From assembly GCA_028716245.1 (NCBI GenBank), contig JAQUQW010000002.1, forward strand, positions 293,346 to 357,345: a stretch of DNA of 64,000 nucleotides. Reading direction: 5' to 3'. Positions 1 to 64,000 of the stretch are shown piece by piece. How positions within the stretch are numbered: the stretch's first letter is position 1; each line of letters begins with the position of its first letter. Below the pieces are notes generated by a model. The model was not told the DNA's origin, made no database searches, and was given only the letters and a program-made list of their open reading frames with translations. A program made the translations under genes and the position numbers. Source of the stretch: Candidatus Omnitrophota bacterium. GTDB lineage: Bacteria > Omnitrophota > Gorgyraeia > Gygaellales > Profunditerraquicolaceae.

Positions 1-35
1 GGTATTGATCCCTAAAATACTACAGCCATATTTAA

Positions 36-752
36 ATGGCCAAAAAAGAATTTCCTGAAAAGTTAGCGTCGAAAGGCAAAGAAGGCCCCGCGCAAAATGA
101 TTTTGGCGGCGGGCTTTCCGGAGATTTTTCCAGCAAGATATCCGGGTTATCCAGTAAGCTTTTTGGGTTAGTTAAAGTTATTTTAGCAGTGCTTATCCTG
201 CCGTTTGTTTATTCATCCGTTGTGTCTTTCCTGAATGAATTCGCGCAGGTGGATAAATACCTGCAGCAGATTTTCTGGAATGGGACAATTACTTTTTTAG
301 CGGTCTATTTATTTATCTGGGAGCCGGTAATAATTTATAATAAAGGGCATAAGCTTTTAGAGATCATGTTTAGTTTCTTTAAGCCGATGGTCAATGTGGC
401 GCCGTTTTTATTGCCCATCTACACTATTTTGTTTTTTATTCTTTATGGCCTGTTATCGCTAGGAATTAAGGACAACTGGCTGATTGAATACGCGCTTTTC
501 TTGATTGGATTCAGTTCGATTTTACATTTAACTTTTTCGGCCAAGACTATTCGTTCTAAAAAAGGGGATTTCTTAAAGGCAAATTACATTTTCGGTTTTT
601 CATTTATTTTTATCCTAAATATCACTTTGCTTGCCTTTGGCTTTAGCCTTATTTTTTCTAAGTTTTCATTCGTTAATTTCTGCAACATCTCCTTTGAGAT
701 AGCCAAGAGTATATTTTACGCTGTTTTTAAGCAGCTTTTCTTGTTTAAATAA
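36..752 (+). CDS. multi-pass membrane protein, function unknown
   Basis: ORF of 238 aa with several hydrophobic helices; no recognisable catalytic motif. Confidence 0.5.
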   Translation: MAKKEFPEKLASKGKEGPAQNDFGGGLSGDFSSKISGLSSKLFGLVKVILAVLILPFVYSSVVSFLNEFAQVDKYLQQIFWNGTITFLAVYLFIWEPVIIYNKGHKLLEIMFSFFKPMVNVAPFLLPIYTILFFILYGLLSLGIKDNWLIEYALFLIGFSSILHLTFSAKTIRSKKGDFLKANYIFGFSFIFILNITLLAFGFSLIFSKFSFVNFCNISFEIAKSIFYAVFKQLFLFK

Positions 753-754
753 TT

Positions 755-841
755 GGTGGGGTGGCTGAGTGGTCGATAGCGGCGGTCTTGAAAACCGTTG
801 TGGGCGTAAGTCCACCCAGAGTTCGAATCTCTGCCCCACCG
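755..841 (+). tRNA. tRNA-Ser (anticodon TGA)
   Basis: Cloverleaf read by hand: acceptor GGTGGGG/CCCCACC, anticodon loop cTTGAaa, long variable arm, T-loop GGTTCGAATC. Confidence 0.8.
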
Positions 842-853
842 AATAAAAATTTT

Positions 854-942
854 GGAGGCGTCGCATAGCTGGTTTATTGCGCTGGTCTCGAAAACCGGTT
901 GGGCGAAAGCCCTCGGAGGTTCGAATCCTCCCGCCTCCGCCA
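854..942 (+). tRNA. tRNA-Ser (anticodon CGA), encoded CCA
   Basis: acceptor GGAGGCG/CGCCTCC, anticodon loop cTCGAaa, long variable arm, T-loop GGTTCGAATCC, 3' CCA present. Confidence 0.8.
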
Positions 943-965
943 ACTAATGTTATGGATCATCAAGG

Positions 966-1304
966 ATGAGAAGAATGCGTTATATACTGATTATTAGTAT
1001 TTTAGCTTCTTTACTCTTGGCACCGATTTGTGGATTTAAGGCTCAAGCCGAAGAAGGGTTATTTTCTTTAACCAAAGATGTAAATTATGATATTACTGTT
1101 CAGCTTTCTCAGGGGATAGTTTCAAAGATAAAGAATGTCCGCGTCCTTGGTACAGTTGAAATAGCAGGCAAGGTATTTCTTGTAGCTGAGCTTCAAAATG
1201 AGGTTAAGGCAGCAAAAAGTCTTATTGTTTTAGATAGTATTAAGACAATCGTGCCGAGCAACACAGCACATGAAACGCTTATTTCGGATAGTTCTCTTAA
1301 GTAA
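966..1304 (+). CDS. small secreted protein, hypothetical
   Basis: 112 aa ORF with N-terminal signal-like hydrophobic segment. Confidence 0.45.
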   Translation: MRRMRYILIISILASLLLAPICGFKAQAEEGLFSLTKDVNYDITVQLSQGIVSKIKNVRVLGTVEIAGKVFLVAELQNEVKAAKSLIVLDSIKTIVPSNTAHETLISDSSLK

Positions 1305-1331
1305 TATTTTAATTTAGGTTCAATAAATTTT

Positions 1332-1416
1332 GGAGAGGTGGCAGAGTGGTCGAATGCGCGCGCTTGGAGAGCGCGTGACTCGCAAGGGTCCCAGGGTTCG
1401 AATCCCTGCCTCTCCG
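1332..1416 (+). tRNA. tRNA-Ser (anticodon GGA)
   Basis: acceptor GGAGAGG/CCTCTCC, anticodon stem CGCGC/GCGCG with loop tTGGAga, long variable arm, T-loop GGTTCGAATCC. Confidence 0.8.
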
Positions 1417-1460
1417 ATAACTTTCTCTTGTTGGTAATTTTCTCCTCAGATACTAATAGC

Positions 1461-2477
1461 ATGTTAAACGGCCCGACAAGAGCCATAGCGGGCTTAAATT
1501 TAATGATAAAAACAGGAGCCAATCCAATAAATAAATATTTGGTTTTTCCTCATGTGTTTATCACGTGTTTAATTTTTGGTTTTCTACATTTAGCTGAGGC
1601 CGGACCGCAAGCCTCGCCAAATACACAGCCAGGGCAGGAAGTAGAATATAGCCAGAATTTGAAGCAAGGAATAACTAAAGAGAGCCGCGAAGAGGAAAAC
1701 CTTCCTCTGGCCGCCGATTCTTATTTCCGTTTTATGCCCTCTTCGGGAGCAATAGCGCAGTCAGGCAGTATCAGTTTAGACAGGTTTGCCTCTGAATTTA
1801 GTTATGATGTAAAAGCATCCAATGGACTCCCCGTTGAATTCATAGTTTCCTTATCCCAAATCGATATAAATAATTCTACCATAATCAAGTTTCCGGCTCA
1901 TCTAACCGCTTTCTCGTTTCAGGCGGCAACCACACTGCCATTTTTCAATTTCTATAAAACTTATTTACGCCTTGAGCTTGAGCCATCATGGTATACGGCC
2001 AATTGGAATTTCCGCGGCTCGTCTTTTACGGTGCCCTCCCGCGTAATCCTGATATGGCAGCGTAACGATAAATTTACATTAGTCACGGGGGTATCCGAAT
2101 ATCCGGATAACAATACGCCGGTATTACCGATCTTAGGGTTCATTTATGCCCCTGATGACAAATTAACCTTTAACATAATACCTCTCAAGCCCAATATTAC
2201 CTATAAACTTTCCGATAAGTGGAGTATTTTTGCGGAAGGAGGCGTTACTTTCGAAGAATATTTCTTAAAGAATAAAAGAGAGGGGAAGGTGATATTGGAG
2301 TATCACGCAGGTTCCTTGGGCTCGGGGTTGAAATATACGTTCAATAAATTCATCCAGGCCTCTTTTTCGACAGGCGCGCTATTCCAACGTTATCTCGGTT
2401 ACGATCCGGATAAAGTCGGCAAAGTTAACCTTAAGAACGGCTTATACACGGAATTCCGGCTTCAGATGAATATTTAA
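1461..2477 (+). CDS. secreted beta-rich protein, possibly outer-membrane barrel; hypothetical
   Basis: The ORF-track start at 1338 lies inside the tRNA, so the start was moved to an internal Met (1461 or 1503). Signal-peptide-like N-terminus and an alternating hydrophobic pattern. Confidence 0.4.
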   Translation: MLNGPTRAIAGLNLMIKTGANPINKYLVFPHVFITCLIFGFLHLAEAGPQASPNTQPGQEVEYSQNLKQGITKESREEENLPLAADSYFRFMPSSGAIAQSGSISLDRFASEFSYDVKASNGLPVEFIVSLSQIDINNSTIIKFPAHLTAFSFQAATTLPFFNFYKTYLRLELEPSWYTANWNFRGSSFTVPSRVILIWQRNDKFTLVTGVSEYPDNNTPVLPILGFIYAPDDKLTFNIIPLKPNITYKLSDKWSIFAEGGVTFEEYFLKNKREGKVILEYHAGSLGSGLKYTFNKFIQASFSTGALFQRYLGYDPDKVGKVNLKNGLYTEFRLQMNI

Positions 2478-2497
2478 ACACCCCGATGAAACTTGAA

Positions 2498-2580
2498 AAG
2501 ACTGTACGATTTCTGTATACCAAATGAGTTGCATTAACATAAGCTGTTGATTATAATTACCTTGTGAGCGTCGGAGTTTA
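2498..2580 (+). promoter_or_regulatory. promoter cassette copy 1: direct repeats CTGTACGATT/CTGTATACCA, -35 TTGCAT (2529-2534), 17-nt spacer, -10 TATAAT (2552-2557), short leader CCTTGTGAGCGTCGG
   Basis: About 85% identical to the copy at 3376..3460; near-consensus sigma70 elements with correct spacing directly upstream of the ATG at 2580. Confidence 0.6.
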
Positions 2581-3349
2581 TGAAGAAAATTAAAATAGCT
2601 GCATTAGCGATTTTTAGTATTGTATTAATTTTATCCGTAAATAAAGCCTATGCCGGTCTGGATAAAAAACGTAATGAGGCAGGTCTTGTGTATTGGCATG
2701 GTGACATAAACCAGCCCAAGATCGCTTTAACCTTTGACGATGGGCCAAATGAGCCCTATACATCAGAAATCTTAGACATATTGAAGAAGCATGGTATTAA
2801 ACAACATTTTTTGTATTAGGGAAGAATGTTGAGCGTTATCCGGATATTGCGAAAAAGATTGTTGCAGAAGGCCATGTAATTGGAAATCACACCTACGACC
2901 ATCCTTACTTGTTGATCCAATCTAAGGCGCATATCAGATATGAAATTGAGAAAGCAGAACAGGCTATTTTTAAGGCTACACATACCAAGCCGCATTTGTT
3001 TAGGCCGCCTTATGGAGTAACGGATAACTGGATATATCATACCGTTAAAGAGCATGGTTATGTTACAGTCGAATGGTCAGTGACTGGTAACAATGGAGGT
3101 AAAGAAATACGTACCGATGCTATTGAGAAAGATGTTTTGAGCAGAGTAACAAACGGAGCAATTATACTTCTTCACGATGGAGACAGGCTTATCAAAGGAG
3201 CTAATCGCAGGAATATTGTAAGGGCCCTGCCGGTTATTATCGAATCTTTACAGCAGAAAGGGTACCAGCTTGTTACGGTACCACAGCTATTAGGTATTAA
3301 AAATATCAATGAGGCTAAATCTCCTGTAATGGAAACACCTCACCAGTAA
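2580..3349 (+). pseudogene. polysaccharide deacetylase (NodB/CE4 family) carrying a -1 frameshift near 2799-2803
   Basis: ORF 2580..2819 gives the TFDDGP motif and ends HGIKQHFLY*. The next frame continues TTFFVLGKNVERYPD..HVIGNHTYDHP..RPPYG (ORF 2909..3349 and its upstream extension). A single-base deletion joins them into one CE4 protein. Confidence 0.75.
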
Positions 3350-3375
3350 ACCCGTCGATAGGACGATGGTTAACG

Positions 3376-3460
3376 AAAACTGTACGATTACTGTATACCA
3401 AATAGGTTGCATTAAGATAACTTCTTAATTATAATAGCCTTGTGAGCGTCGGGGGTTTAT
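3376..3460 (+). promoter_or_regulatory. promoter cassette copy 2 (-35 TTGCAT 3407-3412, -10 TATAAT 3430-3435)
   Basis: Paralogous to 2498..2580; followed at 3464-3478 by CCCTGCCTCTCCGAT, identical to the 3' end of tRNA-Ser(GGA) at 1404-1418. Confidence 0.6.
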
Positions 3461-3530
3461 TTCCCTGCCTCTCCGATTTTTTCTTGCGGAGTAGCAAGAT
3501 CAATTCTATTTAAATCACAGAAAGGATAGC

Positions 3531-4397
3531 TTGATGTTTAGGAAGCTAGCCCAAACAGGCATTATAAACGCGTGCAGTAAAAATAACCTTATAATCATAG
3601 TGTTGACTATAATTGCGATCATAGCTATGTTAAAAGTAGTCGTTCTTTTAACTGAAGAGAGAGGTTTATATCAACCTGATAAGGAAGTGGATATCAGTCC
3701 TCAATCTATTGGCCTTGTTTATGATGATGTTTATTTTGAAACAGAAGACGGGGAGACATTAAATGGTTGGTTTGTGCCTGCAAAAGATACAAAAATTACT
3801 ATTTTATTCTGTGCTGGCCGCGGAGGCAATCTGTCAGATAGGCTGCAAAGGATAAAGTTTTTTAACGAGATGGGCTTAAATATATTTACCTTTGATTATA
3901 GAGGATTTGGAAACAGCTCAGGAAAACCAGGCGAACAGGGTTTGTACAGGGATGTACGGGCAGCTTACAATTACCTAGTGAAAAGGAAAGATATTAATAA
4001 GGACAAAATTGTGGTTTATGGTAAATCATTAGGCGGGCCGGTTGCCGCGGATTTATGCCTGCATTTTAAGCTCTCGGCTTTGATCCTGGAAGCCGCTTTT
4101 CCATCACTTAAGGAATATGTAGGAGACATAGGCGGGATCTTGCCGACAGAATGGTTAGTTTCTGAAAAGTTCGATTCATTATCAAGGGTTAAGAATATAC
4201 ATATACCAAAGCTTTTTGTCCAGGGGATGGATGATGAAATTATAAGTTTTTCCGAAGGGCGCCGTATTTTTAATAAAGCCGCGCCTCCTAAAGAGTTTGT
4301 TCCTTTTGACGGCCATCATGATGACAATATGTTCACTGTCTCTGATGCCTACAAAGAGAAGATTATGAAGTTTCTGCTTAACAACAATATATTATAA
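3531..4397 (+). CDS. alpha/beta hydrolase (BEM46/S9-like), N-terminal membrane anchor
   Basis: GKSLGG nucleophile elbow (GxSxG), downstream Asp and His; 288 aa. Confidence 0.7.
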   Translation: MMFRKLAQTGIINACSKNNLIIIVLTIIAIIAMLKVVVLLTEERGLYQPDKEVDISPQSIGLVYDDVYFETEDGETLNGWFVPAKDTKITILFCAGRGGNLSDRLQRIKFFNEMGLNIFTFDYRGFGNSSGKPGEQGLYRDVRAAYNYLVKRKDINKDKIVVYGKSLGGPVAADLCLHFKLSALILEAAFPSLKEYVGDIGGILPTEWLVSEKFDSLSRVKNIHIPKLFVQGMDDEIISFSEGRRIFNKAAPPKEFVPFDGHHDDNMFTVSDAYKEKIMKFLLNNNIL

Positions 4398-4470
4398 AGA
4401 TTCATTCAAATACCGCATTAAATTTGCCCATCCAAGTGAAAAGCATCATATTTTGTTGTATTGACGCCGG

Positions 4471-4839
4471 TTAGTTCTGTTCTTGTCCCGGGATATATTT
4501 TTTAATTATTCTATCCATTTCGTCTAAATCTATAGGTTTAATAAGGTAATCGCTTGCCCCCAGCGCCCGCGCTTCGTTCTGGTTTGAGTTATCATCTCTT
4601 CCGCTGATCATTATGGCTTTTATGCCGATATTTATTTCTTTCATCTTCCTCAAGAGGTCAAGCCCGTTTATATCCGGCATTTTAATATCCAGAAAAACCC
4701 ATTCAGGTTTATGACGGTTAAATAACTCAAGCGCTTCTTGGCCGCAAGTTGCCTTTTCTACGTTTAGGCCAAGCCGTTTAAGAAAAATACTAAAGAAATT
4801 AACAACCTCAATTTCATTATCGACTACGAGGACATTCAT
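4471..4839 (-). CDS. response regulator, receiver domain only (CheY-like)
   Basis: MNVLVVDNE..DIKMPDINGLDL..: acidic pocket, phospho-acceptor Asp and conserved Lys; no output domain. Confidence 0.8.
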   Translation of the reverse strand: MNVLVVDNEIEVVNFFSIFLKRLGLNVEKATCGQEALELFNRHKPEWVFLDIKMPDINGLDLLRKMKEINIGIKAIMISGRDDNSNQNEARALGASDYLIKPIDLDEMDRIIKKYIPGQEQN

Positions 4840-4901
4840 ATCTACCTCCTGGTCTACGAAGACAACACCCGCGCAATTCCGCTAAGCGCGGGGTGTCTCA
4901 C
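4840..4901 (-). promoter_or_regulatory. palindromic leader element copy A, in the HK-RR intergenic region upstream of the RR start
   Basis: Minus strand reads ACACCCCGCGCttagcggaattGCGCGGGTGTtgtcttcgtagaccAGGAGGtagatATG; same architecture as the purU and clpC leaders. Confidence 0.6.
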
Positions 4902-7082
4902 CTATTGTTTTTTTGGTAATTCTATAATAAAAGAAGTCCCTTCCATATAGTTTGAAGTAAACCGGATTTTGCCTCTGTGGTTTTCTTCTATAATCCTCTT
5001 TACCACATATACTCCTATGCCTGAGCCGGATTTATAGGAAGTTTTGGTGGTAAAGAAAGGGGCAAATATCTTAGGTTTATCCTCTGCTTTTATGCCTATG
5101 CCGTTATCCGATATTTTTATTATTTGTTGGCCTTGCGTATGCGTTAAGCTTAATCCTATGGCCGGGACAAAGGATCCCGGCTCTTTTTTTGCGCCAATCT
5201 GCATTTTTCTTTCTTCGATGGCTTCATAGGCGTTGTCCAGCAGATTATAAATGACTTCGGTTAATTGCGACTTGATTCCGTATATTGCCTCTTCATTATC
5301 AATTTTTACAGTAAGGGGGAGGGAGGCGGTTTCGTGTTTAAACATTAATAGGTCAGAGGAAAGCTTTACGGCTTCTTTCAGGGAAAAGACGGTGAAGAGA
5401 TTTTCTTTATTTTCTACTTTGGCAAAGTCAAGGATCCCTTTGATAATAGCGTCAGTCCTTTTTACGTTATCCAGGATGGTAGCGGCTATCTCATTCAGGT
5501 ATTTAAATGTTTTATTTAGTTCCGGGTTGTGGTTAACCAGCTTATCGTTTTTTTCTATAAAGTTTCTTACCTCAATTTTTAATTCCCCGCCTGTCAAGGA
5601 AAACAGGTTAAGCCTGTTTTTGATCTGGTGGGCAATGCCGTCAGCCATGCCTCCGATTGAAGCAAGCTTTTCGGCGGCGAACATCCTTTGCTGCGAGTCT
5701 TTTGATTCTTCGAAGAATATGCAATTTTCAATTGCCAGCGCTACCTGCCGCGAAAGAATTTTAAAAACATTAATATCTTCATTAGAATAAGGATGGGTGT
5801 TTGTTTTCTCACCCAGAAATACAAAACCAAAAAGCTCTTCCCCGATTAACACGGGGATAACTATTTTGGTTTTAGAAAGTATATTTGAAGAATTTTTTAT
5901 TTGTTCGGGAGCATTTTCAAAGAAAAAGTTTCCGCGGTTTTCCTTTAGATAACGGATAAAAGGATCATCTATATCAAAACTTTTAACGCATTCTCCGATA
6001 TTAGATTCTCCGCGTATTGATTTTAGTTGATACAAATTGTTTTTCTTATCTTTAATAAAGATCGCGGAGAAATTAATCCGGATTGTATTTTTTAAGATAT
6101 AAACAATAAGTCTTGATAATTTTTTTAGGTCATGTTCGGTAACCATGCCAACCGCGGCCCGCAAAAGTATCCTTTGATAACGGCGTTGTTGAGCTAAAAT
6201 AGCCGATTCGGCTTTCATCTGCAGGAAACGGTAGACCAGCGGTCCTATTGTTGCGAAAATAACCGCAAGGGAAGTGGCGAGTAATCCCGAACCCGTGCGC
6301 TTAAGCACGATAAACGGTATGCCTAGAACAATAGTGTAGACCGCAAGAAATATGCCTGCGCGGGTAAAGACAATTCTTATGTCCATAAGGTGATAACGGA
6401 TAATTGCATAACTCATCAAAAAAGAAAAAATAAGTACTGGAATAAAGCCAAAGGGGTATATCTCTAATCCATAGCAAGGCAGCCAATCTGTTGCCCCCAG
6501 ATAAGCAACAAGTGTCGCAATGAGGACTATTTTATATTGCCTCTTTTTCAGTCCAGCCGCTTTTTTATAAAGATTAATATAGTTTATTAAAGTTGCAATA
6601 AGGGGAATAATCCAATAAATTATAAATATATTTCCACCAATACCATTTTTAAAATAGCGTCCCCAGAAATAATGGTGAACTCCCGATAAAATATAATTGT
6701 ATTTTAAATTAGTTAAATAAAATATCAAACTGATTATAGCGCCAAGGATTACATATTTTCTTTGTTTATTGAGTAATTCTTTGTCATGGCATAAACTAAG
6801 CCAATAATTAGCGATTGAAATAAAACACACGCCCAGGAATTCAAATTTATTATACAACTCTATTACTATCCAATCATATTTTGACATATACGTAAGGCCA
6901 TTGCCAAACAGCCAAAAATTTGCCAGAATTATCCATATTGAAAAAGATATATTTAAGCGTACCTTGTTTTTTAAGCCGACAAATAACCCCAAGAAAATGG
7001 ATATTACACCACTGAGAAAAACAGGTATCGCATAAGGATTCCAAAAGTAATTCTGCGGGTTAAACATCTCTTTTAGCATCAA
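4902..7082 (-). CDS. sensor histidine kinase: N-terminal multi-TM sensor, GAF domain, HisKA, HATPase_c
   Basis: About 8 N-terminal TM helices; H-box GIAHQIKNRL; HATPase motifs DNGIGI and GSGIGV. Confidence 0.8.
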   Translation of the reverse strand: MMLKEMFNPQNYFWNPYAIPVFLSGVISIFLGLFVGLKNKVRLNISFSIWIILANFWLFGNGLTYMSKYDWIVIELYNKFEFLGVCFISIANYWLSLCHDKELLNKQRKYVILGAIISLIFYLTNLKYNYILSGVHHYFWGRYFKNGIGGNIFIIYWIIPLIATLINYINLYKKAAGLKKRQYKIVLIATLVAYLGATDWLPCYGLEIYPFGFIPVLIFSFLMSYAIIRYHLMDIRIVFTRAGIFLAVYTIVLGIPFIVLKRTGSGLLATSLAVIFATIGPLVYRFLQMKAESAILAQQRRYQRILLRAAVGMVTEHDLKKLSRLIVYILKNTIRINFSAIFIKDKKNNLYQLKSIRGESNIGECVKSFDIDDPFIRYLKENRGNFFFENAPEQIKNSSNILSKTKIVIPVLIGEELFGFVFLGEKTNTHPYSNEDINVFKILSRQVALAIENCIFFEESKDSQQRMFAAEKLASIGGMADGIAHQIKNRLNLFSLTGGELKIEVRNFIEKNDKLVNHNPELNKTFKYLNEIAATILDNVKRTDAIIKGILDFAKVENKENLFTVFSLKEAVKLSSDLLMFKHETASLPLTVKIDNEEAIYGIKSQLTEVIYNLLDNAYEAIEERKMQIGAKKEPGSFVPAIGLSLTHTQGQQIIKISDNGIGIKAEDKPKIFAPFFTTKTSYKSGSGIGVYVVKRIIEENHRGKIRFTSNYMEGTSFIIELPKKQ

Positions 7083-8379
7083 GGGTTCTCACCGTTAATT
7101 TTTTGGTATGCATAGTCGAAAGATACATTCTAATTAGAGACAAAAACGATTCTTTATCTTTGAGCACCAATCCTGCATATAGCGCTACTTTTGTAACGGA
7201 TCTGCAATATAAATGCGAAGAATTATTACCTATTGCGCAGGGTGTGCGTATATTCCCGTCGTTACGCATATGCAGGCAATATGTTTTCCGGGTTTTGTTA
7301 AAAACATTCATTGGGCAATTTTCAGCCAGCTCTTCTCCGTATTTTGTTCGCAACAATTCTATCATAAGTTTGCTATTACAAATAAAGTTTCCATATTTTT
7401 TCTTTAAACCTAATAATAAAGATACTGTTTTTTCTCTTTGCTCATCGTTCAAAATAAGATAGGAAGATTTTCCTTTGATAGGGGTATACATTGTAAAGAC
7501 TACGCCGTCAATTTTTGTTTTGCTCCATTCTTCCAAAAATTCTGAAATACAACCGGTATTTATAGCATTCAAGCAATATATAATAGCTGTTGATATTCTT
7601 TTCTCTGTCGCAGAAAATGCATTTTTCTTAATTTTATCATATACTCCTGCGCCTCTTAGTTTATCATTTATTTCTTTAGTGCCATCCACAGATATGGCAA
7701 CTTGGACGTTATTGCCAAGAACTGGGATCGGAAACGTGCCGTTAGTTATAACTAAGTTGTTTTTTTTAAAGTTAACTCCCCGTTTTAATAATTCAATTAT
7801 TTCTTCTTTGGCAAAAGGTTCCCCTCCAAACCATGTTATGTTTGTAATGCCGGGGTATTTGTTAAGGACATTTTTAACCGAATCTAAGATGTTTGTGTTT
7901 ACCGTTGTCGGTAACTGTTCGTCATATGAATCCCAAAAGCAGTGTTTGCATCTTAAATTGCACGTATTTGTAATATCAACTGACAAAGCGCGGGGATGTA
8001 AGTCTTCTATTAGCTTTGAGGAAAGAGGTATGGATGAAGTGTCGAAAGGTTGGCAGATTGCGTTAACTTTAATTTCTAATAAGGCCTTCTGTAAGATTTC
8101 TGATGTTTTTTCATCTAACTTTGTAAAACAAGCACCATAAATGAATCTGTTTTCTTTACGCTTATCCCAAATAGTATTTATTTCTATATCTATTATATCG
8201 CCAAAAGGAAATTCTATTCTAATTCCCATCTTTGATAGTAGTAAAGGTTTTTCTGATAAGAAACTTATGCCTGTTTCGTTTAGGTTAATAGTTTCTCCAG
8301 AAACTTCCGAAGCAATTCTTACCGGTAATACGGAATTGTATCTTGTAGATTTTCTTTTTTCTATGGTAAGGTCATTCAC
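7060..8379 (-). CDS. PilZ-like domain fused to a radical SAM enzyme (possible SPASM/twitch-like C-terminal Cys cluster)
   Basis: N-terminus EKRKSTRYNSVLPVRI (RxxxR) and NLNETGISF (D/NxSxxG-like). Then CNLRCKHC (CX3CX2C) and FGGEPF. C-terminus has CPMN..C..C..C. Confidence 0.6.
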   Translation of the reverse strand: MNDLTIEKRKSTRYNSVLPVRIASEVSGETINLNETGISFLSEKPLLLSKMGIRIEFPFGDIIDIEINTIWDKRKENRFIYGACFTKLDEKTSEILQKALLEIKVNAICQPFDTSSIPLSSKLIEDLHPRALSVDITNTCNLRCKHCFWDSYDEQLPTTVNTNILDSVKNVLNKYPGITNITWFGGEPFAKEEIIELLKRGVNFKKNNLVITNGTFPIPVLGNNVQVAISVDGTKEINDKLRGAGVYDKIKKNAFSATEKRISTAIIYCLNAINTGCISEFLEEWSKTKIDGVVFTMYTPIKGKSSYLILNDEQREKTVSLLLGLKKKYGNFICNSKLMIELLRTKYGEELAENCPMNVFNKTRKTYCLHMRNDGNIRTPCAIGNNSSHLYCRSVTKVALYAGLVLKDKESFLSLIRMYLSTMHTKKLTVRTLDAKRDV

Positions 8380-8396
8380 TTTAAGCGCATTTCTTT

Positions 8397-9704
8397 TTAA
8401 AGTTTAAAAGTCAAGGTTAATATATAAACATTAATAAAGGATTTATACCTTCCGTTAATACTGGTGCCGCTGGATGAGCCTACGGCATTATTGATTTTTC
8501 TTGGATTGTAAAACATCGCCGCATACGCAAAATCAAGGCCTAAATTTTTATTAATCTGATACCCTGTTCCCAAAGTCAGGGAATTTGAGGTAGAATCCGG
8601 TAAAGCGGTATCAAAAGTTCCCTCGGGTATGGGTGTTTTATGGAAAAAATATCCTGCTCTTAATTTCCAGCTTTCATTAACCTTATATTCTGTCCCGAAA
8701 GCGTACGATAAAACAGCCCGCCAGTCCCTTTGGACAGGGTTGCCGGCATTCAAAACAGCCAGCCGCGCAACATTTGTTTCCGACGGGTAATCGATCTGCT
8801 CTTTATCTACTGAAGACCAATCCATCCATTCCATGTCTGCCTCAAACCGCCATTTGTCGTCCGGCTTAAAACAATAACCGAATAATATGCTCTGCGGTAA
8901 TCTTGACTTTGTGGACATGTCGGTTTCGTAAGAGCTCCCCCCGAAGATGCCTTGATAGTTAGAGCCGGAACTATTCAGATCATTAAGATAGACCTTGCCT
9001 TTATACGTTAAATCTACAGCGCTGCGGTACATCAGCCCAAAAGAATGGTTTTTATTAAGCTTATATAGCGCAGATAACCGATAACCCCAGGCATTATTAT
9101 CTCTTCCTTTTAGCTGGAAATCTCCGTCGGCTCCGCCCGCCTGGAGAAGCTTCTTTTTTTTATTTGCCAGGGCTTTTGTATAATCCAGGCCTACGCCTAC
9201 AGAAATATTGTCATTTATCTCATATGCCGCAGTAAGCATAACGTCCTGCGTAATTACATCGCTTTTCGTAGCCACGTATTTTGAGAAACTATCTTCCGCC
9301 CAAAAGGTTCCCAGACCCCAGTAAGAAGTTGCGCCCAAGCCAAAGGAAAATTTTTCCAGGCCAAAGTCGCTTACGATAAAACCACTAGGGATCGTAAATA
9401 TCTGCCTGCGCCTGTCTGTTTGGTTTCCGGCGGTATCTTCATAAGTACAAAATGGCTGGACTACAGAAGCGCCCACAGAAACATATGTTTTTCCTTTTAA
9501 CTGGGTAAGTCCGGCGGGATTATAGTAAATAGCCGAGGGATTATCTGCCTGGGCCACAAAAGCAGAGCCTTTTCCTAAGGCTTCAGCGTCCGGGACTTCA
9601 AGACGATAGGCTCCTGAACCGGCAGAGTAGGCATTCTTTAGAGGGAAGGATAATGTTAACCCAAGCGAAAAAATAATTACTATCTTTTTCGTTTTTCCGT
9701 TCAT
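8397..9704 (-). CDS. outer-membrane transport protein, FadL/TodX family (hydrophobic-compound porin)
   Basis: Signal peptide, N-terminal hatch segment with YNPAGL motif, amphipathic beta-strands, about 435 aa. Confidence 0.75.
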   Translation of the reverse strand: MNGKTKKIVIIFSLGLTLSFPLKNAYSAGSGAYRLEVPDAEALGKGSAFVAQADNPSAIYYNPAGLTQLKGKTYVSVGASVVQPFCTYEDTAGNQTDRRRQIFTIPSGFIVSDFGLEKFSFGLGATSYWGLGTFWAEDSFSKYVATKSDVITQDVMLTAAYEINDNISVGVGLDYTKALANKKKKLLQAGGADGDFQLKGRDNNAWGYRLSALYKLNKNHSFGLMYRSAVDLTYKGKVYLNDLNSSGSNYQGIFGGSSYETDMSTKSRLPQSILFGYCFKPDDKWRFEADMEWMDWSSVDKEQIDYPSETNVARLAVLNAGNPVQRDWRAVLSYAFGTEYKVNESWKLRAGYFFHKTPIPEGTFDTALPDSTSNSLTLGTGYQINKNLGLDFAYAAMFYNPRKINNAVGSSSGTSINGRYKSFINVYILTLTFKL

Positions 9705-9858
9705 CCTTTTAGTTTTGAGTATGGAACATTATGCCATTATTAAAGTTGCGGGATTTATTTTTAGCAAAACTTACAAAATCATTATAATGGATTTCTCGGG
9801 TTTGTCCACGGTTTTTTATTTAACTATTAGAAAACAGGAGACTTAGGAAAGTTAGGAA

Positions 9859-9887
9859 TTGACTTTTGTATGCCAAGGTGGTATTAT
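9859..9887 (+). promoter_or_regulatory. sigma70-type promoter (-35 TTGACT, 17 nt, -10 TATTAT)
   Basis: Read directly; drives the RR gene starting at 9965. Confidence 0.55.
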
Positions 9888-9964
9888 TTATTCAAATTAA
9901 GGCCGGGCGTAATTTTAAAGAGACGGCCAAAGATAGCGGCAATGTTAGCGTGGAGGAGAGGGGG

Positions 9965-10357
9965 ATGGGAAAGAATAAAATTATGATTATTGATGATGAG
10001 AGCGGCACCGTTGATTTATTGGCGCACCGCCTGGAAAGTGAGGGCTATCAGGTGGTTGCGTTATCGGATGCCAAAGGGGTCATCTCTAAACTCCATAGTT
10101 TTATCCCGGATCTGATAATATTAGATCTGCTGATGCCGGAATACGGGGGGCTGGATGTTTGCGAGATGCTGAATAAAGAACCCCTGGGGTTAAACACGCC
10201 GATTATCGTAGTAAGCGGTTTGAATAAAGATGCCGATAAAAAGAAGGCTTATAGCCTGGGGATAGAGAAATATTTTGTAAAACCCGTGGATATGGATGTT
10301 TTGTTAGCGGCAATTAAGAAGCTTATAAAGGATAAGAGCAATGCCAGCGAAAATTAA
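9965..10357 (+). CDS. response regulator, receiver domain only
   Basis: True start ATG 9965 with RBS GGAGGAGAGGGGG. IMIIDDE..DLIILDLLMPEYGG..; no output domain. Confidence 0.8.
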   Translation: MGKNKIMIIDDESGTVDLLAHRLESEGYQVVALSDAKGVISKLHSFIPDLIILDLLMPEYGGLDVCEMLNKEPLGLNTPIIVVSGLNKDADKKKAYSLGIEKYFVKPVDMDVLLAAIKKLIKDKSNASEN

Positions 10358-11480
10358 AATATTCTCGGCAATAATTTTTACCACGCTTATAATCGCCGGA
10401 TTTTTTCTTGCGCGAGGATGCATCTCTAATTTATCAGGATCCTTGGCTAAAGATAAAGTTGCCCCGAGAGAATTAAAAGAAGCATTATATTGGCAGGAGG
10501 CGGGCGAAGGCAAGGTGCAGTGTTTTTTATGCCCCAGGCGATGTTTGATACCTTTGGGCCAGCGGGGTTTTTGCCGCGCAAGAAAGAATATCAAAGGCAA
10601 GCTCTATGCCTTAACTTACGGCTAGCCCGTGGCCATACATATCGACCCGGTAGAGAAGAAGCCGCTTTTTCATGTTTACCCGGGGACAAAATCTTTTTCC
10701 ATTGCTACCGCCGGATGCAATTTAAGATGCAAGTTTTGCCAGAACTGGGAAATTTCCCAACTGGATCCTGAAACAGTAAAAGTGGCTTATATTTCGCCGC
10801 AGGATATCGTAAGGGAGGCCAAGCAGAGCGGCGCAAAGACGATAGCTTTTACTTACACTGAGCCGGCGATCTTCTATGAATATATGCTTGATATCGCCAA
10901 ATTGGCCAAAAAGGAGGGCATTGCCTGCGTTATGCATTCGGCAGGTTTTGTTAATGAGGAGCCCCTGCGCCAGCTGTCTAAATACTTAACCGCCGCAAAT
11001 ATCGACCTGAAAGGTTTTAGCGATAAATATTATTCTTCTTTTTGCGAAGGCAACTTAACCAGCGTCCTTAATTCTCTTAAGGTATTAAAAGAGGAAAAAG
11101 TCTGGGTGGAGGTAACCAATCTCATTATCCCTTCCGCCAATGATTCCGACGAAGATATCGGCAATCTTTGTTTGTGGGTAAAAGATAACCTTGGCCCGGA
11201 TACCCCGGTGCATTTTTCCAGGTTCTTCCCGATGTATAAGCTGGCGGATTTATCTCCTACGCCGCTTAAAACATTAATCCGCGCAAAAGAGATCGCCTAT
11301 AAAACAGGGCTGCGCTATGTGTACATCGGCAATGTCCCGGAAAATTTAGGAGAGGATACAATTTGTCCCGTATGCGCCAAATTTCTGATTAAGCGCGCAG
11401 GCTATACCATATTGGAGAATAATGTTATTAAAGGTAAGTGCAAATTCTGCGGCGCTAAGATCTCCGGCGTATGGGATTAG
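10341..11480 (+). pseudogene. AmmeMemoRadiSam-system radical SAM enzyme (PFL-activase-like), interrupted by an in-frame TAG at 10623-10625
   Basis: ORFs 10341..10625 and 10629..11480 share a frame. Read-through gives ..CFLCPRRC..GFCRARKN..LYALTYG*PVAIHIDPVEKKPLFHVYPG..CNLRCKFCQNWE, the hallmark of this family. Confidence 0.75.
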
Positions 11481-13588
11481 TTGCGCAGGTTTTTCAGGGC
11501 AAAGATCGCGTTGAGCAAGATTAAAGTTAAAAGGCTATACGGTGTCCCCAGAAATGGTATAAGCAGTATCCCGCTTACCATTGTCCCCAGGAATGCCCCG
11601 ATTAAATCCGCTGAATAGATAGTCATAGCTAAATTTTTGTTGTCGAATTTATTTTTAAGCAGGTTTTGCGCCAGGAGCGGATAGGAGCTGCCGGTAAGGA
11701 ACCCGCAGATCAAGGAATAGAAATAGAAGATAAACTCGGCGTAACCAACCTTTGTGATTATTTTCAGGTTCCAAAATAAAATAAAGATCGAGATCATCCA
11801 GAAGAGGTAAAGCCCGGAGAGCAGGTTGGCCCGATAGGTTTTGATGGTATTTAAGAGAAATGTCCCGATGCTAAGCCCGGCCATAAACAAGGCGATTAAT
11901 AAGCCTAACTTCCAAAACAAAGCCCCGCAATAAAGTTGGAATAACACAAAAATTATCGAACTAAAGCTGATCGAAGTAAAGCCGATCATCCCGGTATTTA
12001 AGAGGCAGGAAATTTTTTTAAAAAGATAGCCGAAAATTATTATCAGTGCTGCCAAAAGCAAAAGAGCCGCGGCTATGCTTGAGCGCATTTTATTGAAATC
12101 TATTTTGAGGTTAGGATAAAACTTAATTTGTTCCAGGATAAGATAATTAAGGAAACCTGACGGGTTAAGGTCGGTATTTGCCGGGACATTTCTATCCAGC
12201 ATACTTTCCGTATAACTGCGCATCGCAGGGTCAAGATAGTCCTTAAAATGATAGATTGTGAAAAACTTAGTCCGGGGGTTTACCTTGGTAAAATTGTTCA
12301 GCAGATCGTCAGCATTAATTTTTAGCTTATCGGAGGCGATTACAATCATGGAATCAGAAGGGATAATGAAGGTATTCGTAAATACCCTGTCTATGGCATT
12401 TATTATGCTGGAGTCAAACCTGGCAAATTGCGGGCTTAATATTTCTCTTTTAGAAGGGATGGTAAATGCAAATATGCCTTTTGGTTTCAAGCGCCCGGGA
12501 ATAAGTTTAAAAAATTCTTCGGTAAAATAGCGGTTTAAGGCCAGGTTAACCGGCGCGGGCATATTCATTAAAATAGCGTCATATTGCCTGTTTGTGTTCT
12601 TAAGGTATAGGCGGGGATCATCAGTAATAAAATTAACTTTACTTTTTAGCCCGGCAGGCAATTTATTTTTGGCAAGTTTTGAGATCAGGGGGTTTATCTG
12701 CAGGCAATCCAGCGAGTTTAATTTATACTTAGCTATTTCTTCAACCTGTCCGGAGATGGCCGCGCCGACAAAGAGGACATCTTTATTAACGAGGGGGCTG
12801 GTTGCGGACAAACTCATATGGATAAATTCTTCATTGGCGGATCTATCTTCGCTTGTAGCTAAAGAAGATCCTCCGGAAAACAAGGTGGTTGCTCCTGCTT
12901 TGCAAGTGGCAATAATCGGGCCATAGCTAGAGCCAAGATTTACCAGGATATCAGCGTTAGCGAATTCTTTCTTAAGAATAGAGTTAAAACTTACTGCAGA
13001 GATTATAGTTATGATAATGATGAGGCAAGCCGGAAGGATTTTTTTATAGTGATTTTTAATGGCCGGCAACAAAATCAACGGTGATAACGCGAAAATCAGC
13101 GGATTTGTATAATCGATAAAGCAAAAAGTAAAAGCCATGCCCCCCAAGAAAAAACCTATTGCCTCAAAGGCAAAGAACTTAGCGTAAATATCTTTTTGCG
13201 GCTGATTTTCTCTAATGTATTCTTGCACAAAATGCCTGAAGGCAAGGCCGATGGTAAAAGCAGTTGGCCCGATCAAAATAATACTTAAAAATAATACCAG
13301 GCCCAGGCCCGCGGCTTCGTAATATTTTAATCCTGCCAGTGATTTTGCCAGATGGATCAGGCATACGGAGAAAGAAAAAGATAGAGAGGCTAAAATACAG
13401 AGTAGTGTTGTGCGCAGTCTTTTAGAAGTTTTGAGGATACTGCCTAAGGAGCAAAAAATAATCCAGAAACCCACAGCGACCACAAAGGCCAGCTCATTTT
13501 TGGCGATGGAGAAGCTGAATTCACGCAAGATGACCAGCTGAAATATCGCGGCAATTATCCCTAATGCTATAAAGATAATCATGGACAA
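11477..13588 (-). CDS. spermidine-synthase-like (polyamine aminopropyltransferase fold) fused to a large polytopic membrane domain
   Basis: 703 aa with more than 10 TM helices on both sides of a Rossmann-type SpeE-like segment (VLFVGAAISG..DAILMNMP..). Confidence 0.55.
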   Translation of the reverse strand: MSMIIFIALGIIAAIFQLVILREFSFSIAKNELAFVVAVGFWIIFCSLGSILKTSKRLRTTLLCILASLSFSFSVCLIHLAKSLAGLKYYEAAGLGLVLFLSIILIGPTAFTIGLAFRHFVQEYIRENQPQKDIYAKFFAFEAIGFFLGGMAFTFCFIDYTNPLIFALSPLILLPAIKNHYKKILPACLIIIITIISAVSFNSILKKEFANADILVNLGSSYGPIIATCKAGATTLFSGGSSLATSEDRSANEEFIHMSLSATSPLVNKDVLFVGAAISGQVEEIAKYKLNSLDCLQINPLISKLAKNKLPAGLKSKVNFITDDPRLYLKNTNRQYDAILMNMPAPVNLALNRYFTEEFFKLIPGRLKPKGIFAFTIPSKREILSPQFARFDSSIINAIDRVFTNTFIIPSDSMIVIASDKLKINADDLLNNFTKVNPRTKFFTIYHFKDYLDPAMRSYTESMLDRNVPANTDLNPSGFLNYLILEQIKFYPNLKIDFNKMRSSIAAALLLLAALIIIFGYLFKKISCLLNTGMIGFTSISFSSIIFVLFQLYCGALFWKLGLLIALFMAGLSIGTFLLNTIKTYRANLLSGLYLFWMISIFILFWNLKIITKVGYAEFIFYFYSLICGFLTGSSYPLLAQNLLKNKFDNKNLAMTIYSADLIGAFLGTMVSGILLIPFLGTPYSLLTLILLNAIFALKNLRN

Positions 13589-14267
13589 TCTTTCCTTTTG
13601 TTATTATATTAAACCCAAGATGAACGAAAGTCTATATTATTTATTTTTAAGCGGCTTGATCCTCGGTTCGGGCCCTTGTTTAGGTTTCTGCGCGCCGATC
13701 TTAATCGGTTTTACCGCGGCTTATAAACCGTCGCTAAAGGGGGCGCTGGTTTCCTACCTGTCTTTTTCTTCGGCTAAACTGGTTAGCTATATGGTTATCG
13801 GAGCTTTATGCGGTGTATTCTCCGGCATATTAAAAAGCGGTTTTTTCGCGGGCTACCTTAATATCGTAAACATAACTTTAGGTTTTTTTGTTTTACTCAT
13901 CGGGGTTTTGACAATTATTTCCAAAGAACCGTTAAGCAGTAAGTATTGCGCGTTTCTCTCTAAAGGGAACTTAAGGAACGCGGGCATTTTGGGTTTTTTA
14001 GCGGGTTTTTCTCCGTGCCTTCCGCTTCTGGGTATCTTAAATTATATCATTATTATTGCTCACTCGCCGCTTGAAGGATTGTTTTACGCTTTTATCTTTG
14101 GGCTGGGGACCAGCATTTCTCCGGCGATCTTATTGGTCGGCTTATCGGGCAAGCTTTTCGGTAATTTTTCAAGCAATAATAAGATCAGGGCATTAATCCG
14201 GATTGTCTCTAGTTTTATCCTGATATATTTGGGGGCAGGAATCATTTTTCAGAGGTTCATGCGGTAG
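13581..14267 (+). CDS. membrane protein, DsbD_2/CcdA-like (paired Cys in TM segments)
   Basis: GSGPCLGFCAP and GFSPCLP motifs in TM helices. The start may be the Met at about 13620 because it overlaps the divergent gene. Confidence 0.4.
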   Translation: MDNLSFCYYIKPKMNESLYYLFLSGLILGSGPCLGFCAPILIGFTAAYKPSLKGALVSYLSFSSAKLVSYMVIGALCGVFSGILKSGFFAGYLNIVNITLGFFVLLIGVLTIISKEPLSSKYCAFLSKGNLRNAGILGFLAGFSPCLPLLGILNYIIIIAHSPLEGLFYAFIFGLGTSISPAILLVGLSGKLFGNFSSNNKIRALIRIVSSFILIYLGAGIIFQRFMR

Positions 14268-14279
14268 CAAATCTTAGGG

Positions 14280-14308
14280 ATTGACAATAAAGCAAGAACA
14301 TTGTAATA
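14280..14308 (+). promoter_or_regulatory. consensus sigma70 promoter (-35 TTGACA, 17 nt, -10 TAATAT)
   Basis: Read directly, upstream of the pilin gene. Confidence 0.6.
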
Positions 14309-14359
14309 TGTTGTAGCGACGAGATCTGGGGAAAAATCAGCCGGGTTAAAGAGGTAAGG

Positions 14360-14749
14360 ATGGCAAGGAAAAAAATAATAAAATTAAGGTGCCGAGGTTT
14401 TTCATTAATTGAGTTGATGTTCGGTGTTTCGATTTTATTGGTTACGATTATCGCCGCCCTGTCCTCGACTATTGGCTCTATGTTTCTGAATGAATCCAGC
14501 AGGAACCTGGTCACCGCAGCCAATGACGCGCAGTATGTGCTGGAGCAGATAAAAGCGCAAAGTTTCAGCAATATCTCAACCTATATTTCAGGTTTTTCTC
14601 CTACGAAATTCAATAATTTATTGGGAGAGACAGTTACTTTCCCCGGTCCTGTATATACTGCAAATCTGGATACAATAACCGTAGACATTACCTGGAATGA
14701 AAGAAATGCTGCCAGAACCCTCTCGATTACTACGCGTTTCGCGCAATAA
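14360..14749 (+). CDS. type IV pilin / pseudopilin (prepilin N-methylation motif)
   Basis: RCRGFSLIELMFGVSILLV: G|FSLIE cleavage and methylation motif plus hydrophobic helix. Confidence 0.75.
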   Translation: MARKKIIKLRCRGFSLIELMFGVSILLVTIIAALSSTIGSMFLNESSRNLVTAANDAQYVLEQIKAQSFSNISTYISGFSPTKFNNLLGETVTFPGPVYTANLDTITVDITWNERNAARTLSITTRFAQ

Positions 14750-15284
14750 AATAAGGGGCTTTACCCTGATGGAAACGCTCTTTGTCGCCCTTATTTTAGG
14801 CGCGATTATCGGGGTATTCTTTTACGCTGAAAACGCAGTGCAGCATTCTTTTACCTTAAGCTCGGCAAGAGGCAATCTCCAGTCGGAGGTAAGGCGGACA
14901 ATTGGCTGGATAATCAAGGATACCCGCCAGACGGTTAGCTGGGATATCGCCAATAATAGCCCCACTCCAAGTTATATTAAATTCAGGCAAGTTACCGGGT
15001 GGGATACCGCCAATAATACCTTTTCATTAAGTGATTATTATATAGAATATACGTATAATGCCGTTAATCATACAATCATCCGCAGAAAAAGCGACTTAAG
15101 CAATGGTACTTTAGGGTTATGGACTTTAAATGACATAGTCGCCGCGCCTTTCTTTACGGTAAATTCTTTAGGGGCGATTGTCCCGTTGAACAATAGCGAT
15201 TTGCTCACCAGTAAGCAATTAGTTATTACTATATCCGGAGGCACCTATAGCTTGACTGAAGAGGTGCAAATAAGAAATGGTTAA
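14697..15284 (+). CDS. minor pilin / pseudopilin (PilW/GspJ-like)
   Basis: RGFTLMETLFVALILGAII prepilin motif. The annotated start overlaps the upstream gene, so the true start may be later. Confidence 0.65.
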   Translation: MKEMLPEPSRLLRVSRNKIRGFTLMETLFVALILGAIIGVFFYAENAVQHSFTLSSARGNLQSEVRRTIGWIIKDTRQTVSWDIANNSPTPSYIKFRQVTGWDTANNTFSLSDYYIEYTYNAVNHTIIRRKSDLSNGTLGLWTLNDIVAAPFFTVNSLGAIVPLNNSDLLTSKQLVITISGGTYSLTEEVQIRNG

Positions 15285-16161
15285 TAACCGAAGCGTAGTT
15301 TTGGTTTATTCTCTTTTGGTAACTATGGTTTTATCTATTCTGCTCGGATCATTATATCTTAGCAGTATAAACGAAAACCTGCAGGTTAACCAATACGTAA
15401 ACTCTATGCGCGCTTTTTGGCTGGCTGAAGCGGGGATTGCTACCGTCAAAGCCAATCCGGGGCTTAGCGCGGTAAGTGAACATCTCCCTTTTGGATCCTC
15501 TAATTTTTACAATGTGCCTCCGCCTCAGGTTGTACCGAATACCGGTAATGTATATTGGATTATAAATTCTACAGGTACTGTAACCTTACCGAGTGGTTCT
15601 AGTGTAAGCAGGACCCTGACTGCCACCGTAAAAACAGCCGGGGCCGATTCTTCAAAGTTCCCATATGCGGTAGATACGACTACTGATTTGGTTACCAAAG
15701 GAAGCGTGACTATAAATGGCACTCCAAAACAAAATGATAATACTATTAATTTTACCAATATGTTTGGCGTTTCGAAAGCAACCATGAAAGCCGATGCCAC
15801 TCATCTTTATACCAATAGTAATTTTAATGCGCCTGTTGATGGCATAACTTGGGTAGATGTGGCTTCGGGGAATAGCCTGAGTATATCCGGAAATCTTACT
15901 GGAAGCGGTATTTTGGTTATCAATGGTGATGTGCATATATCCGGCACAGTGGTTTTTAACGGCATAATTTATGTTATAGGGACATTAACTATGACTGGCA
16001 CCGTGACGACTAGCGGCAGCGTTATTGCAGAGAGTTCCGCGACAGCAGATACTACAGTATCAGGGCATGTTACGCTGAACTTTGAACTTCCTGAGATAGA
16101 GAATGCATTGGCTAATGTGCAGTTTTTAAACAAGCAGATAGTTGCCTGGCGAGAACAATAA
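15277..16161 (+). CDS. PilX-like minor pilin/pilus assembly protein
   Basis: N-terminal hydrophobic helix followed by LQVNQYVNSMRAFWLAEAG (PilX N-terminal signature); Thr/Ser-rich beta region. Confidence 0.55.
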   Translation: MVNNRSVVLVYSLLVTMVLSILLGSLYLSSINENLQVNQYVNSMRAFWLAEAGIATVKANPGLSAVSEHLPFGSSNFYNVPPPQVVPNTGNVYWIINSTGTVTLPSGSSVSRTLTATVKTAGADSSKFPYAVDTTTDLVTKGSVTINGTPKQNDNTINFTNMFGVSKATMKADATHLYTNSNFNAPVDGITWVDVASGNSLSISGNLTGSGILVINGDVHISGTVVFNGIIYVIGTLTMTGTVTTSGSVIAESSATADTTVSGHVTLNFELPEIENALANVQFLNKQIVAWREQ

Positions 16162-16170
16162 GCTTCATCG

Positions 16171-16686
16171 ATGAAAAAGGTAAAACAAAAATATAAAAAT
16201 AATCGGATCAGCGGCGTAAAGGCCCCTGATTATTTACAAATAATAGAACGCCGTCATTTTATCCGCCATCCATTGTCTTTGCCTCTTACTTACAAGGTTA
16301 TCAGCCCGGGATTAGGCAAGAGCCGGGAGGATATGCAGGCTCAAACAAGCAATATAAGCGTAGGAGGATTGTTGTTCCCGGGAAAACGTTCTGTCCAGCC
16401 CAATTCTATGATTGCGATAAAAATGCCTTTTGAGGATAAGATGTTTAATATTAAGGCAAAAGTTGTCCGCTGCGTTAATAATCCGGAGACCAAACTTTAT
16501 GATATCGCGGTAAGTTTTTTCAGGTTCCATGAAGCTTTTAAGGCAAAAATGATTGAGCAGATTTATCTTATTTCGGAATACCGGGATTTGCTTATTTTGC
16601 AGTCGGGCAAAGAGATTTCTCTTGCCGAAGCATCGCGTAAGTGGGTGAAACGATATTCAGAACGATTTAAAAGGCTTTACTGGTAG
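16171..16686 (+). CDS. PilZ domain protein (c-di-GMP binding)
   Basis: RRHFIRHPLSLPL (RxxxR) and NISVGGLLF (DxSxGG). Confidence 0.7.
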   Translation: MKKVKQKYKNNRISGVKAPDYLQIIERRHFIRHPLSLPLTYKVISPGLGKSREDMQAQTSNISVGGLLFPGKRSVQPNSMIAIKMPFEDKMFNIKAKVVRCVNNPETKLYDIAVSFFRFHEAFKAKMIEQIYLISEYRDLLILQSGKEISLAEASRKWVKRYSERFKRLYW

Positions 16687-16700
16687 GATTTAAGGAACTA

Positions 16701-17279
16701 ATGAACATATTCGTAGGTAATTTATCTTTTGAAGCCAAAGAAGCGGATGTGCATAAAGCTTTTGCGGTTTTTGGCACGGTTTCTTCCGTGGCAATCGTAA
16801 TGGAGAAAAAAGGCAAGAAGTCGCGGGGGTTCGGGTTTGTTGAAATGGTTAATGAGCAGGAGGCGCTTGCCGCGATTGCTCAATTGCAGGGCAAAGAGAT
16901 ATTGGGCCGGCCGGTTAATGTCATGTTTTCTGTGGCCAAGCCCAAGAAGCCAAAAGGCCAGATTTCAGCTAAAAAAGTTACGCCGCGCCCGGATTTTAAG
17001 CGGACAGGAAAATATAGAGAAGGCCGGCGCACAATTAGTTATATGAAACAGCGCTTAGACGCCGGGATTAGCGCTCCGGTTGGTGAGCGTAAATATAAAC
17101 CTAATCCTCTGCGTTGGCGCAAGAAGCCAAGGCCGCAAGCACGTTTTGCCAAACCTGAAGGTGAGCCTAAGCCTTGGGAGAAAAGCCGAGGCGGCGCTAA
17201 GCCTTGGCGAAAGAGTAGTGACGCTCGTCAGCAATCAAATTTTAAAAAACGCCGCAGCCCAATCAGCCATAAGAAATGA
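16701..17279 (+). CDS. RNA-binding protein with RRM domain and Lys/Arg-rich C-terminal tail
   Basis: RNP2 IFVGNL, RNP1 RGFGFVEM; tail carries KPWxKS-type repeats. Confidence 0.8.
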   Translation: MNIFVGNLSFEAKEADVHKAFAVFGTVSSVAIVMEKKGKKSRGFGFVEMVNEQEALAAIAQLQGKEILGRPVNVMFSVAKPKKPKGQISAKKVTPRPDFKRTGKYREGRRTISYMKQRLDAGISAPVGERKYKPNPLRWRKKPRPQARFAKPEGEPKPWEKSRGGAKPWRKSSDARQQSNFKKRRSPISHKK

Positions 17280-17521
17280 AATTAAAACTTAATCTTTTTC
17301 CGTCGGTCCCGGATATGGAAGAGAAGATGTCTAAGATTTTGCAGGAGGCGGTGGATGGCCGGGCCAGCATAGTTGAGATTGCTTACGGTACTGCTTCGGA
17401 TAGTGTAAAAAAACGCATCCTTAATTTTTTAAATAAAAAAGAGATCCGCCAGCTTTATTCAAGATTGGAGAAAACCGATAAAGGCTGGGGGAGGGTTTAT
17501 CTGCATTTTAGGTGGAAGTAA
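17276..17521 (+). CDS. hypothetical small protein
   Basis: 81 aa ORF translationally coupled to the phosphorylase gene. Confidence 0.3.
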   Translation: MKLKLNLFPSVPDMEEKMSKILQEAVDGRASIVEIAYGTASDSVKKRILNFLNKKEIRQLYSRLEKTDKGWGRVYLHFRWK

Positions 17522-19536
17522 AGATTATGGAAAAAAATAAACTACTTGAAGAATTCCATTCATTAGTCCAGGTTGATGATCCTGACGGCCATTATGCTCA
17601 AGATATAAAAGATGGCGACTATTTTGGCATGCCCTTAAAGAGTATTGCTGAGGCGGAAAAGCGCCTGCGTTCTTCCGGTCAGCGGGGCATTGCCTATTTT
17701 TCGATGGAATATGGCCTGGCCACCAGCTGTTATAATAAATTATCCAGCCAGCTTCCTTTAAATCCCGGAAATAAAGTTCCGGAAAACGCGGTTTTTTCTA
17801 ATTTTCGCGTGGCGGATTATTTCTTTGCCTTGCACCAGGATAATATCATCGACTTGCCTATTTACAGCGGCGGCCTGGGGATTTTAGCCGGGGACACGGT
17901 CAAAACCATGGCTGATTATAAGCTTCCGGTAGCCGCCATTGGGATACTTTGGAGTTCGGGTTATTTCAGGCAGAAGTTTTGGTTTAAATACGGCCAGGCT
18001 CCCGAGAAAATGCGCTGGGATCCGCGCACTTATCCGGGCCTTATCCCCTTAAAGAATAAAATAAAAATTTCCCTTAAGTCCGAGGATGTTTATCTTCGGC
18101 TTTGGAAATATTATGTTTATAGCCATAAGCATGATGCTGTTGTGCCCTTGATATTATTGGATTCGAATATCGAAGGCAATAGCGCATCCGCCAAAGAGTT
18201 GACCGACCAGCTTTACCGCAGTGATAATGTGTTTTTGAAGTTATTGCAGAGGGTGATGCTGGGGTTTGGCGGAGTGAGCGCGTTAAATGAATTGGGATAT
18301 CAGATCAATACCTATCATCTCAACGAAGGGCATGCCGTATTTGCTTTTGTTGCCAAGGCGCGGGGTTTAAAAAGTGATGCGGTGGATAAGCTTAAAAACA
18401 ATTTTGTTTATACCTGTCATACTCCGGTTGAAGCCGGCCATGATAAGTTTTCTTTTGACGATTTAGATAAGGTGCTTAAAAAAGAAGATACGGAGGTTAT
18501 CGAAAAATACGGTAAGGAACATTCGGGATTAGCCAATCTTACTCTGCTTTCAATGAATATATCTTCGGCGATTAACGCGGTTTCCCATAGCCATCAAGAA
18601 GTAATGCATATCCAGTTTCCCCAATATAAGGAGCGCATACAGTATATTACTAACGGCGTGCATCACTGCACCTGGATGTCGCAGAAGTTCCAGGAACTTT
18701 TTGAAAAGTTCCCCGCGGCTTTCCCTGATTTTAAGAATAATCCGATGATCCTATCCCGGGCTGCGGAGCTTAAAAACAATCCTGATTTTCGCGCCCAGCT
18801 TTGGGAAGCGCATCAGTCGAATAAAGGCGATTTCTGTAAATTCCTGGGTAAGTGGTCGCTGAAGAAAGATTTATTTACGATCTGCTGGGCAAGGAGGATC
18901 GCCGCCTATAAGAGGCCCAGCCTTATTTTGCACGATGTCAACAGGCTGGTGCGTATCGCCGAGGAAATCGGCCCTTTACAGATTATTCTGGCCGGCAAGG
19001 CCCATCCCAGCGATAACCTGGGTTTTACTTATATTAATGAAATGCTGGATAAGGTGGACAAGCTAAATGTAAATTATGACAAATTAAAAATAATCGTGCT
19101 GGAGAATTATGATATTTCCCTTGCCCGGATGCTTACTTCCAGCGTCGATGCCTGGTTGAATAACCCTCTGCCGCCTTTTGAGGCTTCCGGGACAAGCGGG
19201 ATGAAGGCGATTTTAAATGCCGTCCTGCAGATGAGCACGGTTGACGGCTGGGTGGCTGAAGCAACCGACAGAAAAATCGGCGCATTCTTCGGGTATAAGA
19301 ATAGCGAAGGCAGCGTTGGCAATGAATTTGATCTGCACATGGATGATGATTCCGAAGAATTGTATCAGGCCTTAGAAGGGATGGTCGGCCTTTATTATAA
19401 GGCTAACCGCAAAGGCAAAGTTGATATTTCTTCCAAATGGATAGACATGATGATCGAATGTATCTCTACCGCCGCGCAGTTTAATACCTATCGCATGCTC
19501 GATCAATATAAACACCTTATTTGGAAAATTGCTTAA
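17512..19536 (+). CDS. glgP: alpha-glucan phosphorylase (GT35, GlgP-family)
   Basis: GGLGILAGDT glucan-binding motif and EASGTSGMKA pyridoxal-phosphate Lys motif. Confidence 0.85.
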   Translation: MEVKIMEKNKLLEEFHSLVQVDDPDGHYAQDIKDGDYFGMPLKSIAEAEKRLRSSGQRGIAYFSMEYGLATSCYNKLSSQLPLNPGNKVPENAVFSNFRVADYFFALHQDNIIDLPIYSGGLGILAGDTVKTMADYKLPVAAIGILWSSGYFRQKFWFKYGQAPEKMRWDPRTYPGLIPLKNKIKISLKSEDVYLRLWKYYVYSHKHDAVVPLILLDSNIEGNSASAKELTDQLYRSDNVFLKLLQRVMLGFGGVSALNELGYQINTYHLNEGHAVFAFVAKARGLKSDAVDKLKNNFVYTCHTPVEAGHDKFSFDDLDKVLKKEDTEVIEKYGKEHSGLANLTLLSMNISSAINAVSHSHQEVMHIQFPQYKERIQYITNGVHHCTWMSQKFQELFEKFPAAFPDFKNNPMILSRAAELKNNPDFRAQLWEAHQSNKGDFCKFLGKWSLKKDLFTICWARRIAAYKRPSLILHDVNRLVRIAEEIGPLQIILAGKAHPSDNLGFTYINEMLDKVDKLNVNYDKLKIIVLENYDISLARMLTSSVDAWLNNPLPPFEASGTSGMKAILNAVLQMSTVDGWVAEATDRKIGAFFGYKNSEGSVGNEFDLHMDDDSEELYQALEGMVGLYYKANRKGKVDISSKWIDMMIECISTAAQFNTYRMLDQYKHLIWKIA

Positions 19537-19584
19537 AATCCGTATAGATTTATTTCCGGAATATGATAAGATAACTAAAACTTT

Positions 19585-19658
19585 GCGCCCATAGCTCAAC
19601 TGGATAGAGCACCAGCCTACGGAGCTGGTTGTTGCTGGTTCGACCCCAGCTGGGCGCA
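19585..19658 (+). tRNA. tRNA-Arg (anticodon ACG)
   Basis: acceptor GCGCCCA/TGGGCGC, D-stem GCTC/GAGC, anticodon stem CCAGC/GCTGG with loop cTACGga, T-loop GGTTCGACC. Confidence 0.8.
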
Positions 19659-19689
19659 CTAAATCGTGATCAAAAAACAGATTATCTAT

Positions 19690-20124
19690 ATGCAAGAAGC
19701 TTTAAAAGAAGCAGAGAAGGCTTTTTGCGAAGATGAAGTTCCGGTCGGAGCGGTAATCGTCCACAAGGATAAAATTATTGCCCGCGGCCATAATCAGATT
19801 GAGCGCCTGAAAGACCCCACAGCGCATGCCGAAATAATTGCCATAACCAGCGCCGCCAGTTATCTTGGGACAAAGTGGTTGAACCAGGCCAGCCTCTATG
19901 TTACAATTGAGCCGTGCAGTATGTGCGCGGGGGCATTGGTCCTGGCGCGGATAAAAAACCTGTATTTTGGCTCAAGCGACCCCAAAACCGGCGCCTGCGG
20001 TTCGATAATCAATATTGTAAACCATAAAAAATTAAATCACCGGATTAAAGTTACCGGTGGAATTTTGCAGGAAGAATGCAGTAGTATTTTAAAGGATTTT
20101 TTTAAAAAGAAACGCAAGCAATAG
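19690..20124 (+). CDS. tadA: tRNA-specific adenosine deaminase
   Basis: HAEIIA and PCSMCAGAL zinc-binding deaminase motifs. An in-frame GTG at 19666 is an alternative start. Confidence 0.85.
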   Translation: MQEALKEAEKAFCEDEVPVGAVIVHKDKIIARGHNQIERLKDPTAHAEIIAITSAASYLGTKWLNQASLYVTIEPCSMCAGALVLARIKNLYFGSSDPKTGACGSIINIVNHKKLNHRIKVTGGILQEECSSILKDFFKKKRKQ

Positions 20125-20137
20125 CTAGAAAATTTTT

Positions 20138-20226
20138 GGAGAGATGGCTGAGTGGTCGAAAGCGAATCACTGCTAATGATTCGACCTGAGTAATCGGGTC
20201 CCTGGGTTCGAATCCCAGTCTCTCCG
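20138..20226 (+). tRNA. tRNA-Ser (anticodon GCT)
   Basis: acceptor GGAGAGA/TCTCTCC, anticodon stem AATCA/TGATT with loop cTGCTaa, long variable arm. Confidence 0.8.
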
Positions 20227-20255
20227 TTAAAATTTTGCAACAAGGAGAATAAACT

Positions 20256-20489
20256 ATGATTATGTCAATCGGATTGACTTTTCCAGGCTCACTGCAGGAT
20301 GAAAGCATACTTTGTTATATTTGTAAAAAGTACAATGTTAACTTAAACATTATTGAGGCGTCTTTTTCCATGGATGCCGGATGGGCGATCCTGCAGATAG
20401 AGGGGCTTGAGGAAGAAATTAAAACGGTCTTTACCTACCTGTCAGAAAAAGGCGTGAAAGTACAGCAGATCCAAATAAATAAAAAATAA
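20256..20489 (+). CDS. small hypothetical protein, NIL/ACT-like fold suspected
   Basis: 77 aa; the ..EGLEEEIKTVFTYLSEKGVKVQQI ending resembles NIL domains. Weak. Confidence 0.3.
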   Translation: MIMSIGLTFPGSLQDESILCYICKKYNVNLNIIEASFSMDAGWAILQIEGLEEEIKTVFTYLSEKGVKVQQIQINKK

Positions 20490-20500
20490 TATTTTTCCCC

Positions 20501-22048
20501 ATGTCTTATACCGTATTTGCCCTAAAATGGCGCCCGCAGGATTTTGAAAGCATTATCGGACAAGACCATATCGTCGGCACTCTTAAAAACGCGATTCAGA
20601 AGGATCGCCTTGCTCACGCCTATCTTTTTGCCGGGCCAAGAGGAGTGGGCAAAACTTCAACCGCAAGGATTTTGGCCAAAGCGCTTAATTGTAAAGAAGG
20701 CCCGACTTTAAAACCCTGCCAGAAATGCCCATCATGTTTAGAGATTAATCAGGGCCGCTCCCTGGATGTTATTGAAATTGACGGCGCCTCTAACCGCGGT
20801 ATCGATGAAATAAGGGCTTTGCGCGAAAATGTAAAATTCTCTCCCACCCAGGGTAAATATAAAGTTTATATCATTGATGAGGTGCATCAGATAACCCCGG
20901 ATGGTTTTAATGCTTTACTGAAAACCCTTGAGGAGCCGCCGGAATTCGTAAAATTTATTTTTGCCACAACCCATCCGCAGAAGGTTATGCCGACGATTAT
21001 TTCCCGCTGCCAGCGTATGGATTTTCGCCGGATTACGGTCATTGAAATTATCGCCCAGCTTGAGAAAATTATCCGCGCAGAAAAAATCACCATCGATAAG
21101 GAAGTGCTTTTTGCGATTGCCAAAAGCAGCGATGGTTCGTTGCGGGATGCTGAATCCATTTTGGACCAGCTGGTATCTTTTTCCCGGGGCAATGTATCTT
21201 TAAAAGATGCTATTTCTGTTTTAGGCATGGTTGAACAGGATGTATTGTTTGAGCTCACCGGCAAGATAATCCAAAAAGACCCTGCGCAAGCCCTGAAGCT
21301 TTTTAACGCGATTATCGACGATGGAAAAGACCCGGGTGTGTTTTTGGTTAACCTGATCGAACATTTCCGTAACCTGATGGTGGCTAAAGTTTCTAAGGCG
21401 GATTCAAAATTGGTTGACCTGCCGCAGGAGGTTTGCGACCGCCTATTTAAGCAGAGCCAGTTACTCAGCTTAGAGGAGATTTTTACCGCTTTTAATATTT
21501 TAATCGCTACGCAGGAAATGACCAGGCGCCTGGATTCCCAGCGGATACCCCTCGAGATAAGTTTGGTAAGATTAGCGTATAAGAAGTTGGAGAGTAAGAA
21601 TCAGGTTGAGCCAAAGCCGGCAGCCGTAGTTCCTGAAAGAAAAGAGCAGCCGCTTCCGGAAGAACCGGTTCAAGATGCCTCAACGCAAACTCCGCAAGCG
21701 TCAATTTCTTTAGAAAGCGTAAAGAATGTTTGGAGTAATATTATTAATAATCTGGCCAAGATTAAAATGTCGGTATCGACCTATTTGAGTGAAGGGGAGC
21801 CGACGAAAGTGCAGGGTAATATGGTAACCATAGGATTTCCTAAAAGTTGTTCTTTGCATAAAGAATCTTTGGACCGCAAAGAAAATAAGGATCTCATCGA
21901 GAAAACCGCCTCTGAATTATGCAACGCGGATTTAAGGGTAAATTTTATTTTGACCGCGCAGATGCAGCAGGAAACAGACACGCGCAGCAACCCTTTTATT
22001 AAATCCGCCATCGAGATGTTCGGAGGAAGGGTGGTTAGAGAAGACTAA
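20501..22048 (+). CDS. dnaX: DNA polymerase III subunit gamma/tau
   Basis: AAA+ Walker A GPRGVGKTST, zinc module CQKCPSC, sensor motifs. Confidence 0.9.
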   Translation: MSYTVFALKWRPQDFESIIGQDHIVGTLKNAIQKDRLAHAYLFAGPRGVGKTSTARILAKALNCKEGPTLKPCQKCPSCLEINQGRSLDVIEIDGASNRGIDEIRALRENVKFSPTQGKYKVYIIDEVHQITPDGFNALLKTLEEPPEFVKFIFATTHPQKVMPTIISRCQRMDFRRITVIEIIAQLEKIIRAEKITIDKEVLFAIAKSSDGSLRDAESILDQLVSFSRGNVSLKDAISVLGMVEQDVLFELTGKIIQKDPAQALKLFNAIIDDGKDPGVFLVNLIEHFRNLMVAKVSKADSKLVDLPQEVCDRLFKQSQLLSLEEIFTAFNILIATQEMTRRLDSQRIPLEISLVRLAYKKLESKNQVEPKPAAVVPERKEQPLPEEPVQDASTQTPQASISLESVKNVWSNIINNLAKIKMSVSTYLSEGEPTKVQGNMVTIGFPKSCSLHKESLDRKENKDLIEKTASELCNADLRVNFILTAQMQQETDTRSNPFIKSAIEMFGGRVVRED

Positions 22049-22647
22049 TGGCTAATTATACGGCTTCTATAGATAAATTAATCGATTGTTTAATCAAGCT
22101 GCCCGGTGTTGGCAGGCGTAGCGCTGAACGTATTGTCGCCCATGTTTTAGGCGCCTCTAATGATGAAATCAAAATTTTAGCCGAATGTTTGAATAAGGTA
22201 AAAGAGAACGTGCGTTCCTGCCAAATTTGCAATAACCTCAGCGAAGAAGAAACTTGTAAGATTTGCCAGGACCTTAGCCGGCAGAAGGATATTGTCTGCG
22301 TAGTGGAAAAACCCAGCGATGTTACGGCGATTGAAAAGGCGGGCAATTTCCACGGGGTTTATCATGTTTTGCTTGGTTCGATATCTCCTCTTGAAGGAAG
22401 GGGCCCCGGCGACTTGAAGATTGACGGGCTTATCCAGAGGACAAAACAGGGCGGCATTAAAGAGATAATTATTGCTACCGACGCGGATACCGAAGGCGAA
22501 ACTACCGGTATTTATCTTACTAAATTACTTAAACCACTAGGCGTGCATTTAAGCCGCATCGGATTAGGAATACCGGTAGGTTCAAACCTGGAATACGCTG
22601 ATGCCACTACCCTTTCGAAGTCTTTAGAATCTCGCCGCGCAATTTAA
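22048..22647 (+). CDS. recR: recombination protein RecR
   Basis: HhH LPGVGRRSAERI, C4 zinc finger CQICNN..CKIC, Toprim domain. Confidence 0.9.
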   Translation: MANYTASIDKLIDCLIKLPGVGRRSAERIVAHVLGASNDEIKILAECLNKVKENVRSCQICNNLSEEETCKICQDLSRQKDIVCVVEKPSDVTAIEKAGNFHGVYHVLLGSISPLEGRGPGDLKIDGLIQRTKQGGIKEIIIATDADTEGETTGIYLTKLLKPLGVHLSRIGLGIPVGSNLEYADATTLSKSLESRRAI

Positions 22648-22652
22648 TTCTT

Positions 22653-24578
22653 ATGATCAATATTACTAATCTCTCAAAAAATTACGGCGCCAAAGTCCTT
22701 TTTGAGAATATTTCCCTTAATATAAACCAGGGGGAGAAGATCGGCCTGATCGGGCCAAACGGTACAGGCAAGAGTACATTGTTTTCTTTAATCCTGCGGG
22801 AAACCGAACCTTCCAAAGGAGAGGTGAGGGTAAATAAGGGGGTGCATATCGGCTATCTCCCCCAGGAGGCAAGTTTTAAATCCGATCATACGGTGCTGGC
22901 GGAATTAACCGAAGGCGATGAGCGGATCATGCGTTTTAAAAAAGAAAAGGAAATGCTGGAGTCCAAAAACGAAGCCGGCTCAAAGCGTTACGGTGAAATC
23001 TTGCATGAGCTGGAAACTTTGGGTTTTTTTGAATTGGAGCATAAAGCCGAAAAGATCCTTTCGGGATTAGGTTTTAAAGAGAGAGATTTCAGCCGCTTGA
23101 TTTCGCAAATGAGCGGAGGCTGGCAGATGCGCGCTCTTTTGGCCAAACTGCTTACTTATCATTACGATCTTTTGCTTTTAGATGAACCGACTAACTATCT
23201 GGATTTAAATGCCGCTTTATGGCTTAAAGATTATTTGGCAGGTTTTCGGGGAACTTTTATCATGATTTCCCACGATAAGGCTTTTTTGACCGATGTCACC
23301 AATTATACGTTGATTTTAGAAAATGGCTCGATTTTTAAGGTCCAAGGTAATTATGAACATTACGAGGAGATCAAAGCGCAGAAGCGCACGCATTTGCTTA
23401 AGCAATCCAAGGAGCAGGATAAAAAAATTCAGCAGCTGGAAAAGTTTGTCTCAAGATTCCACGCCCAGCCAAATAAGGCGGCTTCGGTGCGGGCAAAACG
23501 GCGGGTTTTGGAAAAAATGGAAGAAGAAAAAATTGTTTTGCCTGCTGACCCGCGCCAGAGTATCCATGAGTTTGTTTTTCCGCAAACCCGCCGGTCAGGG
23601 CACAGGATAATCACCCTGGAGAATATTTCAAAATCTTACGGAGAGATTAAGGTTTATGAGGGCCTGGATTTTGAAATAACCCAGGGAGAAAAAGCGGTTT
23701 TAGCCGGTGAAAACGGCGCGGGTAAATCTACCTTGCTGAAAATATTGGCCGGCATTGTTGATATTGACAGCGGAAACAGGATCGTCGGCCATAATGTGGA
23801 TATCGGTTATTTCTCGCAAACCCGTACCGATGTTCTTAATGTTGAAAATACCGTTTTGCAGGAGGCTTATTCGGCGGCGCCCGGATATATGGCCGAAGAG
23901 TCGGTCAGGACGATCCTAGGCGCGTTTTTATTCAGCGGCGATGACGCTGATAAAAAAGTTAAGGTATTATCCGGAGGAGAGAAGAGCCGGCTTATTTTGG
24001 CTAAACTTTTGATCGACCCTCCGAACTTCCTGCTTTTGGATGAGCCGACTACTCATCTGGATGTAGACGCTGTTGATGCTTTGGTGCGCGCGCTAAAAAA
24101 TTATGAGGGCACGATTGTTTTTATCAGCCATGATATTTATTTTGTAAGTTCGGTGGCAAATAATGTTTTCGAGGTAAAAAGCGGCAGGGTCAGGAAATTT
24201 CCCGGGACTTTTGATTATTACCTTGAGAAACGCGATACTTTAGTTAATACTGAGGAAGTTAAAAAATCAAAGGCTATTGCTCATAAACCAACTGATGAAG
24301 TAAAAGAGAAAGCCAAAGAAGAAGAGCGCCTGCGTAAGACCGAAGAGAAGAAACGTAAAGCTGATAATTCAGTTATCCGCGATAAAATTAATAAACTGCT
24401 GAAGAAAAAAGAGGAATTGGAGTTGGAAAGTTACGCCAAGGCCCGGGCCTTATCCAATCCGCATTTTTATCGCGACGAAGAAACAGCCAAGGAATATGGC
24501 CGCCGGATGAAGGAGATTGAGAAGCTTATTTTGGAGATTTTAGAGCAGATAAAAGCCCTTGAAAACCAGATTATTTAG
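22653..24578 (+). CDS. ABC-F family ATPase (two ABC domains, charged coiled-coil tail; Uup/EttA-like)
   Basis: Two Walker A (GPNGTGKST, GENGAGKST), two LSGG signatures, no TM domain. Confidence 0.85.
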   Translation: MINITNLSKNYGAKVLFENISLNINQGEKIGLIGPNGTGKSTLFSLILRETEPSKGEVRVNKGVHIGYLPQEASFKSDHTVLAELTEGDERIMRFKKEKEMLESKNEAGSKRYGEILHELETLGFFELEHKAEKILSGLGFKERDFSRLISQMSGGWQMRALLAKLLTYHYDLLLLDEPTNYLDLNAALWLKDYLAGFRGTFIMISHDKAFLTDVTNYTLILENGSIFKVQGNYEHYEEIKAQKRTHLLKQSKEQDKKIQQLEKFVSRFHAQPNKAASVRAKRRVLEKMEEEKIVLPADPRQSIHEFVFPQTRRSGHRIITLENISKSYGEIKVYEGLDFEITQGEKAVLAGENGAGKSTLLKILAGIVDIDSGNRIVGHNVDIGYFSQTRTDVLNVENTVLQEAYSAAPGYMAEESVRTILGAFLFSGDDADKKVKVLSGGEKSRLILAKLLIDPPNFLLLDEPTTHLDVDAVDALVRALKNYEGTIVFISHDIYFVSSVANNVFEVKSGRVRKFPGTFDYYLEKRDTLVNTEEVKKSKAIAHKPTDEVKEKAKEEERLRKTEEKKRKADNSVIRDKINKLLKKKEELELESYAKARALSNPHFYRDEETAKEYGRRMKEIEKLILEILEQIKALENQII

Positions 24579-24607
24579 TGTTAAAATGCCAGACAAATTT
24601 GGCTTAT

Positions 24608-24680
24608 TCCCCCTTAGCTCAGTTGGTAGAGCGAGAGACTGTTAATCTCCAGGTCCTAGGTTCGAGTCCTAGAGGGGGAG
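24608..24680 (+). tRNA. tRNA-Asn (anticodon GTT)
   Basis: acceptor TCCCCCT/AGGGGGA, D-stem GCTC/GAGC, anticodon loop cTGTTaa, T-stem CTAGG/CCTAG. Confidence 0.75.
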
Positions 24681-24843
24681 ATTTTATTGCGTATATTTTT
24701 GTTTGCATATACAATATATAAATAAGACTAATAAGTACAGAGTCGTCCTTATTGGGTGATAAGCGCAAAGTAGGCGTTCATAATGTTGTTGTTTAAACAT
24801 AATGGATGCCTTTTATTTTTGAGGAAATAGAGAGTAACGCATA

Positions 24844-25392
24844 ATGAAAAAAAATATAATCGCTGCAACAGCGCTGGTTCTTAGTTTATGTTACACTTCC
24901 TGTTTTGCGGGAGAGATTGACGTCCATTTTTTCGGGTTTAGTTATCATTTTGACAAGAATGGGGCTAAAAAGGATGCTCCAAACAGGTTAGATAGGAATG
25001 ACCAGTTGATATTTAATCCGGGCATGGGCATGGGTTATGATTTTCGGGAGAGTATAAAGAAAGAAGGGTTTTCTCCGGTTACCTTACTCGGATTTTTCCA
25101 GAATTGCTCTAATTCGCCGTTTTTCTTCGGCGGCGGAGGGTTAAGGTATAGGAAATTCGTGATTGGAAAATTATTCTGGGAGGCAAATGCTCTTGGGATA
25201 TTTGCCTGCGGAAAAGATTGGGATGAAAATAGTTTTATATACGGCGTTATGCCTTATGCAAACACCGGCTTTGGCTATGATTTTGGCGGCCATCTTATGA
25301 CGCTATTATTCGGTTACGCGCCCAAGAACAGCGGCAATTCCATAACAAACGGTACGGATATGTTGTTTGTTAGCTTGGAAGTTTCCTTTTGA
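24844..25392 (+). CDS. small outer-membrane beta-barrel protein (PagL/OmpW-like)
   Basis: Signal peptide, alternating beta pattern, C-terminal Phe; 182 aa. Confidence 0.4.
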   Translation: MKKNIIAATALVLSLCYTSCFAGEIDVHFFGFSYHFDKNGAKKDAPNRLDRNDQLIFNPGMGMGYDFRESIKKEGFSPVTLLGFFQNCSNSPFFFGGGGLRYRKFVIGKLFWEANALGIFACGKDWDENSFIYGVMPYANTGFGYDFGGHLMTLLFGYAPKNSGNSITNGTDMLFVSLEVSF

Positions 25393-25423
25393 AAGAAAGA
25401 TATTAATTAAAAGGATAAATATA

Positions 25424-25612
25424 ATGATCAGAAAAGTAAGCCCAAAGACTGTAAAGGCAACCTCAAAAGCGAAAAAAGGGATGAGATTTGTCTGTGATTC
25501 ATGTGGGATGATTCTTACAGTGGAAAAGACCTGCTCGTGTGATTGTTGCGATATTATCTGTTGCGGTCAGGATATGAAGGTTTTAAGTTTCTGTCCCAAA
25601 GTTAAGGAATAG
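25424..25612 (+). CDS. desulforedoxin-like small Cys-rich protein (Dfx N-terminal-domain type)
   Basis: FVCDSCGMILTV..CCGQDMKVL matches the CxxCG..CCG rubredoxin-like Fe(Cys)4 pattern. Start moved to the Met behind RBS AAAAGGA. Confidence 0.55.
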   Translation: MIRKVSPKTVKATSKAKKGMRFVCDSCGMILTVEKTCSCDCCDIICCGQDMKVLSFCPKVKE

Positions 25613-25779
25613 CTTAAGCAGCCAAGGCGAGTTCTTGACGTAGTTTCTCTATTTCCCCTGAGGCTATAAAAGTTCTAAACTCGTCCACGATGGGGAGTTT
25701 GACTTCCTAATTTTCTATGGTAAAATATATTACAGAGGATTTTAATTTGGGATAAAATAAAACTAAAAAAGGAGGGAAG

Positions 25780-26355
25780 ATGAAAAGGTTCTTGGGGTTA
25801 GTAATAATATTTGGTTCTGTAAGTTTTTTTGCTCTAACGTCAATTTATGCTGCAGTTGACACGGATAAAGTTTTTAATGATATTAAGGGTGACCTACAAA
25901 ATAAAGGGATAGAGGCTGGAGAGATTGACGGGGTTAGAAAACCAGTGGTAGAGATGCTGGAAAAGGGTGCCGCCAAGGATGAGATAGAAAATTCTCTGTT
26001 AGACTTATCAAAAAATGGCGTAAAAGGAAAAGAGTTGAGAGAATCAGTTAATTCAATGGATGATTTGGTGAAAGGTGGTAAATCGCCCAGGGAGGCAGGA
26101 AATGTTGTTTCTCGGGCGGTTCATCAGGCTCAGGCTGAAGGATTAAGAGGAACGGCTCTAGCTGATAAGGTCCATGAGGCTATCAAAAAAATGCAGACAG
26201 AAAAAAGAGAATCAATAGAAACGAAAGAGGAACGAAAGGAAACTGAGAATGTTGGAACAAAGATGGAAGAAGGAAGCAGGAAAGGCAATTTTCCATCTGG
26301 AGCACACGGCGGTGGCATGGGGCATATGGGTCAAGGACACGGTCACAACAGGTAA
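25780..26355 (+). CDS. secreted protein with His/Gly-rich C-terminal tail (possible metal binding)
   Basis: Signal peptide; tail GAHGGGMGHMGQGHGHNR. Confidence 0.4.
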   Translation: MKRFLGLVIIFGSVSFFALTSIYAAVDTDKVFNDIKGDLQNKGIEAGEIDGVRKPVVEMLEKGAAKDEIENSLLDLSKNGVKGKELRESVNSMDDLVKGGKSPREAGNVVSRAVHQAQAEGLRGTALADKVHEAIKKMQTEKRESIETKEERKETENVGTKMEEGSRKGNFPSGAHGGGMGHMGQGHGHNR

Positions 26356-26390
26356 GTTGTATAATATTTTTAATACAAAGGAGAAACATC

Positions 26391-26927
26391 ATGAAAAGGC
26401 TTCAACTTTTCTTGGCACCAATGATTATGTCCGGGGTATTGGTTTTATCCGGCTGTGAACCGGCTCCAGGCTCAGCAGCGTATAACTCAATGCTGCGACA
26501 CCCGCTGGCTGCGCAAGTTACGGGTGGCTCAACATCGGCCCCAACACTGGGCCCAAGCTTCAAACAGGCGCAAATACCTGCTGGCAAAGCGGTAGTCTTC
26601 ATTTATCGTCCCGCTGGTTCCGGTGTCGGAGGCGCAGCGTTACCTTTCGACGTAAAAGCAAATGGCAAAGCTCTAACAACACTGACTCAGGGTGGGTATT
26701 ACGCGTATGTCACCGAACCCGGCAATATAGAATTTACGGCTTTTGATACTGGATTTATGGCGCCAAGCTCAATATTCTCCATAGCTGTCGATGCAAAAGC
26801 AGGTCTTGCATATTACCTTAAAGGCGCACATGGCAAGGGAACTATGGGAAGGGCGCATCTGGAATTAGTCTCCCCGGAAGCAGGAGCGCATGAAATAGCT
26901 GACTGCAAACTAACAACAACGCAGTGA
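26391..26927 (+). CDS. lipoprotein (DUF2846-like)
   Basis: Lipobox LSGC; this ORF is markedly more GC-rich than the neighbouring ORFs. Confidence 0.5.
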   Translation: MKRLQLFLAPMIMSGVLVLSGCEPAPGSAAYNSMLRHPLAAQVTGGSTSAPTLGPSFKQAQIPAGKAVVFIYRPAGSGVGGAALPFDVKANGKALTTLTQGGYYAYVTEPGNIEFTAFDTGFMAPSSIFSIAVDAKAGLAYYLKGAHGKGTMGRAHLELVSPEAGAHEIADCKLTTTQ

Positions 26928-26965
26928 GTGTCAGCGTGATGAGTTAAAGAAAGAAAGGAGCTTAT

Positions 26966-27580
26966 ATGCACTCCAAGTTCAGAATGGCGGTTCTGTTTTT
27001 ATTGATCGTAGTTACGGCCCTATCGTTAACAGGTTGCTGCGGAGTTTTCCCCTCGCTGCCTTGGTGTTCTCATGTGTCAAAACCCACTGATTCAGAAATT
27101 GCGGCCAGGATAGAAGTTAGGAAGAATCGGGAACTGGCAGAATCGACAGTTTCGGCAATTAAGGAAAAGTTCAAAGGCAAAGAAACAGAAGCAGCCTACA
27201 TTAATGCCAGGGATCTATATGTTAAAGCTATGAGCGAAAATAATGCTTGGTTGTCAGTGCTTGCATCGAGTATAGAAAACAATGAGGATTTGGAAGGAGC
27301 GGATTCTTTTAAAAAGCAGTCAAAGGTAGCCGCTGATACCGCGGAATCCTTCCTGGCGTATGGAAAAGAGACATTGATGGGGAAGCCAAGCATAGAAAAA
27401 GCTGCTTTTACAACCAAGAGTTTAGCGCTAGCGCCTATCGCTGATCTGATAACAGCACTTGTGACTAATGGGATAACTATCTGGAAAGAAAATAGAGCTC
27501 AAGCAGCCAGAGAAAGAATGGCAAGGGCAGAGAACATTAGGAAAGAATTAAGCTGGAAAACATGGAAACAGATTGAATAG
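26966..27580 (+). CDS. lipoprotein, hypothetical
   Basis: Lipobox LTGCC. Confidence 0.45.
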   Translation: MHSKFRMAVLFLLIVVTALSLTGCCGVFPSLPWCSHVSKPTDSEIAARIEVRKNRELAESTVSAIKEKFKGKETEAAYINARDLYVKAMSENNAWLSVLASSIENNEDLEGADSFKKQSKVAADTAESFLAYGKETLMGKPSIEKAAFTTKSLALAPIADLITALVTNGITIWKENRAQAARERMARAENIRKELSWKTWKQIE

Positions 27581-27628
27581 GTTTATCTGCCACCCAGGTT
27601 TGTGTGCAAGCTGAGCCGATAAAATCGT

Positions 27629-27663
27629 AAAAGCCCTGTTATTTATGTAACAGGGCTTTTTTG
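27629..27663 (+). terminator. rho-independent terminator
   Basis: AAAGCCCTGTTA tttatg TAACAGGGCTTT followed by a T-run. Confidence 0.7.
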
Positions 27664-27773
27664 TGGGAACATCACCAGAGATAATGAGAGCCTAAAAAGT
27701 GATTATTGAGGGGGGCTAATTTTTGCTTGCAAGGCCTCTTTTTCAAGACTACAATATTAAAGAATGGTATTAA

Positions 27774-28265
27774 ATGGAATCTAATGATAAAAAATATATG
27801 CAATATACAATTAAACAGATAGGCCTAATCCGTACTCCTTACAAGTCAAAAGAAGCTTGTCCTATTCAAGGGAATGTTAATCCTGAAAGTAAAGGAACCG
27901 TTGAGTTATTCCCGGAATATTCCGACGGCCTTAAAGATATAGGTGCTTTTTCGCATATTTATCTTTTTTATGTATTTGACCGGGCCGGAGAAGTCAAATT
28001 GGTGCGTTCTACATTCCTCGATGATACCGAACATGGCATTTTCGCCTCAAGGCATCCCTGTCGTCCTAACGGGATAGGTATTTCTATCGTAAAATTGATA
28101 AAACACAATAACAACATCCTTGAAGTCAGCGGTGTAGACATCCTTGATAATACACCCCTTATAGACATTAAACCTTATATCCCCCGGTTTGATATTTTCC
28201 AAGAAGCCTCTAACGGGTGGACGGAGTTAAAAAAACTGAGGCCTAAACTCCCGGATAGGGAATAG
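27774..28265 (+). CDS. trmO: tRNA (adenine37-N6)-methyltransferase TrmO/TsaA family
   Basis: ..FASRHPCRPNGIGISIVKL..VSGVDILDNTPLIDIKPY.. YaeB/TsaA signature. Confidence 0.75.
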   Translation: MESNDKKYMQYTIKQIGLIRTPYKSKEACPIQGNVNPESKGTVELFPEYSDGLKDIGAFSHIYLFYVFDRAGEVKLVRSTFLDDTEHGIFASRHPCRPNGIGISIVKLIKHNNNILEVSGVDILDNTPLIDIKPYIPRFDIFQEASNGWTELKKLRPKLPDRE

Positions 28266-28288
28266 TTCATAACACAAGGAGGCGCGGC

Positions 28289-28678
28289 ATGTTTAAGAAA
28301 GTCGGAGTTTTTATTTTCTCCGGGGTGGTTTTGTTAAATATCTGCGGTTGTTTTGCTTTATTAGCAGGAGCAGGCGCCGGGGCAGGGACTGCGGCTTGGC
28401 TATCCGGAAAGTTAACGCAGGAATTCCACGCTACTTACGCACAAACCATTAATGCCAGTAAAAAAGCTTTAAGGTCACTTAAATTGGAACTGACAAAGGA
28501 AACAAAAGAAATCAATGTTGCCCAATTAAAAAGTAAATATAGCGACGGTAAAGAGATTTGGATCGATATTCGTAAAGTCACCGAAGATTCTACCAAGGTA
28601 GAGATCCGGGTGGGAGCGGTTAGCCCGGATAAGGACGCCGCGGATAAGATATTGAAAAGGATACAGAGATATTTATAA
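28289..28678 (+). CDS. small lipoprotein, hypothetical
   Basis: Lipobox NICGC. Confidence 0.45.
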   Translation: MFKKVGVFIFSGVVLLNICGCFALLAGAGAGAGTAAWLSGKLTQEFHATYAQTINASKKALRSLKLELTKETKEINVAQLKSKYSDGKEIWIDIRKVTEDSTKVEIRVGAVSPDKDAADKILKRIQRYL

Positions 28679-28724
28679 GTTTTTCCCAGTCGGCAGATAG
28701 TTTCTTCTAAAAGGGCCTATCGAT

Positions 28725-29087
28725 ATGGAAAGAGTCGGATTTATTACTTATAAAAACAAAAATATCCTATTTATAGACCTATCGTATTGTAGTAAAGAAC
28801 ATGCTTTTGCGGTCATTGAGAAAAGCAAGGAGATCATTAAAGGCCAACCAAAACGTTCTGTCTTAGCTTTAACTGACATTAATAATGAGAATGTCTATGT
28901 CCCCGATTTATTCCTGACCATGCAGGAATTCGTCAAGCATAATAAACCATATATAAAAGCCTCCGCGATTATCGCATCTGAAGAACGCCTGAAACTTTTC
29001 GTGGATACTTTATCTTATTCATCAGACAGGGAGTTTTCTGTCTTTGATGATGTCCAAAAAGCTAAGGATTGGTTAATAAAAATATAG
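28725..29087 (+). CDS. hypothetical protein
   Basis: 120 aa ORF with no recognised motif. Confidence 0.3.
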   Translation: MERVGFITYKNKNILFIDLSYCSKEHAFAVIEKSKEIIKGQPKRSVLALTDINNENVYVPDLFLTMQEFVKHNKPYIKASAIIASEERLKLFVDTLSYSSDREFSVFDDVQKAKDWLIKI

Positions 29088-29110
29088 TCTTACAAATAGG
29101 TTGGTGTTAT

Positions 29111-29602
29111 GGTAAACCGATGAAGATAAAAGAAGCAATCAGTTATCCGGTTATTCTCTGGTCAGTTTATAAGAAAAAACCTAAAATACTCCGTATTGTT
29201 TTATCTAAAAATTCTAAATCATTTCCAAATTTCAACGCTTCTTTGTGCCCGGAAATTAATATTCTTGCCAATCAGATTGAAAAATTTTTAAACGGAAAAG
29301 ATGTCCGTTTTCCTTTAAGCATGCTGCGCCTTGACCTTTGTTCTGTTTTTCAGCAAAAAGTTCTGGCCGCCGTCTATGCTATTGCCCGTGGAAAAACCAG
29401 CACGTATCAACTTATTGCAAAGCAGTTGGGCAAGCCCAATGCTGCCAGGGCGGTTGGTGCGGCTTTAGCCGCCAATCCTTTTCCGCTGCTTATTCCTTGC
29501 CATCGAGTTATTCATTCCGACGGATCGCTGGGCGGTTATCTGGGCGGGACAAAGATGAAACGAGAATTACTGCGTAAGGAGGGTAGCTATGAAAAAAATT
29601 AG
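29111..29602 (+). CDS. ogt: methylated-DNA--protein-cysteine methyltransferase
   Basis: Active-site LIPCHRVI (PCHR) and helix-turn-helix DNA-binding region; start uncertain (29069 or 29111). Confidence 0.75.
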   Translation, partial: GKPMKIKEAISYPVILWSVYKKKPKILRIVLSKNSKSFPNFNASLCPEINILANQIEKFLNGKDVRFPLSMLRLDLCSVFQQKVLAAVYAIARGKTSTYQLIAKQLGKPNAARAVGAALAANPFPLLIPCHRVIHSDGSLGGYLGGTKMKRELLRKEGSYEKN

Positions 29603-30536
29603 AAATATATTGATTGTAGTTGTTATTTCTATCTTTGCTGTTGTCATCGTCAGGGACCAGGTGATTAAGTCCGTAATAACGGTTGCAGCTACGCAGGTTC
29701 TCGGAGCGCCCATCCATATCAATGGATTTTCTTTAGGTGTTTTTAACCAGTCAGTGAGAATATCCGGATTTAAAATATATAACCCCAAAGGATTTTCCAG
29801 GGGCATCCTTGTGGATCTGCCAAAGATCAATGTCCTTTATGATTTAGGCGCTTTATTTAAGAAGGAAATACATTTGGTAAATGTTGAGATTGAATTAAAA
29901 GAGATGGGTTTGGAGAAAAATAGCGCAGGTAAATTAAATATCGACGCCTTGAAAGCGGCAAAACAAGAGCGGGGCAAGGAGGATAAGTCATCCAAACAGA
30001 TGCCGATGCGGCTGGATACGGTTAAGCTGGGGATCGGAAGGATTGTTTTAAAAGATTACAGCGCGGGAGAAGAACCGGCTGTGAAGGTATACGATATAAA
30101 TATAAATAAAACTTATAAAAATATTACCAGCGCCCAGCAGTTGGCAGCCCTGATACTGGCTGAGCCGATGAAATCAGCCGGAATAGAGGGGGCTAAAATT
30201 TACGGAGCCGCGATGTTAGCCGGGGTGGCGGTTTTACCGGTAGCGGTGGCGGCAACATTTATCGGCAGAGACAGCGTCCAGCATGAATTTATTGCCGGTT
30301 TTGATAAGGTGTTTGAAACAAGCTCGGTTGTTTTGAAAAAAATGGGCAGGCTTACCAAAGAGGATAAGCCAAACGGTATCCTGGGGGCCGAAATTGACTC
30401 CGCTCAGGTAGCTTTAAAGATCAGGAAAAAACCTGATAATAAAACCGAAGTGGTTATTTCTGCGAGAAAATATCTTTTTCCCAAGCCGGAAATAGCCGGC
30501 GGGGTTCTTTACGAAATTTCTGAAAAAATAAAATAG
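29589..30536 (+). CDS. membrane-anchored AsmA/DUF748-like protein
   Basis: N-terminal TM helix then a repetitive beta-rich region; weak resemblance only. Confidence 0.35.
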   Translation: MKKIRNILIVVVISIFAVVIVRDQVIKSVITVAATQVLGAPIHINGFSLGVFNQSVRISGFKIYNPKGFSRGILVDLPKINVLYDLGALFKKEIHLVNVEIELKEMGLEKNSAGKLNIDALKAAKQERGKEDKSSKQMPMRLDTVKLGIGRIVLKDYSAGEEPAVKVYDININKTYKNITSAQQLAALILAEPMKSAGIEGAKIYGAAMLAGVAVLPVAVAATFIGRDSVQHEFIAGFDKVFETSSVVLKKMGRLTKEDKPNGILGAEIDSAQVALKIRKKPDNKTEVVISARKYLFPKPEIAGGVLYEISEKIK

Positions 30537-30550
30537 GCCGGATATATTTA

Positions 30551-30580
30551 TTGAAAAAAAATACGATATTGAGGTATAAT
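30551..30580 (+). promoter_or_regulatory. sigma70 promoter (-35 TTGAAA, 18 nt, -10 TATAAT)
   Basis: Read directly; the predicted transcription start falls at the start of the palindromic leader. Confidence 0.55.
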
Positions 30581-30588
30581 AACCTCTG

Positions 30589-30644
30589 TCACCCCGCGCT
30601 TATAAGGAATTGCGCGGGTGTGCCCTTGTGGGCAAGGAGGCGTT
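30589..30644 (+). promoter_or_regulatory. palindromic leader element copy B upstream of purU
   Basis: TCACCCCGCGCttataaggaattGCGCGGGTGTGCCCttgtGGGCAAGGAGGcgttATG: hairpin 1 plus RBS-proximal hairpin 2. Confidence 0.6.
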
Positions 30645-31487
30645 ATGCGCACATTCATTCTGTTATTCCAGTGTCAGGACCGAAAAGGCATTGTTGCTAA
30701 AATCTCGGATTTTATTTTAAAGCATGAAGGCAATATCGTTACTGCCGATCAGCATAGCACCGACCCGCAGGGCGGGTATTTCTTTATCCGCGTTGAGTTT
30801 ATTTTAGATAAAGATCAATATGCCAAAAAAGATTTAATTTCGGCATTTTCTCCCATTGGCAAAGATTTTGGCGCGGATTGGAATTTTTATGATAAATCCG
30901 AAGAGTTGCGCATGGGGATATTTGTATCGGAGCCGGACCATTGCTTGGTAGATTTACTGTATTTATGGAATGCGGGGGAATTAAAAGTCAAGATTCCTTT
31001 TGTCCTGAGCAATTATGAAAAACACCGTAAAGTAGTAACCAGCTACAACATTCCATTTTATTATGTGCCGGCAAATAAAGATAACCGAAGGGAATCAGAG
31101 CTGCTTTCTTACGCGGCTGGTTCTACGGATTTCCTGGTATTGGCCCGTTATATGCTGGTGCTTTCCCCGGATTTCCTGAAAAAATATAATCAGGACATAG
31201 TTAATATCCACCACGGCTTCCTTCCTTTTTTTAAAGGCGCTGACCCGGCTGGCAGGGCGCTTGCTGAAGGGGTAAAGGTTATCGGCTCAACCGCGCATTT
31301 TGTAAGTAACCAGCTTGACGAAGGGCCGATCATTGCTCAGGAGGTTGAACATGTATCGCATAAGGATGACCGCGAAGTGCTGATCAGCAAAGGCAGGAAT
31401 TTAGAGAAGAGGGCGCTGGCAGCAGCCGTATCCAGTTATATCGACCATCGTATTATTAAACACGAAAATAAAACCATAGTTTTTTAA
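30645..31487 (+). CDS. purU: formyltetrahydrofolate deformylase
   Basis: N-terminal ACT domain plus formyl-transferase core (HHGFLP, SLD motif region). Confidence 0.85.
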   Translation: MRTFILLFQCQDRKGIVAKISDFILKHEGNIVTADQHSTDPQGGYFFIRVEFILDKDQYAKKDLISAFSPIGKDFGADWNFYDKSEELRMGIFVSEPDHCLVDLLYLWNAGELKVKIPFVLSNYEKHRKVVTSYNIPFYYVPANKDNRRESELLSYAAGSTDFLVLARYMLVLSPDFLKKYNQDIVNIHHGFLPFFKGADPAGRALAEGVKVIGSTAHFVSNQLDEGPIIAQEVEHVSHKDDREVLISKGRNLEKRALAAAVSSYIDHRIIKHENKTIVF

Positions 31488-31502
31488 AAAAGGAGGCTTC
31501 TT

Positions 31503-31877
31503 ATGGCAAAGTTATATGTAAAGGGTTTTGGGTTTGCTTGCGGTATTGTCGCCGCCGCGCTTACCCTGATCGTAGGCACATTAAAGATACTTTTTTATCT
31601 GGAATGCGGATTGAATAAGACGATGTCGATGATTTACCTGGACTATCAACCGACGCTCTTTAGCGTAATCTTGAATTCGGTCTGGGGTTTTATTTTCGCG
31701 GCTGTAATCGGCAGCGCCCTTGCCTGGCTCTATAACCGGATTATCGAGGATAGCAGCAAAGAGATCCAGGAGAAGATAAAATCGGTTGCCCGCTCCATTT
31801 GGGAAAGTAAAGGCAAGCCGGAAGGCAGCTGTGCGGATGATTGGAGAGAGGCGGAAAAAAGAGTCAAAGGGTTTTGA
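31503..31877 (+). CDS. small membrane protein with C-terminal DUF2934-like motif
   Basis: Two TM helices then ..IWESKGKPEGSCADDWREAEKRV. Confidence 0.4.
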   Translation: MAKLYVKGFGFACGIVAAALTLIVGTLKILFYLECGLNKTMSMIYLDYQPTLFSVILNSVWGFIFAAVIGSALAWLYNRIIEDSSKEIQEKIKSVARSIWESKGKPEGSCADDWREAEKRVKGF

Positions 31878-32700
31878 TTTTTTGGATTACAGCAAGGATA
31901 CTTGATTCCGGAGTAGAGGCGCCCGCGGTTATGCCTACGTTTTTAGCATTATTGAGCCAGTTTCTTTTTATTTCTTTGGCCGAGTTGATCCAGTGGGTAT
32001 GTTTATTTAAAGGTTTGGCGATCTCATAGATTCTTTTGGTATTGGCGCTGGTTTTTGAGCCGATAATAATCATAACATCATTTTCCAGCGGCATAGTTTT
32101 TACTTCGCCCTGTTTGATCCTGGTGGGATTGCAGATAGTGTTATGAAATTCCACTACCGGGATATACCGGCGCAGCACGTCCAGGATCTTTTGCACGTTA
32201 TCCAGGTTTTGAGTTGATTGCACGAGGATCCCCGCCCGCCGGATATGTTTGATTTTTTCTATCGGTATATTTTCAAGTTTATCGATTATAATCGCTTTTG
32301 ATTTAAGCCCTCCGGCAATTCCCTGCACTTCATCATGCAGTTTATCCCCGATGATAATTATCCGGCAGCCGCTATTTTCCAGTTTACCGGCAATCGCGTG
32401 GATTTCTTTGACCATCGGGCAGGTAGCATCGATAATCGTATAACCTAATTTCAATGCTTTCTTCAATGTTTTATTGGAGCAGCCATGCGCCCGGATGAGC
32501 AATGTTTTTCCGCTGCCTTTACCAAGCCGGTTGATTTTTTTAATCCCGGCGCGCTGGATCTGCTTGACTACCTCTTCGTTATGCACGATATCCCCGAGCA
32601 TAAATATCGGTTTTTTGGTTTTTACGGTTTCCAGGGCGATAGTAATTGCTTTTCTTACGCCGAAGCAGAATCCCGCTGATTTTGCTAAATGTATTTTCAT
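31864..32700 (-). CDS. ispH: 4-hydroxy-3-methylbut-2-enyl diphosphate reductase
   Basis: MKIHLAKSAGFCFGVRKAI N-terminus, three conserved Cys for the 4Fe-4S cluster. Confidence 0.9.
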   Translation of the reverse strand: MKIHLAKSAGFCFGVRKAITIALETVKTKKPIFMLGDIVHNEEVVKQIQRAGIKKINRLGKGSGKTLLIRAHGCSNKTLKKALKLGYTIIDATCPMVKEIHAIAGKLENSGCRIIIIGDKLHDEVQGIAGGLKSKAIIIDKLENIPIEKIKHIRRAGILVQSTQNLDNVQKILDVLRRYIPVVEFHNTICNPTRIKQGEVKTMPLENDVMIIIGSKTSANTKRIYEIAKPLNKHTHWINSAKEIKRNWLNNAKNVGITAGASTPESSILAVIQKIKTL

Positions 32701-33737
32701 ACTTTAAGGGTTTTTTGGGAAAAATCAACCAGCGCCTGGTTATATCTTTTATCCATTTTTAAACTGTCAATTTGGTTCACGGCTTTTGCGTATAAATATT
32801 TTATCTGATTTTGCGCGTAAGCCAGCGCGCCGGTTTTGACAATAATTTCGCGTATTTTAATCAGCCCGCCCTGCTTTACAGTTTTGCCCTCCAGGATTTT
32901 TTTTATCGCCAGTTTGTCTTTTTTGTCAGCTTTGCCAAAGGCATACCAGATAAGCAGGGTTCTTTTTGCTTCCTTAATGTCGGTTATATTCGATTTACCG
33001 GTTTCTTTTTCTTCGCTGAATGTTCCGATTATATCGTCTTTGATCTGGAAAGCCCTGCCCAGGAGCATGCCGTAAGAATATAGTTTTTTAATCTGGCTGG
33101 TTTTTGCTCCGGCAAGAGCGGCTCCCATAGTCAGCGGAGAGGCAAAAGTGTAGTTTGCGGTTTTATAATCATAAATTTTGTAAACATCTTCCCGGGTAAC
33201 TTTCTCGATGGGTTTGATTCCCAACAATAGCTCAATAAATTCTCCGCTGCCTGTGTATAAGGCTGCCCGGATAAGTTTTTCCAGCGCTGCTTCTTTGCGT
33301 TTTGGTTCCTCTCTAACCGCCAAAAAAGCATCCAGGGCCATGGCGTACATGACATCGCCGGCAACTATAGCCAAATCTTCTCCGCCGAACTTAACTTTTT
33401 TATTTCCGGAAAGACATCCCTTTAACAGCGTATGCATAGAGGGTTTACCGCGGCGCATAGAAGATTTATCGATAATATCATCGTGGACTAACATGAAATC
33501 ATGCAGCAGTTCTAAGGATAGGGCGCTGCGGTAAAGGCCGGCCGGGTTCTTTCTAGAGAATCCCAGATAGCCGATACAGAATAAAATCGGCCTTACCCTT
33601 TTACCGTCGCGCAAGATAAACTCTTTTATGCTCTCAAAAAGTATAGGCGAGAGTTTGTTTAAGGTGTATAATTGATCTATCGAGCGGGTATAAGCACGCA
33701 GTTCTTTTTCAATCCTATTTTTTATTTTCAAAAACAT
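32697..33737 (-). CDS. polyprenyl diphosphate synthase (trans-IPPS family)
   Basis: First DDxxD (LVHDDIIDKS) and second (FQIKDDIIG) aspartate-rich motifs. Confidence 0.85.
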   Translation of the reverse strand: MFLKIKNRIEKELRAYTRSIDQLYTLNKLSPILFESIKEFILRDGKRVRPILFCIGYLGFSRKNPAGLYRSALSLELLHDFMLVHDDIIDKSSMRRGKPSMHTLLKGCLSGNKKVKFGGEDLAIVAGDVMYAMALDAFLAVREEPKRKEAALEKLIRAALYTGSGEFIELLLGIKPIEKVTREDVYKIYDYKTANYTFASPLTMGAALAGAKTSQIKKLYSYGMLLGRAFQIKDDIIGTFSEEKETGKSNITDIKEAKRTLLIWYAFGKADKKDKLAIKKILEGKTVKQGGLIKIREIIVKTGALAYAQNQIKYLYAKAVNQIDSLKMDKRYNQALVDFSQKTLKV

Positions 33738-33777
33738 AGGGTTATGTTAACATATAAAGTATGATTATGCAATTATT

Positions 33778-34938
33778 TTGCCCCCTTTGGATATGAAAAA
33801 AGTTATGATTATCGGCGCTGGTTTTGCCGGCTTAAGCGCGGCAAGAAAGCTGGCTAAGTGTGCAGGAGGCTTAGGGTTGGAGGTTACTCTTTTTGACAAA
33901 AAAGAGTATTCTGCCTTTCTGCCGCTTATCCCTGACTGCATCGGTAGAAGAATCAATCCGCAGTTCCTCCTTTGTAATATTGGGGATTTTTGCAGAAAGC
34001 TAAAAATAAAGCTGGTTTGTGAAGAGGTCGCTGCCGTTGACTTTGAATCCAAACATGTTGTTACCGCGGCTTCTAATTATGCCTATGATTTTTTAATTAT
34101 TGCCAGCGGCAGCCAGACAAATTTTTTTTCCAATCAAGCGGCGCAAAATTATGCTTATGCTTTAAACAATATAGATGATGCCAAGAAGATTACCGCGGCG
34201 CTTAAAAGCAATAAATTTGAGCATTTTATCGTCTGCGGAGGAGGTTACACCGGAGTAGAGGCCGCCGCTAATTTATGGCTATATTTTAAAAAATCCGGCC
34301 GGGAAAAGAAAATTATCATTGTTGAGCGGGCTGCGTCAATATTAGGGTCCCTGCCGGATTGGATGAAAACTTATGCGTGGGATAATTTAAAGAGTATGGG
34401 GATTGAAATCCTGGCCAATTCAGTTATCGAAGAGATCCAGGAGGATAAAGTCAGGGTTTCCGCAAGGCCGGCATTTGAGAAAGCCATGCTGATCTGGGTA
34501 CCCGGTGTTAGGACCGCTGATTTCATACAGAAGCTGCCGGTTAAAAAGAATCCTCAGGGCAGGATAGTTGCGGATGAATATTTAAGGGTAAACCCGCACT
34601 GTTTTTGCGCCGGGGATACCGCTTTTTTTGGGGATAAAAATAATTTTTTGAGAATGGCGGTCCAGTTTGCCATTAGCCAGGGATCCCATGCGGCAGTTAA
34701 TATAATCAGAAGCATTAAAAACCTTCCGCTTGAAAAATTCCGGCCGCTGGATTTAGGTTATATTGTCCCCCTGGCCAACAACCGCTCCTGCGGCGAGGTT
34801 TTTGGTCTCAAGGTAAAGGGGTTATTAGCGACGCTGCTGCATTTTATGATGTGTATTTTTCGCCTGCAGGGTTTAAGTAACCGCTGGGGTTTGGTCTGTA
34901 ATCTTTTAAATACCGGGCAAGGAGGTGAAAGATGTTAG
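33778..34938 (+). CDS. FAD/NAD(P)-dependent oxidoreductase (NDH-2 / sulfide:quinone oxidoreductase family)
   Basis: Two Rossmann GxGxxG motifs (IIGAGFAG; VCGGGYTG). Confidence 0.7.
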   Translation: MPPLDMKKVMIIGAGFAGLSAARKLAKCAGGLGLEVTLFDKKEYSAFLPLIPDCIGRRINPQFLLCNIGDFCRKLKIKLVCEEVAAVDFESKHVVTAASNYAYDFLIIASGSQTNFFSNQAAQNYAYALNNIDDAKKITAALKSNKFEHFIVCGGGYTGVEAAANLWLYFKKSGREKKIIIVERAASILGSLPDWMKTYAWDNLKSMGIEILANSVIEEIQEDKVRVSARPAFEKAMLIWVPGVRTADFIQKLPVKKNPQGRIVADEYLRVNPHCFCAGDTAFFGDKNNFLRMAVQFAISQGSHAAVNIIRSIKNLPLEKFRPLDLGYIVPLANNRSCGEVFGLKVKGLLATLLHFMMCIFRLQGLSNRWGLVCNLLNTGQGGERC

Positions 34939-35321
34939 ACTGGGGAATATTGATTTTGAGGTTGGGAATAGGTATTATGTTTGTGGCGCACGGCCTGCAA
35001 ATGGCTTTTGGATTATTCGGCGGGCCGGGAGTCAAAGGTTTTTCCGGAATGCTTTCCAGTTTAGGATTTTTTCCGGCGATATTCTGGTCCTATGTTGCCT
35101 CATACACGGTGTTAGTTGGGGGGCTATTGCTGATTGCCGGGGTACAAACCCGGCCGGCCGCAACCCTGCTTTTGATTTTTATCCTTACTGCCGCAATTAA
35201 AGTACATTTAAGTAAGGGGTTCTTTTTGTCTAACGGCGGTTTTGAATATACCTTTGTTATTGCCGCAACCTGTCTTGCCCTTATTTTCTTGGGGCCGGGA
35301 AACTTTAGTATTTTACGTTGA
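34932..35321 (+). CDS. DoxX family membrane protein
   Basis: ILRLGIGIMFVAHGLQMAFGLFGG, 4 TM helices. Confidence 0.65.
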   Translation: MLDWGILILRLGIGIMFVAHGLQMAFGLFGGPGVKGFSGMLSSLGFFPAIFWSYVASYTVLVGGLLLIAGVQTRPAATLLLIFILTAAIKVHLSKGFFLSNGGFEYTFVIAATCLALIFLGPGNFSILR

Positions 35322-35352
35322 TTGGCGGATTTATTGTGCTATATTTAATAAC

Positions 35353-36531
35353 ATGCTAAAAAAAATAACGCGCAATTTCTTTATCTTTTTATTGTTGGCC
35401 GTACTATTACCGGCAAAAATACTGGCAGCTAATAAACAGGATTTGCCTAAACTTATTATTTTTCATTCAACCAGTTGCCATCGCTGCCTTGAGGTAAAGC
35501 AGGAAGTGATGCCTGCGATGGAGAATGAATTTAAGGATAAGGTTGTTTTTGAATACCGCGATGTAGGCCAGATAGGGAATTACACGATGATTTTGGGCTT
35601 ATTGAAGAAAGCCGGCGCCAGCCCTTCATTCCGGATTCCGCTTTTTTATTTAGGGGGTAAATTTCTAAGTGCCGAAGGAGAGGTTAGGGGTAATTTACGT
35701 AATTTTATCCTGGAAGGATTAAAGGGGATCCCTCCTAGCGCCCAGCCCGCCTCTTTTGATTTAACCGCATATTTTAAGAGTTTTGTCCCGGCGGCAATAA
35801 TTATCGCCGGACTTGAGGACGGGATTAATCCCTGCGCCTTTACGGTTATCGTATTCTTTATATCTTTTCTTGCCGTGCAAGGCTACCGCAAAAGAGACCT
35901 TATTATTATCGGTTCGGCGTTTATCTTTGCCGTATTCCTGACCTATTTATCTATTGGTTTAGGGATTTTTAATTTCTTTTATCATTTTAAGGGTTTTTGG
36001 GTGATTACGCACCTGTTGAATCTAATTATTGGGTGGTTGAGTATTTTGTTCGGTATCCTGGCAGTTTATGATTTTATAAAATTTAAGAAAACCGGCGCCA
36101 CGGATGAACTAATTTTACAGCTGCCTAAGCCAATTAAGGAGCGCATCCATAAGGTAGTAGGATTTTTTTACCGCAAGAACCCGCAGGAGAAACAGGCTAA
36201 AGCATTGCCCGGCCTGAATAAGCTTGTGTTTAGCGCCTTGATTACCGGGTTTTTGGTTTCACTCCTTGAGGCGGTTTGCACCGGCCAAATGTATTTACCG
36301 ACGATATCCTTTGTCTTAAAGGCCAGCCCGCTTAAACTGCAGGCCTTAGGCTATCTTTTGTTGTATAATATTATGTTTGTAATTCCGCTGATCGTGATTT
36401 TCATTTTTGCGCTGGTGGGCACATCCAGCGCGCAGTTTGCTAAGTTCCTAAAAAGGCATTTGGGTCTAATAAAAATTCTCATGGCAGTTTTATTTTTTAG
36501 TTTGGGGTTATTTTTAATCTGGAGAGCTTGA
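35353..36531 (+). CDS. thioredoxin-like domain fused to DsbD/CcdA-type transmembrane thiol-disulfide transporter
   Basis: N-terminal CHRC (CxxC) in a Trx-like segment; TM core with INPCAF and AVCTG Cys residues. Confidence 0.65.
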   Translation: MLKKITRNFFIFLLLAVLLPAKILAANKQDLPKLIIFHSTSCHRCLEVKQEVMPAMENEFKDKVVFEYRDVGQIGNYTMILGLLKKAGASPSFRIPLFYLGGKFLSAEGEVRGNLRNFILEGLKGIPPSAQPASFDLTAYFKSFVPAAIIIAGLEDGINPCAFTVIVFFISFLAVQGYRKRDLIIIGSAFIFAVFLTYLSIGLGIFNFFYHFKGFWVITHLLNLIIGWLSILFGILAVYDFIKFKKTGATDELILQLPKPIKERIHKVVGFFYRKNPQEKQAKALPGLNKLVFSALITGFLVSLLEAVCTGQMYLPTISFVLKASPLKLQALGYLLLYNIMFVIPLIVIFIFALVGTSSAQFAKFLKRHLGLIKILMAVLFFSLGLFLIWRA

Positions 36532-36902
36532 TGCGTAAAATTATAAGTTTATTTTGTTTAAGTTTTCTTGTTTTCCAATTCGCCTGCGCGGAAAAAGAAG
36601 TTATTGATCCAAATGCGTGGGATTTTGGCAAGGCCAAGCAGGGCGAGGTTTTAAAACACGATTTTCTATTTAAAAATGAAACTAAAAGTGTTTTAAACAT
36701 AACCTCCGTAAATACATCCTGCGGATGCACTGCTTCGCAATCGGACAAGAAATCCTTAAAACCCGGGGAGAAGACGACGATAAATGTAAGTTTTAACTCT
36801 CACGGATATCTGGGCCAAGTTCAACAGTTTGTATATGTGAATACCGATAATGCCGATCTGGCGGTAGCCAGGTTTACCATTAAAGCGCAAATAACTAAAT
36901 AA
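36528..36902 (+). CDS. DUF1573 domain protein (periplasmic, SCGCT motif)
   Basis: ..ITSVNTSCGCTAS.. signature; signal peptide. Confidence 0.6.
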   Translation: MMRKIISLFCLSFLVFQFACAEKEVIDPNAWDFGKAKQGEVLKHDFLFKNETKSVLNITSVNTSCGCTASQSDKKSLKPGEKTTINVSFNSHGYLGQVQQFVYVNTDNADLAVARFTIKAQITK

Positions 36903-36909
36903 AGAGAGG

Positions 36910-37881
36910 ATGGATAATATGTGGTCATTACAGTTAAGGATGTGGTTATTGGTAACTCTTTTGTTCGGGATTATCTATGCGTTACTAGTTATCGTAGGCA
37001 GGAGTTTTTTCCATGTTGGCGGTTTTAGTTTCTATTTAATTATTTCTTTAGTGATGATGTTTATCCAGTATATGCTGGGGCCCAAGCTTGTGGAATGGAG
37101 CATGCGCGTAAAATACATCAAGCGGGAAGAAAACCCCCGCTTGTTTCAGATGGTCGAATCTTTGAGCATGCGCGCCAATATCCCGATGCCCAGAATCGGT
37201 ATTGCCCAGATCGATATCCCCAATGCTTTTGCTTTTGGCCGCTCGTTAAGGGATGGCCGGGTTTGCGTAACTGCCGGAATTATGCAGTTACTCGACGATG
37301 AAGAATTAAAAGCAGTGCTTGGGCATGAATTAAGCCATTTGAAGAACCACGATGTGCTGACGATTACTTTGCTTTCCGTGATCCCGATGATCATGTACCG
37401 GATTGCCTGGCAGTTTTTATTTTACGGCCGCCGGCGTGATGAGCGGGGCGGCAATACCGTATTAATCGGACTGGCCGCTTTCTTATTTTATTTTGTGACC
37501 AATCTTTTGGTGCTCTATGCCTCGCGGATCCGGGAGTATTTTGCCGACCGGGGTTCAGTGCTTTTGGGAAACCAGCCCAAGGCTTTGGCTTCCAGCCTGT
37601 ATAAATTGGCTTACGGGTCAGCAAAATTAAATCCGGAATCTTTAAAGCAAACTGAAGGAATGAAGGCCTTTTTCATCAATGACCCGTCTCAAGGCCGCAA
37701 GGAAGTCTTGGAGTTATCGCAATTGGATCTGGATAAAAGCGGCACGATCGACGCTTCCGAGCTGGATTTACTTAGAAGATCAAATATACGTCTGAATTTA
37801 GGGGATAAGATGCTTGAGCTTTTAAGCACGCACCCGAATATGCTTAAGCGCATCAAGAAGCTTTCCGAATATAGGGCTTAA
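36910..37881 (+). CDS. htpX: M48 zinc metalloprotease HtpX-like, with EF-hand-like loop insert near the C-terminus
   Basis: HELSHLKNHD (HExxH), 4 TM helices; DLDKSGTIDASE matches the canonical 12-residue EF-hand loop. Confidence 0.8.
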   Translation: MDNMWSLQLRMWLLVTLLFGIIYALLVIVGRSFFHVGGFSFYLIISLVMMFIQYMLGPKLVEWSMRVKYIKREENPRLFQMVESLSMRANIPMPRIGIAQIDIPNAFAFGRSLRDGRVCVTAGIMQLLDDEELKAVLGHELSHLKNHDVLTITLLSVIPMIMYRIAWQFLFYGRRRDERGGNTVLIGLAAFLFYFVTNLLVLYASRIREYFADRGSVLLGNQPKALASSLYKLAYGSAKLNPESLKQTEGMKAFFINDPSQGRKEVLELSQLDLDKSGTIDASELDLLRRSNIRLNLGDKMLELLSTHPNMLKRIKKLSEYRA

Positions 37882-38153
37882 TTCCATCTGCCTTCCTCAA
37901 AAGCTGGAAATTTTATGAAGTAGTATATATTATTAGCGGGTGGCAAGCCTTGGACTCGAGTGAGCATCTCAAAAATTCGAGCGGGCAAGGCTGCCCGCAA
38001 TAAATGTCCTGGCAGAGCGAGAATTTTTGCCGAAGCGAAGATTTTCCACGCTGGGGAAAATCGAGCGGTGCTGCGAGAGACAAGGCTTGACAGGACCCGC
38101 GTAAATTATTAAATTTCCCTATAAAATTTACAGCTTTATCCCTCCATTTTCTT

Positions 38154-38182
38154 TTGACATAACCCTAAATCTACTATATAAT
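38154..38182 (+). promoter_or_regulatory. consensus sigma70 promoter (-35 TTGACA, 17 nt, -10 TATAAT) for lysS
   Basis: Read directly; leaves a leader of about 10 nt. Confidence 0.6.
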
Positions 38183-38191
38183 TACTAAACT

Positions 38192-39649
38192 ATGGACATT
38201 AATGAGATTATTCAGCAAAGAACCGCTAAATTAGGGGCGCTTAAAGCTAAAAACGTGCCTTTGTATCCTGCCAATGTGCCTGATCACATTACGATCGGCA
38301 AGGTTTTGGAGAGTTTTGAAGAAGGCAAAAAGGTTACTCTTTGCGGCAGGGTGATGGCTAATCGGGCCCATGGTAAGGTCAATTTTATGGACCTGCGGGA
38401 TGCCACCGGCAAGATCCAGCTTTATGTTAAAAGGGATATTGTTGGGGAAGAAAAAGCCGCGCTGCTTGAGCAGTTGGATATTGCCGATATCATCAGCGCA
38501 AGCGGAGAGCTTTTTAAAACGCATACCGGTGAATTTACGCTTAAAGTAGAAGATTTTACCATTTTATCCAAGGCCCTGCGGCCTTTGCCTGAAAAATGGC
38601 ACGGTTTAAAAGACGTAGAGCTGCGTTACCGGCAGCGTTACCTGGACTTGCTTTGCAATGAAGATGTCAAAAAAGTATTTTTGTTACGCGCAAAGATCAT
38701 CCGGGCGATGCGTAATTTTCTCGACGAGAGAGGTTTTTTGGAAGTTGAAACTCCGATGATGCATGATATCGCCGGAGGGGCGGCCGGCCGGCCTTTTAAG
38801 ACATTCCATAATGAATACGCAATGGACCTATTTTTAAGGATTGCTCCGGAACTGTATTTAAAACGGCTTTTGGTGGGCGGCCTTGACCGGGTCTATGAAA
38901 TTAACCGTTCTTTTCGCAATGAAGGCGTATCCACGCGGCATAATCCGGAGTTTACGATGCTGGAGGTTTATCAGGCTTACACTGATTGCGAAGGGATGAT
39001 TAATTTAACGCAGGATTTAATTTGCCATATCGCCAAAGAGGTTTTAGGCAAAGAGGAGTTGGTTTATCAGGGTAAAACTCTTAGCCTTAAAGTTCCCTGG
39101 GCCAGGCAATCATTCGCCCAATTAGTTAAAGATAAGTTTGGCATAGAGCCGCAAGATGATGCGGCTAAAATGCTTAATAAATTACAGGCCAAAGGATTTG
39201 CCAAAGATAAGGACCGCCTGAGCCGCTCTCAGATAAATAAAATTGTTGAGGATGCCTTGGAGCAGGAGCTGCAAACCAATCCGGTATTCATTACGGATTA
39301 TTTTACCAGCCTTTGTCCTTTGGCCAAGGTGAATAAAGATAACCCGTTGATTTCAGAGAGGTTTGAGCTCTACGTTGCGGGTATGGAAATTGCCAATGCT
39401 TATTCCGAGTTAAATGACCCCTTGGAACAGCGCCGGCGTTTTGAAGAAGAGATCAAGGACCTTGCCTCCGAAGAGAAGAAAAATGTAGATAATGATTATC
39501 TCTTAGCTTTAGAGCACGGTATGCCTCCGGCAGGAGGATTGGGCATTGGCATTGACCGGTTGTTGATGTTATTCACGGATCAGGCCTCAATCAGGGATGT
39601 AATTTTATTTCCCCTTTTACGTAATCAGCAGGAAGAGGAAAAAGTTTAA
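38192..39649 (+). CDS. lysS: lysine--tRNA ligase (class II)
   Basis: OB-fold anticodon-binding N-terminus and class II motifs 1-3 (FRNEG, GGLGIGIDRL). Confidence 0.9.
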   Translation: MDINEIIQQRTAKLGALKAKNVPLYPANVPDHITIGKVLESFEEGKKVTLCGRVMANRAHGKVNFMDLRDATGKIQLYVKRDIVGEEKAALLEQLDIADIISASGELFKTHTGEFTLKVEDFTILSKALRPLPEKWHGLKDVELRYRQRYLDLLCNEDVKKVFLLRAKIIRAMRNFLDERGFLEVETPMMHDIAGGAAGRPFKTFHNEYAMDLFLRIAPELYLKRLLVGGLDRVYEINRSFRNEGVSTRHNPEFTMLEVYQAYTDCEGMINLTQDLICHIAKEVLGKEELVYQGKTLSLKVPWARQSFAQLVKDKFGIEPQDDAAKMLNKLQAKGFAKDKDRLSRSQINKIVEDALEQELQTNPVFITDYFTSLCPLAKVNKDNPLISERFELYVAGMEIANAYSELNDPLEQRRRFEEEIKDLASEEKKNVDNDYLLALEHGMPPAGGLGIGIDRLLMLFTDQASIRDVILFPLLRNQQEEEKV

Positions 39650-39650
39650 G

Positions 39651-40862
39651 ATGTTTTCAGAATTATGGCTGAGCCAGAGGTATTTAAGGGCAGGCAAGAA
39701 AGAAAAGATTATCTCGATTACCGCTTTGATTTCGATGATTGGTATCGGTATCGGGGTGATGGTTTTAATCGTGGTGATCTCGGTGATGAGCGGATTTGAC
39801 CGGTTCCTGGAGGATAAAATGGTCGGTACCAATGCCCACCTTTCGCTGGAATTTGGCGGCGGGTCAAAGGATCCTTACCGGGTAATCGATAAGTTAAAAA
39901 CTTTTTCTTATGTCAAAGGAGCTGCTCCTTTTATCGACGGCCAAGCTTTGGTCAGGAGCGGGAAATCGATTTTCGGGGTAGAGGTACGCGGTATCGACCC
40001 GAAATTGCAGGCAGAGATATCCAAAATTAACGAGTATTTAAAATTAGGAAGCTATAATTTGGCAGGCAACGAAGTGGCTATCGGAGAAGAGCTGGCTTTG
40101 CGCCTGAATCTGGCAATCGGGGACAGTATCAGCTTGATCTCTCCGGTTACTTTGGCCAAAACCGATTTTAATATCAAAGGTATTTTTAACAGCGGGATGT
40201 ATCTCTATGATTCCAGCCTGATTTTAACCAGTATGAAGGGGGCGCAGGATTTTTATAAAATTCCCGATACGGTAAGCGGTATCGCTATCAAAGTAGATAA
40301 TATTTATAAAGTAGGGGACGTAAAGGAAAAGCTGTACCGGGATTTAAAAGGTTTTGGAACTTACCAGGCGCGCACCTGGGTAGACGCCAACAGGAATTTC
40401 CTGGAGGCTTTAAAGCTTGAGAAGATCGTGATGTTTATCGTGGTGACGATGACCACCGTGGTTGCCGCGTTCGGGATTGTGGGCACCTTGATCATGTCGG
40501 TGATGAGCCGGATAAAGGATATCGGTATTCTGCGTTCGGTCGGAGCAAAAACCAAAAGTATCCTGCAGATTTTTATTTTTCAGGGCATGGCCATCGGCTT
40601 AACCGGTATTTTGCTGGGGTTGGCCGGAGGGATATCTTTAGCGTTTTCATTAGACAAAGTCGTGGATCTTATTTCCCGGATTATCGGCAGGAGCCTGATC
40701 CCGCAGGATATTTATTATTTTAACCGGATCCCGGTCAATATAAACAGCGCGGATATCAGTTTAATCGTAATCTGTGCTTTAGTTATAACTTTACTTGCCA
40801 GTATTTACCCGGCATATTACGCCACCAGGATAATTCCCAGCGAGGCTGTCCGGCATGAATAA
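39651..40862 (+). CDS. lolC: lipoprotein-releasing system permease (LolC/LolE, FtsX-like)
   Basis: 4 TM helices, large periplasmic loop, FtsX C-terminal region. Confidence 0.8.
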   Translation: MFSELWLSQRYLRAGKKEKIISITALISMIGIGIGVMVLIVVISVMSGFDRFLEDKMVGTNAHLSLEFGGGSKDPYRVIDKLKTFSYVKGAAPFIDGQALVRSGKSIFGVEVRGIDPKLQAEISKINEYLKLGSYNLAGNEVAIGEELALRLNLAIGDSISLISPVTLAKTDFNIKGIFNSGMYLYDSSLILTSMKGAQDFYKIPDTVSGIAIKVDNIYKVGDVKEKLYRDLKGFGTYQARTWVDANRNFLEALKLEKIVMFIVVTMTTVVAAFGIVGTLIMSVMSRIKDIGILRSVGAKTKSILQIFIFQGMAIGLTGILLGLAGGISLAFSLDKVVDLISRIIGRSLIPQDIYYFNRIPVNINSADISLIVICALVITLLASIYPAYYATRIIPSEAVRHE

Positions 40863-41541
40863 CAACAAGGAGATGCTCAAGGTCAGTTCAATTTGTAAAA
40901 GTTACCGCGATATTACCAGCAACCTTGAAGTATTAAAGAATATAAATTTTAGCGTCGCCGAAGGAGAATTTCTGGCAATCCAGGGGCCGTCAGGGGCGGG
41001 AAAATCAACGCTCTTGCATATTTTAGGAGGGTTAGATAACCCTACTTCCGGTAAAGTTTATTTTGAAGGAAACAGTATCTACGGTTTAAATGAAGACGAG
41101 CTGGCGGGTTTTCGTAACCGCAAAGTTGGTTTTGTTTTTCAGTTTTTCCATTTGTTACCGGAGTTAAACGCGCTGGAAAATGTTTTACTGCCCGGCATTT
41201 TAAAATCGTGGTGGGAAAGGAAAAAAAGTTCCGGCCAGGCCGCAGCGCTTTTAGAAAGGCTGGGTTTAGCCCAAAGGCTTACGCATCGGCCGCTGGCTTT
41301 GTCCGGCGGAGAGCAGCAGAGGGTGGCGATTGCCCGGGCATTGATCAATAAGCCGCGGCTTTTGCTTTGCGATGAACCGACGGGTAACCTGGATTCGGAG
41401 AACGGAAAGAATATCCTGCGGCTTTTAATCGACCTTAACCGCAACGAGAAGATTACGATTGTCATGGTTACTCATGATAAAGAGATTGCTATCGGGGCAA
41501 GCAGAGTTATACATTTGAAAGACGGTATTCTTTTACATTAG
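40855..41541 (+). CDS. lolD: lipoprotein-releasing ABC ATPase
   Basis: Walker A GPSGAGKST, LSGGEQQR, Walker B LLLCDEPT. Confidence 0.8.
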   Translation: MNNNKEMLKVSSICKSYRDITSNLEVLKNINFSVAEGEFLAIQGPSGAGKSTLLHILGGLDNPTSGKVYFEGNSIYGLNEDELAGFRNRKVGFVFQFFHLLPELNALENVLLPGILKSWWERKKSSGQAAALLERLGLAQRLTHRPLALSGGEQQRVAIARALINKPRLLLCDEPTGNLDSENGKNILRLLIDLNRNEKITIVMVTHDKEIAIGASRVIHLKDGILLH

Positions 41542-41567
41542 CACCCCGCGCTTATAAGGAGGAATCA
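41542..41567 (+). promoter_or_regulatory. palindromic leader element copy C (left arm only) fused to the ilvE RBS
   Basis: GCACCCCGCGCTTATAAGGAGGaatcaATG directly after the lolD stop. Confidence 0.45.
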
Positions 41568-42437
41568 ATGAAGATTTATATCAACGGGAAATTTTATGAA
41601 AAAGAAAATGCCAAGGTTTCGGTGTTTGATCACGGCCTGCTTTATGGCGACGGAGTTTTTGAAGGGATCCGTTCCTATAGCCGCCGCGTGTTTAAATTAA
41701 AGGAGCACATTGACCGGCTCTTTGAATCCGCCCAGAGTATTATGTTAAAGATTCCTTTGACTAAGGAGCAGGTGATTAAGGCCGTAGTGAATACGCTTAA
41801 GGCCAATAAATTAGACAATGCTTATATCCGCTTAGTGGTTACCCGCGGGGAAGGTGATTTGGGGCTTGATCCGCGTAAATGCTATAAAGGAGCGACAATT
41901 ATTATTATTGCCGACAAGATCGCTCTTTATCCGCAGAAGCTTTATCAAGATGGTTTAAGTATCGTTACCGTGCCAACGGTGCGCAATTTGCCTGAGGCGC
42001 TTAATCCCCAGATCAAGTCTTTGAATTATTTAAATAATATCCTGGCCAAGATCGAAGCCGGCAATGCCGGATGCGACGAGGCGATCATGCTTGATTCCTT
42101 GGGTTACGTGGCTGAATGTACCGCCGATAATATTTTTGTGGTAAAAGGCGGGCATCTTTACACGCCGCCGCAATGCATGGGTACTTTACGCGGGATCACC
42201 CGGGATTCGATTTTAGAAATCGCCCGCAAAAACAAGATTGCCGCGCACGAACATGTGATTACGCGGCATGAAGTTTATATCTCTGATGAGTGTTTTATTA
42301 CAGGCACAGCCGCACAGATTATTCCGGTGGTTAAAGTTGACGGCAGAACGATTGGAACCGGAAAACCCGGCAAGCTTACGTTTGTTCTGATGAAGAAATT
42401 TAAAGAGTTAACCGCCAAAAACGGAGTAAAATATTAA
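41568..42437 (+). CDS. ilvE: branched-chain amino acid aminotransferase (PLP fold type IV)
   Basis: EGIRSY, VVTRGEGDLG and the class IV catalytic Lys region. Confidence 0.85.
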   Translation: MKIYINGKFYEKENAKVSVFDHGLLYGDGVFEGIRSYSRRVFKLKEHIDRLFESAQSIMLKIPLTKEQVIKAVVNTLKANKLDNAYIRLVVTRGEGDLGLDPRKCYKGATIIIIADKIALYPQKLYQDGLSIVTVPTVRNLPEALNPQIKSLNYLNNILAKIEAGNAGCDEAIMLDSLGYVAECTADNIFVVKGGHLYTPPQCMGTLRGITRDSILEIARKNKIAAHEHVITRHEVYISDECFITGTAAQIIPVVKVDGRTIGTGKPGKLTFVLMKKFKELTAKNGVKY

Positions 42438-42438
42438 T

Positions 42439-42957
42439 ATGCTTTGCGATATCTGCGGAAAAAATCCGGCAACCGTGCACTTGACTGAAATTATCGATGA
42501 CCAGATGAATGAATTGCATTTATGCGAAGAGTGCGCCAGGACCAAAAGCGCGGCCATGGAGCAGCAGTTTGGTTTAAGCGATCTTTTGGCCGGGATGGTT
42601 GATTTCCAGAAGCCCTCCAGCAAAGAAGAGGAGCTGGTTAATATCAAATGCCCCAGCTGCGGCCTAAGTTACGCGGATTTTAAGAAGATCGGCAGGCTGG
42701 GCTGCGGAGAGTGTTATGATGTTTTTCGCAAGTACCTGGCGCCTTTGTTAAAACGCATACACGGCTCAAACCAGCATGTCGGTAAAAGCCCTTTAAAAAT
42801 AAAAACTACCCTTACCCGGGTTAGTAAAAAGAAGATCGATCTTGCGGAATTAAAAGAGCAGCTGCAAAAAGCAATCCAGAAAGAGGCTTTTGAAGAAGCG
42901 GCGCGCCTGCGCGATCAGATCAAAGAGATAGAAACTAAAAAAGGAAAAGAAGGTTAA
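42439..42957 (+). CDS. mcsA: protein-arginine kinase activator McsA (zinc fingers plus UVR motif)
   Basis: CDICGK..CEEC and CPSCG..CGEC zinc fingers; C-terminal UVR-like EAFEEAARLRDQI. Confidence 0.85.
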   Translation: MLCDICGKNPATVHLTEIIDDQMNELHLCEECARTKSAAMEQQFGLSDLLAGMVDFQKPSSKEEELVNIKCPSCGLSYADFKKIGRLGCGECYDVFRKYLAPLLKRIHGSNQHVGKSPLKIKTTLTRVSKKKIDLAELKEQLQKAIQKEAFEEAARLRDQIKEIETKKGKEG

Positions 42958-42958
42958 T

Positions 42959-44011
42959 ATGCAGATCAATGATTTGATCAACCACACCAGCGAATGGCTT
43001 AAAGGGACCGGCCCGAATTCGGATGTGGTTATTTCCAGCCGGATCCGGCTGGCCAGGAACCTCAATAAACTTCCTTTCCCGCATTGGGCCAGTAAGGCGC
43101 AATTGAATGAGGTGATGGAGAAAACCAGCCAGGCGATGTTAAAGATCGAACCGCTTAAAAAATCCACGCTTTTTACGCTGGCGAATTTAGACAACATTGA
43201 TAAACAGTTTTTAGTGGAAAGGCACCTGATGTCCATCGAACATACCCAGAAGACAGAGCAGAAGGCGGTGCTGGTCAATGATGAAGAAAACATCGCGGTA
43301 ATGATCAATGAAGAGGATCATTTACGCGTGCAGCTGATGCAGTCAGGGTTTAATCTTTTTGAGGCCTGGAATATTATTAACGGTATCGATGACGCTTTGG
43401 CCAAGATTTTGGATTACGCGTATCTGCCGGATTTTGGTTATCTTACCGCCTGCCCGACAAATACCGGCACCGGCATGCGCGGTTCAGTGATGCTGCATTT
43501 GCCGGCGCTGGTAATGAGCCGGCAGATCGAGCGGGTGCTGGCGGCAATAGCCAAATTAAGCTTTACAACGCGCGGCCTTTACGGCGAAGGCACGCAGGCC
43601 AGCGGTAATTTTTTCCAGATTTCCAATCAGGTTTCTTTGGGGCACAGTGAAAACGAGATTATTGAGAACCTCAACAGCCTGATCCGCCAGATCATCGAGC
43701 AGGAAACGCAGACCAGGGAGATCATGCTTTCTAAAAGTAAAGATGTTTTAGAGGACAGGATCAACCGCTCTTTGGGTATTTTAAAAAGCGCCCGGATTAT
43801 TACCAGCCAGGAGACGATTGAATTGTTATCGATGGTGCGGCTGGGCAGCGACCTAGGCATGATTAAGGATATCGGCCGGCTGACGATTAACGAGCTTTTC
43901 ATTACCACTCAACCGGCGCATCTGCAGAAACTGGAAAACAAAAAACTTTCATCGCAGGAAAGGGATTTAGCCAGGGCGGAATTGATTCGCAAAAAATTGA
44001 ATTTATTATGA
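42959..44011 (+). CDS. mcsB: protein arginine kinase McsB (ATP:guanido phosphotransferase)
   Basis: CPTNTGTGMR phosphagen-kinase active-site motif. Confidence 0.9.
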   Translation: MQINDLINHTSEWLKGTGPNSDVVISSRIRLARNLNKLPFPHWASKAQLNEVMEKTSQAMLKIEPLKKSTLFTLANLDNIDKQFLVERHLMSIEHTQKTEQKAVLVNDEENIAVMINEEDHLRVQLMQSGFNLFEAWNIINGIDDALAKILDYAYLPDFGYLTACPTNTGTGMRGSVMLHLPALVMSRQIERVLAAIAKLSFTTRGLYGEGTQASGNFFQISNQVSLGHSENEIIENLNSLIRQIIEQETQTREIMLSKSKDVLEDRINRSLGILKSARIITSQETIELLSMVRLGSDLGMIKDIGRLTINELFITTQPAHLQKLENKKLSSQERDLARAELIRKKLNLL

Positions 44012-44107
44012 CACCCCGCGCGGCACCTGGCGCTTATTTGAATTGCGCCAGTATTCGCCTTGTGGCGAAAATTGCGCGGGTGTTGTCTAGGTAGACAAGG
44101 AGAAATC
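44011..44107 (+). promoter_or_regulatory. palindromic leader element copy D (expanded, nested hairpins) upstream of clpC
   Basis: ACACCCCGCGC..[CTGGCGCttatttgaattGCGCCAG][CGCCttgtGGCG]..GCGCGGGTGT TTGTCTAggtTAGACAAGGAGaaatcATG. Confidence 0.6.
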
Positions 44108-46528
44108 ATGTTTAATCGTTTTACGGAGAGAGCAAGAAAAGTAATTATTTTAGCAAAAGAAGAGGCCAGGCGTTTTAACCACGATTATATCGGCACTGAG
44201 CATATATTATTGGGGTTAGTCCGGGAAGGGGAAGGGGTGGCCGCGGCGGTATTGCAGAAGCTGGATGTTTCGCTTGAGAATATCCGCCTGGAGATCGAAA
44301 AGCTGGTCCAGCCCGGGCCCACTACCCAGATTATCGGCGATATTCCTTTCACGCCCCGGGCTAAAAAAGCTTTAGAGCTGGCCGCTGAAGAAGCCCGTTC
44401 CCTGGGGCACAATTATATCGGCACCGAACATCTTCTTTTAGGGCTTATCCGTGAAGGTGAAGGTATTGCTTCGCAGGTACTGTTAAATTTAGGCATGGAT
44501 TTAAACTCGGTGCGTAATGAAGTGATGGGACTTTTAGGTTCCTCTTTACCAGGGGGCAATGTAGGAGGCGCTCAGGCGGCAAAATCCAAGACTCCGGCCC
44601 TTGACGCTTTTGGCCGCGACCTTACGGCATTGGCCCGGGAAAATAAATTGGATCCGGTGATTAACCGCAAGCAGGAAATTGAGCGGGTAGTCCAGATTTT
44701 AAGCCGGCGCACCAAGAATAATCCCGTACTTTTGGGTGAGGCCGGAGTGGGAAAAACAGCAATTGTCGAAGGCTTAGCCCAGTTGATTATCGCCGGCAAT
44801 ATCCCGGAAGTTTTAAGGGGCAAGCGGCTGATAGTTTTAGATTTGGCGCTGATGGTTGCCGGGACCAAATACCGCGGGCAGTTTGAGGAAAGAATCAAAG
44901 CGATTATGGAGGAGATCAAACGTTCGCAGGACATAATTATTTTTATCGATGAGTTGCACACTTTGGTGGGCGCCGGAGCCGCGGAAGGGGCAATCGATGC
45001 CTCCAATATTATGAAGCCGGCGCTTTCCCGCGGAGAGATGCAGTGCATCGGCGCCACCACCGTGGATGAATACCGTAAATATATCGAGAAGGACGCGGCT
45101 TTAGAGCGCCGTTTCCAGACGATCATGGTTGAGCCTCCGACGGTGGAACAAACTATCGAGATCTTAAAAGGCCTGCGCGATAAATACGAAGCGCATCACC
45201 GCGTTACTTTTAAAGATGAGTCCCTGGAGGCTGCCGCTAAATTAAGCGACCGTTATATTTCCGGAAGGTTTATGCCGGATAAGGCGATTGATTTAATCGA
45301 TGAAGCCGGTTCACGGGCGCGCTTAAATGTTTTGATCGTCCCGGACAATATAAAAAAGATCGAAGCCGATGTCGAATCATTAAGAAAAGAAAAAGAGTCT
45401 TATATCAAGAGCCAGGATTTTGAAAAAGCCGCGTCTTTGCGCGACCAGGAACGCCTGGCCCGCCAGGAGCTGGAAAAATTAAATAAGGAGTGGAGCCAGG
45501 CAAAAGAAAAAATGCGGCCGGAAGTTACTGCCGAAGATATCGCCAAAATACTGGCGCAGTGGACAGGGATCCCGATCTTCAGGTTAGAGGAAAAGGAAAG
45601 CGAAAAATTGCTCAAGATCGAAGAAGAGCTGCATAAACGGGTAGTCGGCCAGAATGAAGCAATTGAAGCTATCGCCCACGCGGTCAGGCGGTCAAGGGCG
45701 GGGATTAAAGACCCCAAGCGGCCAATCGGTTCATTCATATTTTTGGGCCCTACTGGCGTCGGAAAAACCCTGCTGGCCCGGGCGCTGGCGGAATTTATGT
45801 TTGGCGACGAAGACGCTCTGTTACAATTGGATATGTCAGAGTATATGGAGAAGTTTAATGTTTCTCGCTTGATCGGAGCTCCTCCGGGATACGTCGGCTA
45901 TGAAGAGGGCGGCCAGCTTACGGAACGGGTGCGCCGCCGGCCGTACGCGGTCATACTTCTAGATGAGATTGAAAAAGCGCATCCGGATGTTTTTAATTTG
46001 CTGCTGCAGGTTTTTGAGGAAGGCCGGCTTACTGATAGCTTTGGCCGGAAAGTTGATTTTAAGAATACGATTATCATTATGACCTCTAACGTCGGCGCGG
46101 AATTGATCCGCAAGACCGGCTCATTGGGATTTAGGACCCAGAAAGAAGAAGGCACTTACCAGGATATGAAAGATAAATTGCTGGAAGCAGTCAAGCATGC
46201 TTTTAAACCGGAGTTCTTAAACCGCGTTGATGATATTATTGTTTTCCGGCAGTTAGCTAAGGAGGAGCTCTCGCAAATTATCGATATCGAGATCGGTTAT
46301 GTCATCCAGCGCCTGAAGGACCAGAAAATAACTTTAGAGGTCAGTAAGGAGGCCAAGGAACTTTTAATTGAAAAAGGATTTGACCCGGTTTTTGGCGCCC
46401 GGCCTCTAAAGAGGACTATCCAGAGGTTCCTGGAGGATCCCTTGGCAGGGGAGATTATCTCTAAAAAATATAAGGAGGGCTCTTCAATTAAGGTAACCCG
46501 TAAAAATGAAGAGCTTATTTTCGAATAA
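44108..46528 (+). CDS. clpC: ATP-dependent Clp protease ATP-binding subunit ClpC
   Basis: Duplicated Clp-N repeats, two AAA+ modules (GEAGVGKTA; GPTGVGKT), UVR motif in the middle domain. Start moved to ATG 44108 behind RBS AAGGAG. Confidence 0.9.
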   Translation: MFNRFTERARKVIILAKEEARRFNHDYIGTEHILLGLVREGEGVAAAVLQKLDVSLENIRLEIEKLVQPGPTTQIIGDIPFTPRAKKALELAAEEARSLGHNYIGTEHLLLGLIREGEGIASQVLLNLGMDLNSVRNEVMGLLGSSLPGGNVGGAQAAKSKTPALDAFGRDLTALARENKLDPVINRKQEIERVVQILSRRTKNNPVLLGEAGVGKTAIVEGLAQLIIAGNIPEVLRGKRLIVLDLALMVAGTKYRGQFEERIKAIMEEIKRSQDIIIFIDELHTLVGAGAAEGAIDASNIMKPALSRGEMQCIGATTVDEYRKYIEKDAALERRFQTIMVEPPTVEQTIEILKGLRDKYEAHHRVTFKDESLEAAAKLSDRYISGRFMPDKAIDLIDEAGSRARLNVLIVPDNIKKIEADVESLRKEKESYIKSQDFEKAASLRDQERLARQELEKLNKEWSQAKEKMRPEVTAEDIAKILAQWTGIPIFRLEEKESEKLLKIEEELHKRVVGQNEAIEAIAHAVRRSRAGIKDPKRPIGSFIFLGPTGVGKTLLARALAEFMFGDEDALLQLDMSEYMEKFNVSRLIGAPPGYVGYEEGGQLTERVRRRPYAVILLDEIEKAHPDVFNLLLQVFEEGRLTDSFGRKVDFKNTIIIMTSNVGAELIRKTGSLGFRTQKEEGTYQDMKDKLLEAVKHAFKPEFLNRVDDIIVFRQLAKEELSQIIDIEIGYVIQRLKDQKITLEVSKEAKELLIEKGFDPVFGARPLKRTIQRFLEDPLAGEIISKKYKEGSSIKVTRKNEELIFE

Positions 46529-47313
46529 TGTTTACATTATTTTTCATTGACCTGGGCCGTAAAATTCTTGAATTCATGTATTTTGTCGGCGGCTTAACTA
46601 ACCTCTCCGTGCAAACCGTGTATTTAACATTCAAGCCTCCGTATAAATATGGCCATATAATCGAGCAGTCCAAGAAAGCCGGTTACGACAGCTTCCCGAT
46701 TGTTTCGCTGCTGGCTTTGTTTATCGGTTTTATTTTCGCTTTACAGACGGCGTATTTTATGCAGCGCATCGGCTCAGAGATGTATATTGCCAGCATGGTC
46801 GCTTTGTCGATTGTGCGCGAGTTAGGCCCGGTAATCACGGCGCTGGTAGTTGCCGGAAGAGTCGGCGCATCCCATACCGCGGAGTTAGGGTCGATGCAGG
46901 TTACCGAACAGATCGATGCCTTGGAAACTATGGCGACCAATCCGGTAAAATACCTGGTCGTCCCGCGCTTTGTGGCTTTAAGCGTTATGCTTCCCATCCT
47001 TACATTGTACGCCAATATTATCGGAATACTCGGAAGCTACCTTATTTGCGTATTAAAGCTGGGGATTACCAGCAGTATGTATATGAATATAACTTTTAGC
47101 GCGTTATTTTATAAAGATTTATTTACGGGTTTATTTAAAGCCTGGATTTTTGGGATGGTTATCGCTTTAGTCAGCTGCTATGAAGGTTTTAATGTCGAGG
47201 GCGGGGCAGCCGGAGTCGGTAAGGCAACGACGCGATCGGTGGTGATTACTTTTATCATGATCATCGCGGCGGATTGTTTCTTTACCGCGCTGTTTTATTT
47301 TATTTTTCCTTAA
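46528..47313 (+). CDS. mlaE: MlaE-family ABC permease
   Basis: About 260 aa, 5-6 TM helices, conserved IVRELGPVITALVVAGRVG segment. Confidence 0.8.
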   Translation: MFTLFFIDLGRKILEFMYFVGGLTNLSVQTVYLTFKPPYKYGHIIEQSKKAGYDSFPIVSLLALFIGFIFALQTAYFMQRIGSEMYIASMVALSIVRELGPVITALVVAGRVGASHTAELGSMQVTEQIDALETMATNPVKYLVVPRFVALSVMLPILTLYANIIGILGSYLICVLKLGITSSMYMNITFSALFYKDLFTGLFKAWIFGMVIALVSCYEGFNVEGGAAGVGKATTRSVVITFIMIIAADCFFTALFYFIFP

Positions 47314-47316
47314 AAA

Positions 47317-48072
47317 ATGATCGAGATACAAAACTTAACCAAAAAATTCGGTAATAACTTAGTTTTGGACCAGCTGAATTTAACGGTCCCCACCGGCCAA
47401 ACCTGCGTAATTATCGGCAGAAGCGGCTGCGGAAAATCAGTCCTGCTTAAACATATCGTCGGGCTGTTAAAACCGGACGAGGGCAAGGTTTTAGTTAACA
47501 GCAAAGAGGTGGGCGGTTTAAAAGAATTGGAATTAACCGCCCTGCGGGCCAAAATCAGCTTAGTATTCCAAGGCGGGGCTCTTTTTGATTCGATGAACGT
47601 TGCTGAAAATGTCGGGTTTAGCCTTTTTGAACATACGCATATTAATCGTGAAGAAATTTTAGCGCGGGTGGAGGAGTCTTTGTCCTTAGTAGATTTAGGC
47701 GGTATCGGTAATCTTATGCCTTCGGAGTTAAGCGGAGGAATGAAAAAACGCGTAGCTTTAGCGCGGGCAATTTGCATCAAGCCGGAAATTATCCTTTATG
47801 ACGAACCGACGACCGGAGTCGACCCGATTACCGCCGACAGTATCAATCGGCTTATCCGCTCGCTCCATGATAAATTAAAAGTCACTTCCTTTGTGGTCAC
47901 GCATGATATGCGCAGCGCCTACCACATCGCCAACAAGATTGCCATGCTGTATAAAGGGAAAATAATTTTAGAGGGTACTCCTGAAGAGATCCAGCATACT
48001 CAGTATCCGGTAGTGCACCAGTTTATTCATGGGCTCTCCAAGGGGCCGATAACTGAATCAATCGATACTTAA
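47317..48072 (+). CDS. mlaF: MlaF-family ABC ATPase
   Basis: Walker A GRSGCGKS, LSGGMKKR, Walker B ILYDEPT. Confidence 0.8.
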   Translation: MIEIQNLTKKFGNNLVLDQLNLTVPTGQTCVIIGRSGCGKSVLLKHIVGLLKPDEGKVLVNSKEVGGLKELELTALRAKISLVFQGGALFDSMNVAENVGFSLFEHTHINREEILARVEESLSLVDLGGIGNLMPSELSGGMKKRVALARAICIKPEIILYDEPTTGVDPITADSINRLIRSLHDKLKVTSFVVTHDMRSAYHIANKIAMLYKGKIILEGTPEEIQHTQYPVVHQFIHGLSKGPITESIDT

Positions 48073-48084
48073 ATGGAGGCTTAA

Positions 48085-48699
48085 ATGATATTCGGAAAAA
48101 CCAAATTAGAGCTAAGGGTGGGCGTCTTTGTTTTTATCGGCATGGTAATTTTAGTTATTTTTATATTGTCGATCGGCGGATTTAAAACCTGGAGTTCCGG
48201 GTACCGGATTAATGTTAACTTTAATTTTGTTAACGGGATAAAGGTGGGGGCGCCGGTGCGTTTTGCCGGAGTCGATGTAGGCGAGGTAAAAAGAATTAAG
48301 CTGGAGTTTATTCCCGAAGAAAGCCGTTCAAATGTGCGCCTGATAGTTTGGGTCAGGGATATTATCAAGATTCCCGTTGATTCCACTGTTTGGGTCAATA
48401 CCCTGGGGTTATTGGGTGAAAAATATATCGAGATAATGCCCGGCAAAGACTATGCCAACCCGATTAAAGAAAATGGATCCATGATCGGCGTTGATCCGTT
48501 GCCGATACACGCGATATTTAACCGGGCCGAAAGTATAATGCATAATCTGGATGACGGGCTTGCCCAGATCAGGAATAAAGAAGGCACATTAGGCAAGCTT
48601 ATTTATGACGATACGGTTTATAATGAATTGCAAGCGCTGGTTACCGATGTGCGCAAGAATCCCTGGAAGTTATTTTTCAGGACTAAAGAGAAAAAATAA
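48085..48699 (+). CDS. mlaD: MlaD-family MCE-domain protein
   Basis: N-terminal TM anchor plus MCE domain (..GIKVGAPVRFAGVDVGEV..). Confidence 0.75.
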   Translation: MIFGKTKLELRVGVFVFIGMVILVIFILSIGGFKTWSSGYRINVNFNFVNGIKVGAPVRFAGVDVGEVKRIKLEFIPEESRSNVRLIVWVRDIIKIPVDSTVWVNTLGLLGEKYIEIMPGKDYANPIKENGSMIGVDPLPIHAIFNRAESIMHNLDDGLAQIRNKEGTLGKLIYDDTVYNELQALVTDVRKNPWKLFFRTKEKK

Positions 48700-50093
48700 T
48701 GAGGACAAAGTCGGTTTTTAGCTGTTCAAATTGCGGGTATCAATCGCCGAAATGGCTGGGCAAGTGCCCGGATTGCAACAGCTGGAATTCTTTTAACGAA
48801 GAGGATTATGCCGTTCCTTCATCCGGGATCAAAGAAAGGGTCTCTTTGTATAAAGAAGGGCCGGTACTTTTAAGGGATGTGGTGGCTAAAGATGAAGACC
48901 GGTTAAAGACTAATATTATTGAGCTGGACCGGGTTTTAGGCGGCGGGATTGTCAAGGGCTCGGTGATCTTAATCGGCGGCGACCCCGGGGTAGGCAAATC
49001 GACCATCTCTTTACAGGTTTCCAACCATTTGACTAAGCAGGGGATCGGGGTGCTTTATGTCAGCGGCGAAGAAAGCGTGGCCCAGACTAAATTACGCGCC
49101 AGACGCTTGGGGGAATCGGGCGCGGATAATCTTTATATCGTCAATCAAACGGACTTATCTTTAATTGTCGAATACATTAAAAAATTAAAACCTCAGGTAG
49201 TCATCATCGATTCAATCCAGGTTATTTTTGATTCCGGGATCAGCTCTTCTCCCGGCAGCGTCAGCCAGGTGCGGGAATGCGCGGGGATCCTGACGCAATT
49301 AGCCAAAACTACCGGGACCTCGATTTTTATTATCGGCCATGTGACCAAAGAAGGGACTTTGGCTGGGCCGCGGGTTTTAGAGCATATCGTGGACACGGTG
49401 CTTTATTTTGAAGGGGACCGTTTCGCGATCTATAGAATACTGCGCGCGGTGAAAAACCGGTTTGGCTCAACCAATGAAATCGGCGTATTTGAAATGGGGG
49501 CGCAGGGTTTGGCGGAAGTAAGGAACCCGTCGGAAATATTCCTTTCGGAGCGGCCCAGCGATGTATCCGGGACGATCGTAACCTCGATTTTGGAAGGGAC
49601 GCGGCCGCTTTTGGTTGAGATCCAGTCGTTGGTTTCCAGGAGCAGTTTCGGTTATGCCCGCAGGCGGGCGCAGGGTTTTGATTTTAACCGCCTTTCTTTG
49701 CTGGTGGCGGTTTTAGAAAAACGCATGGGGCTGGCCCTTGAGGCAGAAGATATCTTTGTCAATGTCGCCGGAGGGATAAAAATCGAAGACCCGGCGGCGG
49801 ATTTAGCGGTATGCGCGGTGGTTGCCTCGAGTTTCCGGGAGCAGGTGGTTTTACCCCGGGCGGTAGTTTTAGGAGAGGTGGGGTTAAGCGGCGAGATTAG
49901 AAGTATTTCCCAGGTGCTGACGCGGATCAATGAAGCGCAAAAGCTGGGCTTTAAGCATTGCGTTTTACCTAAAAACAGCATTAAGAACCTTAAACTTAAG
50001 AGTTCGGATATGGAAATTATTCCCGTGTCTACTTTAAAGGAAGCTTTAGATATTATACTCGGGTTAGGGATTAAATTGGAGGCAAAGAAATGA
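48699..50093 (+). CDS. radA: DNA repair protein RadA/Sms
   Basis: C4 zinc finger CSNCGY..CPDC, RecA-like Walker [15 protein letters not shown] motif, Lon-like C-terminal domain. Confidence 0.9.
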
Positions 50094-51070
50094 ATTTATT
50101 ATTAGCGCGGCTTTTGTTTATTTTAGGCAGTATGGCGATTGGTTATCAGACGGTGGTAATTAATGGTTCCGGCTTAATCGGTTTGATAGTTGGCGCTTTA
50201 GTGGCATTAGCAATGATCGCCGCTGAAGCAGGGTTGCGTAAAGTTTCGGTAAGCGGTTTGTCCAGCGCGGTATTTGGATTAATCTTAGGCTTGATTATGG
50301 CCAAGCTGGTCGGAGATGCTTTTAGCATTGCTCCTATCGATCCGGTTGTGCTTTCCAGAATCAGGGTGGGGCTGACTTTGGTTTTTTGCTATCTGGGTAT
50401 GGTCATGGCCCTGCGCGGAAAAGATGAATTTAATGTCATCATTCCTTATGTGCGGCTGCGCCGGCAGGACCAGGCGCAAGATGTGGTGCTTTTAGATACC
50501 AGCGTGATTATCGACGGCAGGATTGTGGATCTTTGTAAAACTCGTTTTTTAGGGGGTAAAATTATCATCCCGAAATTCGTGCTGCGGGAATTACAGCAGA
50601 TCGCCGATTCTACCGATCCGATCAAACGCCAGCGGGGCAGGCGGGGTCTGGAGATACTGAATGTGATCCAAAATGAGCCGGGAATGGATATTACGATCCA
50701 TGAGCAGGATTTTACCGAGACCACTGAGGTGGATGCAAAACTGGTTTTGTTGGCTAAATTATTGGAAGCCAAAATCTTAACCGTTGATTTTAATTTAAAC
50801 CGCGTTGCCAGCATCCAGGGGATCAAAGTTTTAAATATAAATGAACTGGCTAACGCTTTAAAACCCGTGGTTTTTCCCGGGGAAGAGATGCGGATCAAGT
50901 TGATTAAAGAAGGTAAAGAGCATAACCAGGCGGTGGGTTATCTTGATGACGGGACGATGGTGGTAGTTGAGGATGCCCGCAAGTTACTTGGCCAGGAGGT
51001 TAAGGTTGTGGTGACTTCGGTCCTGCAAACTCAGGCCGGCAGGATGATCTTTACCAAGACAGAAAAATAA
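50090..51070 (+). CDS. yacL: membrane-anchored PIN plus TRAM domain protein (YacL-like)
   Basis: N-terminal TM helices, PIN acidic residues ([12 protein letters not shown]..), C-terminal TRAM. Confidence 0.75.
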
Positions 51071-51072
51071 TA

Positions 51073-51750
51073 ATGGTTAGCGCGATAATCCTGGCAGCTG
51101 GACGGGGAAAACGGCTTAATACGCCAGTACCGAAACCTTTAGTAAAAATTGGTAATTTGCCGGCAATAGTTTATTCTCTTAGGGCCTTAAACAGGCATCT
51201 GGATATCGCTGAGATTATCGTGGTGGTTAGCCCGGGCAATCAGCAGGCAATTACCAATGCGCTAAAGAAATATCCTTTTAAAAAAATAAAGGTTTTTGTT
51301 TTGGGCGGGGCGCGCCGGCAGGATTCGGTAGCTAATGGGCTCAAAGAAGTCAGCGTAAAAAGTGATTGGGTTTTAATCCATGATTCCGCGCGGCCGTTTA
51401 TTGACCGTAAATCGATTAGCAAGGTTATCTTCGCCGCTAAAAAAACCGGCGCAGCAATATTAGGGATACCGGTTAAAGCAACGATTAAGAGCGTCAAAGC
51501 GGGCTTGCTGGTTGATAGGACTGTGGACAGGGCCAATCTCTGGGAGATACAAACTCCACAGGTTTTTAAAAAAGAGCTTATTGTCCAGGCCTATAAAAAA
51601 TATTCTAAAAGCAATGTTACGGATGACGCTTCTTTGGTTGAGAAATTGGGGAAAAAGGTCCAGGTTGTTCCGGGGAGTGATGAAAATATCAAAATTACGA
51701 CTAGCGTTGACCTGTTATTGGCCGGGGAGATTGCCAGGAGGCGTTTATGA
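51073..51750 (+). CDS. ispD: 2-C-methyl-D-erythritol 4-phosphate cytidylyltransferase
   Basis: ILAAGRGKRL N-terminus and IspD-fold motifs. Confidence 0.85.
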   Translation: MVSAIILAAGRGKRLNTPVPKPLVKIGNLPAIVYSLRALNRHLDIAEIIVVVSPGNQQAITNALKKYPFKKIKVFVLGGARRQDSVANGLKEVSVKSDWVLIHDSARPFIDRKSISKVIFAAKKTGAAILGIPVKATIKSVKAGLLVDRTVDRANLWEIQTPQVFKKELIVQAYKKYSKSNVTDDASLVEKLGKKVQVVPGSDENIKITTSVDLLLAGEIARRRL

Positions 51751-52232
51751 TGCAATTTAAAGTCGGAATAGGTTATGATATCCACCGTTTAATTACGGGC
51801 AGGCCGTTATTTTTAGGCGCTGTGGAGATTCCTTATATTAAAGGACTCTTGGGGCATTCCGACGGTGACGCATTGATCCACGCGCTTTGCGACGCGCTAT
51901 TGGGTGCCTTAGCGCTTGGCGATATCGGCGAACATTTTCCGGATACGGATCCTAAATATCAGGGTATTGCCAGTAGTAAGCTGCTTGAGGCCGTTAAGGG
52001 ATTAGTGGACCAGAGCGGTTATCAAATCAATAATCTGGATGTTGTCATTATCGCCCAGGAGCCCAAGCTTGTGCCGTTTAAGCAACAGATGAAAGAAAAG
52101 ATTTCCGCGCTTCTTGGTATCGGCCAGGAGATTGTAAACATAAAAGCAAAAACAAATGAAGGGCTGGACGCGGTAGGAAATCGGGAGGCAATTGCCTGTT
52201 ACGCGGCAGCTTCTTTGGCAAAGGGGGTATAA
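51747..52232 (+). CDS. ispF: 2-C-methyl-D-erythritol 2,4-cyclodiphosphate synthase
   Basis: [15 protein letters not shown] zinc-binding motifs. Confidence 0.9.
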
Positions 52233-52234
52233 AC

Positions 52235-52918
52235 ATGTTCTCCATAATTATAAATATATTGATTTTAATCGCGGCGCTTTATTTAATTAAGTTTATGCTT
52301 ATTTCCGTGATTTTTTACGCTGATATTAGGGCGGCGCAGAAAAGGGATCCGGCGGCAAAAAGTTTTATCGAGGTGATTTTGCTTTATCCCGGGCTGCACG
52401 CTTTGATTTATTACCGGGTCGCCCATTTCTTCTATCAAACACATTTATTTTTTCTGGCGCGCCTTTTATCCCAGGTTGCCCGGTTTTCTACCGGCATTGA
52501 AATCCATCCGGGGGCCAAAATCGGCAAGCGGTTTTTTATCGACCATGGATTAGGCGTGGTGATCGGAGAGACCGCGATTGTCGGAGATGATGTTTTGCTT
52601 TATCAGGGCACAACCTTGGGCGGGACCGGAATCATACAGGGAAAACGCCATCCTACTGTCGGCAATAATGTGGTGATCGGGGCCGGCGCAAAAGTTTTAG
52701 GCAATATTACCATCGGCGACAATTCTTATATCGGGGCAAACGCGGTAGTGGTCAAAGATGTTCCGCCAAATTCCACGGTCGTCGGTGTTCCCGGAAGGAT
52801 CACCAAGCAGGACGGTAAAAAAATGGATGTCAGCTTAGACCACGCGCGGATGCTGGACCCGATTATGCAGTCAATCGAAGAGCTGCAGGATAGAATTAAA
52901 AATTTGGAAAAGAAGTAG
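52235..52918 (+). CDS. cysE: serine O-acetyltransferase (hexapeptide repeat)
   Basis: Left-handed beta-helix repeats (..[14 protein letters not shown]..). Confidence 0.8.
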
Positions 52919-52923
52919 AGTGC

Positions 52924-54324
52924 ATGCCTATCTTTATATATAATTCCCTCACCAGAAAAAAAGAAGAGTTTGTTCCGATAAAGGCTCCGCAGGTAAAAAT
53001 GTATACTTGCGGAGTTACGGTTTATGACGCCTGCCATATTGGCCATGCCCGCAGTTTATTTATTTTCGATTTGATCCGCAGGTATTTAAAATACCGCGGT
53101 TTTGACGTGAGTTTTACGCGCAATATCACCGATATCGACGATAAGATAATTAACCGGGCTAATGAGCTTAAAGTTGACTGGCAGGAGTTGGTTAGTAAAT
53201 ATATCGCCAGTTACAATCAGGATCTAGAAAGCCTGGGGATAGAAAAAGCGGATTTTGAGCCGCGGGCAACCGAAAATATTACCGATATGATTGAATATAT
53301 TAAAAAGCTGGTGGATAAAGGCCTGGCTTATGAATCCGCCGGCGATGTTTATTTTGATGTGCGTAAATTTGCCGGATACGGGAAATTATCCGGCCAAAGC
53401 ATCGACCAGATGGAGACCGGGGTGAGGATCGGCCCGTCGGAGTTAAAGCATGACCCGTTGGATTTTGCCCTTTGGAAACGCTCTAAGGAAAATGAGCCTT
53501 GCTGGCCCAGCATTTTTGGGCCGGGCAGGCCGGGCTGGCATATCGAGTGTTCGGTGATGTCGCAGAAGTTTTTAAAAACCGAAACTTTGGATATCCACGC
53601 CGGAGGCAGGGATTTGATTTTTCCGCACCATGAGAATGAATTGGCGCAGAGTGAATCCTATAGCGGTAAGCCATTTGCTAAATATTGGATACACCATGGA
53701 CTGCTTACGATCAACACGCAAAAGATGTCTAAGTCGCTGGGGAATTTTATCACGATTAAGGATTTTATCGCCAAATACCATAATCCCGAGCTGTTGAAGT
53801 TTTTCTTTTTGTCCGCCCACTATGCCCACCCAATCGATTACAGCGACGCAAAAATCGAGGAGGCCAGGCAAGCATTGCAGAGGATTAGTATTTTTATGGA
53901 TAAGGCCAAGGCAGTCAAGCCGGGTTTGGCGCTAACCCTGTTAAAGAGACATTCTAAAGAGGTGGCTAAGTTAAAAAATAAATTTACCGCTTCTTTAGAT
54001 GATGATTTTAACACGCCGGAAGCCTTGGCTTGTGTTTTTGAGCTGGTGAACCTGGCGAATAAAAATATCGGGAAGGCGGATCTTGTTTTTAGCGCTCAAG
54101 TTGTTTTAAAAGAGATGCTTGAGATCCTCGGCATTACGCTTAAGGCGGTAAGAATCGACACCCAGATCAGCGAAGATGAAATTAAGTCTAAGATTCAGAG
54201 TAGGTCGGATGCTAAAAAATCCAAGGACTACGCGCTGGCCGATAAAATCAGAAAAGAGCTGGAAGAAAAAGGGGTAATTCTCGAGGATACCAAGAACGGC
54301 GCAACTTGGAGAAGGAAGTTGTAG
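52924..54324 (+). CDS. cysS: cysteine--tRNA ligase
   Basis: HIGHA and KMSKS class I motifs. Confidence 0.9.
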   Translation: MPIFIYNSLTRKKEEFVPIKAPQVKMYTCGVTVYDACHIGHARSLFIFDLIRRYLKYRGFDVSFTRNITDIDDKIINRANELKVDWQELVSKYIASYNQDLESLGIEKADFEPRATENITDMIEYIKKLVDKGLAYESAGDVYFDVRKFAGYGKLSGQSIDQMETGVRIGPSELKHDPLDFALWKRSKENEPCWPSIFGPGRPGWHIECSVMSQKFLKTETLDIHAGGRDLIFPHHENELAQSESYSGKPFAKYWIHHGLLTINTQKMSKSLGNFITIKDFIAKYHNPELLKFFFLSAHYAHPIDYSDAKIEEARQALQRISIFMDKAKAVKPGLALTLLKRHSKEVAKLKNKFTASLDDDFNTPEALACVFELVNLANKNIGKADLVFSAQVVLKEMLEILGITLKAVRIDTQISEDEIKSKIQSRSDAKKSKDYALADKIRKELEEKGVILEDTKNGATWRRKL

Positions 54325-54365
54325 TGAATAGTTTGATTTGAAGTAGGGGATTGGAGATTCTCATT

Positions 54366-54400
54366 AAAAAGCCCATAACTTGCGTTACGGGCTTTTTAAT
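54366..54400 (+). terminator. rho-independent terminator after cysS
   Basis: GCCCATAAC ttgc GTTACGGGC followed by TTTTT. Confidence 0.65.
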
Positions 54401-54429
54401 TTGTTAGATGCTATGTTAAACTGCCAAGC

Positions 54430-55400
54430 TTTTCAAGGAATGGTATGATACCTTCATTAAGTGAGTTCAACCATTTCGAAAGGAGGAAAGCATGGCCTAC
54501 AATTCACAGGACTATGACATATTTATCGGAATCGATGTTGACCAAAAAAGCTTCTCGTTTACCGTCAAGGACCACGAACAGATGAACCGTTCACACAGAA
54601 TACCCGCAGATCCAGAGAACCTTTACCGCCATATAGAAAATACCTATAATGGCAAAAGAGTCATCTGCGCCTATGAAACCGGAGGGAGTGGTTATTATCT
54701 TCATGATTATTTAACCTCCGCTACGCGCCAACGGTTAGATTTGCTGCTTGCGGATTTAGAGTATGCACGTAACCAGCAATTAAAGGTCATTAACGAATTA
54801 AGGGCAATAGCGTTAAATAATCCCTGCCTTACGGCTAATGTGCATTGCTTGCGTTCTATCCCTGGTATAGGTTTATTACGGCAATAACCATATTGGCAAA
54901 TATCGGCGATACAGCTAAGCAACCCCAGAGAGCTGGGGGCGTTTATCGGGCTTGTGCCTCGTGAACATTCCACCGGAGACAAAATATCCAAAGGCTCTAT
55001 CACCCACATGGGCGATGTTTTCCTGCGCTCTCTGCTGATTGAGGCCAGTTGGGTAATTATCCGTAAGGATACACGTATGCGGCAATTCTATGATCGCATT
55101 CGCTCCAGGCATCATCCGCATATTGCCGCTCGCAAGGCCATTGTCGCGGTAGCGCGTAAATTAACCTTGATTATTTATAGGGTCTTGAAAGAACAGCGTG
55201 ACTATATAGCTTAATGATAAGAAATAGTGTTAGAGATAGGACCTTTAAGTAACGCTTGCCTTGGGGGACGCCTCGTGGTCAAAATCAGAGTCAATGTTTT
55301 TAGACTCGTTGTTAGATAGAGACCCCTGGGGCCTTAAACGCAAAATCAAATAGTGTGAACCCATGTGGGTTGCCACGTATAACAGAGAGTTAAAGGGTTC
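54430..55400 (+). mobile_element. IS110-family insertion sequence remnant (approximate bounds)
   Basis: Pseudogene above plus a downstream hairpin GTGAACCCATGTGGGTTGCCAC. No terminal inverted repeats, which is usual for IS110. Confidence 0.5.
54492..55214 (+). pseudogene. IS110-family transposase, degraded (at least 2 frameshifts)
   Basis: N-terminal DEDD domain (IFIGIDVDQKSFSF) in ORF 54492..54887. An ..ILANIGDTAKQ.. segment sits in a third frame. The C-terminal Transposase_20 region (ELGAFIGLVPREHSTGDK..) is in ORF 54954..55214. Confidence 0.75.
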
Positions 55401-55522
55401 TAGATTTAACACGAGGAGCTAGAATAAGAAAAGCTTGACACTTTACATAACAGATTTTGGCCTTTTCTGCGTCAGTTGCGGTAGGAAGAAAATAATAATG
55501 ACGCAAGAAAGGAGAGAAAGGA

Positions 55523-56548
55523 ATGAAGAATTCGATAGGCAAAGAATATATCAATTTCTTGAATGGAATCAAATCGCGCATTGTTACAGCGCGGATTCAG
55601 GCGATTAGGTCGGTCAATAAAGAGCTTATAAAGTTATATTGGGATATCGGCAGAACTATCGTCGAGAGGCAGAAAAAATATAAGTGGGGAGATGCGGTAG
55701 TTGAAAGGTTTGCCTTTGATTTAGCCGCAGAATTTAATGGTAGGGCGGGTTTTTCCGTGCAAAATTTATGGCGGATGAGGCTTTTATATCTTGAGTACAA
55801 AGATAGCCTGAAACTCGCACAGCTTGTGCGAGAAATTCCCTGGGGACAAAATATTGTCATAATGCAGATGGTTAAAGATATCAAAGAGCGAGAGTATTAT
55901 ATTCGCGCTACAGCGGAAATGGGATGGAGCCGCAATGTGCTTCTCAACCAGATAAAAGCCGGAGTTTATACCTTCTACTTGAAACAGAAAACCCATAATT
56001 TTCCTAAAGTCCTTCCCGGCTATCTTGCTGAACAGGCAGATGAATCCATAAAAAGCGTTTATAACCTTGATTTTCTTGATATCACAAAATCATTGGTTGA
56101 ACGGGAGTTAGAGCGCCGCCTTGTTGAAAGAATTAAGCGCTTTATGCTTGAACTGGGTAAAGGATTTTCATTTCTTGGTGATCAATACCGCCTAATATTG
56201 GGGAATAATGAATATTTTGTTGATCTTTTATTTTTTAACCGTCTATTAAAATGCCTTGTGGCAGTTGAGTTTAAAACCGGTAAGTTTGAGCCCGAATATG
56301 CCGGGAAGATAGATTTTTATCTTCACCTATTGGATGAACAAGTAAAACTGAAAGATGAAAATCCGTCAATAGGCATTATTCTATGCGCGGCTAAAGACAA
56401 TATTGTGGTTGAGTATGCTTTGCGTAGTACCAAAAAGCCCGTGGGGGTTGCCGAATACTGTCTTACGAATAAACTGCCTAAATATTTGGCCAGAAAACTT
56501 CCTGATGCCAGCGCGTTGAAATTATCGATACAAGAGGAATTGAAGTAG
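55523..56548 (+). CDS. YhcG/DUF1016 family PDDEXK nuclease
   Basis: N-terminal YhcG-type helical domain and C-terminal restriction-endonuclease-like core (..VDLLFFNRLLKCLVAVEFKTGKFEPEYAGKIDFY..). Confidence 0.75.
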   Translation: MKNSIGKEYINFLNGIKSRIVTARIQAIRSVNKELIKLYWDIGRTIVERQKKYKWGDAVVERFAFDLAAEFNGRAGFSVQNLWRMRLLYLEYKDSLKLAQLVREIPWGQNIVIMQMVKDIKEREYYIRATAEMGWSRNVLLNQIKAGVYTFYLKQKTHNFPKVLPGYLAEQADESIKSVYNLDFLDITKSLVERELERRLVERIKRFMLELGKGFSFLGDQYRLILGNNEYFVDLLFFNRLLKCLVAVEFKTGKFEPEYAGKIDFYLHLLDEQVKLKDENPSIGIILCAAKDNIVVEYALRSTKKPVGVAEYCLTNKLPKYLARKLPDASALKLSIQEELK

Positions 56549-56673
56549 CTATGCTCTCTAGTGCCATGGACTCTACATCTTTTTCTATTGAGCTAATTGG
56601 CCTTAGGCGGTATAATCAAAAATCAGGGGCGTTTCTGGAGTTTTTATTGGAAGTAAAAAAAGGAGGACTTTAG

Positions 56674-57018
56674 ATGATGCACTTCTTGGTAAGATGGGGA
56701 ATTAACGCGCTGTCGATTTTTATTGTCGCGCACATTGTCAGGGGCATCGAGGTTTCAAGTACCGCCACTGTCCTGGTGATTGCTTTGGTCTTGGGGATCA
56801 TTAACGCTTTCTTGAGGCCTTTGATTATTCTGGTTACGCTGCCGATCAATATTATTACCTTAGGGGTATTTACCCTTTTTATCAACGGAGCTCTTTTCCT
56901 TTTGGTGTCTAAGATTGTCAAAGGTTTCGTGATTACGGGTTTCTGGACAGCTTTCTGGGGGTATATCCTTTTTAGCATCATTAGTTTCTTGTTAAGCCTG
57001 TTAGTTTTTTCTGTTTAA
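56674..57018 (+). CDS. 4-TM membrane protein, Phage_holin_4_2 / YvlD (DUF360) family
   Basis: ..IVAHIVRGIEVSS..LGIINAFLRPLIILVTLPINIITLGVFTLFINGALFLL.. matches the family pattern. Confidence 0.65.
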   Translation: MMHFLVRWGINALSIFIVAHIVRGIEVSSTATVLVIALVLGIINAFLRPLIILVTLPINIITLGVFTLFINGALFLLVSKIVKGFVITGFWTAFWGYILFSIISFLLSLLVFSV

Positions 57019-57023
57019 TTAAG

Positions 57024-57053
57024 TGATAAATAGAAACGGTCCCATTATTTCTA
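57024..57053 (+). repeat. motif AAATAGAAACGGTCCCATTATTT copy 1 (left flank of patatin gene)
   Basis: 26 nt identical to the copy at 62869..62893; inverted partner at 58103..58118. Confidence 0.7.
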
Positions 57054-57064
57054 GAGGGAGGATT

Positions 57065-58099
57065 ATGCTTTATCATTTTAAAAATCTGGTTTTTGAAGGC
57101 GGGGGCGTTAAGGGGATGGCGTATTCCGGGGCGATGGAGATATTGGCTGAGAAAGGCATCTTGCAGAAAATCGAGCGGGTGGGAGGGACATCGGCCGGGG
57201 CGATTAATTCCGTTTTAGTCGGTTTGAATTATTCGGTTGATGATATGAAAGAAGTCCTTTGGAAGCTAAACTTTAATGATTTAATGGATAACCAGTGGGG
57301 GATAATCGAAGGCCTGCCGAGGCTGGCGGGAAAATACGGCTGGTATAAAGGGGATTTTTTCAGGAAGTGGATTGGAGAAATAATCCGCAGGAAAACCGGA
57401 AGCAGTGAGGCGAGTTTTGCCGATATCTCCGCGCAGAAAGAGCAAAAGGGGTTTAAGGATTTGTATGTTATCGGGACGAATCTTTCCACGCATTTTAGCG
57501 AGGTTTTTTCAAATGAAAAGACACCAGATATGCCGGTTGCCGATGCTGTGAGGATCTCTATGTCGATCCCGTTGTTTTTCGCGAGCAAACGCGCAGGCAG
57601 GCGCAGGGATGTTTATGTTGACGGGGGAGTTTTGGCCAATTACCCGGTTAAACTTTTTGACCGTGAAAAATACGTTCAAGAGAACAAAAGAAGCACGGAT
57701 TATTATGAGGCGCATAATAAGAAGCTGAAAGAGCAGGGGATTAAGATCAGTAAGTACGTTTACAACCAGGAAACACTGGGATTCAGGCTGGATTCTCGGG
57801 AGGAAATTGGTGTCTTCCGCGACCAAAAAGAACCGGCGCACCATAAAATCAAGAGTTTTGTCGCTTACGCCAAAGGGTTAGTCCAGACGATAATCGACCA
57901 TCAGCTTAATCTGCATCTGCACAGTGATGATTGGCAGAGGACGATTTATATCGATGCTTCGGCGGCCAAGACAACGGAGTTTTACTTGTCAGATGAGAAA
58001 AAGGCGGCCTTGGTTGAAGCCGGCCGCAAAGGCGCCAGAGAATATTTTGAGTGGTTTGATAAGGGGAATTCCATTAATAAGGTAGTTGCTACTCTTTAA
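57065..58099 (+). CDS. patatin-like phospholipase
   Basis: Oxyanion hole FEGGGVKG, nucleophile elbow GTSAG, Asp in DGG(V) near residue 200. Confidence 0.85.
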   Translation: MLYHFKNLVFEGGGVKGMAYSGAMEILAEKGILQKIERVGGTSAGAINSVLVGLNYSVDDMKEVLWKLNFNDLMDNQWGIIEGLPRLAGKYGWYKGDFFRKWIGEIIRRKTGSSEASFADISAQKEQKGFKDLYVIGTNLSTHFSEVFSNEKTPDMPVADAVRISMSIPLFFASKRAGRRRDVYVDGGVLANYPVKLFDREKYVQENKRSTDYYEAHNKKLKEQGIKISKYVYNQETLGFRLDSREEIGVFRDQKEPAHHKIKSFVAYAKGLVQTIIDHQLNLHLHSDDWQRTIYIDASAAKTTEFYLSDEKKAALVEAGRKGAREYFEWFDKGNSINKVVATL

Positions 58100-58102
58100 A
58101 AC

Positions 58103-58118
58103 TAGGGACGGTTCTATT
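58103..58118 (-). repeat. motif copy 2, inverted (TAGGGACGGTTCTATT), right flank of patatin gene
   Basis: Reverse complement AATAGAACCGTCCCTA. Confidence 0.65.
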
Positions 58119-58133
58119 AAGGAGTTTTATGAA

Positions 58134-58157
58134 AAATAGAACTGTCCCCTTTATTTT
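58134..58157 (+). repeat. motif copy 3 (AAATAGAACTGTCCCCTTTATTTT), inside the 18-aa mini-ORF upstream of tmk
   Basis: Read directly. Confidence 0.6.
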
Positions 58158-58188
58158 AGTGTTCTTTGCCTCCCGCCTGTGGTAAAAT

Positions 58189-58205
58189 GGTCCCTGTCCC
58201 TATTT
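58189..58205 (-). repeat. motif copy 4, inverted and degenerate (GGTCCCTGTCCCTATTT)
   Basis: Reverse complement AAATAGGGACAGGGACC. Confidence 0.45.
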
Positions 58206-58216
58206 AAAGGAAGGCT

Positions 58217-58825
58217 ATGAGAGGAAAATTTATTACATTTGAAGGGTCTGAAGGTTGCGGGAAGAGCACGCAGTCGAAGATGCTTTTTGGGTATCTTAAG
58301 GCCAAGGGGTTAAAGGCAATTTATCTGCGTGAGCCTGGCGGCGTCAAGGTAAGCGAGATGATTAGAGAGATATTGCTTAATCCTAAGAACAAGATATCGC
58401 CGGCGGCTGAGACTTTACTTTATATGGCTGCCCGCGCCCAGGTGGTTGAAGAGATTATTAAACCCGCGCTGATTGCCGGAAGAATAGTTGTCTGCGACCG
58501 GTTCATGGATTCGACGATTGCTTATCAAGGTTATGGTTTAGGCATCGATATCAAACTGATTAAAGTTATTGGTAATTTTGCCACCCAAGGCATCGCGCCG
58601 GATCTGACCATTTTTTTAGACCTGCCGATTAAAAGCGGGCTGAAACATCGGGATAACTGCAAGGACCGCATCGAGCAGCGCTCGGTTAGTTATCATGAAA
58701 AGGTAAGAAGAGGTTATCTTGCGCTGGCCAAGAATGAACCGCGAAGGATTAAAATCGTCAAAGTCCAGGAAGATAAATTTAAGACGCAAGAGAAGATCAG
58801 GGAGATCGTCAATGCGCTTGGCTGA
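58217..58825 (+). CDS. tmk: thymidylate kinase
   Basis: P-loop FEGSEGCGKST, DRF motif, LID region. Confidence 0.9.
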   Translation: MRGKFITFEGSEGCGKSTQSKMLFGYLKAKGLKAIYLREPGGVKVSEMIREILLNPKNKISPAAETLLYMAARAQVVEEIIKPALIAGRIVVCDRFMDSTIAYQGYGLGIDIKLIKVIGNFATQGIAPDLTIFLDLPIKSGLKHRDNCKDRIEQRSVSYHEKVRRGYLALAKNEPRRIKIVKVQEDKFKTQEKIREIVNALG

Positions 58826-59771
58826 TATTTTAGGGCACCAAAAACCTTTAGCGATAATTAACGCTTATATCCAAGGCTCCGGTTTTTCCGGAGGATTTAT
58901 TTTTAGCGGGCCGGAGGGGATCGGCAAGCGGATGGTCGCTAAAATGGCTGCCCAAAAATTAAACTGTACGGCTCAAACTGATAAACCCTGCGGCCTCTGT
59001 GATTCCTGCCGCAAGATCGAAAATTCAGGGCATCCGGATTTGCATATTATCGAAAACGGCGAAGCGCAAATAAAGATCGAAGATATCCGCGGTATTTTGC
59101 GGGAGGCAAGTTTTAAGCCGTATGAAGGGGCAATGAAGGTTTTTATTATCGATAACGCCCATAAGCTTAATACTGAAGCGGCAAACTCTTTGCTGAAAAT
59201 CCTGGAGGAGCCGCCTAAGAGCACGTTGATTATTTTAATCACGCATAAACCGCAGAATATTATCAAGACTGTGCTTAGCCGTTGCAGGATGATCAAATTT
59301 CCTTCTTTGGTCAGGGCGGAACTTGAAGAGGTTTTGATTAAAAATTATTCATTGGATAAGCTGAGCGCGCATTTTCTGGCCTATTATGCCGAAGGCAGAT
59401 TAGGCTTGGCTTTGAAGCTCAAGGATTCTTTGCAATTGCGGGAGAAGAACAAAATATTCGATTCTTTTGTGTTGTCCGCAAAGCCGCTGGATCGAAATTT
59501 AATGGGGCAAACTAAAGAGCAGCTGCGCTTTTCCTTAAATATTCTTGCTTCCTGGTTCAGGGATCTGTATCTGCTGAAAGCAGGATTGCGGGATAAAGAA
59601 ATAATCCATTTAGACCGCCAGGAGGATTTATTAAAATTAATACCTAAATATTCATTTAAGCAGCTTGACGATATTATGGCTACGATCTCAGAGAGCACCT
59701 TGTATTTGGAAAGAAATATTAACAGCAAATTACTTTTGCACAACTTAGGAGCGCAACTATGGAAGGCATGA
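58812..59771 (+). CDS. holB: DNA polymerase III subunit delta'
   Basis: AAA+-like fold with GPEGIGKR and Cys zinc module CGLCDSC. Start ATG 58812 overlaps the tmk stop. Confidence 0.85.
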   Translation: MRLADILGHQKPLAIINAYIQGSGFSGGFIFSGPEGIGKRMVAKMAAQKLNCTAQTDKPCGLCDSCRKIENSGHPDLHIIENGEAQIKIEDIRGILREASFKPYEGAMKVFIIDNAHKLNTEAANSLLKILEEPPKSTLIILITHKPQNIIKTVLSRCRMIKFPSLVRAELEEVLIKNYSLDKLSAHFLAYYAEGRLGLALKLKDSLQLREKNKIFDSFVLSAKPLDRNLMGQTKEQLRFSLNILASWFRDLYLLKAGLRDKEIIHLDRQEDLLKLIPKYSFKQLDDIMATISESTLYLERNINSKLLLHNLGAQLWKA

Positions 59772-60571
59772 TTTTAGTCCAACTGAGGAATTCCGGCATG
59801 GTCCAGCTTTATCAGGCGGGAAATTTAGTTTTAAAAGCCGGGGATTGCGTGATTGTCGAGCATGACCGGGGTTTGGATTACGGAAGCGTGGTTTTGCCGG
59901 GGCATGCCCGCTGCTGCGCCGTCGAAGAAGGCGGCGCAAAAGAGCCGCCGAAAAAGATAATCCGCCTGGCCAGGGAAAGCGACTTAAAACAGATCGAAGA
60001 TAACGTGATCAAAGCTAAGGAAGCGTATAGGGTTTGCGAGAAAAAGATCCTGGAGCATAAATTGGATATGAAGCTGGTTAAGGCGGAGTATTCTTTTGAC
60101 CGGACCAAAATTTTATTTTACTTTACCTCCGACGGCAGGGTGGATTTTCGTAACCTGGTAAAGGATTTGGCGAAAATGTTTAAGGCGCGCATTGAATTAA
60201 GGCAGATCGGGGTCAGGGATGAGGCCCGGCTTTTTGGCGGATATGGCTCATGCGGCCGCGAGCTTTGCTGCAAAAAATTCCTGAAAGATTTTGAGCCGGT
60301 AACCATCAAAATGGCCAAGGAAGAAGGCCTGCCGTTAAACCCTCCTAAAATTTCCGGTTTATGCGGGCGCCTGATGTGTTGCCTTTCGTATGAATATGAA
60401 ACTTATAAGCTGCTTTCAAAAGGCCTGCCGCACGAAGGGGAGCATGTTAGCACCCCGCAGGGCAAAGGCAAGGTGATCAACATTAATGTTTTTAAACGGG
60501 TAGTCACTGTCGAACTGGAAGAAGGCGGATACCTCGAGGTAAGTTATAAAGAAAAAGAGCATGGCAAATAA
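59759..60571 (+). CDS. ricT: PSP1 C-terminal domain protein (YaaT/RicT-like)
   Basis: ..YSFDRTKILFYFTSDGRVDFRNLVKDLAKMFKARIELRQIGVRDEA..GSCGRELCC. Confidence 0.85.
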   Translation: MEGMILVQLRNSGMVQLYQAGNLVLKAGDCVIVEHDRGLDYGSVVLPGHARCCAVEEGGAKEPPKKIIRLARESDLKQIEDNVIKAKEAYRVCEKKILEHKLDMKLVKAEYSFDRTKILFYFTSDGRVDFRNLVKDLAKMFKARIELRQIGVRDEARLFGGYGSCGRELCCKKFLKDFEPVTIKMAKEEGLPLNPPKISGLCGRLMCCLSYEYETYKLLSKGLPHEGEHVSTPQGKGKVININVFKRVVTVELEEGGYLEVSYKEKEHGK

Positions 60572-62096
60572 ATTTTATATTACTACTCCCATCTATTACG
60601 TGAATGCTTCTCCACATATCGGCCATTCATACACTAATATTGCCGCAGATACTTTGGCCCGCTATAACCGTAATATCCTGGGAAAAGAGAATGTTTGGTT
60701 TCTTACCGGAACCGATGAACACGGACAGAAGATCAAAAAAGCAGCGGATGAGGCCAAGCTTTCCCCGATTGAATTTGTCGATAAAGTAGTGATTCAATTC
60801 CGGGATTTATGGAAGAAACTTGAAATATCCAACGACGATTTTATTCGTACAACCCAAGATAGACATATTAAATTCGTGCAAAAAGCGCTGCAGATCGTCT
60901 ATGGTCAAGGGGATATTTACGAGGGTAAATACGAGGGTTGGTATTGCACTCCTTGTGAAACATTCTGGCCGCTTTCGCAGATCACGGATAATCTTTGCCC
61001 GGATTGCCACCGGCCGCTGGAAAAAATCAGTGAAACTAATTTTTTCTTTAAATTATCAAAATACCAGGATTGGTTGATTAAATATATCAAAGATACTGAT
61101 GAAAATCCGGAGCGGATCCATTATATCCAGCCGGTTTCCAGAAGGAATGAAGTTTTAGGGTTTTTAGAGAATAATAAATTAGAGGATCTTTGTATATCCA
61201 GGCCGGTTGAGCGGCTCAGCTGGGGCATACCTTTGCCGTTTAGCCCAAAGCATGTTACTTATGTCTGGTTTGACGCCTTAATTAATTATATCAGCGCGGT
61301 TGGTGAATTTGACAGTAAGGATATTTATCACTCCGACTGGTGGGATAAGGATGTTAAGGTGGTGCAGCTTTTGGGTAAAGATATTTTAAGACATCACGCG
61401 ATTTACTGGCCGATTATGCTGGAGGCTTTAGGGATCAGGCAGCCGGATACGATTTTTGCCCATGGCTGGTGGATGATCAATGAAGATAAGATGTCAAAAT
61501 CGCGCGGTAATGTGGTTAATCCGGTGGAGATGGCCGATAAATTCGGCATTGACGTTTACCGCTATTTTCTCCTTCGCGATGTGCCGTTTGGTTTAGACGG
61601 TAATTTTTCCGAAGAAGCGATAATCAAGAGATTTAACGGTGATCTAGCCAATGATTTAGGCAATCTTATTTATCGTACGCTGACGATGATTGAGAAATAC
61701 TACGCGGGAAAAATCCCGGATTTGAATATTGAGAATACCATTTATGACCAGAGCGGGGAGGCTATTAAAAGTAAATTGGCGGATTTAGGCAAAGAAGTTT
61801 CTCTGCCGCTTAGCTGGGGAAATGATTTTAGCCTGGCGCTGGAAAAAATTTGGGAGGTTATAGGAATAACGAATAAATATGTTGAAGAGACTAAGCCCTG
61901 GAATTTGGTGAAAGAAGGTAAAGATGAAGAGCTTAAAAGGTTCATTTCTTTATTGGTCCAGGCGATTCGAAAGATTGGCCGGGAAATCGCCCCGTTTATG
62001 CCAAAAACCGCGGAGTCGATTATCTTGCAATTGGGCGGCACCGAGATTAAAAAAGGCGCTCCTTTATTCCCGCGTATTGAAATTAAAAAGAAATAA
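60561..62096 (+). CDS. metG: methionine--tRNA ligase (short form, no C-terminal tRNA-binding domain)
   Basis: HIGH (PHIGHSY), KMSKS, zinc knuckle CTPCE..CPDC. Confidence 0.9.
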   Translation: MANKFYITTPIYYVNASPHIGHSYTNIAADTLARYNRNILGKENVWFLTGTDEHGQKIKKAADEAKLSPIEFVDKVVIQFRDLWKKLEISNDDFIRTTQDRHIKFVQKALQIVYGQGDIYEGKYEGWYCTPCETFWPLSQITDNLCPDCHRPLEKISETNFFFKLSKYQDWLIKYIKDTDENPERIHYIQPVSRRNEVLGFLENNKLEDLCISRPVERLSWGIPLPFSPKHVTYVWFDALINYISAVGEFDSKDIYHSDWWDKDVKVVQLLGKDILRHHAIYWPIMLEALGIRQPDTIFAHGWWMINEDKMSKSRGNVVNPVEMADKFGIDVYRYFLLRDVPFGLDGNFSEEAIIKRFNGDLANDLGNLIYRTLTMIEKYYAGKIPDLNIENTIYDQSGEAIKSKLADLGKEVSLPLSWGNDFSLALEKIWEVIGITNKYVEETKPWNLVKEGKDEELKRFISLLVQAIRKIGREIAPFMPKTAESIILQLGGTEIKKGAPLFPRIEIKKK

Positions 62097-62107
62097 GTTC
62101 TCGTTTT

Positions 62108-62872
62108 ATGTTAATTGACACGCATTGCCATCTTGATTTTCCTCCCTTTGACCCGGACCGCGACGCGGTTATCCAGCGGGCAAAAGCAGCGGGAATCGCT
62201 TATTTTATCAATATCGGTTCAACATTAGAATCTTCAGCTGCTTCCTGCGAATTGGCGCAAAAGTATGCGGAGGTTTATGCCAGCGTGGGAGTGCATCCGC
62301 ATGATGCCGATACTTTTGATCCTCAGGCGGAAAATAAATTAAAAAGCCTGGCGCGGAATAATAAGGTTGTCGCCATCGGTGAAACCGGTTTGGATTATTA
62401 CCGCAACTTATCCAGTCAAGATAACCAAAAACAGGCATTTATTAAACAGATTGCGTTAGCCAAAGATTTAAAGTTGCCGCTGGTGATCCACTGCCGGCAG
62501 GCGGAGAAAGATACGCTGCAGATTTTAAAAGCCGCATTGCCGCTTCGGGCGGTGGTGCATTGTTTTTCCGGGGATGAAAGTTTTTTGCGGGAATGTTTAA
62601 GCTGCGGATTTTTTATTTCATTTACCTGCAATATTACTTATAAAAAAGCTCAAGGCCTAAGGGATATGGTTAGCCTGACTCCGCTGGATAGGTTAATGCT
62701 TGAAACTGACGCGCCGTATTTGTCGCCGGAAGGTTTGCGCGGAAAACGCAATGAGCCGTTTCAGATAAAATTATTGGCAGAAGAGGTCAGCCGGATTAAG
62801 GGAGTAAGCTTTGAAGAGATTGCGAATAGGACAACTCGAAACGCCAAAGAATTCTTTAATTTAAAGGAATAA
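62108..62872 (+). CDS. tatD: TatD family metal-dependent DNase/hydrolase
   Basis: DTHCHLD N-terminus and conserved His/Glu/Asp metal ligands. Confidence 0.85.
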   Translation: MLIDTHCHLDFPPFDPDRDAVIQRAKAAGIAYFINIGSTLESSAASCELAQKYAEVYASVGVHPHDADTFDPQAENKLKSLARNNKVVAIGETGLDYYRNLSSQDNQKQAFIKQIALAKDLKLPLVIHCRQAEKDTLQILKAALPLRAVVHCFSGDESFLRECLSCGFFISFTCNITYKKAQGLRDMVSLTPLDRLMLETDAPYLSPEGLRGKRNEPFQIKLLAEEVSRIKGVSFEEIANRTTRNAKEFFNLKE

Positions 62873-62893
62873 ATAGAAACGGTCCCATTATTT
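62869..62893 (+). repeat. motif copy 5 (ATAAATAGAAACGGTCCCATTATTT) directly upstream of the DUF362 gene
   Basis: Identical over 26 nt to 57024..57049. Confidence 0.7.
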
Positions 62894-62896
62894 AGA

Positions 62897-64000
62897 ATGG
62901 ATGCTAAAGTTTCCGTAGTTAAATGCGCTGGGTATGAACCGGCAATAGTTGAGCAAGCGATAAGGGATACAGTTAATCTCTTAGGCGGGGTCACTAATTT
63001 TATTAAGCCCGGCTCCAGCGTGTTGGTTAAGCCCAATCTTTTAATGTCTAAGGGGCCGGAGTGCGGCATTACCACCCATCCGGAAGTAGTCAGGGCGGTA
63101 ATTCATATATTAAAGGAAATAAACTGCAAGATTATTATCGGTGATGGCCCAAGTGTCTGGGGTAAGTATATTGAAAATGTTGACCAGGTATATGATCTTA
63201 CCGGCATGAGGAAAGTTTGCCAGGAAGAGGATGTGCGCCTGGTTACTTTTGACAAGCGCAGGATGCGTGCTAAATTTCCGCTGACAACTTGGCTTGATGA
63301 ATGCGATCATTTAATCAGCCTGCCTAAATTTAAAACTCATGAATTTACTTTGCTTACCGGAGCAATTAAGAATCTTTTCGGCCTGGTTTCCGGCACCTAT
63401 AAAACCGAGCTGCATAAAAATTATTTTGAGCCGGCGGAATTTTCCAAGATCCTGGTGGATATATACCAGGAGGCTAGGCCCGCCCTGACGATTATCGATG
63501 GGATATTAGCCATGGAAGGGGATGGACCGGCAACCAACGGAAAACTTCGGCCGCTTGGCCTTTTATTAGGCGGTTCGGATTGCGTGGCTCTGGATACGGT
63601 GATGGCTAAGATTATGGGGATTACCAATCAGGAGGTTTTAACGACAAAAGAGGCAGCCCGGCGCGGCTTAGGGGAAAATCAGCTCAGCAGAATTAAGATT
63701 GAGGGGGAGGATATCGCTAAATTAAATATCCGGCCGTTTATCCTGCCGGTAACTTCGGCAAAAATAAGCAAGTTACCAACCGCGGTTAGAAAGATACTTA
63801 AATCCCTGATCAGGTATTATCCTTATTGTTTGAGCCCAAAATGCATCCGCTGCGGCCACTGCGTTAAGGTTTGCCCGCGCCAGTGTATTACTTTTAAAAA
63901 AAGCCGCATTCATTTTGATTACAAAAAATGTATCGCCTGTTTCTGTTGCCAGGAGAGCTGCCCGGAAGCAGCCATCGGAATAAAGAAAAGTATGTTGGCT
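62897..64000 (+). CDS. DUF362 domain protein with C-terminal 4Fe-4S ferredoxin-type motifs (3' end outside window)
   Basis: ORF open to the window end, so absent from the ORF track. MDAKVSVVKCAGYEP.. then CIRCGHCVKVCP and CIACFCCQESCP. Confidence 0.6.
   Translation, partial: MDAKVSVVKCAGYEPAIVEQAIRDTVNLLGGVTNFIKPGSSVLVKPNLLMSKGPECGITTHPEVVRAVIHILKEINCKIIIGDGPSVWGKYIENVDQVYDLTGMRKVCQEEDVRLVTFDKRRMRAKFPLTTWLDECDHLISLPKFKTHEFTLLTGAIKNLFGLVSGTYKTELHKNYFEPAEFSKILVDIYQEARPALTIIDGILAMEGDGPATNGKLRPLGLLLGGSDCVALDTVMAKIMGITNQEVLTTKEAARRGLGENQLSRIKIEGEDIAKLNIRPFILPVTSAKISKLPTAVRKILKSLIRYYPYCLSPKCIRCGHCVKVCPRQCITFKKSRIHFDYKKCIACFCCQESCPEAAIGIKKSMLA

Follow-up and report, generated by a model that had tools for sequence, protein, structure and literature searches.

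The block of genes between cysS and tmk is a compact mosaic accessory island at a lineage-specific cysS|tmk hotspot, and its parts appear to be independent of one another rather than pieces of one system, a reading to which we give a probability of roughly three in four. In the window, i.e., the whole 64,000-nt stretch of Candidatus Omnitrophota DNA analyzed here, the block comprises an IS110/IS1111-type remnant, a YhcG gene, a PF04020 four-transmembrane (4-TM) gene, and a patatin gene, all on the + strand. Overall, the island is an already known kind of thing. Defense islands are found where conserved core genes flank a chromosomal integration hotspot, for example in E. coli and Pseudomonas. 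This reading removes a tempting false lead, in which a dead transposase with a nuclease, a "holin", and a lipase as neighbors only looks like a new abortive-infection system; the three genes appear to be unrelated passengers at a defense hotspot, and the "holin" a mis-named cellular membrane protein. The features of the block and its edges are as follows.

54363..54400, +, intrinsic-terminator hairpin of cysS (17-nt arms, 94% complementary, 4-nt loop, then a T run)
54403..54409, +, 5′ part of the leader (GTTAGAT), split from the rest by the IS
54410..55451, +, decayed IS110/IS1111-type IS (1042 nt; internal deletion, frameshifts)
54492-54887 and 54954-55214, +, transposase fragments (NCBIfam IS110 profile; Pfam Transposase_20 match)
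55215..55451, +, non-coding 3′ end of the IS, putative guide (seek/bridge) RNA (fold energy, target matches)
55448..55499, +, remaining 3′ part of the leader (AGATTTTGGCCTTTTCTGCGTCAGTTG...), degenerate, in front of YhcG (aligns with L089)
55523..56548, +, YhcG/DUF1016 PD-(D/E)xK nuclease, intact (Pfam DUF1016_N and YhcG_C; PDC-S02)
56674..57018, +, PF04020 four-TM membrane protein, full length (PF04020, 2.8e-30)
57024..57050, +, half of the module-end hairpin, repeated (TGATAAATAGAAACGGTCCCATTATTT) shortly before patatin
57065..58099, +, patatin-like Ser-Asp phospholipase, intact, 344 aa (PF01734, 1.9e-32)
58105..58148, +, module-end hairpin/terminator before tmk (GGGACGGTTCTATT-N16-AATAGAACTGTCCC, then a T run)

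The four elements lie where the first-pass annotation had placed them, all on the + strand, but the left edge of the block is at 54403/54410, just 3′ of the cysS terminator hairpin, and not at 54430. Weak Thr_leader-type matches, typical of a terminator, were obtained for this hairpin on both strands. The last pre-island sequence in common with a sister lineage also ends here, since homology to its contigs L088/L089 continues past the cysS terminator up to 54409. That the block interrupts a conserved core run was confirmed in approximately 28 other Omnitrophota species genomes, where cysS leads directly to tmk over a gap of 0–570 nt that contains none of the island genes. The GC content is 0.38–0.45 in the block versus 0.43–0.48 in the flanks, which is not conspicuously foreign.

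The cysS|tmk site is a genuine defense-island hotspot. In the sister lineage (~90% nucleotide identity), an island of at least 14 kb is located at the same site, and it appears to reveal the nature of the site: a defense island whose modules open with a common leader and close with a common hairpin. Its content includes a type II R-M system (MTase_II, 7.5e-97; REase_II, 2.2e-70), Septu (PtuA, 3.2e-112; PtuB, 4e-45), PD-Lambda-2 (_B, 1.4e-145; _C, 1.7e-17; with HigB), toxin-antitoxin genes, YhcG (PDC-S02), Bro-N (PDC-S13, 8.7e-114), and a patatin at the tmk edge, which bears out the first-pass view of an accessory defense-type island. This sister island is represented by two contigs of one metagenome, L089 and L081, and its middle is unassembled; we infer that they flank one shared island in one genome because both are equally ~90% identical to the window. 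Contigs L088/L089 start with the 3′ part of cysS and its terminator, equal to 53331–54409 of the window at 89.7% nucleotide identity, and the YhcG region of L089 equals 55452–56542 at 92%; L081 holds the patatin (91.5%) followed by tmk-holB-ricT (89.9%). Since the identities of YhcG and patatin are similar to those of the core genes, both were probably inherited from the common ancestor, whose island would already have contained them. The homology between the window and the sister lineage ends at 54409, 55452, 56542, 57025, and 58091/58097, i.e., the edge of each gene is exactly where it breaks off, indicating that each gene is a separate module.

As in known core-gene hotspots, the cysS and tmk flanks are fixed, while the content between them is variable, with R-M, Septu, PD-Lambda-2, and toxin-antitoxin genes in the sister lineage. 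Unlike known hotspots, the cysS|tmk site exhibits no integrase or satellite/prophage backbone, and a conserved leader on the 5′ side and a hairpin on the 3′ side are common to its modules. We know of no description of island modules with such a conserved leader and hairpin. The site gives a first worked example of a defense-island hotspot in Omnitrophota, a phylum that is mostly uncultured and has been little studied.

For YhcG, both Pfam domains were matched over their full length (DUF1016_N, 8.7e-42; YhcG_C, 4.5e-59; 142.9 and 199.2 bits for PF17761 and PF06250), and a D...ExK pattern (VDLLF...VEFK) was found in its sequence. The PADLOC-type profile search that the first-pass annotation had proposed assigned it to the catalogued defense candidate PDC-S02 (5.3e-131, residues 1–338). 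The copy at the hotspot of the sister lineage is 92% identical in nucleotides and 91% in amino acids; one genomic context of YhcG was compared. PDC-S02 is the YhcG/DUF1016 single-gene candidate of Payne et al. (bioRxiv 10.1101/2024.01.29.577857), and the PDC set consists of 145 candidates obtained through "guilt by embedding" in BREX, DISARM, or type I R-M loci (same source). The defense role of YhcG is hence guilt by association, as PDC-S02 is one of these 145. Our search of the literature on DUF1016/YhcG found no functional paper. The window YhcG resembles PDC-S02 in its full-length match, in having both Pfam domains, and in its location in a defense hotspot; it differs from the loci from which that family was derived in being solitary, as the window has no R-M genes adjacent to it. 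It is probably a stand-alone PD-(D/E)xK nuclease of the PDC-S02 family, which most likely acts alone on nucleic acid. Cyclase models gave no match in the five island ORFs, and the island is not a canonical CBASS because the cyclase is absent, as had been stated before.

The 4-TM gene constitutes a separate module of ~380 nt (56657–57036), to which the DNA homology with L085 is confined, and it is missing upstream of the sister patatin. Its product matches PF04020 (B. subtilis YvlD-type, named "Mycobacterial 4 TMS phage holin") over the full length and is similarly a small four-helix membrane protein. Unlike what the family name implies, its conservation in Omnitrophota is extreme, with 81–94% identity in the best 120 of 449 matches, mostly from Omnitrophota, and no phage genes lie beside it. 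Its neighbors elsewhere are a symporter and a cupin, an OprB porin, or response regulators with a cupin and MatE; patatin, YhcG, or phage lysis genes were found in 0 of 4 such contexts (L085, L086/087, L117), and neither a lysis cassette nor phage genes accompany PF04020 in five contexts, window included. The phage holin was hence rejected as a candidate, given no lysis neighbors and a domain match to PF04020 as the single matching feature. The first-pass label "holin-like, membrane-perturbing" had been taken solely from the Pfam family name and was dropped in view of these transporter, cupin, porin, and envelope neighbors. This protein behaves as the product of a cellular gene, and the holin name should therefore not be read as its function; it would be a near-invariant Omnitrophota membrane protein that is located here by chance, and not a holin.

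The patatin ORF opens at GTG 57023, and the start supported by homologues is ATG 57065, preceded by GGGAGGATT. The product was matched to PF01734 with 113.5 bits (gathering score 27.7), and its GGGxKG, GxSxG, and DGG motifs are invariant in a 31-sequence alignment (G12-G14, K16, G17, G41, S43, G45, D186, G187, and G188). An AF2 model (pLDDT 77.6) exhibited the patatin fold, and the sister copy adjoining tmk is 96% identical in amino acids. An 83% identical patatin in L084 follows a complete type I CBASS (cyclase, 2.1e-129; 2TM/Cap15 effector, 1.2e-81) at a distance of 224 nt and is itself followed by a PLD/DrmC-like protein, and the patatin of L083 lies beside a ParB-methyltransferase. Homologues at 62–74% identity occupy housekeeping sites (with MsrA, DoxX, and LptE; with GarD, PaaK, HU, and LarC; with UbiE). 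Assignment to the CapV/CBASS-lipase family was rejected (NF041079, 30 bits; cut-off 200), as was that to the DS2_1 anti-phage lipase (28 bits; cut-off 400). The fold matches ranged from 0.44 to 0.53 in TM with 13–20% identity overall (CapV/CapE, VipD, ExoU, PlpD); in Foldseek, CapV/CapE gave a TMq of 0.44–0.51 at 12–18% identity, which is no better than VipD, ExoU, and PlpD. The protein thus shares with CapV/CapE the fold, the three motifs, and the length of ~340 aa, and its close homologue in L084 shares their setting beside a CBASS operon; it differs in that the window island contains no cyclase and that many family members are found in housekeeping contexts. The patatin is an intact Ser-Asp lipase of a widespread ~340-aa family, and it may hydrolyze membrane lipids on its own, whether or not it has a role in defense.

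The first-pass annotation had combined the nuclease, the 4-TM protein, and the lipase into one new abortive-infection or toxin cassette. Their common strand, close spacing, and location in a defense hotspot fit this idea, as does a weak match of the patatin to CBASS phospholipase effector models (5.5e-10). The co-occurrence check, however, gave a different picture: a 4-TM or YhcG relative was found in the flanks of 0 of 100 patatin-bearing loci, both partners are missing from six independent patatin contexts (including L082, L083, L084, L090-099, and L100-105), and the 4-TM contexts gave 0 of 4. The arrangement is not kept even in the sister lineage, where >10 kb of island lies between YhcG at one end and patatin at the other, and the 4-TM gene does not adjoin the patatin. 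Moreover, each gene has its own homology boundaries, and YhcG and the 4-TM gene are 125 nt apart, with a promoter-like site in between. The three genes are individually widespread and essentially never co-localized, the outcome which that annotation had itself named as refuting the trio, and such a cassette is highly improbable. A smaller version, a two-gene membrane-attack module of this strain made up of the 4-TM protein and the patatin, in which the former would recruit or release the latter, is also quite improbable, if slightly less so. Only 46 nt on the same strand separate the 4-TM stop (57018) from the patatin ATG (57065), an interval with no predicted terminator, and a terminator of the hairpin type lies beyond the patatin; the two genes may be co-transcribed in the window. 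Against this module, the sister patatin is preceded by a radA-like gene fragment and its homology starts at 57025, just past the 4-TM stop; the other 4-TM genes pair with a cupin, porin, or symporter, and a PF04020 neighbor was never seen at the other patatins (100 loci).

At the opposite extreme, no island gene would serve defense, and the site would be a recombination-permissive gap that gathers neutral cargo. This is consistent with the candidate status of PDC-S02, the housekeeping-type relatives of the patatin and the 4-TM protein, and the base composition, which is not foreign. It is nevertheless unlikely, given that validated system types (R-M, Septu, and PD-Lambda-2) crowd the sister island, and that DUF1016 genes reportedly occur within type I/II R-M loci and are enriched next to genes that programmed inversions target, with BREX genes on the same list of neighbors (PMC9881135). 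A further alternative makes the patatin the real defense gene at the tmk edge, i.e., an anti-phage lipase of a new subclade that acts as a stand-alone or orphan effector, CapV/CapE-like and differently triggered. The three closest patatin contexts (window/sister island, L084 with its CBASS and PLD/DrmC-like protein, and L083) are defense-like or mobile, and a defense role of this subclade can therefore be entertained; the intact catalytic motifs agree with it. The scores below both lipase-family cut-offs, a fold no closer to CapV/CapE than to VipD, ExoU, and PlpD, the homologues in housekeeping neighborhoods, and the L084 CBASS that already has an effector of its own make it doubtful. The mosaic island of independent modules is hence preferred.

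The IS fills exactly the segment that breaks the homology with L089. Its transposase was matched at only positions 1–70 and 261–342 of the NCBIfam profile (32 and 61 bits; cut-off 140). An intact DEDD transposase was rejected, because these two ORFs cover the profile in part and both stay below the cut-off, and the decayed IS110 transposase reported earlier was thus recovered as two fragments with a Transposase_20 match. Subterminal inverted repeats of 18 nt (89% complementary) are located at 54417–54434 and 55428–55445, and AGAT, which is present at both sides of the IS, may be a target duplication. The 3′ non-coding region folds at −64.5 kcal/mol versus −52.1 kcal/mol for shuffles (z = −2.8). 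Within this region, TTGTTAGAT at 55309–55317 matches all 9 nt that adjoin the insertion point (54401–54409), and ATAACAGA at 55379 gives an 8-nt match to the right-end junction. The Rfam search gave no match, and no intact copy of the IS was found for comparison. IS1111/IS110 elements use a guide (seek/bridge) RNA, and IS1111-attC elements target conserved repeats. The window element resembles the former in its DEDD-type transposase fragments, its subterminal inverted repeats, and its long structured 3′ non-coding region containing the 9 nt, and the latter in its insertion in a conserved repeated motif; it differs from these guide systems in being dead, with a guide that is deduced from the letters. 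The 3′ region may act as a guide RNA, and the now dead IS1111-like element was apparently directed by it into the conserved GTTAGAT leader before YhcG.

This leader of 53 nt heads the island cassettes and also a small gene adjoining the integrase in 11 phage contigs. Its consensus is CTGTTAGATTTTGCCAC..CGTCTATT..AGGAGGTGGCAAAA-ATG, of which the 5′ half pairs with and sequesters the ribosome-binding site. At the position where L089 reads GTTAGATTTTGCCAGCTTCTGCGTCTATTA, the window has GTTAGAT followed directly by the IS; the 3′ part of the window leader aligns with the L089 copy at 3411, upstream of the sister YhcG, and was matched weakly by the covariance model R1 at 55452–55499 (19.1 bits, E = 0.13). 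GTTAGAT fits the GTTRRRY core of integron cassettes, and an integron cassette array was rejected because the island ORFs include no integrase, no ATCTAAC partner lies upstream of any GTTAGAT copy, and, in contrast to attC, the conserved stretch continues from the core in the 3′ direction as far as the start codon. Two leads arise here: a conserved leader common to phage accessory genes and island cassettes, and an IS with a putative guide RNA matching that leader. We tentatively speculate, as a minority view, that the leader belongs to temperate phages of Omnitrophota as a so far undescribed element, either cis-regulatory or for portable expression, marking "moron"/defense cassettes that move into chromosomal hotspots and serving as a landing site specified by the guide RNA of an IS1111-like element; the island would then consist of standardized cassettes (leader, genes, and hairpin), with the patatin subclade as a stand-alone defense lipase.

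The module-end hairpin corresponds to inverted repeat I13, with 14-nt arms that are 93% complementary; the two exact copies of its 14-mer in the 64-kb window are the two arms themselves. The same hairpin was observed at 2555–2598 in L081 and after RecQ at 3364–3400 in L089. Its half copy upstream of the patatin forms direct repeat D1 with 58130–58156 (78% identical), and is also located upstream of the L081 patatin.

Pfam, NCBIfam, and PADLOC matches resolved the block between cysS and tmk into four elements, in agreement with the content assigned in the first-pass annotation. These elements and their flanking genes are arranged as follows:

52924–54324, +, cysS, left flank
54492–54887 and 54954–55214, +, IS110-family transposase in two fragments, covering only positions 1–70 and 261–342 of NCBIfam IS110
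55523–56548, +, YhcG/DUF1016 protein, intact, both Pfam domains full length
56674–57018, +, PF04020 four-transmembrane (4-TM) protein of 114 aa, by Pfam
57065–58099, +, patatin, intact, PF01734 at 113 bits
58217–58825, +, tmk, right flank

The transposase fragments scored 32 and 61 bits against an NCBIfam IS110 cut-off of 140, and were also matched by Pfam Transposase_20. The GC content of the island (0.38–0.45) is little different from that of the flanks, and predicted promoters and terminators were no more frequent in it than in shuffles. A CysS scan of species-representative genomes yielded about 30 Omnitrophota loci, of which the nearest was PCWB01000003 (78–82% nucleotide identity). The order radA-yacL-ispD-ispF-cysE-cysS-tmk-holB-ricT-metG(-tatD) was retained in about 28 of them, the usual downstream synteny being missing in loci L023 and L024, and the cysS–tmk gap measured 0–570 nt in about 28 loci. 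YhcG, PF04020, and patatin were absent from this gap in all of these about 28 loci, which indicates that the block is lineage-specific and bears out the earlier view of an insertion into a conserved core-gene run. In the nearest species representative, the 568-nt cysS–tmk gap (L001 11399–11966) contains an apparent small Cys-rich ORF with a hydrophobic N-terminus, as read from the DNA by eye; if this ORF is real, the gap is variable even without the island. The contig of a close relative (L003) stops 157 nt past cysS, and its last stretch, positions 11457–11535, resembles an unrelated part of the window (37973–38051, 79% over 80 nt); this end may represent a dispersed repeat at which assembly of the hotspot broke off.

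The closest homologues of YhcG and patatin were both found in JGI metagenome 3300009538, on contigs of a sister lineage. The YhcG homologue (P0241, 91% aa identity) lies on contig L088, of which L089 (Ga0129287_10001279) is the extended form; the first 1079 nt of L088/L089 comprise the 3' part of cysS and its terminator, and match window 53331–54409 with 89.7% nucleotide identity. The patatin homologue (P0001, 96% aa identity) lies on L081 (Ga0129287_10008880), which runs on into tmk-holB-ricT with 89.9% nucleotide identity to the window. Because of this equal identity, the two contigs were taken as one island, which we infer them to flank from the cysS and tmk sides.

Genes of the sister-lineage island (L089 1–14507 and L081 1–4854; the middle stretch is unassembled)
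CopG-like gene, PF12441, below the Pfam cut-off
RecQ-type helicase with DEAD, Helicase_C, RQC, and HRDC domains
YhcG, homologue P0241
RadC, by Pfam
Gp49/HTH toxin-antitoxin pair, by Pfam
Type II R-M, MTase 7.5e-97, DpnII-type REase 2.2e-70
Septu, PtuA 3.2e-112, PtuB 4e-45
PD-Lambda-2, HigB, B 1.4e-145, C 1.7e-17
RadA-like gene fragment, L081 2–556, weak KaiC-type ATPase match
Patatin, L081, homologue P0001
Bro-N protein, L081, PADLOC phage-defence candidate PDC-S13, 8.7e-114

The cysS|tmk site is a real defence hotspot. The divergent RadA/KaiC-like fragment lies directly upstream of the sister patatin and is unrelated to the genome's own radA. Between sister and window, YhcG (92%) and patatin (91.5%) show a nucleotide identity about that of the core genes, which argues that both were probably already present in the common ancestor of the two lineages. 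Two short pieces at L089 5971–6094 match window YhcG 56006–56067 and 56478–56543 with 85% identity; they are what is left of another YhcG copy, which has undergone an internal deletion and lies 1.5 kb downstream of the intact gene, and they are evidence of turnover.

Homology between the window and the sister lineage breaks exactly at gene edges. At 54409 the window has the IS where the sister has CopG-RecQ, the YhcG segment common to both runs from 55452 to 56542, the common patatin segment starts at 57025, and the sister lineage carries an inserted Bro-N at 58091/58097. The 4-TM gene forms a module of ~380 nt (56657–57036), whose DNA relatives are only 4-TM genes in other genomic contexts. 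Modules are closed by a terminator-like hairpin, GGGACNGTTCTATT...AATAGAACNGTCCC followed by a T run, which was absent from viral contigs and was located at these positions:

Window 58105–58148, after patatin
L081 2555–2598, corresponding place
L089 3364–3400, after RecQ
Window 57024–57050, half copy upstream of patatin

Nuclease, 4-TM protein, and lipase had been proposed to act together as an abortive-infection or defence trio. Among 100 patatin-bearing loci, none possessed a 4-TM or YhcG relative in its flanks (tblastn, 117 loci), so that the three genes are essentially not co-localised elsewhere and their reading as one system is not upheld. A metagenome scan with a single patatin sequence returned only 1 locus and hence gave no co-occurrence statistics. 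The patatin of 83% identity (L084) is flanked by a complete type I CBASS and a PLD protein, that of 77% (L083) stands beside a ParB-methyltransferase and a Lipase_3 gene, and that of 74% (L082) among PspC, MsrA, DoxX, and LptE; at 71% it adjoins a UbiE methyltransferase, and at 62% it is located among GarD, PaaK, HU, and LarC in ten places. The CBASS of L084 consists of a cyclase (2.1e-129) and a Cap15-type 2TM effector (1.2e-81); its patatin lies 224 nt after it and before the PLD/DrmC-like protein (4220–8530), and could be a second CBASS effector or a mere neighbour. The window island contains no cyclase, consistent with the first reading that it is not CBASS. The block is a real accessory island at a defence hotspot, but no new system of three components. 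It is best described as a compact defence-island remnant in which the nuclease is a PDC-S02 candidate, the patatin is generic, the membrane protein is a mis-named cellular one, and the IS is dead and putatively RNA-guided.

A search with PADLOC models supported the defence reading in part: YhcG was identified as PDC-S02 (5.3e-131), while the patatin showed only weak matches to CBASS lipase effectors and the 4-TM protein showed none. The set of 145 candidates that includes PDC-S02 was derived by guilt by embedding and is untested (10.1101/2024.01.29.577857). DUF1016 genes have been reported within type I and type II R-M loci, and an enrichment next to the targets of programmed inversions has been reported as well, where the list of neighbours also has BREX genes (PMC9881135). 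A literature search found no functional study of DUF1016/YhcG; YhcG had no relative of solved structure and no close relatives in viral contigs. For the patatin, GGGxKG, GxSxG, and DGG were invariant among 31 homologues, and its scores fell well short of the NCBIfam cut-offs for CBASS lipase and the DS2_1 anti-phage lipase. Its AF2 model (pLDDT 77.6) was about equally like VipD, ExoU, CapV, CapE, and PlpD (TM 0.44–0.53, 12–20% identity), so that the predicted similarity to CapV/CapE is no greater than to the others, and structure prediction gave no discrimination among patatin subfamilies. The exact sequence, from either start codon, had no match in look-ups. Viral contigs yielded no close relatives, and an alignment query of them gave only distant relatives or ones at contig edges. 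The protein is a generic patatin with intact catalytic residues, and a defence role is possible for its closest subclade.

The 4-TM protein, earlier called holin-like, was 81–94% identical across the best 120 of 449 matches, mostly Omnitrophota. Its neighbours elsewhere are a symporter and a cupin, an OprB porin, or response regulators, a cupin, and MatE; lysis genes, patatin, and YhcG were never beside it in the contexts inspected. It is best regarded as a cellular membrane protein with a misleading name. In two unrelated Omnitrophota contigs (L085 8001–8709 and L117 4001–4936), the PF04020 gene is directly followed by a cupin gene, and the cupin may be its real functional partner.

A conserved ~53-nt leader, GTTAGATTTTKCC..CGTCWATT..AGGAGGTGG..ATG, in which the motif GTTAGATTTTKCC-N5-7-YRCGTCWATT stands ahead of a ribosome-binding site and start codon, was recognized at the following places:

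L089 1071–1123 (motif 1073), CopG-RecQ module
L089 3409–3461 (motif 3411), YhcG module
L089 6968–7020 (motif 6970), R-M module
L081 1639–1691 (motif 1641), Bro-N module
L085 3493–3545, one gene
Window 54403–54409 and 55448–55499, split
L106–L116, viral loci

Neither the remainder of the window nor 1.33 Mb of retrieved loci contained another copy. The viral-contig scan gave 11 exact motif matches versus 0 for the reversed pattern, and the viral copies stand in front of a ~56-aa gene, the final one ahead of a tyrosine integrase or tRNA, where prophages typically carry accessory genes. The 5' half UUUUGCCACC pairs with the ribosome-binding region GGUGGCAAAA, with a minimum free energy of −17 to −24 kcal/mol for the phage and R-M copies. 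In a 14-sequence alignment, 80.5% of cells pair versus 47–67% in slid controls, and the covariation score of 0.318 (0.246 in shuffles) was reached by 0/500 shuffles, which gives modest support for the pairing. No Rfam family was found for the leader, and a covariance model built from the alignment detected no further strong copies. A sigma-70 reading offers a plausible −10 (TATTAT/TATAGT) in the loop and no acceptable −35; the leader may act as RNA or as a promoter/operator.

GTTAGAT fits the integron GTTRRRY; this reading was rejected, as both intI and an R'' partner are absent and conservation reaches the start codon. A dif/Xer-like site was discarded for want of dyad symmetry, and an attP/attB core since the att region of the phage contigs is on the far side of the small gene, adjoining the integrase or tRNA. 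The leader and its phage link are the only parts that are possibly new, and stand beside the main finding, not within it.

In the window, the leader before YhcG is split into GTTAGAT (54403–54409), 1042 nt of IS, and AGATTTTGGCCTTTTCTGCGTCAGTTG. The IS ends are GCTATGTTAAACTGCCAAGC and GCTTGACACTTTACATAAC, with 18-nt subterminal inverted repeats at 54417–54434 and 55428–55445. Its 237-nt 3' non-coding part (55215–55451), for which no Rfam family was found, folds better than shuffles (z = −2.8). Within it, TTGTTAGAT at 55309–55317 is identical to the 9 nt that border the insertion point, and ATAACAGA at 55379–55386 is an 8-nt match to the right-end junction. A guide (seek/bridge) RNA of the IS1111 type would carry such matches, and this region, known here from one dead copy, is a candidate for one; from the two matches, the IS seems to have targeted the GTTAGAT leader.

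Follow-up and report, generated by a model that had tools for sequence, protein, structure and literature searches.

A short motif found on both sides of a patatin-like phospholipase gene in a Candidatus Omnitrophota bacterium is very probably the arm of a family of short repeats, dispersed in Omnitrophota and associated with a Y1/HUH REP-associated tyrosine transposase (RAYT, which here is a domesticated tyrosine transposase; 'TIRYT' in Di Nocera's term). The initial annotation of the 64-kb stretch of DNA analysed here (the window) had offered two readings, a transcription-factor site defining a small regulon and the terminal repeats of a MITE-like cassette that delivered the patatin gene, and had named a dispersed high-copy repeat as the outcome that would speak against them. 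Such a repeat is essentially what we found. A patatin/tmk/DUF362 regulon is thereby removed as a false lead; of the MITE-like reading, the non-autonomous, transposase-associated dispersed repeat arm stands, and the inward-facing cassette ends around patatin do not.

Copies of the motif in the window

All copies in the window, a single intact element plus two or three lone arms, lie in its final 7.5 kb (Table 1). The sequence ATAAATAGAAACGGTCCCATTATTT occurs exactly twice, at 57026–57050 and 62869–62893, a pair that did not occur in 100 dinucleotide-preserving shuffles; the identical copy reported before the DUF362 gene is therefore real, with a length of 25 nt rather than 26. Their identity reflects a recurrent variant of the family that both represent, not a common regulation of patatin and DUF362, and the 23-nt core of this 25-mer is present exactly in four other contigs (L008, L103, L124 and L132). 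The motif copies TAGAAACGGTCCCATTATTT (57031–57050), TAGGGACGGTTCTATT (58103–58118) and AAATAGAACTGTCCCCTTTATTTT (58134–58157) were confirmed, and the zero-mismatch core (AATAGAANNGTCCC / AATAGAANNNGTCCC) occurs at only three intergenic sites in 64 kb. A fifth, supposedly inverted copy at 58189–58205 (GGTCCCTGTCCCTATTT) turned out to be a degenerate remnant in direct orientation: its reverse complement has just AAATAG in common with the motif, and the + strand matches the core with one mismatch at 58183–58194. The region looks like degenerate ends of 3′ arms, TAAAATGGTCCC followed by TGTCCCTATTT; the latter is similar to the way arms of another repeat family end in L015 and L183, and the remnants are absent from the relative L001.

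The sole intact copy according to model R1 lies between patatin and tmk. Positions 58105–58118 pair with 58135–58148 through 14 bp, including one G·U, around a 16-nt loop, with a fold of about −20 kcal/mol (−20.1; z about −3.4, −3.35), and L001 keeps this hairpin ahead of tmk. Because 58105–58118 pairs locally, the downstream arm of the apparent patatin bracket is one half of an element complete in itself. The single arms at 57026–57050 (z −0.86, with no full-element score from model R1) and 62869–62893 (z −0.40) showed no significant fold. In L001 a variant of the former arm, AAAAATAGAAACGGTTCCATTGTTT, precedes the patatin gene, although the gene upstream is a different one. The arm-like sequence at 56624–56636 may be a chance match.

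Table 1 Repeat elements and neighbouring genes in the window
Feature	Position	Strand	Details
Segment without counterpart in closest relative L004	52915..58215	+	5.3 kb
cysS allele	52924–54324		in 5.3-kb segment
Terminator hairpin	54363–54400		in 5.3-kb segment
Decayed IS110-family transposase	54492–54887 and 54954–55214		in 5.3-kb segment
YhcG/DUF1016 nuclease	55523–56548		in 5.3-kb segment
Weak 5′-arm-like sequence GGGGCGTTTCT, one base missing	56624..56636	+	upstream of holin-family gene; relaxed pattern
Phage_holin_4_2-family membrane protein	56674–57018		in 5.3-kb segment
Single 3′-type arm (REP singlet, variant 'A', AAATAGAAACGGTCCCATTATTT)	57026..57050	+	no partner arm; patatin ATG 14 nt downstream
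Patatin-like phospholipase gene, 344 aa	57065..58099	+	PF01734, E 1.7e-32
Intact REPIN-like hairpin, variant 'B'	58093..58162	.	model R1: 66.8 bits, E 7.5e-21
Left flank of the 58093–58162 hairpin			AAAACTA
5′ arm of the 58093–58162 hairpin	58105–58118		GGGACGGTTCTATT
3′ arm of the 58093–58162 hairpin	58135–58148		AATAGAACTGTCCC; tail CTTTATTTT
Degenerate arm remnants, tmk leader	58181..58205	+	TAAAATGGTCCC then TGTCCCTATTT; overlap TGTGGTAAAAT, extended −10-like box
Core gene run tmk-holB-PSP1-metG-tatD	58217..62872	+	Pfam; DUF362 next, from 62897
Single 3′-type arm, variant 'A'	62869..62893	+	over tatD stop codon; DUF362 ATG 3 nt past end

A dispersed repeat family in Omnitrophota

Comparison with 200 related Omnitrophota loci (stretches of up to 22 kb per relative) revealed a dispersed palindromic element with the consensus (A-rich)GGGGACGGTTCT[A/C]T – loop – A[T/G]AGAACCGTCCCC(TTTATTT), found as inverted pairs, as single arms and as tandem direct copies. 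Nearly every copy occupies the small gap that separates a stop codon from the following gene, and the 105 hairpins of the family are nearly all intergenic. Hairpins of the GGGAC..GTCCC type numbered 34, in 17 of 83 relatives' loci, about 25 of them with E < 1e-13 in model R1. Stem cells were paired in 99.1% and compensatory changes were seen in 5 of 15 pairs, statistics that are inflated by the choice of the hairpin sets for complementarity. Any distance of 3 to 30 nt or more can separate the arms, and sequence variants differed from genome to genome; three copies in L028 have common loops, and two copies in L004 are identical. At least 120 metagenome contigs also matched the motif pattern, next to unrelated genes. 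Those listed contain 169 paired and 84 single arms (counts pooled over contigs), with the motif 3′ of genes as often as 5′ of genes, and extra sites in the flanks came to about 0.08 per kb. No match was obtained in 2.9 million viral contigs, and we found no description of such repeats in Omnitrophota in the literature.

The hairpins lie 0–30 nt past stop codons with an A-tract ahead and a T-rich tail behind, their folds are stable (−20 to −38 kcal/mol), and convergent gene pairs are somewhat enriched among them (11 of 77 hairpins versus 6.8% of gene pairs), as would suit plain intrinsic bidirectional terminators whose shared sequence came from common descent or gene conversion, without a transposase. 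We consider this explanation very unlikely, given that the 12-nt stem sequence is invariant at unrelated sites and between genomes whose MetG proteins are just 70% identical, that single arms are conserved though unable to fold, that tandem direct copies exist, that arms are strictly associated with RAYT genes, that elements are found inside otherwise translationally coupled gene pairs, with a copy in L004 read through in frame, and that many hairpin tails are poor U-tracts. Terminator activity is compatible, as a secondary role, with repeats that belong to a RAYT. Overall, the gene-orientation classes of the hairpins were near background, with a weak depletion in divergent spacers. On the sense strand, G·U mismatches were counted 11 times and A·C mismatches 5 times, a difference that is not significant, and an RNA-level function of the hairpins is weakly indicated. 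At the gathering threshold, Rfam matches in the window were confined to tRNAs, and five relatives had none. A consensus terminator scan accepts loops of at most 8 nt and for that reason made no call at the 58093–58162 element.

Uptake signals of Neisseria and Haemophilus form inverted pairs that double as terminators. The Omnitrophota motif, too, is a conserved 12–14-mer that has lineage-specific variants, frequently stands as inverted pairs downstream of genes and is missing from viral contigs; we nevertheless regard a DNA-uptake-signal-like sequence as scarcely credible, since the motif is almost exclusively intergenic, unlike uptake sequences, has a low density in the window, and belongs to a family that the link to a Y1 transposase accounts for without uptake.

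Repeat arms flank a tyrosine transposase gene

A gene of roughly 185–237 aa has arms or hairpins on its flanks, both in the closest relative L004 (contig JAQURC010000001.1, 303 kb) and in loci for which the motif was the sole retrieval criterion. Five loci fetched by motif only (L135, L163, L195, L201 and L202) have inward-facing arms around an ORF of 224–237 aa; tblastn added L103 and L164 and, among the relatives, L004 and L011, in both of which the gene stands between whole hairpins. Repeats stand on both sides in eight of these nine loci (L004, L011, L103, L135, L163, L195, L201 and L202) and upstream of the transposase gene only in L164. The ORFs of the five motif-fetched loci scored above the cutoff for PF01797 (Y1_Tnp; E 2e-9 to 3e-17) and reached 56.8–81.1 bits with NF047646, 'REP-associated tyrosine transposase', against a cutoff of 80 (one of five above, two within 0.5 bit). 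HUH and Y-x-E-x-NPVRA motifs are invariant in all nine ORFs, and a profile built from the nine had 4ER8 (TnpArep) as its sole match in the PDB, with E 1.6e-5; a PDB search with a single sequence gave no match. As the arms flank a gene with Y1_Tnp, NF047646 and 4ER8-like character, we assign the motif to a REPIN/RAYT-type (or 'TIRtron') system.

RAYT and repeats share a contig in L004, L011, L103 and others, and the RAYT loci inspected carry the same variant on both sides. Neither a RAYT gene nor a trace of a remnant was found inside the 64-kb window. The L004 RAYT lies about 4.3 kb beyond the position matching the window end, past alr and in the order hairpin, leader, RAYT, hairpin, and from this relative we infer that the window's genome probably has a RAYT as well.

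Orthologous junctions with and without the element

In 55 of 66 loci tatD runs into DUF362 by overlap or fusion; the junction is filled in L004, L008, L009 and L029 and is elsewhere mostly empty (ATGA overlap or in-frame fusion). L008 has a complete hairpin at this place with the same flanks as the window, which is missing 41 nt, namely the 5′ arm and the loop. The arm at 62869–62893 is what remains of a full hairpin. Downstream of alr, 5 loci have an element in the spacer and about 40 have none. Elements separate gene pairs that are otherwise translationally coupled, and in-frame read-through of an element occurs in the DUF362 gene of L004 and the RAYT gene of L011.

The same comparison bears on the proposed regulon. 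Three window copies, two of them identical, stand directly 5′ of three start codons, as a transcription-factor operator co-regulating patatin, tmk and DUF362 would. Such an operator is highly improbable: in most relatives neither DUF362 nor tmk is preceded by the motif, often with no spacer at all; the geometry is variable, the two arms of a pair being anywhere between 3 and over 30 nt apart; copies overlap stop codons or sit only 3 nt from an ATG; at least 120 contigs have the same sequence beside unrelated genes, after them as often as before them; and the motif is tied to a transposase.

The patatin gene and the cysS|tmk junction

Patatin is absent at cysS|tmk in 80 species representatives, in which cysS normally adjoins tmk, and it is a lineage-specific accessory insert. 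An insertion between cysS and tmk had been proposed; the absence from relatives supports it, but three other genes lie between cysS and patatin. L004 aligns to the window at 89% nucleotide identity on 46979–52914 and 58216–64000 and not across 52915–58215, and the order tmk-holB-PSP1-metG-tatD is kept in about 80 Omnitrophota loci. The CBASS lipase score of the patatin was under the cutoff, and exact-protein look-up of the window patatin (two start choices) and of tmk returned no record.

The upstream arm of the patatin bracket is of the 3′-arm type and the downstream arm of the 5′-arm type; therefore the arms face outward, like the inner arms of two separate elements. Together with the downstream arm's own hairpin, a Bro-N gene between patatin and hairpin in L001, and patatin homologues elsewhere (L002 and L003; 74–77% identity) that have no arms, this runs against the claim that the repeats delivered patatin, and we found nothing showing that they did.

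A variant of that claim takes the arms as the ends of a cargo unit, either a former RAYT locus upstream of tmk whose transposase was replaced by patatin (plus Bro-N in L001) or a mobilised cassette. The patatin bracket is indeed built like that of the L004 RAYT (the left element's 3′ arm, the gene, the right hairpin's 5′ arm), and the homology of L001 with the window begins directly past the left arm. The L001 Bro-N gene is preceded, inside the bracket, by a diverged form of an otherwise RAYT-specific leader (TTAGTTAGATT..GCGTC..GTAAGGAGG), a similarity under the blastn-short threshold, and inward-facing arms also surround non-transposase genes in L193 (FRG domain) and L168 (AAA ATPase). We still hold a cargo unit to be quite unlikely: the left arm and the right hairpin around patatin belong to different variants (A and B, respectively), in contrast to the single variant on both sides of the RAYT loci inspected, the window retains no trace of a RAYT gene, the homologues in L002 and L003 lack arms, and bracketing is expected by chance because arms are common at gene boundaries. 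It is likewise unlikely that arm-bracketed intervals are former RAYT slots refilled by patatin, Bro-N, FRG or AAA-ATPase genes; if they were, the Omnitrophota repeats would form a system of cassette exchange or mobilisation, creating hotspots such as cysS|tmk. With RAYT-associated repeats at gene boundaries as the preferred explanation, patatin is an accessory gene of a variable cysS|tmk junction that lies between two such elements.

Relation to known repeat systems

REPINs flank RAYT genes (PMC5581495). The Omnitrophota family resembles REPIN–RAYT systems (Bertels & Rainey 2011, PMC3116915; Bertels et al. 2017, PMC5581495) in its extragenic short repeats, which form hairpin-folding inverted doublets, singlets and clusters, in a RAYT-type Y1/HUH transposase with repeats on its flanks, in a genome-specific repeat consensus and in copies located in spacers behind genes. 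It differs in that the single unit is not palindromic and has no clear GTAG tag, in the host phylum (Omnitrophota as opposed to Proteobacteria), and in a transposase only distantly related to E. coli TnpArep (the 4ER8 profile match above). The bases beside the stem are CTAG, ATAG or AAAG, and CGTC is present inside the arm but paired, so that the arm does not answer to the description of a REP as an imperfect palindrome with a free GTAG (or CGTC) tag.

Because the arm lacks a fold and a free tag, the TIR-repeat (TIRtron) description fits better than the classical REP. Di Nocera et al. (2013) described tyrosine transposases flanked by non-palindromic TIRs, several sharing GGGGWSAS, that constitute moderately abundant repeat families of singles, dimers and groups or clusters (PMC3733652). 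Here, too, the tyrosine transposase lies between non-self-complementary TIRs of a dispersed family, a likeness of arrangement and arm sequence, and some TIRs overlap the 3′ end of the gene, as in TIRtrons (PMC3733652). The arm head GGGGACGG matches GGGGWSAS at 7 of 8 positions, position 7 being different; arms of sister families start with GGGGACAG (L054) and GGGACAGC (L015, L183). Published TIRtrons come from Acidobacteria, Stenotrophomonas and others, unlike the present family from Omnitrophota.

Like MITEs, Correia/NEMIS, ERIC, RUP, Rickettsia palindromic elements and MIRUs, the elements are small, non-autonomous and hairpin-forming, and they occur at gene boundaries, within operons and occasionally translated in frame (L004 DUF362, L011 RAYT). 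Those families either rely on DDE transposases, with duplication of the target site, or lack a known enzyme, whereas here the partner is Y1/HUH; unlike in DDE-dependent families, no consistent target-site duplication was found at the Omnitrophota elements. The search gave one imperfect case (CCATGA / CCAATGA in L029), the other flanks being A/T-rich palindromic.

Proposed origin and implications

Two inverted arms, with A-rich and T-rich outer flanks, make up a REPIN-like hairpin, and single arms are singlets or half-deleted hairpins. The RAYT, acting on single-stranded hairpin DNA, may spread or maintain the hairpins, whose copies would survive solely in tiny spacers at gene ends. Once transcribed, they could form 3′ stem-loops that serve as terminator or mRNA stabiliser, and as points of breakage or recombination the repeats might help the cysS|tmk junction to vary.

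To our knowledge, RAYT-associated repeat systems have been studied almost only in Proteobacteria. The present family extends them to an uncultivated phylum, Omnitrophota, the kind of element itself being an ordinary, known one, and its non-self-palindromic arms, similar to the little-studied GGGGWSAS TIRtron class, could help to show how a REPIN-like population originates from transposase TIRs. For annotation, the elements account for unusual intergenic spacers, for in-frame extensions at the N or C terminus of proteins such as the L004 DUF362 and L011 RAYT, and for breakpoints of rearrangements in Omnitrophota MAGs.

Several further readings were considered for the motif and its surroundings. 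Reading the arm as a promoter (sigma-70, sigma-54 or ECF) was rejected by eye (−35-like and −10-like spacing of about 8 nt). An integron attC reading was rejected because the copies are almost exclusively intergenic and the core sites do not match. A small ORF in the hairpin loop (MKNRTVPFILVFFASRLW, 58130–58186) is retained in L001 with one synonymous change; we rejected it as a gene, since like peptides at other copies are a by-product of the DNA repeat.

Repeat copies in the window

We located exact matches of the 25-mer ATAAATAGAAACGGTCCCATTATTT at 57026-57050 and 62869-62893 and none in 100 dinucleotide-preserving shuffles. The motif strings and coordinates of the initial annotation were borne out on reading the window sequence, as was the exact identity of the repeat before the patatin and DUF362 genes, although its length is 25 nt and not 26 nt. 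The two inverted copies between patatin and tmk pair over 14 bp, including one G·U, around a 16-nt loop (-20.1 kcal/mol, z = -3.35), and are followed 3′ by a CTTTATTTT tail and then a TGTGGTAAAAT box. A covariance model built from alignment A1 of relatives' hairpins (see below) recovered one intact window copy, at 58093-58162 (66.8 bits), and pattern scans of the first 56 kb turned up no other good copy. The inverted copy previously placed at 58189-58205 was not upheld: its reverse complement has just AAATAG in common with the motif, and the + strand looks like degenerate arm ends. An 18-codon ORF (MKNRTVPFILVFFASRLW, 58130-58186), which starts in the hairpin loop downstream of an AAGGAG box and is retained with one synonymous change in L001, a JGI contig with a similar patatin, probably results from the repeat itself.

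Genes and repeat copies around patatin in the window
Feature	Position	Basis
cysS	52924-54324	Pfam
IS110-family transposase, N-terminal remnant (131-aa ORF)	54492-54887	
IS110-family transposase, C-terminal remnant (Transposase_20 fragment)	54954-55214	
YhcG/DUF1016 PDDEXK nuclease	55523-56548	Pfam
Phage_holin_4_2-family membrane protein	56674-57018	Pfam
patatin	57065-58099 (stop 58099)	Pfam
inverted copy GGGACGGTTCTATT	58105-58118	
inverted copy AATAGAACTGTCCC	58135-58148	
tmk, holB, PSP1, metG, tatD	tmk start 58217	Pfam
DUF362/4Fe-4S gene	from 62897	Pfam

Patatin lies in a variable junction

Homologues of the patatin pointed to Omnitrophota, and a MetG scan of GTDB species representatives yielded 80 Omnitrophota loci for comparison. 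By tblastn, the order cysS-tmk-holB-PSP1-metG-tatD-DUF362 is nearly universal among them, with cysS and tmk at most 350 nt apart in 47 of 58 loci (median 172 nt). Inserts of 0.5-4.4 kb, carrying for example DUF3800, Zeta-toxin-like or Gp49-like genes, occupy this junction in 11 loci; patatin, YhcG, the holin-family gene and the IS110 remnant were found in none of the 80. The closest relative, L004, is 89% identical in nucleotides to the window over 46979-52914 and 58216-64000, with no alignment across 52915-58215. Only L001 has the arrangement in common with the window; its patatin is 96% identical, a different gene, a truncated radA-like ORF, lies upstream, and patatin and hairpin are separated by an additional Bro-N gene. 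Because patatin is absent from this junction in the 80 loci and the arrangement is shared only with L001, patatin belongs to a lineage-specific accessory block, and the cysS-tmk comparison suggested earlier supports the proposed insertion.

The window CysS protein is 56% identical to that of L004 (MetG, 96%) and 85% to that of the relative L010, which places the core gene cysS itself within the replaced segment. The IS110-family remnants matched NF033542 (E 6e-8) and PF02371 (E 3e-8), and the ~300 non-coding nt 3′ of them (55215-55522) could hold remains of the element's guide RNA. YhcG matched PADLOC candidate PDC-S02; patatin showed weak, below-cutoff similarity to CBASS lipases.

A family of hairpins at gene ends

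Relatives carry 34 local hairpins in 17 loci, with the arm consensus (A-rich)GGGGACGGTTCT[A/C]T, a loop of 3-30 nt and A[T/G]AGAACCGTCCCC(TTTATTT). They lie 0-30 nt 3′ of a stop codon and often make up the whole spacer; these copies form a repeat family that takes hairpin form and sits at gene ends. In alignment A1 (22 copies) the lower stem is invariant and the upper stem shows compensatory changes; pairing covers 99.1% of stem cells, with covariation in 5 of 15 pairs, figures that are inflated, as the copies were picked for complementarity. Of 83 loci, 11 gave model hits, ~25 copies in total, so close relatives vary in carrying the element. Variants are genome-specific (GGGGACGTTTCT in L028; GGGACCGTTTCT in L008 and the window's single arms, that is, arms without a partner), and copies within a genome have loops in common (L028) or are identical (L004). 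Once transcribed, the repeat may act as a 3′ stem-loop, either terminator or stabiliser. Tests for RNA-level selection on the hairpins were not significant, and their distribution over gene-orientation classes was near background. The small regulon suggested in the initial annotation, in which the motif would bind one transcription factor, is contradicted by the comparative data and fails.

A metagenome scan with TAGAAMYGKYCCCWTTATTT matched at least 120 contigs; among the matches listed, 169 arms were paired and 84 single, tandem direct copies also occurred, and the flanks of seed matches held ~0.08 additional sites per kb. Single arms lie directly after a stop codon (5′-arm orientation) or, as in the window, directly before a start codon. 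Four other contigs (L008, L103, L124, L132) contain an exact match to a 23-nt core of the 25-mer, so the two window copies are identical because they carry a variant that recurs within the family. The motif had no match in viral contigs. An uptake signal does not fit a motif that is almost exclusively intergenic.

Filled and empty sites

The family is patchily present at orthologous sites. Downstream of alr, 5 loci have a filled spacer and ~40 an empty one. At tatD|DUF362 the two genes overlap by ATGA or are fused in frame in most relatives, and L004, L008, L009 and L029 have a hairpin, in differing registers. No consistent target duplication was found at the filled and empty sites compared; L029 has an imperfect one (CCATGA/CCAATGA). 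L008 carries a full hairpin between the same flanks as in the window, which lacks 41 nt (5′ arm and loop); by this comparison, the 62869 copy is a half-deleted element. The repeats may be break or recombination points: homology between L001 and the window begins at the left arm, and a second example is the half-deletion of the 62869 copy.

Across the junction corresponding to window 62870-62897 (L005, L007 and L012-L016 versus L010, L011 and L018), several relatives join tatD and the DUF362/Fe-S gene in one reading frame without a stop codon, others have the genes overlapping by ATGA, and a few have a repeat element between them. The repeat is itself translated in frame at L004:12309-12380, as an N-terminal extension of DUF362 (MRIKGDGSIRRFYEEENRPLY...), and at L011:10785-10834, as the C-terminus of a truncated RAYT (...GDGSLKRFYEEENRPL).

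Association with a RAYT-type transposase

The repeats are physically associated with a gene of the REP-associated tyrosine transposase (RAYT) type. In L135, L163, L201 and L202, and similarly in L195, inward-facing single arms ~760 nt apart surround an ORF of 224-237 aa. The five ORFs matched PF01797 (E 2e-9 to 3e-17) and, at 56.8-81.1 bits (cutoff 80), NF047646, "REP-associated tyrosine transposase". A promoter-like leader lies 3′ of the upstream arm, and the RAYT stop codon falls within the downstream arm. In five loci a conserved leader, TTAGTTAGATT...TGCGTCAATTGTAGTAAAAGGAGG, lies upstream of RAYT, and blastn matched it nowhere else. Further copies were found by tblastn in L103 (with the window's single-arm variant, A), L164, L004 and L011; in the latter two RAYT follows alr, with a whole hairpin on either side. 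HUH and Y-x-E-x-NPVRA motifs are invariant across nine aligned sequences, whose profile had a sole PDB match, TnpArep (4ER8, E 1.6e-5). A more distant RAYT in L183 lies between arms of another family (GGGACAGCGACTATTT), that of the L015 hairpin. We infer that the RAYT-type enzyme would propagate or maintain the repeats through single-stranded hairpins. Plain terminators acting without a transposase would not explain why single arms are conserved, why tandem copies occur or why a transposase is linked to the repeats.

REPINs, inverted REP doublets, flank single-copy RAYTs (PMC3116915, PMC5581495), and in TIRtrons, as described by Di Nocera et al. (PMC3733652), tyrosine transposases lie between non-self-complementary TIRs, which make up families of moderate abundance, arranged singly, as dimers or in groups. 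Several TIRs have GGGGWSAS in common (PMC3733652). The Omnitrophota arm heads read GGGGACGG, and those of sister families GGGGACAG or GGGACAGC. Unlike classical REPs, the arms are no palindromes by themselves and have no clear GTAG tag, and therefore better match the TIRtron description. Literature searches found no published description of such repeats in Omnitrophota.

There is a small probability that the arms bracket patatin as mobilised or exchanged cargo: patatin is bracketed as RAYT is in L004, and a diverged RAYT-type leader lies within the L001 bracket, but the two sides are different variants (A, left; B, the intact hairpin, right), a transposase remnant is absent and patatin homologues elsewhere lack arms. 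Of the MITE-like cassette proposed initially, the mobile-element origin of the motif holds and the arms as cassette ends do not; its observation was largely correct and its interpretation half right.

The leader copy in L001 (1635-1690), otherwise RAYT-specific, lies upstream of the Bro-N gene, between patatin and hairpin.

Other repeats

A second dispersed repeat, ~165 nt and GC-rich with inverted termini AGCGGGTGGCAAGCCTTG ... CAAGGCTTGACAGGACCCGC, lies at window 37937-38105 (+). Further copies are at L004:7477-7657, L046:6550-6741, L075:7498 and 21369, and in L080, L013 and L055; in many relatives the repeat takes up the spacer between cysS and tmk, and it is also present elsewhere, in either orientation. 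Rfam gave no match, not even at E ≤ 1. The window also holds an 82-nt direct repeat (84% identical; 2498-2579 and 3376-3457) near tRNA-Ser genes, and a 33-nt inverted pair (91% complementary; 4846-4878 versus 44070-44102) whose arms are 39 kb apart.
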